Shown here: in pieces, positions 1-44,900 of the stretch
Numbering within the stretch: position 1 is the first letter of the stretch
How the letters are laid out: every line of letters starts with the position of its first letter
Assembly (NCBI GenBank): GCA_964535455.1
Contig: CAZHTZ010000005.1
Span: 1 to 44,900 of the forward strand
From: an uncultured Caldilineales bacterium
GTDB taxonomy: Bacteria > Chloroflexota > Anaerolineae > J102
Direction: 5' to 3'
DNA: 44,900 nucleotides
The notes under the pieces: model-generated
What the model saw: the letters and a program-made list of their open reading frames with translations, nothing else
Database searches by the model: none
What the model was told of the DNA's origin: nothing
Translations under genes and position numbers: made by a program

Positions 1-951
<951 letters not shown>

Positions 952-988
952 CATCGCCTTGAGGGCGACCCTCAACCATGTCTTTCCT

Positions 989-1018
989 GGGAGCAGGCCT
1001 TGTGCCTGCTCCCTGTTT
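989..1018 (+). terminator. Hairpin downstream of tuf, terminator-like
   Basis: 10-bp stem GGGAGCAGGC (989-998) / GCCTGCTCCC (1004-1013), followed by TGTTT. Confidence 0.5.
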
Positions 1019-1046
1019 CCCTACCGTTGTAGTACCGAGGTAATCC

Positions 1047-1211
1047 GTGGCAAAAAAAGGCAATCGCGTTCTGGTCACTCTGGCCTGTACTGAGTGCAAA
1101 GAGCGCAACTACCTGACCAGCAAGAACCGCCGGAATCAAACCGGCCGCTTGGAAATCAACAAGTTTTGTACGCGATGCCAGTGCCATCGCTTGCATCGGG
1201 AGACCAAGTAA
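1047..1211 (+). CDS. rpmG: 50S ribosomal protein L33 (Zn-binding type)
   Basis: Not in the ORF track. Manual translation from GTG 1047 gives [60 protein letters not shown] upstream and typical tuf-rpmG-secE context. Confidence 0.96.
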
Positions 1212-1308
1212 GGTATCCTTACTTGGTTCGCGAACTAACGGCAGCCTTGTCGGTTGTGTGCGATCCTGGCTGCTATTGCGATCCCATCCCCAGCCGGCAC
1301 AGCCCCGT

Positions 1309-1381
<73 letters not shown>

Positions 1382-1389
1382 CTGACTCC

Positions 1390-1428
1390 TTCAAGACACC
1401 GTCTCTGTCATCAGGGCGGTGTCTTGAA
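1390..1428 (+). terminator. Inverted repeat after tRNA-Trp (terminator or processing hairpin)
   Basis: 12-bp perfect arms TTCAAGACACCG (1390-1401) / CGGTGTCTTGAA (1417-1428). No strong U tract. Confidence 0.5.
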
Positions 1429-1538
1429 CCGTAAGGGACCAGTGCAATCCCCGCTTGGCACAGTGACTTTACCGTTACTTACGAACAACACGTGCCCAAA
1501 GCGTCAAGCCCATGGTCCTGTTCCGGAGAATGTAAACG

Positions 1539-1763
1539 ATGACCAACGACGAATCCGATGCTCCGTCGAGATTGACTGAAAACGCTGCCGTCAACTATCT
1601 GCGCGAAACCCGCGCCGAACTCCTGAAGGTCACATGGCCCACGCGCCAGGAATGGTTGCGACTGAGCGGTATCGTTCTGGTCGTGACGACGCTGATGGCA
1701 GTGATCTTGGGTGTGGCCGAGGCCCTCGGCGCCGAACTCATGTCCTTGTTTCTCAAGCTCTAA
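1539..1763 (+). CDS. secE: Preprotein translocase subunit SecE
   Basis: YLRETRAELLKVTWPTRQE motif plus one C-terminal TM helix; lies between tRNA-Trp and nusG. Confidence 0.95.
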   Translation: MTNDESDAPSRLTENAAVNYLRETRAELLKVTWPTRQEWLRLSGIVLVVTTLMAVILGVAEALGAELMSLFLKL

Positions 1764-1808
1764 CACTCGTTTGCCTCCAGCTGCCATCCGTTTCCAGGGA
1801 TCACATCC

Positions 1809-2540
1809 GTGACCGATTCCAGCAAAGCCCCGCGTGCCTCGAAGGAAAAGAGGCCTGTCCAGAAGTCGTCCTCCCCGTCAAAGCCGTCTGCGGCGAAGGC
1901 GCCGTCTACGGCGAAGGCGGTAGAGACGGCCGGAAGGTCTGCGCCCGCAGCGTTCCCCGAGGTGCCTTCCGCTCTTACTGACGGCGTGTCAGACGAGGTG
2001 GAAGAGACGGCTCCGGACAATCGCTCTTGGTACGTTGTTCATTCCTATTCGGGCATGGAGAACAAGGTCAAGAAGAACCTGGAGCACCGCATCGAGTCCA
2101 TGCACGTTGGGCACAAAATCTTTCAGGTGATTGTGCCCACTGAGGAACAGATCGAGCTCAAGGAAGGCCAGCGGCGTGTTGTCGAGCGCCGGGTGTTCCC
2201 TGGCTATATCCTTGTCCAAATGGTTCTGGATGACGAGAGCTGGTATGTGGTCAGGAACACGCCTGGCGTGACGGGTTTCGTCGGCATCGGCAACCAACCG
2301 ACACCCCTGAGCACCGATGAAGTCGACCGTATCATGCGCCGCATCGAGTCCGCAGAGCCGCGTGTGCAGGTGGACTTCAAGGTTGGCGAACGTGTGCGTG
2401 TGACTGAGGGCGCCTTCGCCGAGTTTCAGGGCGTCGTCGATGCCATCGACCTGGATCGAGGCAAAGCCCGAATCATGATTTCTATCTTCGGCCGCGAGAC
2501 GCCGGTCGAAGTCGATTTTCTGCAATTGCAAAAAGTGTAG
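1809..2540 (+). CDS. nusG: Transcription termination/antitermination factor NusG with a low-complexity N-terminal extension
   Basis: WYVVHSYSG, VFPGYILV, VRNTPGVTGFVG, and a KOW domain ending IFGRETPVEVDF. Start codon uncertain (GTG 1809). Confidence 0.96.
   Translation: MTDSSKAPRASKEKRPVQKSSSPSKPSAAKAPSTAKAVETAGRSAPAAFPEVPSALTDGVSDEVEETAPDNRSWYVVHSYSGMENKVKKNLEHRIESMHVGHKIFQVIVPTEEQIELKEGQRRVVERRVFPGYILVQMVLDDESWYVVRNTPGVTGFVGIGNQPTPLSTDEVDRIMRRIESAEPRVQVDFKVGERVRVTEGAFAEFQGVVDAIDLDRGKARIMISIFGRETPVEVDFLQLQKV
1883..1918 (+). repeat. 18-nt tandem duplication in the nusG 5' extension
   Basis: GCCGTCTGCGGCGAAGGC / GCCGTCTACGGCGAAGGC, encoding PSAAKA-PSTAKA. Confidence 0.85.
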
Positions 2541-2564
2541 TCTTAAAGAAGTTTCGGAGTTCTC

Positions 2565-2993
2565 ATGGCCAAGAAGATCAAAGCAATCGTTACCCTGCAA
2601 CTACCAGCCGGCAAGGCGACGCCAGCCCCCCCTGTGGGTCCGGCCCTGGGCCAACACGGCGTCAACATCGTTGGCTTCTGCAAAGAATACAATGCGCGTA
2701 CGTCCAGTCTGGCCGGAGCCATTATTCCTGCCCAGATCACTATCTTCAGCGACAACTCGTTTACCTTCGTCACCAAGACCTCTCCTGCTGCCGATCTGCT
2801 CAAGAAAGCAGCCGGCGTGCCCCGGGGCGCGGGCAACCCGATCAAGGACAAAGTCGGCAAGGTCAAACGCTCGCAGATTCGCGAGATCGCTCAAACCAAG
2901 ATGAAAGACCTCAACGCCATCGATCTCGAAGGCGCCATGCGCCAGATTGAGGGCAGTGCCCGCAGTATGGGCATTGACATCGTCGAGGACTGA
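2565..2993 (+). CDS. rplK: 50S ribosomal protein L11
   Basis: [23 protein letters not shown] and GSARSMGI motifs. Confidence 0.98.
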
Positions 2994-3026
2994 TTTTCGT
3001 TCCACTTTCGGTTTCTCACTCACCAG

Positions 3027-3059
3027 GTGGCAGGGCCAGATTTAGCCCGCTATGACCAC
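3027..3059 (+). promoter_or_regulatory. Probable L1-binding autoregulatory mRNA element before rplA
   Basis: GTGG-CA-GGGC...GCCC-GCTATGA-CCAC: a stem with an asymmetric internal loop directly 5' of the rplA SD (AGGAG), resembling known L1 mRNA targets. Confidence 0.55.
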
Positions 3060-3070
3060 AGGAGTCCACA

Positions 3071-3787
3071 ATGTCCCGACACGGCAAGAACTACCGTATC
3101 GCGGCGGCACAGTTCGAAAGTGTTGAGCCGCGCGACCCCAAACAAGCAATCGATCTGCTCAAGCAGTACGCCACTGCGCGCTTCGACGAAACCTTCGAGC
3201 TGCACATGCGCATGGGTGTTGACCCCCGTCACGCCGACCAGATGGTGCGTGGTGTGGTTGTGATGCCCCGTGGCACTGGCAAGACCGTCCGCATTCTGGT
3301 CTTTGCCGATGGCGACGCCGTCGAGGTTGCCAAAGAAGCAGGCGCCGACCACGTGGGTTTGGATGACATCATCGCTCAGATTCAGGGTGGCTGGGTGGAT
3401 TTTGACATGGCCATCGCCGTGCCCTCGGCGATGGGCAAGGTCGGTCGCCTGGGTAAGGTTCTCGGTCCTCGTGGCCTGATGCCCAGCCCCAAGAGCGGCA
3501 CCATCGTCCAGCCGGGCGAAATCAAGCGCGTGATCGAGGAAGCCCGCAAGGGTCGCGTCGAATATCGCGTCGACAAGACCGCCAATATCCACATTGTCTT
3601 CGGCAAGCGCAGTTTCGAGACGGACGCCCTTATGGAAAACCTGGGTGCTGCCGTTGACTCGGTGCTTCGCAACAAGCCTTCTGCAAGCAAGGGCACCTAC
3701 ATCCGCAAGGCTTTCCTGACGACGACGATGACCCCGGCGGTTCGCGTCGACGTCAACGCCCTGGCGGCCATCCGGTCGCTCGCTTAA
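3071..3787 (+). CDS. rplA: 50S ribosomal protein L1
   Basis: ARFDET, DPRHADQMVRG, LGKVLGPRGLMPSPKSGT. Confidence 0.98.
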   Translation: MSRHGKNYRIAAAQFESVEPRDPKQAIDLLKQYATARFDETFELHMRMGVDPRHADQMVRGVVVMPRGTGKTVRILVFADGDAVEVAKEAGADHVGLDDIIAQIQGGWVDFDMAIAVPSAMGKVGRLGKVLGPRGLMPSPKSGTIVQPGEIKRVIEEARKGRVEYRVDKTANIHIVFGKRSFETDALMENLGAAVDSVLRNKPSASKGTYIRKAFLTTTMTPAVRVDVNALAAIRSLA

Positions 3788-3864
3788 CCTGTTGCTTCCG
3801 TTCTGGGGCTCCCAAATACCGGGGGCCACAGGACGTTTGCCAATACCATACCGTCGTTTCCCAG

Positions 3865-4077
3865 CGTCAATGACAGCAGGCGCCAGCCCGGACATCGTCA
3901 GGGTGTGGCTTAATCCGGTTCCTGCCGAGGCGAAGTAAGGGAGGACGTGCGCCACCACCGCGCCCAATGACCCGGTTGGACCAGTCTGCACGACTGTCGC
4001 CAGTCAGGTTGTGAGCCGGCAAACGCTCCGTCGCATCTCGAGCCTCTGCACGCAGGACGCAGAGGCTTTTTCTTTTC
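3865..4077 (+). promoter_or_regulatory. Ribosomal protein L10 leader
   Basis: Hallmark GACAGCAGG (3872-3880)...TTAA...CCTGCCGAGG (3921-3930) upstream of rplJ, followed by an attenuator hairpin. Confidence 0.8.
4041..4077 (+). terminator. Intrinsic terminator/attenuator of the L10 leader
   Basis: AGCCTCTGC (4041-4049) / GCAGAGGCT (4059-4067), followed by a T-rich tract. Confidence 0.8.
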
Positions 4078-4128
4078 CTTCTACGGCGCGGGATCTCTCA
4101 CATCTTCTCCCAAAGGAGGTGATCACAC

Positions 4129-4671
4129 TTGCCCGTCTCACGAGAACGCAAAAACGAGCAACTACAATCGTTCAAAGAACTGATCGCCAATAGCCAGGCG
4201 GTTGTCTTTGCCGATTACCGGGGCCTCACCGTGGCACAGCTCGAAAAGCTGCGCCGGCTGCTGCGCGAGCAGGATGCCAGCTTCGTCATCGCCAAGAAGA
4301 CGTTGATGTCCATCGCCCTCAAAGAATTGGATCGACCGGCGCCGAAAGAAACGATGGCCGGCCCAGTAGGCTTTGCCTTCCTCGGCGAAGACATTGCCGC
4401 TGGCGCCAAGGTGCTGCGCGATTTCTCCAAGGAAGCCGGTGACCTGTTCAAGGTGCTTGGCGGTATCCTTGGACCCTCGGTGGTGGATGCCCGCGGCGCC
4501 ACGTCGCTGGCGGACTTGCCATCACGCGAGGTGCAGTTGGCGCAGTTGCTGGGCGCCATCGCCGCACCGATGACCGCGCTTGCCGGTCTCATTACCGCAC
4601 CTCATCGCGACCTGATCGGTCTGCTGCAGGCGCGCATCGACAAAGAGGGCGGCGCCAGCGAAGCTGCCTGA
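4129..4671 (+). CDS. rplJ: 50S ribosomal protein L10
   Basis: TTG start after a strong AAAGGAGGTGAT SD; DYRGLTVAQL and LADLPSRE motifs. Confidence 0.97.
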   Translation: MPVSRERKNEQLQSFKELIANSQAVVFADYRGLTVAQLEKLRRLLREQDASFVIAKKTLMSIALKELDRPAPKETMAGPVGFAFLGEDIAAGAKVLRDFSKEAGDLFKVLGGILGPSVVDARGATSLADLPSREVQLAQLLGAIAAPMTALAGLITAPHRDLIGLLQARIDKEGGASEAA

Positions 4672-4752
4672 TCCCATCACCCATCTCTCCACCGAATCCA
4701 CTTTGCGGGTGACATTGCCCGCCATGACGCATAACAAGGAGTACCACACATA

Positions 4753-5142
4753 ATGGCTGATCTCGAAAAACTGTACCAGGACCTGAGCGCACTGACCCTG
4801 CTCGAGGCTGCTGAACTGAAGAAGCTGCTTGAGGAGCGCTGGGGCGTTACCGCCGCTGCGCCTATGGCGATGGCCGGCTTCATGCCCGCCGGTGGCGCTG
4901 GCGCTGCCGCCGCCGAGCCGGTCGAGGAGCAGACCGAGTTCGATGTGATCCTCAAGGATGTTGGTCCCAAGAAGATCAACGTAATCAAGGTCGTGCGCCA
5001 GCTCACGAGCCTGGGCTTGAAGGAAGCCAAGGACGTCGTCGACAGCGCTCCTTCCAAGATCCTCGAGGCTGTCAGCAAGGAAGCCTCGCAGGAAGCCAAG
5101 GCCAAGCTGGAAGAAGAAGGCGCTGTGGTCGAGATCAAGTAG
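4753..5142 (+). CDS. rplL: 50S ribosomal protein L7/L12
   Basis: [29 protein letters not shown]. Confidence 0.98.
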
Positions 5143-5174
5143 TCCGACTTCGATCTCACACAGCCTGCCTGAAC

Positions 5175-5217
5175 AAAGGGCCGGAACAGAGAAACTCGCT
5201 GTTCCGGCCCTTTCTGT
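5175..5217. terminator. Intrinsic terminator between convergent rplL and GT2 (probably bidirectional)
   Basis: 15-bp arms AAAGGGCCGGAACAG (5175-5189) / CTGTTCCGGCCCTTT (5199-5213). Confidence 0.85.
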
Positions 5218-5255
5218 CTGCGATTCCTGACAAATCGAATGGAGTGTGTAGGGCG

Positions 5256-5969
5256 TCAGGTGTGTTGGGGGCTGTGGTGCATGCGCTGCCGCGTCTGCCA
5301 GACGACGCGACTAAACTGTCGGGCGTGGTGCAGGGGCGAGATGTGGCTGGTCTCGCCGGCATAGATGGTGCGGATGGGCACCCAGGCCAACTCATAGCCC
5401 TGCTCGAGACAGACCACGATCATCTCCACCTCGAACTCAAATCCTTGTTCGTGGCTGGCAAGAGTTGCCTCCATCATGCGCCTGGTCAGCAGCCGGTAGC
5501 CCGACTGGTTGTCGGGGATGGGTTGTGCGACCGCCCAGGAGAACGACCAGCGTCCCAGTGTATTGGCCAGGCGGCGTACAAAGGGGATCTGGCTGAAGTC
5601 GCGGGCGCCAATGACCAGGTCGGGGCGATTGGCTCCGCTGTAGGCCCCGCGAGACGCGGCAAGAAAGGCCGGTATTTCGCCGGGGTCATGCTGGCCATCG
5701 GCGTCAAGAGTGACTACCGCCGCAAAGCCCTGATCGACGGCCCAGCGGAAGCCGGCGCGCAGAGCCGCACCTTTGCCTTGATTCGGCCTCTGCTCCAGAA
5801 CGGTGGCGCCTGCGGCCGCAGCCAGGGCGGACGTTTCATCCTGCGAACCGTCATCGACCACAAGCACGGGGAGGTGAGCCAGCGCGCCGCGAATCACCGG
5901 CGCGATGGCCGCGGCCTCATTGTACGCCGGGATCAGGGCGAGAACACCGTGCGCAGGAGCGGCTGGCAT
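5256..5969 (-). CDS. Glycosyltransferase family 2 (polyprenol-phosphate glycosyltransferase/DPM1-like)
   Basis: IPAYNE, VVDDGSQD, NQGKGAAL, LDADGQH, DNQSGYR motifs. Start set at ATG 5969. Confidence 0.9.
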   Translation of the reverse strand: MPAAPAHGVLALIPAYNEAAAIAPVIRGALAHLPVLVVDDGSQDETSALAAAAGATVLEQRPNQGKGAALRAGFRWAVDQGFAAVVTLDADGQHDPGEIPAFLAASRGAYSGANRPDLVIGARDFSQIPFVRRLANTLGRWSFSWAVAQPIPDNQSGYRLLTRRMMEATLASHEQGFEFEVEMIVVCLEQGYELAWVPIRTIYAGETSHISPLHHARQFSRVVWQTRQRMHHSPQHT

Positions 5970-6052
5970 CGAAACAGGGCGTGGAAAGGCTAGGAAAATG
6001 ACGCCGCCAGGTGGCAAAGGCCTCCTCGGTCAGCGGGGTCAGACGCACCATG

Positions 6053-6745
6053 TCAGTCGCCTGGCGCCTGTGCGGTCGCCTGTTCCTCCGTTTCCTCCCC
6101 ACCCAGGAATCGTCGTCGCAGACTGGCAGCCTGGTTCTGCACCTCGTAGTTCACAATGAACCAGATGCCCTTCCAGGTCTCGGGGTTGAGGAACTCCTGG
6201 GGCGGCGTGCTGGCGATCATCTCGCGTACGCCACTTACCGTTTCCATACCCGGCAGCCGTGCCAGCCGCTCCATAAGCCAGTCGCGGCGCGTGGCGGCTT
6301 CGGTCGAGACAAGATAGTTCAAGGTGAACCACATGCCCTTCCACGTTTCGACATCCCTGAACTCATCGATCGGGGTGCTTTCCACCATTTCGCGGAGGTT
6401 GTGCATCACCTGTCGTCGCGATTCGGGCGCCAAGCGGCCCAGAAGTTGGTCGAGCAGGTGACGCAGGCCCTGGGGAGAATAGGCGGGAGGCGAGTAGTCG
6501 GGGATGAGCTTCTGCAGATCTTGGGCCAGCACGTTCAGCTCGACGGCCAACTGTTTGAGCTCAGCATGATAGGGGCTGACAGACTCAGGCTCAGTTGCGA
6601 CCGGCGCCACCGGCGCCGCCACCGCATCAGCAGCAGGCTGGTAGTTCTGGTGATGGCGACAATAAGCAGAGTCCGGCAGAGTGAAGTTCTTGCATGGGTT
6701 GCCCGCTTTCGTGAAAGCGGCGCACGTCTTGGCTTCGGACGACAT
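6053..6745 (-). CDS. Hypothetical protein: N-terminal CCCH-type putative Zn knuckle plus a duplicated ETWKGxWF module
   Basis: CAAFTKAGNPCKN...YCRHH at the N-terminus; internal repeat STPIDEFRDVETWKGMWFTLNY / STPPQEFLNPETWKGIWFIVNY; AGGAG SD before ATG 6745. Confidence 0.75.
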   Translation of the reverse strand: MSSEAKTCAAFTKAGNPCKNFTLPDSAYCRHHQNYQPAADAVAAPVAPVATEPESVSPYHAELKQLAVELNVLAQDLQKLIPDYSPPAYSPQGLRHLLDQLLGRLAPESRRQVMHNLREMVESTPIDEFRDVETWKGMWFTLNYLVSTEAATRRDWLMERLARLPGMETVSGVREMIASTPPQEFLNPETWKGIWFIVNYEVQNQAASLRRRFLGGEETEEQATAQAPGD

Positions 6746-6949
6746 AACCAACTCCTGACAGGGTTGCACGAGGCAAAAAAGGGGTGCAGCACGATGGGCT
6801 GCATCTGTTCGTGATCATACCTGCTACCCATGCAATACGCAATCCAGCCTACAGTGCTCAGCCCGGACGGCGTTGGCGTCGCGGAGTGTCGGCAAGTGCG
6901 CTTGCCTTCGCCATCACCTCGGCGTAGACTCACCCGAAGGAGCGACGCG

Positions 6950-7603
6950 ATGTCTGATTTGCGCATCTTGATTGTGGCCGAAGATCCGCTGGTACGCGCC
7001 GGTCTGGCAAATGGCCTGGCCGCACAGCCTGGCTGTACCCTTGCCGGGCAGGAGTCGGTGCACGCCGACCTGCTCGCAGCGTGTGAGCTGCACCGGCCTG
7101 AGGTGCTTGTCTGGGACATGGGTTGGGATCCCGGCTCGGCCGCTGTGCGCGCCCTGGCGACGAGGCTTGAGACAGAAAGCGCCGTCCTGCCGGCGATCGT
7201 CATGCTTGTCCCGGACGTAGACGACCCTGTGGCGCTGGCTTCCAGCCTCCGCCGTGCCGGTGCACGAGGCCTGTTGCCCCGCAGCGCCAGCATGCCTGCC
7301 CTGGTAGCGGCGGCCGCTGCGGTTGTGGAAGGGTGGCTTGTGCTCGACCCCTCTTTCGTGGCGGCTCGTGTCACCGCCGCTGAACTGCCTGAGCCCTCGC
7401 TGCCCGAAGCGCTGACACCGCGCGAAGTGGAGGTGCTGCAGCTGCTCGCGGAAGGACTGCCAAACAAGCTCATTGCTCAACGTCTTGGCATCAGCGAGCA
7501 CACCGTCAAGTTTCACGTCAACTCCCTGATGGGCAAGCTGGGCGCTGCCAGCCGCACGGAAGCGGTAGTGCGCGCCACCAGAAGAGGGCTTGTCTTGCTC
7601 TAA
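6950..7603 (+). CDS. NarL/LuxR-family response regulator with an atypical receiver domain
   Basis: C-terminal HTH LTPREVEVLQLLAEGLPNKLIA...TVKFHVNSLMGKLGAASRTEAV. AGGAG SD before ATG 6950. Confidence 0.9.
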   Translation: MSDLRILIVAEDPLVRAGLANGLAAQPGCTLAGQESVHADLLAACELHRPEVLVWDMGWDPGSAAVRALATRLETESAVLPAIVMLVPDVDDPVALASSLRRAGARGLLPRSASMPALVAAAAAVVEGWLVLDPSFVAARVTAAELPEPSLPEALTPREVEVLQLLAEGLPNKLIAQRLGISEHTVKFHVNSLMGKLGAASRTEAVVRATRRGLVLL

Positions 7604-7734
7604 GGGGCTTCGAGGGCGGTTGCCCTAGCCTTTCTTCCAGGTGGGGACTCACCAAAGGGGCGATGTGGAAAGACAGAGAACGGCATAGACTGAAGGCAAC
7701 CATTCCAAAACCTATCTCATAGGAGAGAACAGCT

Positions 7735-8628
7735 ATGACAAGTTTCCTTCAGCAAGTATCGGATGGGCTGGCCGACGCCGTGGCCATCGCAGGTAAGAGC
7801 ATCGTACGCGTCGAAGCACGCCGCCGCCTGCCGGGTAGTGGCGTTGTCTGGTCGGCAGATGGACTGATCTTGACTGCTAACCACGTGGTCGAGATGAAAG
7901 AGGGCATCACGGTGGGGTTGCCCGATGGCTCTACGGTCACGGCGACCCTGATTGGCCGCGACCCCACCACGGACTTGGCGGTCCTGCGCACTGATGCCCG
8001 GCTGCAACCGCCCACCTGGGTGGAGCCTGCGGCCTTGCGTGTCGGTCACCTGGTGCTGGCTGCCGGCCGGCCGCAGGAGCAGTTGCAGAGCACCCTGGGA
8101 GTGGTCAGCGCTCTGGGCGAGGCCTGGCAGACAGGCGCCGGTGGCAAGATCGATGCTTACCTGCAAACTGATGTCGTCATGTATCCCGGCTTCTCGGGCG
8201 GTCCTCTGGTCAGCGTCACCGGCGACCTCATCGGCCTGAACAGCTCTTCCCTGGCCCGCGGGGTGAGCGTGAGCATTCCGGCGCCGACGCTGCGTCGGGT
8301 AGTGGCGCTGCTGGTCGAGCACGGTCGGGTGCGCCGGGGCTATCTGGGCGTGGGCGTGCAGACGGCCCGACTGCCTGGAGCCGTGGCCGAGGAGCTTGGG
8401 CAGGAAACCGGTGTCCTGATCATTTCGGTCGAGCCGGGCAGCTCCGCCGAGGCCGCCGGTCTGGTTCTGGGCGACACCCTCGTGACCCTGGATGGACAAC
8501 CGGTGCGCCGCGTCGACGATCTGCAGGCGCATCTAGCCGGTGATCGGGTGGGCCAGCAGATACCGGTGCGTATCGTTCGCGCCGGTCGTCTACAGGATGC
8601 GGTTGCCACTCTTGCCGAGCGGAACTGA
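7735..8628 (+). CDS. Cytoplasmic S1C/HtrA-like serine protease with one PDZ domain
   Basis: Catalytic triad motifs TANHVV, DPTTDLAVL and PGFSGGPL; RGYLGV starts the PDZ domain; no signal peptide or TM. Confidence 0.9.
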   Translation: MTSFLQQVSDGLADAVAIAGKSIVRVEARRRLPGSGVVWSADGLILTANHVVEMKEGITVGLPDGSTVTATLIGRDPTTDLAVLRTDARLQPPTWVEPAALRVGHLVLAAGRPQEQLQSTLGVVSALGEAWQTGAGGKIDAYLQTDVVMYPGFSGGPLVSVTGDLIGLNSSSLARGVSVSIPAPTLRRVVALLVEHGRVRRGYLGVGVQTARLPGAVAEELGQETGVLIISVEPGSSAEAAGLVLGDTLVTLDGQPVRRVDDLQAHLAGDRVGQQIPVRIVRAGRLQDAVATLAERN

Positions 8629-8630
8629 CG

Positions 8631-8678
8631 CCGCCAGACCTCCGGGAGGTCCAGCTTCTGGCGGACCTCCCGGAGGTC
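8631..8678. repeat. Nested palindromic (REP-like) intergenic element
   Basis: 16-bp perfect inverted repeat GACCTCCGGGAGGTCC (8637-8652) / GGACCTCCCGGAGGTC (8663-8678); each arm is itself palindromic. Confidence 0.8.
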
Positions 8679-8725
8679 GCACCCGATCGACCCTGCAAGA
8701 AAGGAGGCCAATCCGGCAGCCGCGG

Positions 8726-8731
8726 TATAAT
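8726..8731 (+). promoter_or_regulatory. Putative sigma-70 -10 element for map
   Basis: Perfect TATAAT in a GC-rich context, 35 nt before ATG 8766; no clear -35. Confidence 0.5.
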
Positions 8732-8765
8732 GGTTCGATTGCCTGTCACCAGACCACGGTTTGCC

Positions 8766-9557
8766 ATGAGAAGAAAGAGCACAGCCAACAACATCATCCT
8801 CAAGACCCCCGACGAGATCGCCAAAATGCGCAAGGCCGGCCGCCTGGTGGCTGAGATTTTTGCCATGTTGGGTGAGTACGTCCGGCCCGGCGCCACGCTG
8901 GCTGACCTGGACCACCACGTCGAGGAGTTCATTGCCAAACACGGGGCTCTACCCCTTTACAAGGGTTACAAGGGTAGCCATGCCGGCCACCCGCCTTTCC
9001 CCGGCGTTATTTGCGCCTCGGTCAACAATGAGATTTGCCACGGTATCCCCGATGGACGTGTACTGGCCGAGGGTGACATCATCGGCGTTGACATCGGCCT
9101 GCGTTACGAAGGCTGGTGTGGCGATTCCTGTATGACGTACGCTGTGGGCCAGGTGTCGCCAGAAGCGCAGCGACTTCTGGACGCGACCCGGCAGTGTCTG
9201 CAGCGCGGTATCGACGCCTGTCATCTTGGCAACTGCCTGTTCGATATAGGCGCCGTCATCGATAACTATGCCGACAGCCAGCGTGTCGCCGTCGTGCGTG
9301 AGTGGGGCGGGCACGGCATCGGCCGCAGCCTGCACGAGGCCCCAGCGGTGTCGCATACCCGCATGGATTCCCGCGGTCCGCGCTTGCGGCCGGGCATGAC
9401 CTTCACTATCGAGCCCATGGTGAACCTTGGCAAGCGGGAATGGAGGCTGTTGAACGACGGTTGGACGGTGGTGACACAGGACGGGTCGCTTTCGGCCCAG
9501 TTCGAGCACACGGTGGCCATTACGCCCAAGGGCCCCGAAGTCCTGACCCAGTTGTAG
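8766..9557 (+). CDS. map: Type I methionine aminopeptidase
   Basis: ICASVNNEICHGIP, DIG...GD, GHGIG..LHE.P, IEPM and SAQFEHT metal ligands. Confidence 0.96.
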   Translation: MRRKSTANNIILKTPDEIAKMRKAGRLVAEIFAMLGEYVRPGATLADLDHHVEEFIAKHGALPLYKGYKGSHAGHPPFPGVICASVNNEICHGIPDGRVLAEGDIIGVDIGLRYEGWCGDSCMTYAVGQVSPEAQRLLDATRQCLQRGIDACHLGNCLFDIGAVIDNYADSQRVAVVREWGGHGIGRSLHEAPAVSHTRMDSRGPRLRPGMTFTIEPMVNLGKREWRLLNDGWTVVTQDGSLSAQFEHTVAITPKGPEVLTQL

Positions 9558-9569
9558 GCAAGCGACAAC

Positions 9570-10532
9570 ATGACGACGTTGAAACCGGCCATCCCGGCGT
9601 CTTCTTCTGCCCCTGATTCGCCGCGCTCGGGGGTATCTTGGGAGGGCCTTGCTTACCTGCTGGCCATCTACGTCATTTGGGGCAGCACCTACCTGGCCAT
9701 CCGTGTAGCAGTGCGCGGTGGTTTCCCGCCGTTCATGTTGGGCGCCACGCGCCTGGTGTTGGCGGGGGCCATCCTCATGGGCTGGGCTATGGTACGCCGG
9801 CAACAGTGGCGGCTCAAGCGGCGCGAGATCGGGTTGCTGGCGGTTTCGGGTGTGTTGCTGTGGACGTTTGGGAATGGGCTGGTCCTCTGGGCCGAGCAGT
9901 ACGCTGACTCCGGATACGCCGCCCTGCTTGTCAGCACGACGCCGATCTGGGTTGCCATCTTCGAGGCCATCCTCGATCGCCGCATCCCCACCCGGCGGCT
10001 TACGCTGGCGCTTCTGGTTGGGTTTTCCGGCATCGTCGTGCTCTCGATGCCGCAGTTGCGCCATGCGGGCGTGGCGCCGGCGACGTACCCGCTGACCCTC
10101 CTGGCCTTGCTGGTGGCCCCGGCGAGCTGGGCGGCAGGATCGGTGTTTCAGCAAAGACGGCCCGTGGAGGCGCCGGTCACGGTGCGGTCTGCCTATCAGC
10201 ACTTGTTTGGCGCCCTGGGATTTGCCGTCGCCGTGCTTCTAACTCAGGAGCCGCGCCCGACGCCAACTCCAGCCGCCTGGACGGCGTTTGGCTACCTGGT
10301 CATCGTTGGTTCGCTGATCGGCTTCACCTCCTTCTTGCAGGCCCTGCGCCTGTTGCCGATCAACATTGCCATGACCTATGCCTACGTCAACCCTGTGGTA
10401 GCTGTGGCGCTGGGGTGGTTGATCCTGAGCGAACCGATCACAGTCTGGATGGTAGCAGGAAGTGTGCTGGTGCTGCTCGGCGTAGCGGGCATCTTCCGCG
10501 AGCGCTACGGACGCAGAAGCCAACCAGGGTGA
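9570..10532 (+). CDS. EamA/DMT family transporter (YedA-like)
   Basis: YVIWGSTYLAIR and YAYVNPVVAV motifs; about 10 TM segments. Confidence 0.9.
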   Translation: MTTLKPAIPASSSAPDSPRSGVSWEGLAYLLAIYVIWGSTYLAIRVAVRGGFPPFMLGATRLVLAGAILMGWAMVRRQQWRLKRREIGLLAVSGVLLWTFGNGLVLWAEQYADSGYAALLVSTTPIWVAIFEAILDRRIPTRRLTLALLVGFSGIVVLSMPQLRHAGVAPATYPLTLLALLVAPASWAAGSVFQQRRPVEAPVTVRSAYQHLFGALGFAVAVLLTQEPRPTPTPAAWTAFGYLVIVGSLIGFTSFLQALRLLPINIAMTYAYVNPVVAVALGWLILSEPITVWMVAGSVLVLLGVAGIFRERYGRRSQPG

Positions 10533-10617
10533 CCTGTTCCCCCGTACTCTGATCTGGCAACCAGAGCGGTAGGCCGGCGTTCGTGCGCCAGCAGTGCTGC
10601 TTATGTAAATCAAGTGA

Positions 10618-10646
10618 TTGACATAGGCAAAAATGTGTGGCATACT
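10618..10646 (+). promoter_or_regulatory. Sigma-70-type promoter
   Basis: TTGACA (10618-10623), 17 nt, CATACT (10641-10646) with an extended TG; AT-rich upstream. Confidence 0.7.
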
Positions 10647-10672
10647 TACAATTGCCTGGCAGCTTTGCTTCG

Positions 10673-10871
10673 CTGGCGATCCGTGACATGGCCCGGCTGT
10701 GGTCGAGTGAAGGGATCGTTCTGGGAAACCTGGCACGGGAGACCGTGCGCCAATTGGCCGGATGCCAGGTGACCACGGCGAGTTGCGTCGGAGCAGAATA
10801 AACCCCGGCGCGTCACGGCGAACCCGAGCCCCCTGGATTCGTCTTGATCGCCGGGAGCGGAGATCCGACGC
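10673..10871 (+). ncRNA. Candidate structured 5' leader or ncRNA (family not recognised)
   Basis: Several nested helices, a GAGA-capped hairpin and alternative pairings between the promoter and the DksA/TraR-like gene (see findings). Confidence 0.5.
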
Positions 10872-10909
10872 GTACAGGTGATATGAGCATCCCATGGCGG
10901 AGGTCGCCC

Positions 10910-11239
10910 ATGATAACCACTACCCCGCGTGAACGCATCCTTGAAGAACTTGAGATTGCCGAAGCGGACCTGGCCAAGGTCACAGTTCAACTGGAAGAGA
11001 AGCCAGAGTTGGGTCCGGGCACAGGCAGCACAGGCGCCATGACCTGGGAACTGGCCCTGGCCCGCAGGGAATGGATTGAAGAACAGCTCAAGTCGCTGCG
11101 CTCTGCCCTCGATCGAGCGCTGAATGGCGCCTATGGTCGTTGTCAGGTCTGTGGCGCCGAGATCGATCCAGAACGGCTGGAGATCTTGCCCACGACCACG
11201 ACCTGCGCCGATTGTGCGCGCAAAGGTCGGGCCCGCTAG
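10910..11239 (+). CDS. TraR/DksA-family C4 zinc-finger protein
   Basis: ALDR...GAYGRCQVCGAEIDPERLEILPTTTTCADC; GGAGG SD before ATG 10910. Confidence 0.88.
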   Translation: MITTTPRERILEELEIAEADLAKVTVQLEEKPELGPGTGSTGAMTWELALARREWIEEQLKSLRSALDRALNGAYGRCQVCGAEIDPERLEILPTTTTCADCARKGRAR

Positions 11240-11375
11240 TTAGCGACCCGCTAGCGCTTGCCTTTGCTCTGCTTTTCTGACAGAATTCGCTCCCTAACTC
11301 TGACCCGCACGCCCCGTCATACGGAACCGGCGTGCGGGTTCTCGTTTGGCCGCTCGAATCCCTGCGCGCTGCCGC

Positions 11376-12839
11376 ATGCCTGACCACCTCCCACCACCTG
11401 CCGCCGCACCGCTTCCTGTGACACAGCCCCACCGGCACAAGTGGTGGATCCTGGTCGCGATCGGTCTCACGTTGTTCATGGGTGCGGTGGATGGCACCAT
11501 CGTCAATGTGGCCCTCCCCAGCCTCACACGCGAGCTGCAGACCGATTTTCGCACCATACAATGGGTGGTACTGGCGTTCCTGGTGGGGCTGTCCGTGCTC
11601 ATACTCAGCATGGGCAGGCTGGGCGACATGGTGGGCAAGAAGGTGGTGTTCACGACTGGACTCGTGATCTTCGTAGTCGGGTCGGCGTTATGCGGACTGG
11701 CGCCCAACGTCTACTGGCTTATTGGCTTTCGCTTCCTGCAATCCATCGGCGCCGCCATGACGCTGGCTCTGGGCGTGGCCATCGTGACCGAGACGTGGCC
11801 CCTGCACGAACGCGGCAAAGCCATTGGCATCTCGGCCGGCATCATCTCGCTGGGCATTGCCGCCGGTCCGGCGGTGGGGGGGATTCTCTTGCAGATGGCG
11901 GGATGGCGTTGGATTTTCTTCGTCAACCTTCCGATTGGCGTTCTTTCCCTGGCGCTGGTCCTGGCTTTCATCCCCCCCTTGGCGCCGTCCAAACGCGGTG
12001 AGTCGTTCGACTTTGCCGGCGCCGTCTTGATCGGCGTCATGCTGCTGGCCCTGACCATGGCGATGACCCTCGGTCAGAGTAAAGGCTTCCTGTCGGCGAG
12101 CGTTCTCGGGTTGTTGCTCCTGTCCGTGCTCTGTCTGCTCGCTTTCGTGCGGACGGAACGTCGCCTGGCCCACCCGATGATCAACCTTTCGCTGTTTCGC
12201 AATGCCACCTTCAGCCTTAACCTCTTCACCGGCTTTCTCACTTTTGTGGGCATCGCCGGCGTTGTGCTGTTGTTTCCTTTCTATCTCCAGCTTGTGATGG
12301 GCCTGCAGCAGGGGCAGGTGGGCCTGATGATGGCTGTGGTGCCGTTAGTGCTGGCGATCCTGAACCCCATTTCCGGCGTCCTCTCGGACCGCGTCGGCAC
12401 GCGACCGGTGAGCATCGTCGGCCTTATCCTCCTCGTCTTGGGCTATCTGGCTTTGACGCGTCTCAACACCAGCAGCACCGTCGGCGAGTATCTCATCTAC
12501 CTCTTACCGGTCGGCCTGGGCATGGGTACGTTTCAAAGCCCCAACAACACGTCGATCATGAGCGCGGTGCCCCGGAATCGGCTCGGCGTCGCTTCCGGCA
12601 CCCTGAGCATGACTCGCACCCTGGGGCAGACCGCGGGCATTGCCGTCCTGGGTGCGTACTTTGTCAGCCGCCTCCAGGTCTACGCTGGCCAGGCTGTCGA
12701 CGTCAGCACGGCCAGCGCCGACGCCATTGTCGAGGCCATGCACGATGAGTTCGTCCTGGTGGCGGGCCTGATCGCCATTGGCCTGGTGATCGCCTTGTGG
12801 CAGTGGCGCCTGGAGGCGCGTGCCGGGCGGAACGAGTAG
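11376..12839 (+). CDS. MFS drug:H+ antiporter (DHA2/EmrB-QacA family)
   Basis: DGTIVNVALP, GRLGDMVGKK, WRWIFFVNLPIG; about 14 TM segments. Start approximate. Confidence 0.92.
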   Translation: MPDHLPPPAAAPLPVTQPHRHKWWILVAIGLTLFMGAVDGTIVNVALPSLTRELQTDFRTIQWVVLAFLVGLSVLILSMGRLGDMVGKKVVFTTGLVIFVVGSALCGLAPNVYWLIGFRFLQSIGAAMTLALGVAIVTETWPLHERGKAIGISAGIISLGIAAGPAVGGILLQMAGWRWIFFVNLPIGVLSLALVLAFIPPLAPSKRGESFDFAGAVLIGVMLLALTMAMTLGQSKGFLSASVLGLLLLSVLCLLAFVRTERRLAHPMINLSLFRNATFSLNLFTGFLTFVGIAGVVLLFPFYLQLVMGLQQGQVGLMMAVVPLVLAILNPISGVLSDRVGTRPVSIVGLILLVLGYLALTRLNTSSTVGEYLIYLLPVGLGMGTFQSPNNTSIMSAVPRNRLGVASGTLSMTRTLGQTAGIAVLGAYFVSRLQVYAGQAVDVSTASADAIVEAMHDEFVLVAGLIAIGLVIALWQWRLEARAGRNE

Positions 12840-12841
12840 GA

Positions 12842-12985
12842 CAGGAGACCATCAGACCGGGAACTTGGCAAGCAGGAAACCGGTAGACCTGGCCAGCGGG
12901 AAATCCACCCCAACGCAGGATGAACCTGGTCTCCTGGTTTTCTGGTCTACAGGTGTCCCGATTTCCAGTTCCAGGCGGTGAAGCG
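12842..12985. repeat. Degenerate ~8-nt reiterations with inverted arms
   Basis: CAGGAGACCA (12842-12851) / TGGTCTCCTG (12927-12936); GTAGACC (12883) / GGTCTAC (12944); GGAAATC (12899) / GATTTCC (12960). Confidence 0.5.
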
Positions 12986-13131
12986 CGGCCGGAAGCGCCT
13001 CGTATTCCAGATGCCGGAGCGAGTTGGACGCGATGGAGACGGGGAGTGGCGAAGATAGTGGAGATATGGCATAAGGAACAAGAGCCAAATCTACGCCGTT
13101 GAGTTTACGAACGCCGAGTTGCGTTACTATC

Positions 13132-15267
13132 ATGAAACGCCTGGCTATTCAGCGACAGAGCCTGCTTGTCCAAATCATCCTCGCCTTCGTGGCGCTGGTG
13201 CTCCTCACAGCAATCGTGGCTAACCTGCCGGCGCAGTGGCTGATCCGTGATCAGCAGTGGCGCCAGGCCTGGGCGCAGGTGGATCAAGGTGGCCAGGCGA
13301 CGCAAGCACTCTACGTTTCTAAGATAAACGAGGTGGTGGGCGTGGCGACCCTGACGGCCGAACGCCCTACACTGCACGCGTTGCTGGCCCAGGCCGACGC
13401 CGAAGCCGTCTCGACCTACCTGCGCACGCTGCAGTCCGGGGCCAGGGTGGATGCCGTGCTGATCTGCGACGTCGAAGGTCGGAGGGTGGCCAAGACAGGC
13501 GCAAGCCTGCCAGCCAGCCTGTGCAAAGCCGGCGAAGGGGCCGGTTTCTATGTAGCGCCAGAAGAGCGCATGCAACGTGTCTGGCTGCTTGCGGGTCGGC
13601 CCATCGTTGCCGACGGCGCGACTCAAGGTCTGGCAATCGTGGGGGAGCTGTTAGACCGTCAGTTTGCCGAACAAATGCGCACCCAGACTGGCTTGGAGCA
13701 CACGCTCTTCATGGGCAACGAGCAGGTGGCCACAAGTTTCGACAGCGGTGATAGCACCGGCGCGGCTACGCGCGAAGCTACTTCTGTCGAGCAGGATGGC
13801 GTTGAACGAGCCACATTCACATGGGGTGGCGAGCCGTATTTTGCCGCCCACCGTGCCTTAGCAGACATGCTTCCCGCCTATGAGCCTTTGCCTGCGAACC
13901 AGCCAGGTCCGCAGGTTGAGATCGCCTTGGCCGTGACCGATATGGTGAGCACGCAGCGGCGCCTTGCCCGCGCCCTTGCCGCCGGCATTCTTGCCGCGGT
14001 GCTGATGGGCTCCCTCCTTGGCGCCTTCCTGGCTCGGCGCATCAGCCGGCCGCTGGCGCGTTTGGCCGACGCCGCTGCCGCTCTTAGCGGTGGCACCCTG
14101 GACACCTCCCTGGCGAGTGAAACCCGGGTGCGTGAAGTGGCGCTGGTGGCTCAGGCTTTGGAGGAAGCCGGACGCGACTTGCAGCGCACCGTGGCCGAGC
14201 TGCGTCGTGAGAAAGCCTGGACCGATCACCTGCTTGAGGCCATTGTCGAGGGCATCATGACGCTGGATCACCAGGGACGCATCGTCTTCTTCAGCACCGG
14301 CGCCGAACGGATCACCGGCTGGCGTCGCACTGAGGTGATCGGGTGCTCCTGCGATCAAGTCTTCAAAATGGTAGAAACGGACGAGCGTTTCAGCCGGTTT
14401 CTCCCGGCGCCTGGCCTGCGCCAGAAAATCACCGTCGTCCTGGCAGAGGGCCGCCCGCGAACCCTGGATGTAACCGGAGCCAGACTGTTGCCTCCCGAAG
14501 CCGGCAATGCGCGGGTGGCCCTTGTGTTTCGGGACGTGAGCGAAGAGGAAGCCATCCATCGTCTGCTGGGCCATTTCCTGGCAAACGTTGCCCACGAGTT
14601 CCGCACGCCTCTCTCCGCCCTGGCTGCTTCCATCGAGCTATTGCGGGATCAGGCGCCTGATCTGAGCGCCGCCGAGCTGCAAGAGTTGCTGACATCGCTG
14701 CATCTTGGCATCATCGGCCTGCAGACGCTGGTGGACAATCTGCTGGAAGGAGCGAGCATCGAGGTCGGGCGTTTTCGCGTGTACCCCCGTCCCACGGACT
14801 TGGGCCGAATAGTGGCCGAGGCCGCTCAATTGATGCAGCCACTGCTCGAAAAGCGTGGTCAGCGTCTCACTCTGAGGCTTCCGCTGCCCCTGCCGGCTGT
14901 GCGGGCAGATATGCGCCGCACAGAACGGGCGTTGATCAACCTGCTGTCCAACGCCTGCAAGTACGGACCGGATGGGGCCGAGGTTGTGGTCGGGGCAACG
15001 GTGGATGGCGGCTGGGTGCGCGTGACGGTGGCCGACCAGGGGCCGGGTGTCCCACCCGAGCTCTGGCAAGACCTTTTCCGCCGTTTTCGGCGCTCCGATC
15101 CCGACAGCGGGGAGGCGCAGTACGGTGTGGGCCTGGGATTGTCAGTCGTCAGGGCTGTGATCGAGGCCCAGGGCGGCGCCGTGGGCGTCGAGAATCGGGC
15201 GGGCGGTGGCGCCATTTTCTGGTTCACTGTGCCTGTAGCAAACGATAGCGAGGTGGTGGAGCTATGA
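13132..15267 (+). CDS. Membrane sensor histidine kinase (extracytoplasmic Cache-like domain, HAMP, PAS, HisKA, HATPase)
   Basis: Two TM helices; HAMP ISRPLARLA; PAS EGIMTLD..GRI; H-box NVAHEFRTPL; NLLSNACKY, DQGPG, GLGL. Confidence 0.93.
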   Translation: MKRLAIQRQSLLVQIILAFVALVLLTAIVANLPAQWLIRDQQWRQAWAQVDQGGQATQALYVSKINEVVGVATLTAERPTLHALLAQADAEAVSTYLRTLQSGARVDAVLICDVEGRRVAKTGASLPASLCKAGEGAGFYVAPEERMQRVWLLAGRPIVADGATQGLAIVGELLDRQFAEQMRTQTGLEHTLFMGNEQVATSFDSGDSTGAATREATSVEQDGVERATFTWGGEPYFAAHRALADMLPAYEPLPANQPGPQVEIALAVTDMVSTQRRLARALAAGILAAVLMGSLLGAFLARRISRPLARLADAAAALSGGTLDTSLASETRVREVALVAQALEEAGRDLQRTVAELRREKAWTDHLLEAIVEGIMTLDHQGRIVFFSTGAERITGWRRTEVIGCSCDQVFKMVETDERFSRFLPAPGLRQKITVVLAEGRPRTLDVTGARLLPPEAGNARVALVFRDVSEEEAIHRLLGHFLANVAHEFRTPLSALAASIELLRDQAPDLSAAELQELLTSLHLGIIGLQTLVDNLLEGASIEVGRFRVYPRPTDLGRIVAEAAQLMQPLLEKRGQRLTLRLPLPLPAVRADMRRTERALINLLSNACKYGPDGAEVVVGATVDGGWVRVTVADQGPGVPPELWQDLFRRFRRSDPDSGEAQYGVGLGLSVVRAVIEAQGGAVGVENRAGGGAIFWFTVPVANDSEVVEL

Positions 15268-15971
15268 AGGCCATGGTCGTCGACGACGATCGGGTGTTGG
15301 CTGACCTGGTTGCCTTTGCCTTGCGCCGCGAGGGCTTCGACGTGATCCAGGCTCATGATGGCGAGGCCGCATTGCGACGCTGGACGGAGGAACAGCCCGA
15401 CCTGGTCGTGCTCGATGTGAACCTGCCGAAGCTCGATGGCTTCGCCGTCTGCCGGCGGATTCGCTCCCAGGCTGACATCCCCTCAAGCGGTCTACACACC
15501 GCCATCATCATGCTGACCGTGCGCAGTGAAGAGGACGATCTTGTGCACGGCCTGGAAGTGGGCGCCGATGACTACATCGCCAAGCCTTTCAGTCCGCGCC
15601 AGCTCGTGGCCCGCGCCCAGGCGGTTCTGCGTCGCACCGGCAGGGCTCCCGCCCCCACCCTCCGCCAGACCGGCCAGCTTACGCTTGACCCCTCCCGACG
15701 TGAAGTGCGTGTGGCGCAGCTCCACGACGAGGGCAACCCTGTGGCACTGACCCCGCTCGAATGCCGGTTGCTCGACTATCTGATGGCGAACGCAGGACGC
15801 GTGTTGACCACCGAAAGTATCATCGATCATGTTTGGGGGCCAGAAGGCGGCGACCGGGACATGGTGCGCCAGTTGATACGCCGGCTGCGCGCCAAAATCG
15901 AGCCAGATCCCACCCGGCCGACGTTTATCGAGACCGTGGCTGGCCTGGGCTATGGCTTGAAGCTTTCATAG
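15264..15971 (+). CDS. OmpR/PhoB-family response regulator
   Basis: VVDDD, LDVNLP, GADDYIAKPF; winged helix ending IETVAGLGY. Overlaps the kinase stop (ATGA). Confidence 0.95.
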   Translation: MKAMVVDDDRVLADLVAFALRREGFDVIQAHDGEAALRRWTEEQPDLVVLDVNLPKLDGFAVCRRIRSQADIPSSGLHTAIIMLTVRSEEDDLVHGLEVGADDYIAKPFSPRQLVARAQAVLRRTGRAPAPTLRQTGQLTLDPSRREVRVAQLHDEGNPVALTPLECRLLDYLMANAGRVLTTESIIDHVWGPEGGDRDMVRQLIRRLRAKIEPDPTRPTFIETVAGLGYGLKLS

Positions 15972-16004
15972 GTGCGACGAACCTGGAAGGTGCATTACAC
16001 CTGA

Positions 16005-16044
16005 TGTCACAGGTTTGTCACAGCTTTGTCACGGCGCCTGTCAT
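16005..16044 (+). promoter_or_regulatory. Pho-box-like direct repeats (OmpR/PhoB-family operator)
   Basis: TGTCAC at 16005, 16016 and 16027 (11-nt period) and TGTCAT at 16039; -10-like TAAGCT at 16055-16060. Confidence 0.75.
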
Positions 16045-16081
16045 AACCGCGGGCTAAGCTAAGGGATACCTAAGGTTCATC

Positions 16082-17944
16082 ATGTCTATTGTTCTCGATC
16101 AACTGACCAAGCGCTACGGCGGCCATCCTGTAGTGAACAACGTCTCACTCGAGGTAGCGGACGGGGAGTTCTTTGTTCTGCTCGGCTCCAGCGGCAGCGG
16201 CAAGACCACCGTCCTGAGCACCATCGCTGGCCTGACCGAAGCCGATCATGGTCGCGTTATTCTTCACGGTCGCGATGTCACCCATCTCCCCCCTCAGCAG
16301 CGACGCATCGGCTTCGTCTTTCAGAACTTCGCCCTATTTCAGTATATGACGGTGGCCGACAACATCGAGTTCGGTCTCAGCATCCGTAGAGTGTCGAGAG
16401 CCGAACGCCGTCGTCGTCGCGACGAATTGCTCGAGCTGGTGGGGTTGGCGGGTCTGGGTAATCGAATGCCTCGCCAGCTTTCCGGCGGACAGCAGCAACG
16501 GGTGGCGTTGGCCCGAGCGCTGGCTCACCAACCCGAAGCCCTGCTCTTGGATGAACCGTTGGGAGCCCTCGACGCCAAGATTCGTTCTGAGCTTCGCCGC
16601 ACACTGCGCGCTATCCAGCGCGAATTGGGTATCACCACCATCCTTGTCACCCACGACCAGGAGGAGGCGTTCGAGTTGGCAGACCGGCTGGGCGTGATGA
16701 ACTTTGGGCGGCTTCTAGAAGTGGGCCCGCCTGACGAATTGTATCGGCGCCCGCAAACCGAGTTCGTAGCCACCTTTCTGGGCACGGCCAATCTGCTGGT
16801 CGGCAAGCGCGCCAAGGGCGGAGTGCAGGTGGGGCCGGCTCAGTTCCCCTTGCCGGGTGAATTCGAAACGCGTTCTCAGGACGAGCGGGTGCAAGTGCTG
16901 TTCCGACCTGAAGATGTTGTGCTTGGCGACTCGACCATCACTCTCGATCACCCGTTGCTTGGTCGGGGACGGGTCGAGCAGATAAGCTCTGCCGGTTCAT
17001 TCGAGCGGCTGCGACTGCGCTTACCTCCCATCCCTGGCGTGCGACCTATTGCCCCACCGGTGACGTTTGGCGAGGATGCGGTGTTGGTGGAGGCGACCCG
17101 CCCCCAAGATCAGGTGGATCGTTTGCCTGTCCAGCCGGGTCAGGATATCTGGGTGGCGGTGCGTCGAGTCCACGCTCTGGCTCATCCTGGCCTGCGCTTT
17201 CTGATCGCCACTGATGGTTCGGTGCATGCGCAAGCCGCGCTCGACCTGGGCGGCCAAATCGCCCGTCTGGCCCACGCTCGCACTGTGCTCCTGGGTTACG
17301 GCCTGAAAGGCGAGGCGCTGCAACGCCATCTCCAGGTGGCCAAGGAGCAGTTGGGGAGTGGCCTGGCAGCGTTGGAGGCACGGGCTACCCTCGACCCTCT
17401 GGCCGAAGCCGTGAAGCGCGAGGTCGAGCGCTCGCCGTGTGATCTGGTCGTACTGGGCGCTGGCGGGCGCGAAGACCAGGCGCTGGCAGAACAGGTTTTC
17501 CAGGCGGGCGAGCACAACTTGCTGCTGGTTTCTCATTCTCGGCCAGCACTCAGTCGCGCTTTGATCTGCGTCACAAGCGGTGAGCAGGGAAAGGCCGATG
17601 TGCTCTTTGCCGGGCGATTGATGCGCCACTTGGGCGCCGAGGCTACGCTGCTGTCGGTGCTCCCTGATAACGACCCGCAGTCGTTGGAACAGGACAGAAC
17701 CGAACGATTCCTGGCCGGTGGTGTACGCTCGCTGGATGTGTTGGGCGTGCCTGCCCGCACACTCATGCGTTACGGCGCCACCACCGCCGAGATCAGTCTG
17801 GAGCTGAGCGAAGGCGGCTATGACCTCCTGGTGTTGGGAGCGCCTCTGGCGGACCTCGACGGACAGATCACACTGAACGGTGTGGTTGGCCAGCTCTTGA
17901 ACAAAGTCATGGAAGTACCGATCCTCATCGTTCGTTCCGCATAG
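16082..17944 (+). CDS. cysA: Sulfate/thiosulfate ABC ATPase CysA fused to tandem universal-stress-protein (USP) domains
   Basis: Walker A GSSGSGKT, LSGGQQQR, LLLDEP, VTHDQEEA. The C-terminal part has FLIATDGS...DLVVLGA and ALICV...DLLVLGA...PILIVR USP patterns. Operon with sbp/cysT/cysW. Confidence 0.88.
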   Translation: MSIVLDQLTKRYGGHPVVNNVSLEVADGEFFVLLGSSGSGKTTVLSTIAGLTEADHGRVILHGRDVTHLPPQQRRIGFVFQNFALFQYMTVADNIEFGLSIRRVSRAERRRRRDELLELVGLAGLGNRMPRQLSGGQQQRVALARALAHQPEALLLDEPLGALDAKIRSELRRTLRAIQRELGITTILVTHDQEEAFELADRLGVMNFGRLLEVGPPDELYRRPQTEFVATFLGTANLLVGKRAKGGVQVGPAQFPLPGEFETRSQDERVQVLFRPEDVVLGDSTITLDHPLLGRGRVEQISSAGSFERLRLRLPPIPGVRPIAPPVTFGEDAVLVEATRPQDQVDRLPVQPGQDIWVAVRRVHALAHPGLRFLIATDGSVHAQAALDLGGQIARLAHARTVLLGYGLKGEALQRHLQVAKEQLGSGLAALEARATLDPLAEAVKREVERSPCDLVVLGAGGREDQALAEQVFQAGEHNLLLVSHSRPALSRALICVTSGEQGKADVLFAGRLMRHLGAEATLLSVLPDNDPQSLEQDRTERFLAGGVRSLDVLGVPARTLMRYGATTAEISLELSEGGYDLLVLGAPLADLDGQITLNGVVGQLLNKVMEVPILIVRSA

Positions 17945-17966
17945 CTCTAGGTAGGAGTTGTTTCCA

Positions 17967-19055
17967 ATGTCTAAGAAGTTGCTGGTCATGTTCGCCATTC
18001 TTAGCGCGGCTGTCCTCTTGACCGCCTGTGGTGGAGCTTCTACTAATAGCCAAACGTCTTCTTCCACAACTGCTCCCACTGGCTCGGAGACGGGCAAAGG
18101 ACAGGTGAAGCTGGTTCTGGGCGCGTACACCACGCCTCGCGAGGCATACGGCGAGTTGATCCCCATCTTCCAGAAGCAGTGGAAAGAGAAGACCGGCCAG
18201 GACGTCGTGTTCGAGGAGTCCTACCTGGGCTCGGGCGCGCAGTCGCGAGCCATCGTCGACGGCTTCGAGGCTGACATCGCGGCCTTGTCATTGGAGGCCG
18301 ATATCAATCGCATCGAGAAGGCCAAACTGATCACCCATGATTGGCGCAGAGGGCCCTCCAAGGGTATGGTCAGCGACTCGATCGCAGTTATCGGAGTGCG
18401 CAAAGGCAACCCCAAAGGCATCAAAGACTGGGCTGACCTGACCAAACCCGGGCTCGAGGTGCTGACGCCCAACCCCAAGGCCAGCGGCGGCGCCATGTGG
18501 AACATCCTGGCCCTCTATGGCGCCGCCTTGCGCGGTCATGTCGAAGGTGTGCCCAAGGGTGACGAAGCGGCGGCGCAGAAGTTCCTGCTGGATGTACTCA
18601 ACAATGTGACGGTCCTGGACAAAGGCGCCCGTGAAAGCATCACGAATTATGAGATGGGGGTGGGTGACGCCATCATCACCTATGAGAATGAGATCCTGGT
18701 CGGTCGCAAGAGCGGCCAAGACTACGAGTATCTCATCCCCAAGTCGACGATCTTGATCGAGAATCCCGTGGCTGTGGTCGACGCCTACGTCGACAAACAC
18801 GGCGCCCGCGCCGCGGCGGAAGCCTTCGTCAACTTCCTCTTCACCCCCGAAGCCCAGCAAGTGTTCGCAAAGCACGGTCTGCGCTCAGTGGACCCCGAAG
18901 TGGCCAAAGCTACGGCAGCCCAATACCCTGCGGTCGAAGACCTCTTCACCATTCAGGAGTTTGGCGGCTGGGCCAAAGCCACGCCTGATGTCTTCGGTGA
19001 AGACGGCGTCTACACCAAGGCCCTTTCGCAGGTGCAAAGACTGAACACCCAATGA
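17967..19055 (+). CDS. sbp: Sulfate ABC transporter substrate-binding lipoprotein
   Basis: Lipobox LTAC; SYLGSGAQSRAI, VRKGNPKGIKDW, PNPKASGGA, YENE, IENP. ATG 17967 fits the AGGAG spacing. Confidence 0.93.
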   Translation: MSKKLLVMFAILSAAVLLTACGGASTNSQTSSSTTAPTGSETGKGQVKLVLGAYTTPREAYGELIPIFQKQWKEKTGQDVVFEESYLGSGAQSRAIVDGFEADIAALSLEADINRIEKAKLITHDWRRGPSKGMVSDSIAVIGVRKGNPKGIKDWADLTKPGLEVLTPNPKASGGAMWNILALYGAALRGHVEGVPKGDEAAAQKFLLDVLNNVTVLDKGARESITNYEMGVGDAIITYENEILVGRKSGQDYEYLIPKSTILIENPVAVVDAYVDKHGARAAAEAFVNFLFTPEAQQVFAKHGLRSVDPEVAKATAAQYPAVEDLFTIQEFGGWAKATPDVFGEDGVYTKALSQVQRLNTQ

Positions 19056-19900
19056 CGGTTTCCTCCCTTGACAAAAGGGGGTCTGGGGCACGCGCACACC
19101 GGCGGCAATACGGTGTGCGCGCCGCCGCGCTCTCCTATCTGACGATTCTGCTGATCATTCCGTTGCTGGTCATCCTGCAAGATGGTCTTAGCGAAGGCCT
19201 GATCGGTTTGTTCGAGCAGATTTCGCGACCGATTGCCTGGAGCGCCCTGAAGCTCACTTTGTGGACCTCGGCAGTGATGGTGGTGATCAATACCATCATG
19301 GGTACGCTGACGGCGTATGTCCTCGTGCGTTATGAGTTCCCCGGCAGATCGTGGGTCAACGCCATCGTCGACCTGCCCTTGGCCATTCCCACGTTGGTCA
19401 CGGGGGTGATGCTGGTGGTGCTTTACGGGCCACAACAAGCATTGGGGGCATGGTTCAAGGACACCTTGGGTTGGCGGATCATTTTTGCGCCACCGGGCAT
19501 CGTTCTGGCCCTGCTGTTCATCACGTTTCCCTTTGTGGTGCGGGCCGTACAGCCGGTGCTGCTGGACCTGGATCGAGCACAGGAAGATGCGGCGGCAACG
19601 CTGGGCGCCACATCCTGGACGATCTTCCGCCGGGTGACGCTCCCGCCCCTGATTTTGCCTCTGACCAGCGGCGCCCTCCTCAGCTTCGCTCGCGCCATCG
19701 GTGAGTTTGGCGCCATCGTGATCGTCGCCGGAAACATTCCCTTCTACTCTCAAACCGCCGCTGTCTACGTCCTGGGCGAAGTTGAGTCCGAGAACCGCCT
19801 GGGCGCCAGCGCCGTGTCGATTGTGATGATGGGCATCGCCTTTAGCGCCATTGCGTTGGTAGCGCTCATCCAACGGTATCGCCGGAAGGGGGGTGCATGA
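19052..19900 (+). CDS. cysT: Sulfate ABC transporter permease CysT
   Basis: AYVLVRYEFPG, DLPLAIPTLVTG, PFVVRAVQPVL, FARAIGEFG. Confidence 0.92.
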   Translation: MTVSSLDKRGSGARAHRRQYGVRAAALSYLTILLIIPLLVILQDGLSEGLIGLFEQISRPIAWSALKLTLWTSAVMVVINTIMGTLTAYVLVRYEFPGRSWVNAIVDLPLAIPTLVTGVMLVVLYGPQQALGAWFKDTLGWRIIFAPPGIVLALLFITFPFVVRAVQPVLLDLDRAQEDAAATLGATSWTIFRRVTLPPLILPLTSGALLSFARAIGEFGAIVIVAGNIPFYSQTAAVYVLGEVESENRLGASAVSIVMMGIAFSAIALVALIQRYRRKGGA

Positions 19901-20730
19901 AGCGTGGATCTGGCCCCGCCCCCCGGCGCAGCGTCTGGGTTCGCCGCCTGCTCATCGCCATCGTCATGGGCTATGTCGCCGTCTTGATTTTGGCGCCGCT
20001 GGCAGGGCTGGTGGTTGGCGCCTTCGCCGACGGAATAGGTGGCATCTTCCAGGCGCTGACCCAGCCCGACGTGCTCGCCGCCTTCCGGCTCACGCTGTTC
20101 ATCAGTTTGATTACGGTAGTCGTGCACGGCGTCGGCGGCACGACGGTGGCGTGGATGATGGTGCGGCATCAGTTTCGCGGCAAGGCAATCATTAACGGTT
20201 TGATCGACATGCCTTTTGCCGTGTCGCCGGTCGTGGTGGGATATATGCTGCTGCTGCTGTTCGGACGCAACGGTCTGTTGGGGCCGCTGCTGGACACCTG
20301 GAACATCAAAGTGGTCTTCGCGGTGCCGGGCATGATTCTGGCGACGTTGTTTGTGACTCTGCCCTTCATGATCCGCGAGTTGATCCCGGTTCTGGAGGCG
20401 TTCGGCATCCAACAAGAGCAGGCCGCGGCGACGCTCGGCGCCAGCGGCTGGCAGACCTTCCGGCGTGTGACGCTTCCGGCTCTGCGTTGGGGCCTGATCT
20501 ACGGCCTGACTCTGACACTTGCGCGCGCCCTGGGTGAGTTCGGAGCGGTGCTGGTGGTGGGTGGGGGCGTCAAGGGTCGCACGGAAACGGCGACCCTGTA
20601 TATCTTCCGCGCCCTGGACGAGCGCCAGTACGTTGGCGCTTTCAGCGTAGCCCTGGTGCTGGGCATATTCTCGCTGCTACTGGTGGTCGGCGCCGACCTG
20701 TGGCGCCAGCGAGAGGAGAAGAAGGCGTAG
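19897..20730 (+). CDS. cysW: Sulfate ABC transporter permease CysW
   Basis: DMPFAVSPVVVG, PFMIRELIPVL, ARALGEFGAV. Confidence 0.92.
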   Translation: MKRGSGPAPRRSVWVRRLLIAIVMGYVAVLILAPLAGLVVGAFADGIGGIFQALTQPDVLAAFRLTLFISLITVVVHGVGGTTVAWMMVRHQFRGKAIINGLIDMPFAVSPVVVGYMLLLLFGRNGLLGPLLDTWNIKVVFAVPGMILATLFVTLPFMIRELIPVLEAFGIQQEQAAATLGASGWQTFRRVTLPALRWGLIYGLTLTLARALGEFGAVLVVGGGVKGRTETATLYIFRALDERQYVGAFSVALVLGIFSLLLVVGADLWRQREEKKA

Positions 20731-20742
20731 GTACCCCCTTCC

Positions 20743-21618
20743 TCAGTGTCGCTTGCCAGTGACGCCGCGTACTCCGTCCCACACCCCGCGCAGCCGCGCT
20801 CGTGCAGCCTCGCCGCGCCAGGCCCTCAACGCCTCCCAAACGACCCTCCCGTGTCCGGCCAGAATGGCGCTGCCGTGCTGCCGCCAATCGGCAGGCTTCA
20901 GGCGCCAGCGGTGGAGCAACACGGTGTTGCGCCCCACGTAGTAACTGGCAATCACTCCTCCACCGGTGGCGCTCAGGTGGTGGTAGACTCTGGCCTCTGG
21001 AACGAAAACGCACTTCCAGCCCGCCTGCTGAGCGCGCCAAGCCAGATCAACATCTTCCAGCCACATGAACAGACGCTCGTCGAAGCCGCCGAGCTGTTCC
21101 CACGCGGTGCGGCGATAGGCGGCGGCCCCGCCGCAGGCGCCGAACACCTCGATCTGGTGGTCGTATTGACCCCGGTCGATTTCCCACACACCGCGGTTCT
21201 GAGGGATGAAGCCGGGGCCAAGCATGTCACCGGCGCTGTGCAAGGTGTCGCGGCGGTCAAACAGCAGCATCTTGCTGGCGGCTGCGCCCGCCTCAGGGTG
21301 GTCGGCCAGCGCCTGGCAGAGCGCTTCCAGCCAGCCTGGCTCTGCCTCGGTGTCGTTGTTCAGCATGACGACGACGTCGGCATGCGCCGCCTGTGCGCCC
21401 CGGTTGCTGGCAACGGTGAATCCCAGGTTTTCTGCCAAGGCCAACACCCGCACCTCGGGATAGTCCTCGCCAAGCAGGCGTAGGGAGTCATCGGTGGAGC
21501 CGTTGTCGACGACAATGACCTCGAATTGCGGGTGCGTCTGGCGGCGCAGGCTATCGAGGCACATGCGCAGATGGCGGGCGCCGTTCCAGTTGGCGATGAT
21601 GACGGCAGCAGAAAGCAT
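20743..21618 (-). CDS. Glycosyltransferase family 2 (rhamnosyltransferase-like)
   Basis: IANWNG, VVDNGSTD, NLGF, LNND, GGFDE..FMWLEDVDL. Confidence 0.9.
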   Translation of the reverse strand: MLSAAVIIANWNGARHLRMCLDSLRRQTHPQFEVIVVDNGSTDDSLRLLGEDYPEVRVLALAENLGFTVASNRGAQAAHADVVVMLNNDTEAEPGWLEALCQALADHPEAGAAASKMLLFDRRDTLHSAGDMLGPGFIPQNRGVWEIDRGQYDHQIEVFGACGGAAAYRRTAWEQLGGFDERLFMWLEDVDLAWRAQQAGWKCVFVPEARVYHHLSATGGGVIASYYVGRNTVLLHRWRLKPADWRQHGSAILAGHGRVVWEALRAWRGEAARARLRGVWDGVRGVTGKRH

Positions 21619-21655
21619 GAGCGGTGGCGTGCAGGCCGGCGGGCGCCTGGCTGCC

Positions 21656-22513
21656 TTACAGCCGGCCTTCCAGGCGCTCGTGCTCGACCCAGTTCGCGAC
21701 CGCTTCCTGCCAAGGGGGCAGCGTCACCCCGTAGGCGGCGGCGGAACGGTTGGCCAGCACGGCGCGCAGCGGGGGCTGGCTCGGCCGCGGCCACTCGGTG
21801 TGGGCGATAGGGGTGACAGGAATGTCACCGCGACCGCTTTGACGCAGCACCTCGCAGGCGAACTCGTAGCGACTGGCGAACCCGGTGTTGGTCAGGTGGT
21901 AGATGCCTGCCGGCGCCGAGCGCCCAACGAGGGCCAGGATGCCGGCAGCCAGGTCCGCGGCATACGTGGGGTTGCCGAATTCGTCGCCGACGACGCGTAA
22001 CTGCCCGTGCTTGTCGGCTCCAGCGATGATCTTGGATGGGAAGTTGTTGCCGCCTGGACCAAAGAGCCAGGCCGTGCGCACGATCAACACCAGGTCGTGA
22101 AAGTAGCGAGCTGCCGTCTCACCGGCGAGCTTGGAGCGAGCGTAAGCGCTGGCCGGGTGCGGCTGGTCCCACTCGTCATAAGGCAGAGAGGCCGTGCCGT
22201 CAAACACTTCGTTGCTCGAAACGTGCACGAGGGGAACCCCCAGGCGATGACAGGCGCGGGCCAGATGGCCCACGGCATGGGCATTGACGGCATAGGTCAG
22301 ATCGGGCTCGGTTTCCGCCCGGTCCACATTCGTGTTAGCAGCGGCATTGATGACGACCTGGGGCTGAAGCGTCCCCAGCACGTCCATAACCGCCATCGCA
22401 TCGGTCATGTCGAATTCCGGGAGATCCAGACCGACGTGCTCGAGTCCGGTCGGGAAGCTGTACAACATCCGGCCCAACTGGCCCTTGTGTCCAACGATGA
22501 CTAGTTTCGCCAT
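21656..22513 (-). CDS. rfbD: dTDP-4-dehydrorhamnose reductase
   Basis: GHKGQLG, INAAA.T.VD.AE, VFDG, YARSKLAGE, G.PT..DLA. Confidence 0.93.
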   Translation of the reverse strand: MAKLVIVGHKGQLGRMLYSFPTGLEHVGLDLPEFDMTDAMAVMDVLGTLQPQVVINAAANTNVDRAETEPDLTYAVNAHAVGHLARACHRLGVPLVHVSSNEVFDGTASLPYDEWDQPHPASAYARSKLAGETAARYFHDLVLIVRTAWLFGPGGNNFPSKIIAGADKHGQLRVVGDEFGNPTYAADLAAGILALVGRSAPAGIYHLTNTGFASRYEFACEVLRQSGRGDIPVTPIAHTEWPRPSQPPLRAVLANRSAAAYGVTLPPWQEAVANWVEHERLEGRL

Positions 22514-22544
22514 GACTTGTTCTGTCCTCGCACCAACAGGCGCC

Positions 22545-23201
22545 CTATTGCACCGGGTTTTCGAAGCGGAAACCGTGGCCGCGCACGGTGACGATGTAGT
22601 GATGATCGGGCTCTAGCTCGGTCAGGCGCTCTCGCAGACGCCGTACGAGGGCGTCGATGGCCTGCTCGGTGACGCCAGCGCTGTCAGCGTCCGGCCAGAC
22701 CACGCGTACGACTGCCTCCCGGTCGATGACGGCGCCATTGGCTTCGACCAGCGCGCTCAGAAGACGGAACTGGGCGATAGACAGAGGCGGGTCCAGCCCC
22801 CTGCCGTGGATTTCGACAGTGCGCCGGGTGTCGTCCAGCCGCAGATTTGATCGGGTGGTGGGCTGTGGCAGGTCGGCCGTGAGCGGCGCCGTGGCGCCGG
22901 CATCGACAAAGGTCAGACGGAAGCGCAAGGCAACCTGGATCTCGTCGCCATCTTGGAGGAGGTAGGGGCTGCTCACCACCTCACCGTTGACATAAGTACC
23001 GTTCTTACTGGCGTTGTCGACGAGATAGTAGCCCTCAGTTCGGCGCTCGATGGTTGCGTGTTCACGTGAGACCACGCGCTCGGGCAGGACGATATCGCAG
23101 TCAGGGGAGCGGCCTATGTTCAGTCGCTCACGATCAAGCGGCCAACGTCCGCCGCCCTCGCTGCGTTGCATGATGAGCATCGCGACTTCTTGCTGGGGCA
23201 T
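22545..23201 (-). CDS. FHA-domain plus OmpR-type winged-helix transcription regulator
   Basis: FHA: IGRSPDCD, VSREHA, SKNGTYVNG. C-terminal wHTH: DALVRRLRERL...TVRGHGFRF. Confidence 0.9.
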   Translation of the reverse strand: MPQQEVAMLIMQRSEGGGRWPLDRERLNIGRSPDCDIVLPERVVSREHATIERRTEGYYLVDNASKNGTYVNGEVVSSPYLLQDGDEIQVALRFRLTFVDAGATAPLTADLPQPTTRSNLRLDDTRRTVEIHGRGLDPPLSIAQFRLLSALVEANGAVIDREAVVRVVWPDADSAGVTEQAIDALVRRLRERLTELEPDHHYIVTVRGHGFRFENPVQ

Positions 23202-23224
23202 GGGCTGGGCTCAACGGGGAGGGG

Positions 23225-24229
23225 TCAGAGGAAGGAAGAACTGACGCTGACGATCAGGGCGAGCAACAAGAGGAGTGCGGCGGCGGCGACCAGCACGCGG
23301 TTGGCGAGCAGCGCCTCACCCCAGGTGGGCTCGATCACCTGGTAGACGCCGCCAGTGGTGACCGTGTCATGCGTGCTGAACAGAAGGTCGGTGAAGTCCT
23401 CCACCGAAGCCGGCCGGTCGTCAGGGTGCATGGCCATCGCCGCCATGATCGCCCGCTCGGTTGTGGCCGAGATGGCGGGGTTGATCGTGCGGGGCAGGGC
23501 CAGGCTGCCCGGATGAAGGAAGCGTTGTCGCGCATCGATGGGCGCTCGCAGCGTGAGCAGATGATACAGGGTCGCACCCAGGGCGTAGATGTCGGTGCGA
23601 ACGTCCGTGTGACCCCCATCGCCGCCATATTGCTCCAGGGGCGTGTATTGGACCGTGCCGCGTCCCTGGACAGCGGTGACCGTGCGGTTTTCATCTGGTT
23701 CCACCACCTTGACGAGCCCAAAGTCTACGAGTTTGATGTGTCCGCTGGGGGTCAGCTTGATGTTGGACGGCTTGATATCGCGGTGCAGGATCACGGGAGT
23801 GCGAGTGTGCAGATAGGCAAGGGCATCACACAGTTGCCGGGCCCATTCCATGACCTCCTCTTCTGGAAGGAACTCGCCCTGACTTCGGGCATCGTCCATC
23901 AGCTCCTTCAGGTCCTTGCCAGGCACATAGTCCATGAGCAAGTACTCGCGGTTTTCCTGCGAGAAATAGTCGCTCACCTTGGGCAGGTTGGGATGGTCGA
24001 GCTGGGCCAGGGTGCTGGCTTCCTGGTAGAACTGCGCCTGATAGGAAGCGAGCTCTTCCTGATAGGCCACAAGGCCCGGCAGGATTTCCTTGACGGCGCA
24101 CAGCCGTCCGGTGAGCCGAAGGTCGGAGGCCCGATAGACGGCGCCCATGCCACCCTGACCGATGAGCTCGAGGATCTCATAGCGCTCACGCAGAACGGTG
24201 CCAGGAGGGAGCACGGACAGGGAAGTCAT
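23225..24229 (-). CDS. Hanks-type Ser/Thr protein kinase with a C-terminal membrane anchor
   Basis: IGQGGMGAVY, AVKE, HRDIKPSNI, DFG, GTVQYTPLEQ, DIYALG; ends with a single TM. Start set at ATG 24229. Confidence 0.93.
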   Translation of the reverse strand: MTSLSVLPPGTVLRERYEILELIGQGGMGAVYRASDLRLTGRLCAVKEILPGLVAYQEELASYQAQFYQEASTLAQLDHPNLPKVSDYFSQENREYLLMDYVPGKDLKELMDDARSQGEFLPEEEVMEWARQLCDALAYLHTRTPVILHRDIKPSNIKLTPSGHIKLVDFGLVKVVEPDENRTVTAVQGRGTVQYTPLEQYGGDGGHTDVRTDIYALGATLYHLLTLRAPIDARQRFLHPGSLALPRTINPAISATTERAIMAAMAMHPDDRPASVEDFTDLLFSTHDTVTTGGVYQVIEPTWGEALLANRVLVAAAALLLLLALIVSVSSSFL

Positions 24230-24249
24230 GACGTCACCATGGGCGGGTG

Positions 24250-27237
24250 CTACTCGGCAGCCACGAGTTCGGGACGCAGCCGGTCGGCCAGGAAAGGAAG
24301 CAGGCCGCCGGCGAAGGCAACGACCGCAGCGGCGCCTTCGCTCAAGAGCCCATTGAGAGCAGCACCACCTGGCAGCCATCCGACGGCATACAACAGGTAG
24401 AGCATCTGGCTGCCGATGATTGACAGCAACAAGCCACGCAGCAGCGCCTCACGTTCGTGACGGTTGTTGTAAGAGTAGCCGTAGAGGGCGGCAGCGGCAG
24501 CGCTGCCAATCAGAGCCAGGAGGAAGGATACCAGGCTTACGCGTTGGCCAGCGCCCAGCAGCCCTTTGCCCGTCGCGGGCTGTATCGAACCGTTGTTTGC
24601 AGGCGGCGGGGGGGTAGGGGTCGGCCTCGCCGTCGGTGCCGGGCTGGGAGTGGGGGTGGTTTCGGGGGTGGGTGTATGGGTGGGGGTCGGACGTGCCGTG
24701 GCGGTCGACAGCAAGGCGCGTGTTGCGCCGCCCACCGTCAACAGCAGGGTGTCAGAGGTGGCGCCTTCGCCGGCAGTGGCCGAGAGCTGCAGGCTTCCCG
24801 CTCGTTCGATTTTCAGCAAGGCGCTGGCCATGCCCTTGTTGGTGACCGCTTGCTGGCGGGGCAACTCGATCCCCTCTTGCAGGTCCTGAAAGCGGAACTC
24901 AGCCTGGGTGCCGTCAGGCACGATATTGTGGTTTTGGTCACGGATCGGTCCCGCTCTCAGCTCAATGCTGTCGCCAACGGCGAGGTCGATACGGCCGCTG
25001 CCGGTATCTCCCACCGGGGCCGGGCCGGTCCCGGACTGGGTGAGCAGGGCCAGGGGAAAACGCTGGCTCGGGTCGGGTTCAAGTTGGCGTCCCAGATTGT
25101 AGTCCACACCCGTGACGCTGACGGGCAAGTGTCCGGCAGGGGCCAGTTCGCGGAAGAGGGTGCGGACGGCCGTCTCCAGGAAAGGCCCCACCTTGCTATA
25201 CAGACCGTAGTAGGCCGTCAGCTTCCCGATCTCCGTGTCGCTCAGGAAGTAGGGAGCGTTGAAAGAGAAGACGATGAGGTTCTTATCGCGCAGGTTGTCG
25301 GCGCGTTGATCCAGGAAGCGCCGTAGTGCTCCCGAACTGGGTGCCGCCTCGGCGTCGACATCCTGCAAGGCGAATATGATCCAGTTGGCGCGGTCGATCA
25401 GTTCGTTGATCTGCTGCATCCGTTCTTGGGCGAGCTGCCTGTCAGGTGGGATGCTGACGGGGTCGGTGTTTTGACGGAGGAAGGTATCCAGCTCGGCGAA
25501 ACCCATGCTGTTGACGCTATTCTCGTCCAGTTGGTCGCTGGCCTGGGGGCCATACAGTCGCAGCATGATCTGTGCCAACGCCCCCGCAGGAATCGATTGC
25601 GTGGCCTGGCAGGCGGGGCACTCCGTGACCGTGCGCTCATCGGTGAAGACGAGGATGCGGTCGGTCTTTAGCGGCGCACTGGGCAGGCGATCGGCAAGCT
25701 CGGTGGCCCCGGGATAGATGAGTGTGATGCTGTTGCGTGCGACCTGGGTCACCAGATCATTGCCTTTGTTCAAACGATCAGGGAGATCGTCCTTGGGTCG
25801 TTGGGTCGCGGCCCAGCTCAGGCGCGGGTTCAGCCTCAGTTTGAGACGCAGGATGCGCGTCACCGATTCATCCACGCGGGCGCGGAATGCCGGGTCCTCC
25901 TCGTATTTCTGCTCGAAGTAGGACATGGCGTCCTGCATGTTCTTGACCTGTTCCGGCCAGTTGCCATCCCTGTCGAACTCGGCCAGGATGAGCAGGTCAT
26001 TGCCGGCCAGAAACGCTTCCTGTGCCACGCGCCGGCTGGGAAAACGGTCGGGTTCGTAGGCCTGGTAATAACGCTTGAGCGCACCCACTCCCAGGCTGTC
26101 GGCAACGAGAAGACCTCCGTTCGCCCGCCAGTTCTTGAACTGGCCCATAATGGTTTGCAGCTCAGGAGCCAGCGAGATGGGGGGAGTCAACTGGCGCGGG
26201 TTCTCCTGAAAGCCCTTGTAGCGCACATGCGACGTCATCAGGGCGTCGGTGGTCTCGTCCGAGGTGTCGGGGACTTCGGTGACGGCCTGGAATGGCACCA
26301 GCTCCACCTGCTGCAGCGCCGATAGGGGCTTCTGCACGGTGGCCACCTCGCGATCGGGCCGGCGGTCGCTGGCGCCCTGACCGGGGAAGTGCTTGGCGAC
26401 GGTCGCCACACTGCCGCCTGACCCCTGATGGACGCCGGCGATATAGGACTTGCCCATCTGCGCTACCCAGTAGGCGTCACCGCCAAAGGTGCGCGTGCCG
26501 GGGTACCCTTTTAGTTCCGGTCTGGGGTTGTCCAGGACATCCAGGGAAGGCCCCAGCAACAGGTTGATGCCCGTGGCTGCCAATTCCTGGCCGACGACAG
26601 CACCCACCTGCCGGGCAAGGTCAGGTTGCCAGGTGGCGCCCAGGGCGAGGTTGTTGGGGATGGGCGTGAACCCGTTGGTGAGACCGGTGAAGGGATAGCC
26701 GTCGCCTTCCTGGTTGATGGCGATCAGCAAAGGCAGACCAGGGATGCCATCAGCCAGAGACGGGTTGAGTTTGCCGTCCTCGCCAACGACGCCGGTGTTG
26801 AGGTCACGAAAGGCGAAGGTCTGCAGGTCGTTGGTCAATTGAGTGACCGCCTCCGCCGTATTGCCTTCGTTGCGGAAGTTCTCGTTTTCAGGCGTCAGGA
26901 CGACCCCACCCACATGCCAGTCTCGGATGAGATGGGCCACGTCGCTATTGGGCCCCACGTCGTTTCCCTTGAAGGTGATAAGGAAGAGTTGGCCCACGCG
27001 CTGCGGCACGGACATGCGCGCCAGGATTTCCTGGGCCAACGCTGCCGTCTCCTGATCGTTGCTGACGTGAGGGGCGTCCGGCGCCGGGCGCGGGGTGTCC
27101 ACTGGCGCTGGTGTTGGTGTTGGTGTGTCACTTCCTTGGGCGCTGGCAGGGAGAAGCGGCGCCACCCATCCCCACAGGAGTAGCCCAAGCAGCAGGTAGA
27201 GACCCAGTTGGCGAGCGAAGGCCGGGCGAGATCGCAT
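24250..27237 (-). CDS. Exported, membrane-anchored glycoside hydrolase family 3 (NagZ-like) protein with a Pro/Thr linker and 3 C-terminal TMs
   Basis: Signal peptide; VGQLF, NQEGDG, GINLLLGPSLDV, RTFG, KHFPGQG, ADSL, AGNDLL; PT repeats; three hydrophobic C-terminal helices. Start ATG 27237. Confidence 0.88.
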   Translation of the reverse strand: MRSRPAFARQLGLYLLLGLLLWGWVAPLLPASAQGSDTPTPTPAPVDTPRPAPDAPHVSNDQETAALAQEILARMSVPQRVGQLFLITFKGNDVGPNSDVAHLIRDWHVGGVVLTPENENFRNEGNTAEAVTQLTNDLQTFAFRDLNTGVVGEDGKLNPSLADGIPGLPLLIAINQEGDGYPFTGLTNGFTPIPNNLALGATWQPDLARQVGAVVGQELAATGINLLLGPSLDVLDNPRPELKGYPGTRTFGGDAYWVAQMGKSYIAGVHQGSGGSVATVAKHFPGQGASDRRPDREVATVQKPLSALQQVELVPFQAVTEVPDTSDETTDALMTSHVRYKGFQENPRQLTPPISLAPELQTIMGQFKNWRANGGLLVADSLGVGALKRYYQAYEPDRFPSRRVAQEAFLAGNDLLILAEFDRDGNWPEQVKNMQDAMSYFEQKYEEDPAFRARVDESVTRILRLKLRLNPRLSWAATQRPKDDLPDRLNKGNDLVTQVARNSITLIYPGATELADRLPSAPLKTDRILVFTDERTVTECPACQATQSIPAGALAQIMLRLYGPQASDQLDENSVNSMGFAELDTFLRQNTDPVSIPPDRQLAQERMQQINELIDRANWIIFALQDVDAEAAPSSGALRRFLDQRADNLRDKNLIVFSFNAPYFLSDTEIGKLTAYYGLYSKVGPFLETAVRTLFRELAPAGHLPVSVTGVDYNLGRQLEPDPSQRFPLALLTQSGTGPAPVGDTGSGRIDLAVGDSIELRAGPIRDQNHNIVPDGTQAEFRFQDLQEGIELPRQQAVTNKGMASALLKIERAGSLQLSATAGEGATSDTLLLTVGGATRALLSTATARPTPTHTPTPETTPTPSPAPTARPTPTPPPPANNGSIQPATGKGLLGAGQRVSLVSFLLALIGSAAAAALYGYSYNNRHEREALLRGLLLSIIGSQMLYLLYAVGWLPGGAALNGLLSEGAAAVVAFAGGLLPFLADRLRPELVAAE

Positions 27238-27243
27238 GACGCG

Positions 27244-27272
27244 AGTATAGGAAGGTTGCATAAGGGTGTCAA
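27244..27272 (-). promoter_or_regulatory. Near-consensus sigma-70 promoter, probably producing a leaderless mRNA
   Basis: Minus strand: TTGACA (27272-27267), 17 nt, TATACT (27249-27244), 6 nt, ATG (27237). Confidence 0.75.
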
Positions 27273-27370
27273 GACAACGTTGAGGCCAACACACCCCACG
27301 AGCATGCCTCCGTTTCTGACAGGGTGTGCGTTTTGACCTGCGCCGCCCCCTGAACCTATAATACCTGTTT

Positions 27371-27946
27371 GTGTCCGCGACCTCCGCGCAGTTGCCCGAC
27401 CTGCAGTTCAATGTCTCGGGATTGCTCAAAAGCCCTATCGGCGGCACACGCAGCTATGAGTTGCGGGTGCCTGTCTCCGAGCTTGATCAGCTCGACGAGG
27501 GGTTTGACGTCAGCCAGTCCCTCGAAGGCAGCGTACGGCTGTTGCGGACAAACGAAACCGTCCTGGCCCGTCTGCGCGGCGCGATGGCAGTACAGCTCGA
27601 ATGCGGGCGGTGCCTGGAGCTGTTCGAGGCAGAGCTGGATATCGCCGTTGAGGAGGAGTTCCATCCCATCGTCGATGTCCTGACAGGCAGACCTCTTCAC
27701 GACACGGGCGACGATGCCGCCCTGGTCATCGATGAGCATCACATTCTCGACATGAGCGAGGTTGTGCGGCAAGCGATCCTGCTGGAGCTGCCACTCAGCC
27801 CGGTGTGTCGTGAGGACTGCGCCGGGCTCTGTCCCGTGTGCGGCGCCAACCGCAATTTTGAAGCTTGTACGTGTGCGCAGGAGGCCGCCAACTTACGCTG
27901 GTTGGGCCTGAGCGCACTCATCGACCTGCAAACCGACGAAAAATAG
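27371..27946 (+). CDS. yceD: YceD/DUF177 23S rRNA accumulation protein
   Basis: ECGRCL, P..PVCREDCAGLCPVCG.N.N...C.C; directly upstream of rpmF. Confidence 0.9.
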   Translation: MSATSAQLPDLQFNVSGLLKSPIGGTRSYELRVPVSELDQLDEGFDVSQSLEGSVRLLRTNETVLARLRGAMAVQLECGRCLELFEAELDIAVEEEFHPIVDVLTGRPLHDTGDDAALVIDEHHILDMSEVVRQAILLELPLSPVCREDCAGLCPVCGANRNFEACTCAQEAANLRWLGLSALIDLQTDEK

Positions 27947-27985
27947 CCTTTCAGGATATCAAGTTTTCCCAGGAGTTGACCACCC

Positions 27986-28183
27986 ATGACCCCACATCCG
28001 AAGCGCAAGCATTCCAAGGGCCGCCGCGACCGCCGTCGCGCCCACGATGCCCTGACCCTCCCGCACCTGATCACTTGCCCGAACTGCAAAAACATGCGAC
28101 CCCCGCACCAGGTTTGTCCGCATTGTGGGACCTATCGCGGGCGCACTGTGTTTGAGATCGAAGAACCAGGCGCCAAATCCTGA
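27986..28183 (+). CDS. rpmF: 50S ribosomal protein L32
   Basis: PKRKHSKGRRDRRR, CPNC...HQVCPHCGTYRG. Confidence 0.96.
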   Translation: MTPHPKRKHSKGRRDRRRAHDALTLPHLITCPNCKNMRPPHQVCPHCGTYRGRTVFEIEEPGAKS

Positions 28184-28212
28184 TCGCGAACGCCCGGTCT
28201 TGCCGCGTCTTG

Positions 28213-28247
28213 AAGGGAACGGGGTCGTCACCTCGTTCCCTTTTCTT
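28213..28247 (+). terminator. Intrinsic terminator after rpmF
   Basis: AAGGGAACGGGG (28213-28224) / CCTCGTTCCCTT (28231-28242) plus a T tract. Confidence 0.75.
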
Positions 28248-28297
28248 GCTCAAAGTACGCGCTGCCGGGCGCTGATACCCGAGAGTAAACGATCGTG

Positions 28298-29248
28298 ATG
28301 ACCCTTCCCGTCCTCCTGTTCCCTGGCCAGGGCGCCCAGCAGGTTGGCATGGGCGCTGACCTGGTCGCACATTCTCCAGCCGCGGCACACGTGTTCGCCG
28401 AGGCCGATGACACCCTGGGTTTCTCCCTTTCGAGACTCTGTTTCGAGGGTCCTGAGGAGGAGCTGACCGATACCATCAACGCCCAGCCGGCGTTGCTCAC
28501 TGCCAGCATTGCGGCCTTGCGCAGCCTCGAAGCGGTGCTGGGGCGGCCTCTGGCGGCCGCAGCCGCGGCCGGGCACAGCATGGGTGAATACAGCGCTCTG
28601 GTGGCCGCAGGCGCTCTGGACTTCGCGGAGGCGCTCCGTTTGGTGCGTGAGCGCGGGCGTCTGATGAAATCGGCCGATGAACTCGCGCCGGGCGGTATGG
28701 CTGCTATCCTCGCCCTCGACACACCGGTCATCGAGCAGATCTGCGATGAGGTGCGCGACCAAACCGGTCGTTTCGTCCACATCGCCAACGACAACTGCCC
28801 GGGTCAGGTCGTCATCTCTGGGGATGAACATGCCCTGATGCAGGCGATGGCTGCGTGCGAGAAGGCGGGCGCCCGCAAGGTGGTTCGGCTTTCTATTACC
28901 ATCGCTGCACACTCGCCGTTGATGGGGGCCGTCGAGGCCGACTTCGCGCAGGCGGTGCAGGCGGCGACGCTCTATCCACCGCGTTTCCCTGTGATCGCCA
29001 ACATCACCGCCCAACCGCTCACGACGGTGGTGGAGATTCGCAGCGAGCTGGTGGGGCAGTTGCAAAGTTCCGTGCAGTGGACCGGTTCGATGCAGTACCT
29101 GATCGACCAGGGGCATGAGGTCTTCTATGAGTTTGGTCCTGGCGGTGTACTCGCCGGCTTGCTCAAGCGCATCGACCGGCGCTTGCGCGGCATTCCCAGC
29201 GTGGCAACCTGGGACGATGTGCAGACGTTGGTAGCGCAACTGGCTTGA
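28298..29248 (+). CDS. fabD: Malonyl-CoA:ACP transacylase
   Basis: FPGQGAQ, AQPAL, GHSMGEY, AAHS, GPG..L.GL. Confidence 0.95.
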   Translation: MTLPVLLFPGQGAQQVGMGADLVAHSPAAAHVFAEADDTLGFSLSRLCFEGPEEELTDTINAQPALLTASIAALRSLEAVLGRPLAAAAAAGHSMGEYSALVAAGALDFAEALRLVRERGRLMKSADELAPGGMAAILALDTPVIEQICDEVRDQTGRFVHIANDNCPGQVVISGDEHALMQAMAACEKAGARKVVRLSITIAAHSPLMGAVEADFAQAVQAATLYPPRFPVIANITAQPLTTVVEIRSELVGQLQSSVQWTGSMQYLIDQGHEVFYEFGPGGVLAGLLKRIDRRLRGIPSVATWDDVQTLVAQLA

Positions 29249-29365
29249 CAGCCCTACGCAAACAGCGTATACGTAAGCCAGGACGCGCAAAATCGTCGTG
29301 ATGCCCATGTTGCCATGGGCGTGCACGCTCCTATCCGCTCACACTCCGCATGGCCTCAGGATCGT

Positions 29366-30112
29366 ATGTTCGCACTTGCAGGTAAGATCGCTCTTGTCAC
29401 CGGCGCCTCTCGCGGTATTGGCGCCACCATCGCCCGGCAGTTGGCCAGCGCCGGCGCCACCGTGGTCGTCAACTACAACTCGAATGCTGACGCAGCGGCG
29501 GCGGTGGTGTCAGATATCGTGGCTGCTGGCGGACAATCTGTGGCTCTTCAGGCCGATGTCAGCCAGACCGATGCCGCCAGCGAGCTGGTCAAGGCCGTGC
29601 AAAAGCAGTACGGAAAGCTCGATATTCTGGTGAACAATGCCGGCACGACGCGTGACAACGTGATCATGTTGATGAAGGAAGAGGACTGGGATTACGTCAT
29701 TGACACCAACCTGAAAAGCGCCTGGAATTGCTCCAAGGCTGCCACTCGCATCATGCTCAAACAGCGCAGCGGGCGCATCATCAACATCACCAGCATTGCA
29801 GGCATTGCGGGCAACGCCGGTCAGAGCAACTATTCCGCATCCAAAGCCGGTTTGATCGGTCTGACCAAGAGCCTGGCCAAAGAGATCGGTTCGCGTAACA
29901 TCACCGTCAACGCCATCGCTCCTGGCTTCGTCCCGACTGACCTGACGAACGCTATCATCGTGCAGATGAAGGACAAGATCATCGAGCATACCTCCCTGCA
30001 GCGTCTCGGCACCGCTGACGACGTGGCCGCGTTGGCGGTCTTTCTGGCATCGGACGAGGCCGGGTTCATCACCGGGCAGGTCATTGCCGTGGATGGAGGA
30101 ATGGTGCTCTAA
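29366..30112 (+). CDS. fabG: 3-oxoacyl-ACP reductase
   Basis: TGASRGIG, NNAG, GNAGQSNYSASKAG, ITGQVI.VDGG. Confidence 0.95.
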   Translation: MFALAGKIALVTGASRGIGATIARQLASAGATVVVNYNSNADAAAAVVSDIVAAGGQSVALQADVSQTDAASELVKAVQKQYGKLDILVNNAGTTRDNVIMLMKEEDWDYVIDTNLKSAWNCSKAATRIMLKQRSGRIINITSIAGIAGNAGQSNYSASKAGLIGLTKSLAKEIGSRNITVNAIAPGFVPTDLTNAIIVQMKDKIIEHTSLQRLGTADDVAALAVFLASDEAGFITGQVIAVDGGMVL

Positions 30113-30175
30113 CCTGGAGGGGCGGCGCTGGGCGTTTGTCCCTCATGGGTCCGTGCATGGTTGGCAGGACGAATC

Positions 30176-30541
30176 ATGGCTGACGATCAACCCCTAAGCG
30201 GCCGGGTGACCATTGCCCCGCAGGTTCTCACCACCATCGTGCGCCAGACAGCGCTCAGTACCGAGGGTGTGCTGCGTCTCGCCGGTCGTCTGCCGCGGCG
30301 GAGCCGGTTTGGCGGGCGCCGGGCGGTGGCGCCCGGCATTGAGGTGTTCGTGAGCGATGGACAGGTGCAGGTGGCCGTCCACATCATTGCCGACCCGGGC
30401 GCAAATATGCTGCGCCTGGCGGAGACATTGCAGACGGAAATCGCCCGAGCCATTGAGCATATCGTCGGTTTACAGGTTGCCAGCGTGAACGTAGCGATTG
30501 ACAACGTTGCTTTTGTGAGCGCTGGCGCCGTCCAACCATGA
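30176..30541 (+). CDS. Asp23/Gls24-family protein
   Basis: GRVTIAPQVL...VGLQVASVNVAIDNV; precedes nusB as in other monoderms. Confidence 0.85.
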   Translation: MADDQPLSGRVTIAPQVLTTIVRQTALSTEGVLRLAGRLPRRSRFGGRRAVAPGIEVFVSDGQVQVAVHIIADPGANMLRLAETLQTEIARAIEHIVGLQVASVNVAIDNVAFVSAGAVQP

Positions 30542-30987
30542 AGCAACGCCATCTCGCGCGCCGCATTGCCCTGCAGGTGTTGTTCGAGGTTGATCTTGCT
30601 CACCATATGCCCGGTGTTGTCTTGACCGAGCGTCTGGCCGATCAGGACGAGGTGCTGACGTCGGAAGCGACGGAGTTTGCCCGGCGTCTTGTCCACGGCG
30701 TCATCGTCTATCAGGCACAGTTGGATTCGGTGATTGCACAACACGCACCGGAGTGGCCGGTATCGCAGATTGCCGCCATCGATTGCAACATCTTGCGCAT
30801 GGCGCTTTGGGAGATCGGCGTGGATGGCACGCCGATCAAGGTCGCCATCAACGAGGCTGTGGAGCTGGCAAAGGAGTTCGGCTCGGAGGCCAGCCCGCGA
30901 TTCGTCAACGGTGTTTTGGGTGCGGCCACGCGCGACGACTTCGACATACGCCAGGCGCTCGCGCAGCCAGCGCGGGCGCACGAGTAG
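30538..30987 (+). CDS. nusB: Transcription antitermination factor NusB
   Basis: RHLARRIALQVLFE, ID.NILR, VAINEAVELAK.FG, FVNGVL. Confidence 0.96.
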   Translation: MKQRHLARRIALQVLFEVDLAHHMPGVVLTERLADQDEVLTSEATEFARRLVHGVIVYQAQLDSVIAQHAPEWPVSQIAAIDCNILRMALWEIGVDGTPIKVAINEAVELAKEFGSEASPRFVNGVLGAATRDDFDIRQALAQPARAHE

Positions 30988-30996
30988 CGTCCTGCG

Positions 30997-31485
30997 ATGT
31001 TCAATATCGGTATTGGCGAGCTTGTTTTTGTCGCTCTCCTTGCCCTTATCATCCTGGGGCCGGAGCGGCTGCCCCCACTCATGCGACAGCTCGGCGAATA
31101 CGCGCACGACCTGCGTGCGACCCTCAATCAGTTCAACAAGCAGTTTGCTGAAGAGCTCAAGCCCATCCAGGAGATACGCTCCCTGGTCGATGATCTGAAT
31201 CCCGCTCGCCAGCTCGGCAACGCCATGGATGTGATGCAGGTCCAGCCAACCATCGCCCCGCCCAGCGCGCCGGCCAAAGTGATGGCTGCAGCGGCAGCGA
31301 CGGCGGCGCTACCAACGGCCGCGTTTCCCAGTCCGTCGAATCCCATGGCTCAGTTGCGGGACTACATGGCCGCGCAGACAGCGGCGCCTGCCGTTGCGCC
31401 GGCGGCCGTTGGTTCACCCACCGACCAACCGTCCGGTGAGGTGGATGCACCGGCGCCGGCGCTGCCCTCAGATTCGGGCATGTAG
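30997..31485 (+). CDS. tatB: Tat translocase subunit TatB
   Basis: MFNIGIGEL...ILGPERLP; Ala/Pro-rich tail; directly before tatC. Confidence 0.85.
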   Translation: MFNIGIGELVFVALLALIILGPERLPPLMRQLGEYAHDLRATLNQFNKQFAEELKPIQEIRSLVDDLNPARQLGNAMDVMQVQPTIAPPSAPAKVMAAAAATAALPTAAFPSPSNPMAQLRDYMAAQTAAPAVAPAAVGSPTDQPSGEVDAPAPALPSDSGM

Positions 31486-31536
31486 GCCGTCCCTGTGTGA
31501 ACGGACCCTGTCTTTGGCAGTACGTACTGACCCGGA

Positions 31537-32298
31537 ATGGCGACCCACGACAACATTGCTCCCTTGATCGAACATATACGCGAGCTACGTGACCGTCTGC
31601 TGAAGGCTGTTGCTGCGTTGCTGGTGGGAGTGGTCATTGGTTTCATCGGGGCCAAGCGCTTTCTGGAGATCCTGATCGCACCACTGCAAGGGGAGAGCCA
31701 ACTGCAGCTTCTGCGGCCAACGGAAAACATCATCATCTACTTCAAGGCGGCGCTGATTCTCGGGGCCATCCTGGCGGCGCCTTTCATCATCTACCAGCTC
31801 ATTGCCTTCATCGTGCCGGGTCTGACGCCGAGCGAGAAGCGCATGCTGTACCTGGCGATGCCGCTCGCCTTCGTGCTTTTCGCGACCGGTGTGGCCTTCT
31901 GTGCCTTCTTGGTCCTGCCGTTTACGCTGCGTTACCTGCAGACTTTCCTCACCGACCTGTTCAAAGCGGAGTACTCTGTAGAGTACTACATGGGCTTTGT
32001 CGCGAACTTCATTTTGTGGGTGGGTGTCGCCTTTGAAACGCCGTTGGTCATTGCCCTCCTGGCGCGTCTTGGCGTCGTCAGCCCGCAGATGCTCGCCCGG
32101 AGCTGGCGTTACGCCATCGTGATTATCGCCGTGCTCGCGGCCGTGATTACGCCTACCCCCGATCCTTTCACGATGGGCATCGTCATGGTGCCCCTCCTGC
32201 TCTTGTATGCGCTGGGCCTGCTGCTGGCGCGATTCACCTATCGCTCGCGCTCATCGCCAGACGATGAGCCGGTCGGAGGCAAATCGGCAGGGGCATAG
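31537..32298 (+). CDS. tatC: Tat translocase subunit TatC
   Basis: EHIRELRDRL, FIVPGL...EK, FETP, AAVITPTPDP. Confidence 0.95.
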   Translation: MATHDNIAPLIEHIRELRDRLLKAVAALLVGVVIGFIGAKRFLEILIAPLQGESQLQLLRPTENIIIYFKAALILGAILAAPFIIYQLIAFIVPGLTPSEKRMLYLAMPLAFVLFATGVAFCAFLVLPFTLRYLQTFLTDLFKAEYSVEYYMGFVANFILWVGVAFETPLVIALLARLGVVSPQMLARSWRYAIVIIAVLAAVITPTPDPFTMGIVMVPLLLLYALGLLLARFTYRSRSSPDDEPVGGKSAGA

Positions 32299-32397
32299 GC
32301 CCAATCAGATCCGGTATCCGCTTACCACCTATCGATTCTCGCGCTCTGTGATGACAATACGCAGGGCGTCTTTATCTCTGGCAAAGGAGTTTCTTCG

Positions 32398-33720
32398 ATG
32401 GCGAAGATACGGCAACGCCTGCTGATCTTGGGCGCGGCAGGGCGAGACTTCCACAACTTCAACCTCTGTTTCCGGCATGATGACGGCTACGAAGTCGTCG
32501 CTTTCACGGCCACGCAAATTCCCAATATCGCCGGCCGCCTCTATCCCCCGGAGCTGGCCGGGCCGCTTTACCCTGCGGGCATTCCCATCTGGCCGGAGGC
32601 GGAGCTGGAGGAAATCGTCAGCCGCGAGCAGATCGACGAAGTCATCTTCGCCTATAGCGACGTCTCGCATGAGTACGTCATGCACCTGGCCGCCCGGGCA
32701 GTGGCAGCGGGCGCCAGTTATCGGCTGTTGGGCACCCGCAAGACCATGCTGTCAAGCAGCAAGCCGGTGATTGCCATCACTGCCGTCCGCACCGGAAGCG
32801 GCAAGAGCCAGACCACCAGACCCGTGACCGACGTATTGCGCACCCTGGGCAAGCGGGCGGTGGTCGTGCGCCATCCCATGCCCTACGGCGATCTCACAGC
32901 CCAGATCGTGCAGCGTTTCGCCAGCAATGAGGACCTGGACCAGCACCAATGCACCATCGAGGAGCGCGAGGAATACGAGCCGCATCTCGACCGCGGCCTG
33001 GTTGTCTATGCCGGCGTCGACTACGAACGCATCCTGCGGCAGGCTGAGGCCGAAAGCGATATCGTGCTCTGGGATGGCGGCAATAACGATACGCCTTTCT
33101 TCAAGCCCGATCTACAGATCACCGTGGTAGATCCCCATCGCGCCGGTCACGAGACGCGCTACTGGCCCGGTGAGGCCAATGTACGGATGTGCGATGTGGT
33201 CGTCATCAACAAGGTTGACACCGCCGATTTGGGCGACGTCACCACCGTGCGCGACAACGTCCGGCGCCTCAACCCGGACGTGCTTGTTGTCGAGGCGGCT
33301 TCCCCCATCTTTGTCGACGACCCGGCCGCTATCCGTGGCAGGCGCGTCCTTGTCGTCGAAGACGGACCCACCCTGACACATGGCGGGATGAGCTACGGAG
33401 CCGGGGTGGTGGCCGCACGTCGCTTTGGCGCTGCCGAGGTCGTCGATCCGCGTCCGTGGGCAGTCGGTACGATTGCCGATACCTTTGCCAAGTACCCCAC
33501 GACCGGCCCCGTGCTGCCTGCCATGGGCTACGGCGCCGCCCAGATCGCTGACCTGGAGGCGACCCTCAATCAGGTTCCGTGTGATCTCGTTCTCATCGCC
33601 ACGCCTATCGACCTGAGCCGCATCGCTCGCATCGACCACCCCAGCCAGCGGGTGCGCTACGAACTGCAGCCCATCGGCCAACCGACCCTGAGCGAGATTC
33701 TACAGTCTCGTTTCGGTTGA
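32398..33720 (+). CDS. COG2403-family P-loop protein (often annotated cyclic 2,3-diphosphoglycerate synthase; arginine synthetase ArcE-like)
   Basis: GAAGRDFHNFN, AFTATQIP, AVRTGSGKSQT, RHPMPYG, EEREEYE, WDGGNND, EDGPTLTHGGM. Confidence 0.8.
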   Translation: MAKIRQRLLILGAAGRDFHNFNLCFRHDDGYEVVAFTATQIPNIAGRLYPPELAGPLYPAGIPIWPEAELEEIVSREQIDEVIFAYSDVSHEYVMHLAARAVAAGASYRLLGTRKTMLSSSKPVIAITAVRTGSGKSQTTRPVTDVLRTLGKRAVVVRHPMPYGDLTAQIVQRFASNEDLDQHQCTIEEREEYEPHLDRGLVVYAGVDYERILRQAEAESDIVLWDGGNNDTPFFKPDLQITVVDPHRAGHETRYWPGEANVRMCDVVVINKVDTADLGDVTTVRDNVRRLNPDVLVVEAASPIFVDDPAAIRGRRVLVVEDGPTLTHGGMSYGAGVVAARRFGAAEVVDPRPWAVGTIADTFAKYPTTGPVLPAMGYGAAQIADLEATLNQVPCDLVLIATPIDLSRIARIDHPSQRVRYELQPIGQPTLSEILQSRFG

Positions 33721-33759
33721 TGTCTGTTGCACGCGGGGGTGGTCTCCGCGCCCCTGCGT

Positions 33760-34635
33760 CTATCGCCGACGGTTGGCCAGCCACACCCCCAGGAAAATCA
33801 ACGTCATCGCCATGATCTGGGACCAGTGCAGGGGCTCGTTCAAGAAGATGACGCTGTAGGTCACGGCGAACAGCGGGATGACATAGGTCACCATCGTCGT
33901 GGGCGTGGCGCCAATGCTTTTGAGCAGGGAAAAGTACATCAGATAGGCCAGTCCCGTCCCCAGCACGCCCAACCAGAGGGCTGAGAACCAGGCGAGTGGG
34001 GTGGGGTGCAGCGTCCAGGGCTGTTCAATCAGCAGGGCTGGGAGCAGCATCCACAAAAAGGCCAGGCTGATCTGGCTGGTGGACAACACTGCTGCCGGAA
34101 CCCCGTGCAGACGCTTTCGAGCAAAAACACTTCCAATGGCATAGCCCAAGGACGCGATGATAATGGCGATCTCGCCGGCCAGGCGATTGCCGCCGCTCTG
34201 GAGCAGGAGATCAGGGACGAAAAGCACCAACACCCCCACAAAGCCCAAGAGCACCCCTCCTCCCCGCCGCAAGGTCATGCGCTCATCGCTCAGGGCCAGG
34301 TGCGAAAGCAGGACGGCGAACAACGGAACCGAGCTATTGAGAATGGCAGTCAGGCTCGAGGTGATGAATTGCTCGCCCCAGGTGATGAGTGTAAACGGGA
34401 TGACGTTGTTGAAGAAGGCGAGGATGGCGATCGAGATGAGGAGGCGGCGCTCGCGCGGGAAGTGGAGACCTTGCCGCCAAAGCAGGGCCAGCATGACCAC
34501 GGACCCGAACAGCAGACGCAGGGTCACCAGGGTCAGCGGGTGGAACCCACCCTGCAGCCCAAGCTTGATGAACATGAAGGAGGAGCCCCAGATGGCGCTG
34601 AGGCCCACGAACAATGCTGCGTCGCGACGGGTCAT
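33760..34635 (-). CDS. EamA/DMT family transporter
   Basis: IWGSSFMFIK, PFTLITWGEQ; about 10 TM segments. Confidence 0.9.
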   Translation of the reverse strand: MTRRDAALFVGLSAIWGSSFMFIKLGLQGGFHPLTLVTLRLLFGSVVMLALLWRQGLHFPRERRLLISIAILAFFNNVIPFTLITWGEQFITSSLTAILNSSVPLFAVLLSHLALSDERMTLRRGGGVLLGFVGVLVLFVPDLLLQSGGNRLAGEIAIIIASLGYAIGSVFARKRLHGVPAAVLSTSQISLAFLWMLLPALLIEQPWTLHPTPLAWFSALWLGVLGTGLAYLMYFSLLKSIGATPTTMVTYVIPLFAVTYSVIFLNEPLHWSQIMAMTLIFLGVWLANRRR

Positions 34636-34789
34636 GCTGGACCTTGAGTGGCAACCGGTGTGGGCGTCGACACGTTCGGCCCTGTCTGGCGACCGTCCAT
34701 CCCACCCAGCGGATTCCCGGAATCATAGTGGGCGGCGGGCGGCGGCTGCAAACCCGGCGCGTCGGACCAAGCCTATGATCCTGGGATCG

Positions 34790-34798
34790 TGCTATAAT
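34790..34798 (+). promoter_or_regulatory. Putative extended -10 promoter for the CYTH-CHAD gene
   Basis: TG-C-TATAAT. Confidence 0.5.
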
Positions 34799-34897
34799 TC
34801 CCAGCATCCCGCGTTTGGTGGCCGGACAAGGATGAATGCCGGAGCTCGCCGTCCCATCAGTCCGAAGCGCATCTACTCGCGACGAAATGTGGAGAAC

Positions 34898-36532
34898 ATG
34901 GCAGTACATCGTGAGATTGAATGGAAGTATTGGATACCTGATGCCGAGGTGCTGCAGCGCTTGCTCCAGGCGCAGCAACTGGGCCCTTATGCCATTGGCG
35001 CCTTTCAGACCGGACGCGTCGTCGACACCTACTATGACACGCCTGACCGGTCATTTGCCGCTGCCGGTTACGCCTTCCGCTACCGGCAAATGGGTGAAGA
35101 GTCGGTGGTACAGCTCAAGACCCTGACCCCGCCACAGGATGGGGTCCACCGCAGGGTTGAGCTGCACCTCCAGACTGACGAACCCGCCCTTCCGGCCAAC
35201 TGGCCGCCTGGGCCTGCGCGTGACCTGGTCTTTCGCACGCTGCAGGACCAGCTTCTGGCGCAGCTTTTTCGCATCGAGCAACTGCGACACGTTGCCCCCC
35301 TGTCAGGGCCGGCCGGTCCGATCGCAGAACTCAGCCTCGATGAAGTCCGCTGGGTGAGCGCCGGCCGCGATTGCGAGGCATTTGAGTTGGAGATCGAGCT
35401 TGGAGAGGGCGAGGACGATCAAGCCTTGTTCGCCGTCACCAACGAACTGGAGACAGTCTGGCAGCTCCTTCCGCAGTCACGCTCGAAATACGAGCGCGGC
35501 CTTGAGTGGGTGTCGTCAATCGCTGCTGCCGAGGCTGAGACGACCCCCATTGCCTCCTCCGAGGCGCCGGAACGGCGCGAACCGCGCAAGCGACCTGGCA
35601 TCCCGTTTCAACTTGATGAGCCTGCCACCGCTCTCATTCATCGCATCATTGTAGTCCAAACCGAGAAACTGCACGCCAAGCATGCGAGCGTGATGAAGGG
35701 GGAGGATGCTGAGGCGGTGCATGATGCCCGTGTCGCCACACGCCGCATGCGCAGCGGCCTTTATTTCTTTGGGCCCTGGGCGCCGCGTCGCATGGCCAAA
35801 GACCTGCGCCGTGGGCTGCGGGATGCCGCCCGTGCTCTGGGATCGGTGCGCGACCTCGACGTGAGCCTCGCTTTCGTGCACGAGCACGCTCCCCAAGTCG
35901 CACCGGCGGCCGAAGAACCATTGCGCCGCTACCTGGAGGCCGAGCGCCGCCGCGCTCGTTCCGATCTGCTCAACTTCTACAAAGGACCCGGGTACAAGAG
36001 CCTGCAGAAGACCCTCAACCAGTTCGTCCGTGCCAAGGTCTCCGGCCGCACCAGGTTGGCAGATATCCTACCGGGACTGGTCAATCAGGCGACCACCGAG
36101 CTTCATGTCTTCCATGGCACGCTCGTCCCCGGCAGTCCGGTAGAACACCTGCACGCCCTGCGCATTGCCATCAAACACCTGCGTTATCTGCTCGAGTTCA
36201 CCCGTCATGCCGCCTATCCCGCCAGCGACCCGTTGATCGGTCTGATGACAGACATCCAGGAGGAGATCGGTCAGGTGCATGATGCGCACGTCAGCTGTCT
36301 TCTGGCTTTTGATCTTCTTCGTCGTTCCGATCTGTCTCTAAGCGCGGACGACCGCGACGCACTACTCGCCTATGGTCTTGCCCTGGGCCGCTACCGTGAC
36401 GAACGCGCCGCCCAATTCATCGTCGCACAGCCCCCACCACCCTGGGCGACATGGCTCGACGACGGCACGCAGGAGCAGGTGGCAGAAATTGCCGCTCTGT
36501 TGGGTGGCCATTTCGAGCGGGTGCAGGAGTGA
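34898..36532 (+). CDS. CYTH + CHAD domain protein (YgiF-like triphosphatase/polyphosphate-binding)
   Basis: CYTH: EIEWK, DTYYDT, ELEIEL, SKYERG. CHAD: VHDARVATRRMRS, LG.VRDLDV, LHALRI..K.LRY, IG..HD. Alternative start at ATG 34832. Confidence 0.9.
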   Translation: MAVHREIEWKYWIPDAEVLQRLLQAQQLGPYAIGAFQTGRVVDTYYDTPDRSFAAAGYAFRYRQMGEESVVQLKTLTPPQDGVHRRVELHLQTDEPALPANWPPGPARDLVFRTLQDQLLAQLFRIEQLRHVAPLSGPAGPIAELSLDEVRWVSAGRDCEAFELEIELGEGEDDQALFAVTNELETVWQLLPQSRSKYERGLEWVSSIAAAEAETTPIASSEAPERREPRKRPGIPFQLDEPATALIHRIIVVQTEKLHAKHASVMKGEDAEAVHDARVATRRMRSGLYFFGPWAPRRMAKDLRRGLRDAARALGSVRDLDVSLAFVHEHAPQVAPAAEEPLRRYLEAERRRARSDLLNFYKGPGYKSLQKTLNQFVRAKVSGRTRLADILPGLVNQATTELHVFHGTLVPGSPVEHLHALRIAIKHLRYLLEFTRHAAYPASDPLIGLMTDIQEEIGQVHDAHVSCLLAFDLLRRSDLSLSADDRDALLAYGLALGRYRDERAAQFIVAQPPPPWATWLDDGTQEQVAEIAALLGGHFERVQE

Positions 36533-36623
36533 GAGTCTCCTCAACTTTGCGGAAAAACTGGCGCTGCGGGCATTTGCCGCAACAATAGCCTGTGTGCCGC
36601 CAGATGCCAATCCTGTGCGTGGT

Positions 36624-39848
<3,225 letters not shown>

Positions 39849-40059
39849 GCGGCAGGGTTATCCCCCGTTGGACGCGGCCTCAAGTGCCGCAACGCCACAA
39901 CGGTCGATTCAGCTGGTTACAGCTGTTGAAATCGTTGCCTAATTCTTGTTTTCGAATGCTTTGACCGCAAACAGCCGCGGGTGACCGGGGATCGGTTGTC
40001 GGGATCGAGAGCCAAGACTACCATCGTCTCTCGGGCCGCGCGCAAAGATGGATAGTCGA

Positions 40060-40288
40060 ATGACCGATCTTATGGAGAAAGCCCTGGCGACCGTCCGAAC
40101 GTTGGACCACCGAGCAGCAGGACGAGGCGGCGGAGATCCTGCTGGCGCTGGGTCGGCTGGGTTCTGGCCCATACCGTGCCAGCGTTGCGGAGTTGAGCGC
40201 CGTGGATGAGGCGCTGGCCCAAGTCGAGCACGGCGAATTTGCGACCGAGGCGGAGATCGAGGCCGCCTATTCGCGATTCCGCAAGTGA
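40060..40288 (+). pseudogene. Frameshifted antitoxin of a RelE/ParE-type module
   Basis: MTDLMEKALATVR, then after one extra base near 40099: RWTTEQQDEAAEILLALG...AVDEALAQVEHGEFATEAEIEAAYSRFRK*. Its stop overlaps the toxin start (GTGA). Confidence 0.65.
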
Positions 40289-40497
40289 CCGCTCGCTACA
40301 GCGCCCGAGCCACGCGAGACCTCACCGATATTGCAGACTACTTGATTGGCCTCAGCCCCACGGGCCAGCTCGGTCGAACGTGGCATCCGCAGAACGATCG
40401 AACTGATTTGATCTTCTACGCGATACAGGGAGACCACGTCGTCGTACTCCATATCCGGCATGCGGCCCGCCGACCGGTTGATCCGAACGAACTGTAG
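40285..40497 (+). pseudogene. RelE/ParE-family toxin, internally shortened
   Basis: N-terminal YSARATRDLTDIADYL and C-terminal LIFYAIQGDHVVVLHIRHAARR are present. At 70 aa, the central helix/loop appears to be missing. Confidence 0.65.
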
Positions 40498-40514
40498 CTC
40501 TGCTCGGCCGCGCG

Positions 40515-41378
40515 CTAGAGCCCCTTGCGCACCGGCGCGAGGTCCGGGAACCGGGGCGCACGCTTCTCCTGCTGGGCGCTGAACGCCTCGCGCATGTGCT
40601 CCCGGGCGAACATGCCCGATTGCCACAGCGCGATGTAGTCGAGCGCATCGGCGCTCGCGTGGTCGCGCGCGTAGTTGATCATCGCCTTGGAGCCGGCGAC
40701 CGCCAGCGGGTTCTTGGCCGCGATCTCGCGCGCCGTCGCCATCACCGCGCTCATCATGGCGGCATGGTCGGGATAGATCTCGTTGACGAGGCCGATCGCC
40801 TTGGCCCTTTCCGCCGGCAGGCGGCGACCGGTGTAGGCGAGCTCGCGCACCCACCCCTCCGGGATCAGCTTGCACAGGCGCGGGAAAGTGCCGACGTCCG
40901 CCGTCATGGCAATGTTGATCTCCTGGATGCAGAAGAACGCATCGGCGGTGCAGTAGCGGATGTCGCATGCCGACGTCATGTCCACCGCGCCACCGATGCA
41001 GCCGCCCTGGATCGCCGCGAGCACCGGAATGCGCGCCTGATCCAGGCAGGAGAACGTACCCTGCAGGTGCTTGACGAGGTGGCGGAAGGCCTCGTTGGCC
41101 ACGTGCGGGTCGCGCCCGGCGCCCTCCTGCAGCGCGCCGTTGTCGGCGAACACCTCCAGATCCATGCCGGCGCAGAAATGCTTGCCCGTGGACGAGATGA
41201 CGATCGCGCGGGCGCGCGCGTTGTCGTCGATGTCGCGCACGATCGCCGGCAGCTCCGACCAGAACGCGGGGCCCATGGCGTTGAGCTTGTCGGGCCGGTT
41301 GAGGCGCACGTGCGCGACGCCGTCCGCGACCGTCACCTCGAAGCACTCAGCCCCGGCGGCCGTGTCCTGTTGCGCCAT
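40515..41378 (-). CDS. Crotonase/enoyl-CoA hydratase family protein
   Basis: LNRPDKLNAM, FCAGMDL, GGCIGGAVD, ADVGT; GGAGGGAG SD before ATG 41378. Confidence 0.92.
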   Translation of the reverse strand: MAQQDTAAGAECFEVTVADGVAHVRLNRPDKLNAMGPAFWSELPAIVRDIDDNARARAIVISSTGKHFCAGMDLEVFADNGALQEGAGRDPHVANEAFRHLVKHLQGTFSCLDQARIPVLAAIQGGCIGGAVDMTSACDIRYCTADAFFCIQEINIAMTADVGTFPRLCKLIPEGWVRELAYTGRRLPAERAKAIGLVNEIYPDHAAMMSAVMATAREIAAKNPLAVAGSKAMINYARDHASADALDYIALWQSGMFAREHMREAFSAQQEKRAPRFPDLAPVRKGL

Positions 41379-41448
41379 CGCTCCCTCCCGATCTGCGAAT
41401 CCCAGTATGCACACGGTCTCGTCAAAATGTCAGGCTAGCTCACCTGCC

Positions 41449-42111
41449 ATGCTTCCCGATCTGCCGCAGACCGAGACCGCCATCATCGAGATGACGAACG
41501 CGTTCCGCAAGGAGCACAAGCTCGGGGCGGTGACGCCGAATGCCGCCCTCACCGCCGCCGCCAGGGCGTTCGCGGCCTATCTGGCAAAGACCGGCACGTT
41601 CGCCCACGAGGCGGACGGTCGCGCGCCGCACGAGCGGGCCGTGGCCCAGGGCTACCGCTACTGCCTCGTCTCGGAAAACCTCGCCATGAACCTCGACAGC
41701 CGCGGCTTCGAGAGCCGTCAGCTCGCCCGCGAGGCCGTCGAGGGCTGGAAGAAGTCACCCGGCCATCGGGCCAACATGCTGCAGCCCGGGGCCACCGAGA
41801 TCGGCGTCGGCATCGCCCGCGCGGAGCACCGCAGCCCGAAGTTCATCTCCGTCCAGGTGTTCGGCCGTCCCGAGTCGCTCAAGGTGCGGTTCAGCATCGA
41901 GAACAGCACCGGCGCGCCGGTGTCCTATACGCTGGGCGAGGAGACGGAGACGCTGCCGCCGCGCGCGACCGTCACGCACACCAGCTGCGAGCCCGAGGAT
42001 CTGACCTTCGCGCGGGTCGGACAGGCGGCCCGGTTCACACCGCGCGACGGCGACCGGTTCGTCGCGCGCGCCTCGGGCGGCGCAACCACCATCGCCAACG
42101 AGCGCAAGTAG
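41449..42111 (+). CDS. CAP (SCP) domain protein
   Basis: TNAFR, F.H, SENLA, W..SPGHRANML, EIGVG. Alternative start at ATG 41407. Confidence 0.85.
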   Translation: MLPDLPQTETAIIEMTNAFRKEHKLGAVTPNAALTAAARAFAAYLAKTGTFAHEADGRAPHERAVAQGYRYCLVSENLAMNLDSRGFESRQLAREAVEGWKKSPGHRANMLQPGATEIGVGIARAEHRSPKFISVQVFGRPESLKVRFSIENSTGAPVSYTLGEETETLPPRATVTHTSCEPEDLTFARVGQAARFTPRDGDRFVARASGGATTIANERK

Positions 42112-42122
42112 CGGACGCCCGC

Positions 42123-42695
42123 TCAGGCGGCGCCGCGGGGCGGCAGGCCGAGACCGATGCAGTAGGCCACCGCCGGCTGCCACACGACGAACAGCAGGCG
42201 CAGATCGACGATCTCCCGGTCCCCCAGGTAGTAGAGCAGGCCGGCCAGCGCGCCGACCGCGATGGTCGTCGCCGCGCGCCGCACCGCGCGCAGCTCGTGC
42301 ACCAGCAGCGCACAGCCCAGATGCGTCACGCCCGCTCCGACCGCGCCGGCGGCCAGGCTGCCGAGGATCTGCCGCAGATCGCTGTTGGTGTTCATCACGC
42401 CGATCGCGGTGTGGATCGCCGCACTCCAGGCAAACATCGTCGCCACCAGCACCACCGGGACCGCCGAGAGCTGTCCTTTGGCGAACCAGACTCCCGTCGC
42501 CATGGCTACCGCGAAGAAAATCCCGATCGGCATCGCCCCGGCATCGAGGAAGAACAGCCTGCCGGGCAGCGCCAGCCACGCCGGCTCATAGGTCATGCCG
42601 GCCACGGCCGAGAGCACGCCCGACACCAGGCCGAGCGCTGCCAGCACCACGGCCGGCCGCGTGCGCGCTGCATCCACGAAGGTCGCTACCGCCAT
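42123..42695 (-). CDS. Hypothetical multi-pass membrane protein
   Basis: About 6 hydrophobic segments; co-oriented downstream of recO. Confidence 0.7.
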   Translation of the reverse strand: MAVATFVDAARTRPAVVLAALGLVSGVLSAVAGMTYEPAWLALPGRLFFLDAGAMPIGIFFAVAMATGVWFAKGQLSAVPVVLVATMFAWSAAIHTAIGVMNTNSDLRQILGSLAAGAVGAGVTHLGCALLVHELRAVRRAATTIAVGALAGLLYYLGDREIVDLRLLFVVWQPAVAYCIGLGLPPRGAA

Positions 42696-42735
42696 GTCCG
42701 GGCACTCCCTGAGCCAGCCGGGAGATAGCCGAGGA

Positions 42736-43470
42736 TTATGGCTGTTTGAGATACGCCAGCAGCCGACCGCGCGCTTCCGGCATCTCCAGCCCGCGCGGGC
42801 GCAGCACGCGGGCCTCGAGGAAATATCCTGTCAGCGCGAAGCCGGCCCGCAGGTCGTCCCCCAGGCCGGCCCCGGTGACCGCGCCGTCCTGCCTGCCGCG
42901 CAGGAAGGCCGGCAGCGCCAGCAGGCGGTCCTTGTAGGGCTCGCCCGCCTCGGCCGATACCGCCCGGCCCGATTTCGGCGACACGTAGACGAGGCCGGCG
43001 GTGCCGCCCGTGGCGGCGCAGCTCGCGAGATCGAGCCCGAAGCCCAGCTCCTCCAGCAGCGCCAGCTCCCAGCGCGCCAGCAGCGCGGGCCACACCGCCC
43101 TGTCGTCCAGGAAGCCCTGCACGAACAGCGTGATCTCGAACAGGCTGGGATGCGGATCGCGCTCCGGCAGCAGGCCCGCCAGCGCTGCCATCGATGTCAG
43201 GGCGGCCAGCGCGGCGCCGTCCTCCATCAGCGGCGCAGCGACGCCTTTGCGCAACTCGAGCGTGAAGTGGCCCAGGTGGTCGGCCAGCCGCGCCTTCCAC
43301 TCGGCGTCGACGTGATTGCCCGTCTGGAGCACGGGGCGCAGCCTGCGCGAGCGGCCGCCGTGCACGAGGCCGAGATGGCGCCCATGCTGGCGCGTGAACA
43401 GCTCGAGCACGGCGCCCGACTCGCCATGCGGGCGCACGCTGAGCACAACGCCTTCGTCGGACCATTGCAT
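42736..43470 (-). CDS. recO: DNA repair protein RecO (alphaproteobacterial type)
   Basis: MQWSDEGVVLSVRPHGE, WKARLADHLG, LGFGLDL..CAATG, YVSPKSGRAVS, LTGYFL. Confidence 0.95.
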   Translation of the reverse strand: MQWSDEGVVLSVRPHGESGAVLELFTRQHGRHLGLVHGGRSRRLRPVLQTGNHVDAEWKARLADHLGHFTLELRKGVAAPLMEDGAALAALTSMAALAGLLPERDPHPSLFEITLFVQGFLDDRAVWPALLARWELALLEELGFGLDLASCAATGGTAGLVYVSPKSGRAVSAEAGEPYKDRLLALPAFLRGRQDGAVTGAGLGDDLRAGFALTGYFLEARVLRPRGLEMPEARGRLLAYLKQP

Positions 43471-43604
43471 GGACAAGGGTTTAGCCCGCTTGCGCCGCCG
43501 CCGGAAGCCGGCGCGACAGCCCCGCGGGCACGATGCACAGTGGATGGCAGCCATCCGAAACCCAGCCTTGTTGCCGCACGCCGAAGCGGATACGCCTGCG
43601 CCAT

Positions 43605-44528
43605 ATGCGACAGCTTCTCGCGCTTGCCCGTGCATTTCCCCTGCTCGCCAGCTACCGGGCCCTGTCCCCGGTCACCCGCGGCTGCCTGCTCATGTCGCTT
43701 GGCACGCTCATGTTCGCGGGCATGCATGCCGCCATCCGCCACGCCACCCAGCATTTGCCGGCCGTCGAGGTGGCATTCTTCCGCAACCTGTTCGGCCTGG
43801 TCGTGATCGCACCGCTGCTCGTGCGCTACGGGCTCAGCCTGTTCCACACCAAGCGGCTCGGACTGCACGTGCTCCGCGCCTGCCTCAACGTGTTCTCGAT
43901 GGTGGCGTTCTTCACCGGCCTGTCGCTGACCCCGATCGCACGCGCCACCGCGCTGTCCTTCACAGCCCCCCTGTTCACCGCGCTGTTCAGCGCGATCTTC
44001 CTCGGCGAGGTGTTCCGCTGGCGGCGCTGGACGGCGATCTTCCTCGGCTTCTTCGGCGCGCTGGTGATCCTGCGGCCGGGGCTGCAGGCGCTCGATACGG
44101 GCGCGCTCCTGGTGCTCTTCTCGTCGCTGCTGTGGAGCATAGCGCTGATCGACATCAAGGTGCTGGGACGCACCGAGTCGAGCCTGACGATCACCGCCTA
44201 CGTCACGGTGCTGCTGATCCCGATGACGTTCGCGCCCGCCGTCCTGGTGTGGCAAACGCCCGAGCTCGACATGTGGGGCTGGCTCATTTTCATCGGCGTG
44301 ATCGGCACGCTCGGCCAGATCGCGGTCACCGACGCGCTCAAGCTGGCCGACATGACCGTGCTGATGCCATTCGATTTCATGAAGCTCGTGTGGGCGGCGT
44401 TCCTCGGCATCATCTTCTTCGCCGAGATTCCCGACCTGCTGACCTGGATCGGCGCCGCCATCGTGTTCGGCAGCTCGTTCTACATCGCCTGGCGCGAGGC
44501 CAAGCTGCGCAAGGCCGCGAGGGCTTAG
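43605..44528 (+). CDS. EamA/DMT family transporter
   Basis: EVAFFRN, FTAPLF, FLGE, ILRPG, PFDF.KL; about 10 TM segments. Start approximate. Confidence 0.88.
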   Translation: MRQLLALARAFPLLASYRALSPVTRGCLLMSLGTLMFAGMHAAIRHATQHLPAVEVAFFRNLFGLVVIAPLLVRYGLSLFHTKRLGLHVLRACLNVFSMVAFFTGLSLTPIARATALSFTAPLFTALFSAIFLGEVFRWRRWTAIFLGFFGALVILRPGLQALDTGALLVLFSSLLWSIALIDIKVLGRTESSLTITAYVTVLLIPMTFAPAVLVWQTPELDMWGWLIFIGVIGTLGQIAVTDALKLADMTVLMPFDFMKLVWAAFLGIIFFAEIPDLLTWIGAAIVFGSSFYIAWREAKLRKAARA

Positions 44529-44574
44529 ACGCCCGCCGCGCACATCGCACCGCTAATGTCGTCGGATGGCCAGC

Positions 44575-44690
44575 AGCAAGCCCCCCAGGAGCCGTGAGGG
44601 GGGAAGGGGAGGGCTCCTGGGGGATGGAAAGCGGTGTCCAAGCGCGGTTAGCCGCATCACCTCTACGGACCGCTTTCCCTTGCCCGCTGC
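44575..44690 (-). ncRNA. Candidate small RNA with two hairpins and a C-rich loop
   Basis: Stems 44582-44593/44612-44623 and 44626-44635/44669-44678; the minus-strand loop reads CTCCCCTTCCCCCCTCAC. Confidence 0.4.
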
Positions 44691-44838
44691 ACAGTGAGCT
44701 TAGATGCTCCGCCGCGGCGCGGTACTGATCCAGGTTAGCGTCGGTGCCGATTTGGGCGGCGCTGGAGATCGGTCGCGCCAAACTCAAAATGAGTACAGGA
44801 CTCACGCGGTGGCCGCCTCCCGCACCTGTCCGCTCTCC

Positions 44839-44900
44839 TCACGCCTTCGGGAACTTGAGGCCCATGTCGCGGTAGCGCTCGGGGTCGTTCTCCCAGCCTT
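44839..44900 (-). CDS. era: GTPase Era, 3' end only
   Basis: Manual minus-strand translation GWENDPERYRDMGLKFPKA* matches my recollection of the alphaproteobacterial Era C-terminus; fits era-recO-parC synteny. Confidence 0.75.
   Translation of the reverse strand, partial: GWENDPERYRDMGLKFPKA

Follow-up and report, generated by a model that had tools for sequence, protein, structure and literature searches.

Organization of the locus

Five genes lie in the same orientation on the minus strand of the window, by which we mean the whole stretch of DNA analyzed (44,900 nucleotides). The first three, encoding a membrane protein of glycoside hydrolase family 3 (GH3), a Ser/Thr kinase and an FHA-wHTH protein, are referred to as the triad. 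The features are:

27272..27244, minus strand: promoter-like site TTGACA-17-TATACT, with 11 of 12 consensus matches
24250-27237, minus strand: GH3 (NagZ-like) membrane protein gene, 995 aa
23225-24229, minus strand: Hanks-type Ser/Thr kinase gene, 334 aa
22545-23201, minus strand: FHA-wHTH gene, 218 aa
21656-22513, minus strand: RmlD gene, 285 aa
20743-21618, minus strand: GT2 gene, 291 aa

The gaps between these genes are 20, 23, 31 and 37 nt, in agreement with the initial annotation, which described five co-oriented genes separated by 20-37 bp. Its neighbors are a convergent ABC permease gene on the plus strand, which ends at 20730, and, on the other side, divergent YceD/FabD/FabG genes, also on the plus strand, from 27371.

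Position 27272, where the initial annotation placed the end of the locus, corresponds to the -35 box of the promoter-like site. Since its -10 box ends 7 nt 5' of the ATG at 27237, the GH3 transcript is predicted to be leaderless, and 27237 is a likelier start than the alternative ATG at 27261, which would give a protein of 1003 aa. Promoter-like sites of this quality occurred twice in 10 kb, with 1.3 expected. In related loci a predicted promoter of the same type lies immediately before the kinase start.

The GH3 membrane protein

The GH3 protein consists of the following parts, in agreement with the signal peptide, PT stalk and three C-terminal TM helices described initially:

residues 1-33, N-terminal: signal-like helix
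residues about 27-55 and 838-896: PT-rich disordered stretches, the latter forming the linker before the TM helices
residues about 60-470: TIM barrel
residues 282-295 (26349..26393, minus strand): altered catalytic loop KHFPGQGASDRRPD, aligned to YbbD and 6k5j
residues about 500-720: alpha/beta sandwich
residues 729-835: Ig-like beta sandwich
residues 902-922, 929-951 and 958-994 (24256..24534, minus strand): C-terminal TM helices

The Glyco_hydro_3 N-domain (PF00933) was matched with 142 bits. The AF2 model (mean pLDDT 84) gave 6k5j and B. subtilis NagZ/YbbD (4gyj/3bmx) as top Foldseek matches, for NagZ/YbbD with E values of about 1e-32 to 1e-33 and target-normalised TM-scores of 0.76-0.78. 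The TIM-barrel domain, the confirmed fold and the alignment of the nucleophile Asp380 with D318 of YbbD place the protein in family 3. Its three-TM architecture is conserved in the orthologs, including those encoded away from the kinase, and the motif G-x3-Y-x-LY-x-LG-x-LPG in TM2 is the best-conserved stretch of the TM region. Language-model look-alikes of the C-terminal 271 residues were solely unnamed Chloroflexota clusters.

NagZ enzymes carry the catalytic-loop motif KH[FI]PG[HL]Gx4D[ST]H. In the loop KHFPGQGASDRRPD the D-S-H of YbbD is replaced by R-P-D in the alignment, and the Asp-His acid/base dyad is gone; with 67.4 bits against a cut-off of 207 for NF003740 the protein falls outside NagZ. 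The altered loop pointed out in the initial annotation proved to be a family-wide trait, as the dyad is absent in 57 of 57 GH3 orthologs. The genome G027 has only a classical NagZ (585 aa, DSH dyad present, no TM; locus L058). Of the 57 orthologs, 48 retain the nucleophile Asp; in the other nine the position is occupied by G (five), E (two), P (one) or N (one), and most of these nine still adjoin the kinase. Conservation among the orthologs is at least 90% for D291 and R292, and the sugar-pocket residues H283, R249 and D233 are conserved as well.

Judged from these alignments, hydrolysis is not the conserved role of the family, because no ortholog has the dyad and nine also lack the nucleophile. 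A modified hydrolytic or phosphorolytic mechanism may nevertheless be conceived, since the nucleophile is otherwise retained and D291 is nearly invariant. The second GH3 domain was considered as a source of the acid/base residue, in the style of beta-glucosidases, and rejected: its sole near-invariant acidic residue is E697, which belongs to the common C-terminal F-x-E...LPV motif. As NagZ enzymes have this motif too, E697 gives, at the level of sequence, no hint of a substitute catalytic Glu. The GH3 protein was also rejected as a phospho-substrate, there being no conserved Ser/Thr in the cytoplasmic loop or tail of the orthologs, and no conserved signalling motif of any kind was found in the cytoplasmic loops.

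The tail-anchored kinase

The kinase domain (residues 17-285) matched Pkinase (PF00069) with 136.6 bits against a cut-off of 31.7, which identifies the protein as a Hanks-type kinase. Across 46 orthologs K47, H149-R150-D151, N156 and D169-F170-G171 do not vary. T183/T185 in the activation loop are likewise invariant among the orthologs, and the juxtamembrane residues W303/A306/N310 are conserved. The domain is followed by a single membrane helix:

23243-23299, minus strand: TM helix of the kinase, residues about 311-329, with 5 residues beyond

The initial annotation had the kinase end after its only TM, without a sensor domain, and the ectodomain was indeed absent in every ortholog examined. 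By its conserved residues and predicted topology the kinase is catalytically complete, C-terminally tail-anchored and devoid of an extracytoplasmic domain. Identity across the class is 56-91%, which puts it among the most conserved proteins of the locus, and it is single-copy in most genomes searched.

The closest NCBIfam model was NF033483 (Stk1/PknB), matched by the kinase part alone; with 202 bits against a cut-off of 450, and no PASTA repeats, the protein is not a PASTA kinase. No PASTA domains were found in the window's own genome (81% complete). They occur alongside the triad in 10 of 41 genomes: within the window's family (f1) in one of 24 other genomes, and together with the triad in nine of 16 other families. 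These genomes carrying both rule out the triad as a plain replacement for PASTA kinases.

The FHA-wHTH regulator

Both domains named in the initial annotation were found in one protein: an FHA domain (PF00498, residues 28-90; 83.3 bits, cut-off 20.7) and an OmpR/PhoB-type winged helix (Trans_reg_C, residues 140-213; 56.3 bits, cut-off 26.2). All of 17 orthologs share G30, R31, S45, R46, H48 and N67. The invariant Arg, Ser, His and Asn positions are presumably the sites of phosphothreonine contact, and the assignment of phosphothreonine-binding residues to this FHA domain was upheld by the ortholog alignment. By domain content the protein is a small regulator that combines a predicted phosphothreonine-binding FHA domain with an OmpR-type DNA-binding domain.

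It differs from OmpR/PhoB response regulators in that no Response_reg match was found and its N-terminus is the FHA domain, and from EmbR/SARP proteins in that a BTAD was not matched (E <= 0.01) and the domains come in the opposite order. A true REC-wHTH regulator is encoded elsewhere in the window (15264-15971; Response_reg, 104.9 bits).

The linker (residues 104-117) is disordered and opens with the invariant A103-T104-x-P106-L107. The AF2 model had a pLDDT of 82 and a pTM of 0.50, which argues against a fixed orientation of the FHA domain relative to the winged helix; with regard to a fixed interface, or to docking of A-T-x-P-L into the FHA pocket, the disordered linker and this pTM were what the modeling gave.

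An operator was searched for in 65 distinct divergent kinase-FHA intergenic regions, which share TGTCAA and ATTATGG. These elements were rejected as an OmpR-type repeat: read on the kinase strand they form a TTGACA-17-CATAAT promoter, of which TGTCAA is the -35 box and which ends about 7 nt before the kinase start. No operator motif for the regulator was found in the 65 regions.

Conservation of the triad

The initial annotation had made its reading dependent on the GH3, kinase and FHA-wHTH genes being conserved together, and this they are. Of 41 related genomes, 37 contain the triad. GH3 and kinase are both absent from the same four genomes (G019, 87% complete, G027, G029 and G030), and are present or absent together in 41 of 41. 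In the 33 genomes where their adjacency was evaluable they are neighbors in 28 and apart in five (four genomes, at contig ends, were not evaluable); outside the window's own family, adjacency was seen in eight of 11 evaluable families. Kinase and FHA genes are adjacent in 32 of 35 evaluable genomes, apart in three and not evaluable in two.

The arrangement is not rigid. The kinase gene is co-oriented with its neighbors within the window's family and inverted elsewhere (GH3> <STK FHA>), and GH3 and kinase are still adjacent in three genomes where the FHA gene has moved away (G032, G025 and G113). In two genomes of the window's own genus (G001 and G005) GH3 is not adjacent to the kinase, and G037, a complete genome, has the three genes at separate places; G026, on the other hand, has two full triads. 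The triad was also found in two genomes of another class (family f23). Of 120 other genomes from the phylum, 107 yielded no ortholog of the kinase. Peptidoglycan synthesis, judged by MurG, showed no correlation with the triad: MurG is present in G027, G029 and G030, which lack the triad, as well as in G001 and G037. Flanking genes vary between families, and YceD/FabD are found beside GH3 only within the genus (two of 30 loci). What is conserved as a unit is the triad and not the full set of five genes.

We also examined loci centered on the FHA gene, using the best 80 of 559 confirmed relatives, drawn from named records. In this sample (best 80 of 559), 69 of 71 evaluable loci have the kinase next to the FHA gene, and 29 of 57 have GH3 no further than 8 kb away. 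The 28 of 57 loci with GH3 away from the kinase, again among the best 80 of 559, are mostly from Caldilineaceae, Litorilinea, Promineifilaceae and Amarolinea records.

The kinase and the FHA-wHTH protein could accordingly be a self-contained cytoplasmic pair, with GH3 an independent membrane-anchored envelope glycosidase, e.g. for GlcNAc/peptidoglycan turnover, and the adjacency an inherited gene order with no signalling link. This would fit the tighter link of the kinase to FHA than to GH3, the intact architecture of GH3 where it lies apart (five of 33 relatives, and the FHA-centered loci just described), the nucleophile retained in most orthologs, the active NagZ enzymes as the closest folds, and the weak fold test described below. 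However, GH3-kinase adjacency is kept in at least nine families and a second class despite inversion of the kinase gene and loss of the FHA gene, whereas other GH3 neighbors are not retained beyond the genus; GH3 and kinase share their presence and absence in all 41 genomes; and the NagZ dyad is missing throughout, in nine orthologs along with the nucleophile. We regard an independent GH3 enzyme as unlikely.

RmlD, GT2 and the downstream neighbors

RmlD matched the equivalog model TIGR01214 with 251.8 bits (cut-off 224.05), and GT2 matched Glycos_transf_2 with 97.5 bits. The initial annotation took these rhamnose/GT2 genes to be the output of the system. Such a five-gene model, in which the FHA-wHTH protein controls surface-glycan synthesis, would agree with the window and with G003, where RmlD and GT2 come next after the FHA gene, co-oriented with it and with gaps of 31 and 37 nt; no terminator-like site was found between the FHA gene, RmlD and GT2. 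But among the GH3- or FHA-centered loci examined, G003 is the only other genome in which they do so. A HemW-like radical-SAM gene stands in that place in seven of 10 other loci scanned (L033, L034, L040, L042, L079, L100 and L133), and the remaining three have a different gene. In addition, genes in the regulator's own operon would be co-expressed with the regulator, not switched by it. The output claim found no support, and we consider the five-gene model highly improbable. At another locus (L128) a GT2-like match lies 5 kb downstream.

As far as gene order tells, RmlD and GT2 are a local addition, co-oriented with the triad but not conserved members of it. They are probably co-transcribed with the triad in this organism, as predicted from the gene layout, and were probably acquired recently rather than being a conserved output of the module.

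Predicted contact between GH3 and the kinase

The kinase (residues 1-334) was folded together with the membrane part of GH3 (residues 885-995), along with three controls. The pair scored 0.48 (0.47-0.49 between runs) against 0.00 for the best control, with a partner pLDDT of at least 71 and at least 74% of the contacts agreeing between runs; the verdict of the test was 'weak support'. In the calibration, 58 of 80 solved complexes and two of 110 mismatched pairs passed the mark; scores of 0.60 or lower came from only seven of those 80 complexes and from both passing mismatches. At a score such as 0.48 a pass is false more often than true. Since the controls were unrelated natural proteins and not necessarily membrane helices, generic helix packing could also explain the score. 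Of the modeling proposed in the initial annotation, a score above controls was obtained, at a level that leaves the contact between the GH3 helices and the kinase tentative.

Contact could also work from the inside out: the kinase would contact or phosphorylate GH3, then a regulated envelope enzyme or scaffold, to tune cell-wall remodeling, and the FHA-wHTH protein would be a parallel output. In Actinobacteria, membrane partners allow Hanks kinases to control enzymes of the envelope, and the adjacency, the co-occurrence and the tentative modeled contact count for this direction as much as for a sensor. Against it, the GH3 cytoplasmic loop and tail offer no conserved Ser/Thr, and the orthologs without the nucleophile have no catalysis to regulate, yet remain kinase-adjacent. 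We find the inside-out direction distinctly unlikely.

Proposed mechanism

The triad is probably an undescribed envelope signalling module across a Chloroflexota class. The reading we favor, although we would place it just short of an even chance, is a class-wide pair of kinase and FHA regulator with GH3 as its extracytoplasmic partner, most likely a putative glycan-binding co-receptor. Signalling from kinase to FHA is suggested by their near-universal adjacency and by the PknH-EmbR precedent, and the partnership of GH3 with the kinase by the conserved adjacency, the phyletic co-occurrence and the weak fold result.

In this module the GH3 ectodomain would most likely bind a terminal beta-GlcNAc-type envelope glycan, e.g. 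a peptidoglycan turnover product; binding is favored over efficient cleavage because the sugar pocket is kept and the acid/base dyad is missing. The three-helix membrane domain would relay occupancy to the TM helix and juxtamembrane segment of the kinase, which would autophosphorylate on threonines of its activation loop or juxtamembrane segment. There the FHA domain would dock, in effect substituting for the receiver domain of a response regulator, and the regulator, phosphorylated or brought together, would alter its DNA binding. The more specific version, an Anaerolineae-class three-part Ser/Thr system in which a NagZ-derived pseudo-glycosidase is the ligand-binding subunit of the kinase and the status of envelope glycans, e.g. 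GlcNAc-terminated peptidoglycan fragments, is reported to DNA through the FHA-wHTH protein, is a possibility that we hold to be on the unlikely side.

The input route of sensorless Hanks kinases is known for very few systems, and FHA regulators reading phosphothreonine are represented mainly by EmbR. The host group is large, mostly uncultured, and abundant in sediments and wastewater sludge. Given how well the kinase is conserved, that it is mostly single-copy and that both partners recur with it in many families, a central part in the envelope or growth physiology of its group is probable. Should GH3 be the receptor, it would show clearly how an enzyme fold, here that of a glycoside hydrolase, can be recruited as the signalling ectodomain of a bacterial Ser/Thr kinase, and ligand, kinase, regulator and regulon would offer a testable entry to envelope sensing in Chloroflexota. 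Should it not be, the kinase/FHA-wHTH pair alone, with at least 6,267 protein clusters that bear generic names only, would be an uncharacterised class-wide regulator pair.

Comparison with known systems

The membrane-anchored, single-pass kinase resembles the PASTA kinases (PknB/PrkC/StkP), which provide its closest kinase-domain model; it has no PASTA domain. The proposed ligand class, peptidoglycan-derived glycans, would be analogous. BceS is an intramembrane-sensing histidine kinase that borrows the BceAB transporter as its sensor. Like BceS, the window kinase has nearly no extracytoplasmic part and would receive its input from a separate membrane protein, but Ser/Thr phosphorylation with FHA read-out takes the place of a histidine-aspartate phosphorelay, and the proteins are unrelated. 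GH3 shares with B. subtilis NagZ/YbbD (3bmx, 4gyj) the extracytoplasmic two-domain GH3 fold, the KH(F)PG motif and the positions of the Arg and the nucleophile Asp, to which it adds the Ig-like domain, the PT linker and the three TM helices. PknH has an extracellular sensor domain of its own, which the window kinase lacks.

The initial annotation knew of no characterised system with this layout, which was overstated in view of PknH-EmbR and GlnH-GlnX-PknG-OdhI/GarA. In M. tuberculosis, PknH and EmbR are a described pair of a kinase and a regulator with FHA and OmpR-type domains, in which PknH recognizes and phosphorylates EmbR by way of the FHA domain (PMC9239209). The likeness is that of a membrane Hanks kinase beside a regulator with OmpR/PhoB-type and FHA domains. 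EmbR has the order wHTH-BTAD-FHA (PMC9239209), whereas the window protein is FHA-linker-wHTH with no BTAD found, and EmbR shares its operon with pknH only, whereas here the GH3 membrane protein is a third conserved member.

A design precedent is the GlnH-GlnX-PknG-OdhI/GarA system of Actinobacteria, with a split sensor, a sensorless kinase and an FHA substrate (PMC8546545). There, as in the window, a sensorless Hanks kinase is combined with separate extracytoplasmic/membrane proteins and an FHA target. The parts differ, however: sensing there is divided between a solute-binding lipoprotein and a distinct membrane protein, whereas here it would fall to one GH3 protein; PknG is soluble with a TPR domain, whereas the window kinase is tail-anchored; and OdhI/GarA inhibits an enzyme, whereas the window FHA protein carries a DNA-binding domain. 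The lipoprotein, GlnX and PknG/TPR domains are absent from the five proteins, and with sequence kinship in the kinase and FHA domains alone the likeness is one of logic.

In Creative Commons PMC full texts and bioRxiv we found no paper on a GH3/NagZ-kinase-FHA module, on an OmpR-type regulator with an N-terminal FHA domain, or on a kinase of the window type in Chloroflexi/Anaerolineae. Set against these systems, it is the combination of a GH3 ectodomain with a tail-anchored kinase and a minimal FHA-wHTH protein that is new.

Organization of the locus

The initial annotation had proposed a glycan-sensing operon of five co-oriented genes separated by 20-37 bp, with rhamnose and GT2 genes as its output. 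The layout held: ORF calls place five minus-strand genes in the interval, and the gaps computed from coordinates are 20, 23, 31 and 37 nt. The domain assignments (Pfam/NCBIfam) and flanking genes are as follows.

20743-27237, minus strand, five ORFs in the order listed:
GH3 ORF, minus, GH3 N-terminal domain (142 bits)
Kinase ORF, minus, Hanks kinase domain (137 bits)
Regulator ORF, minus, FHA (83 bits) and Trans_reg_C (56 bits)
RmlD ORF, minus, TIGR01214 above cut-off
GT2 ORF, minus, family-2 glycosyltransferase
Ending at 20730, plus, convergent ABC permease gene, 12 nt from the end of the five-gene unit
From 27371, plus, divergent YceD-FabD-FabG group, 133 nt from the start of the unit

Position 27272, first taken as the right-hand limit of the operon, corresponds to the -35 box of a TTGACA-17-TATACT site (11/12 matches). 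With 7 nt between the end of the -10 box and the ATG at 27237, the sequence favours a GH3 protein of 995 aa made from a leaderless transcript and starting at 27237, and ortholog N-termini are consistent with this start. Promoters of the TTGACA-17-(T/C)ATAAT type stop about 7 nt short of the start codon for GH3 (27237-27272, minus strand) and likewise for the kinase in those related loci (L068, L072-L075, L090, L110 and L119, among others) whose entire kinase-FHA intergenic region measures just 52-57 bp. These distances suggest that the lineage commonly makes leaderless mRNAs, and that in the latter loci the promoter of the FHA gene must itself overlap that of the kinase or the kinase coding region. 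In one related locus (L071) this intergenic region has, ahead of the promoter, a run of GTGAAGCGTGATGC-like units in short tandem repetition, which was not seen in the other loci.

Elsewhere in the window, a 620-aa protein (16082-17944, plus strand) combines an ABC-transporter ATPase domain with a weaker C-terminal match to the universal stress protein (Usp) domain (residues 492-618, E 2.6e-07; no single stretch passed alone). Its gene is preceded by those of a CHASE4/HAMP/PAS histidine kinase and an OmpR-type response regulator (13099-15971), and followed by genes for a solute-binding protein and two permeases. A 791-aa protein (34157-36532, plus strand) carries CYTH and CHAD domains, which are associated with triphosphate/polyphosphate, and is overlapped by an EamA transporter ORF call on the other strand (33760-34635). 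Over the final 5 kb (40001-44900) G+C climbs to 0.67-0.71 from a level of about 0.62, with several long overlapping ORFs on both strands.

The GH3 protein is NagZ-like with an altered catalytic loop

An AF2 model of the GH3 protein, made with 46 orthologs (mean pLDDT 84), shows the following parts, among them the signal peptide, PT stalk and three C-terminal TM segments read earlier from the sequence.

N-terminus: signal-like helix
Residues about 60-470: TIM barrel
Residues about 500-720: alpha/beta sandwich
Residues 729-835: Ig-like sandwich
Residues 838-896: disordered PT-rich linker
Residues 902-922, 929-951 and 958-994: three C-terminal helices

The nearest folds found by Foldseek are the two-domain beta-N-acetylglucosaminidases 6k5j and B. 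subtilis NagZ/YbbD. Aligned with YbbD, the window's protein retains KHFPG and, as D380, the nucleophile Asp, whereas R-P-D stands opposite YbbD's acid/base dyad D-S-H. The description as an altered NagZ applies to the whole family, the Asp-His dyad being missing from all 57 distinct orthologs, while conservation of S-D-R in the altered loop reaches at least 90%. The nucleophile is absent in nine of the 57 (Gly in five, Glu in two, Pro and Asn in one each); these nine keep the architecture and mostly the position beside the kinase. Loss of the dyad throughout the family and of the nucleophile in a sixth of the orthologs, with the residues of the sugar pocket retained, makes binding a likelier conserved role than hydrolysis. 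Genome G027 has a 585-aa paralogue of ordinary NagZ type, carrying DSH but lacking a TM.

Kinase and regulator

All catalytic motifs are present in the kinase, and the activation-loop threonines T183 and T185 are invariant. A conserved W303-x2-A306-x3-N310 segment precedes its single C-terminal TM, beyond which few or no residues follow in the 21 aligned orthologs, as had been noted for the window's protein. The regulator consists of an FHA domain (G30, R31, S45, R46, H48 and N67 invariant), a disordered linker beginning with an invariant A-T-x-P-L, and an OmpR/PhoB-type winged helix, which bears out the proposed FHA and OmpR-type fusion. Neither a receiver domain nor a BTAD was found in the domain search.

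The proposed membrane contact was modeled with kinase residues 1-334 and GH3 residues 885-995, both as 46-row alignments in identical row order. The score was 0.48 (0.47-0.49 in three runs; tool verdict "weak support") against 0.00 for the best of three controls, which were unrelated natural proteins, so that generic membrane-helix packing could give the same score. Partner pLDDT was at least 71, and at least 74% of contacts were common to the runs. In calibration, 58 of 80 solved complexes passed the mark, as did 2 of 110 mismatched pairs, and scores of 0.60 or less comprise 7 of the 80 and both passing mismatches. We count the predicted contact as a small gain in odds, not as binding evidence.

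Conservation and rearrangement of the triad

We searched 41 genomes of the class: the window's own, six of its genus, 18 more of its family and 16 from other families. GH3 and kinase orthologs (kinase E <= 1e-90) each occur in 37, both missing from G019, G027, G029 and G030; the FHA-wHTH gene (E <= 1e-30) occurs in 39, missing from G029 and G030. The classical NagZ of G027 was not counted as a GH3 ortholog; G019 is 87% complete, with its FHA gene at a contig start.

By gene coordinates, GH3 and kinase are adjacent in 28 of 33 evaluable genomes (apart in G001, G005, G035, G037 and G038; contig ends in G020, G021, G031 and G039), and kinase and FHA in 32 of 35 (apart in G025, G032 and G037; contig ends in G012 and G038). 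The expectation that the three genes are conserved together was thereby borne out. In many MAGs (G010, G013, G016, G018, G023, G024) a contig end interrupts GH3 at the PT-rich linker; this repetitive stretch evidently breaks short-read assemblies, so neighbour surveys ignoring breaks would undercount the triad. Six MAGs split there were scored adjacent when the C-terminal fragment lay beside the kinase.

Of 11 evaluable families besides the window's own (f1), 8 keep GH3 next to the kinase. The three genes are co-oriented in f1; outside it the kinase gene runs in the opposite direction (GH3> <STK FHA>), its 3' end close to or overlapping that of GH3. YceD/FabD adjoin GH3 in 2 of 30 GH3-centred loci, both of the window's genus.

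Among 120 other genomes of the phylum, 13 have a kinase ortholog (E <= 1e-85) and none was found in the other 107. The positives are three families of the same class (f18 8/8, f20 2/2, f21 1/1) and one labelled as another class (f23 2/2, both with the full triad). Three complete genomes of the class show GH3-kinase adjacency with the FHA gene 21 kb off (G113), or kinase-FHA adjacency with GH3 0.8 and 2.3 Mb off (G086, G131). Either partner can thus remain beside the kinase without the other, and the kinase is the hub.

An FHA-centred scan with one genome per species gave 559 confirmed relatives. The best 80 of 559 loci were examined, their titles naming Anaerolineae, Anaerolineales, Caldilineales/Caldilineaceae, Thermoflexales and Promineifilaceae; a few come from the 41 genomes. 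Where the upstream sequence of these 80 was long enough, the kinase adjoins FHA in 69 of 71 loci (divergently in 61, co-oriented in 8), and GH3 is no more than 8 kb away in 29 of 57, the other 28 being mostly Caldilineaceae-type. In five of five genomes checked without GH3 near FHA, an ortholog is present elsewhere, with PT linker and TM segments confirmed in four.

Some Caldilineaceae-type loci (L079, L085, L087-L089, L092, L097) carry YceD-FabD-FabG about 3 kb downstream of FHA, with GH3 not beside the kinase; in the window the same group lies divergent to GH3. Apparently the entire region goes back to a single ancestral neighbourhood, later rearranged. Two single genomes carry unusual copies. 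G026 (a MAG, 93% complete, 5% contamination) has two complete triads on contigs C36 and C86, the second FHA copy with an internal TAG, either a whole-module duplication or two strains binned together. A same-genus MAG has its FHA-wHTH gene in two frames (G005:C306:165-814, query residues 3-132 and 134-217), a frameshift or assembly error.

RmlD and GT2 lie outside the conserved module

The proposed rhamnose/GT2 output is not supported. Among the loci examined, RmlD and GT2 come after FHA in just two, that of the window and that of G003, its closest relative (protein identity 84-92%). A HemW-like gene (Radical_SAM and HemN_C) lies directly 3' of FHA in 7 of 10 other loci scanned, from several orders (L033:7194-8363, L034:9000-10157, L040:6441-7802, L042:6256-7617, L079:8642-9907, L100:8675-9973, L133:8687-9850), among them a same-genus genome (L033), three further family members, and records labelled Caldilineaceae or Amarolinea. 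Unrelated genes follow in the remaining three. Given this distribution, RmlD/GT2 is, on gene order, a recent local arrangement, probably co-transcribed with the triad in the window organism. The HemW-like gene is a fourth frequent neighbour of the module.

Functional link and comparison with known systems

The main rival explanation makes GH3 an envelope enzyme in its own right, which common descent has kept nearby. It is credible, because GH3 is not near in about half of the FHA-centred loci (28 of 57, best 80 of 559) and the complete genome G037 has the three genes separated from one another. On the other hand, across the 41 genomes GH3 and kinase either both occur or are both missing, they are neighbours in many families and in a second class, they stay so through kinase inversion and through loss of the FHA neighbour, and flanking genes vary while the triad stays; the genomic pattern therefore argues for a functional link between the two. 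The most economical model would make GH3 a co-receptor supplying input to the sensor-less kinase. Its ligand may be a glycan with terminal beta-GlcNAc, such as a peptidoglycan fragment, and the signal would pass from GH3 to the kinase and on to a putative FHA-wHTH regulon.

No description of the triad module or of an FHA-first OmpR-type regulator was found in full-text literature (Creative Commons PMC, bioRxiv), and at least 6,267 regulator-related protein clusters bear generic names only. The system is class-wide, and its design principle is already known. GlnH-GlnX supplies input to PknG (PMC8546545), and the co-receptor model would likewise have a separate protein feed a sensor-less kinase. 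By analogy, the kinase and the FHA-wHTH protein almost certainly form a kinase-effector pair of the PknH-EmbR kind (PMC9239209). Compared with PknH-EmbR, the window's system is cut down to FHA and winged helix, so that the FHA domain stands where a response regulator has its receiver domain.
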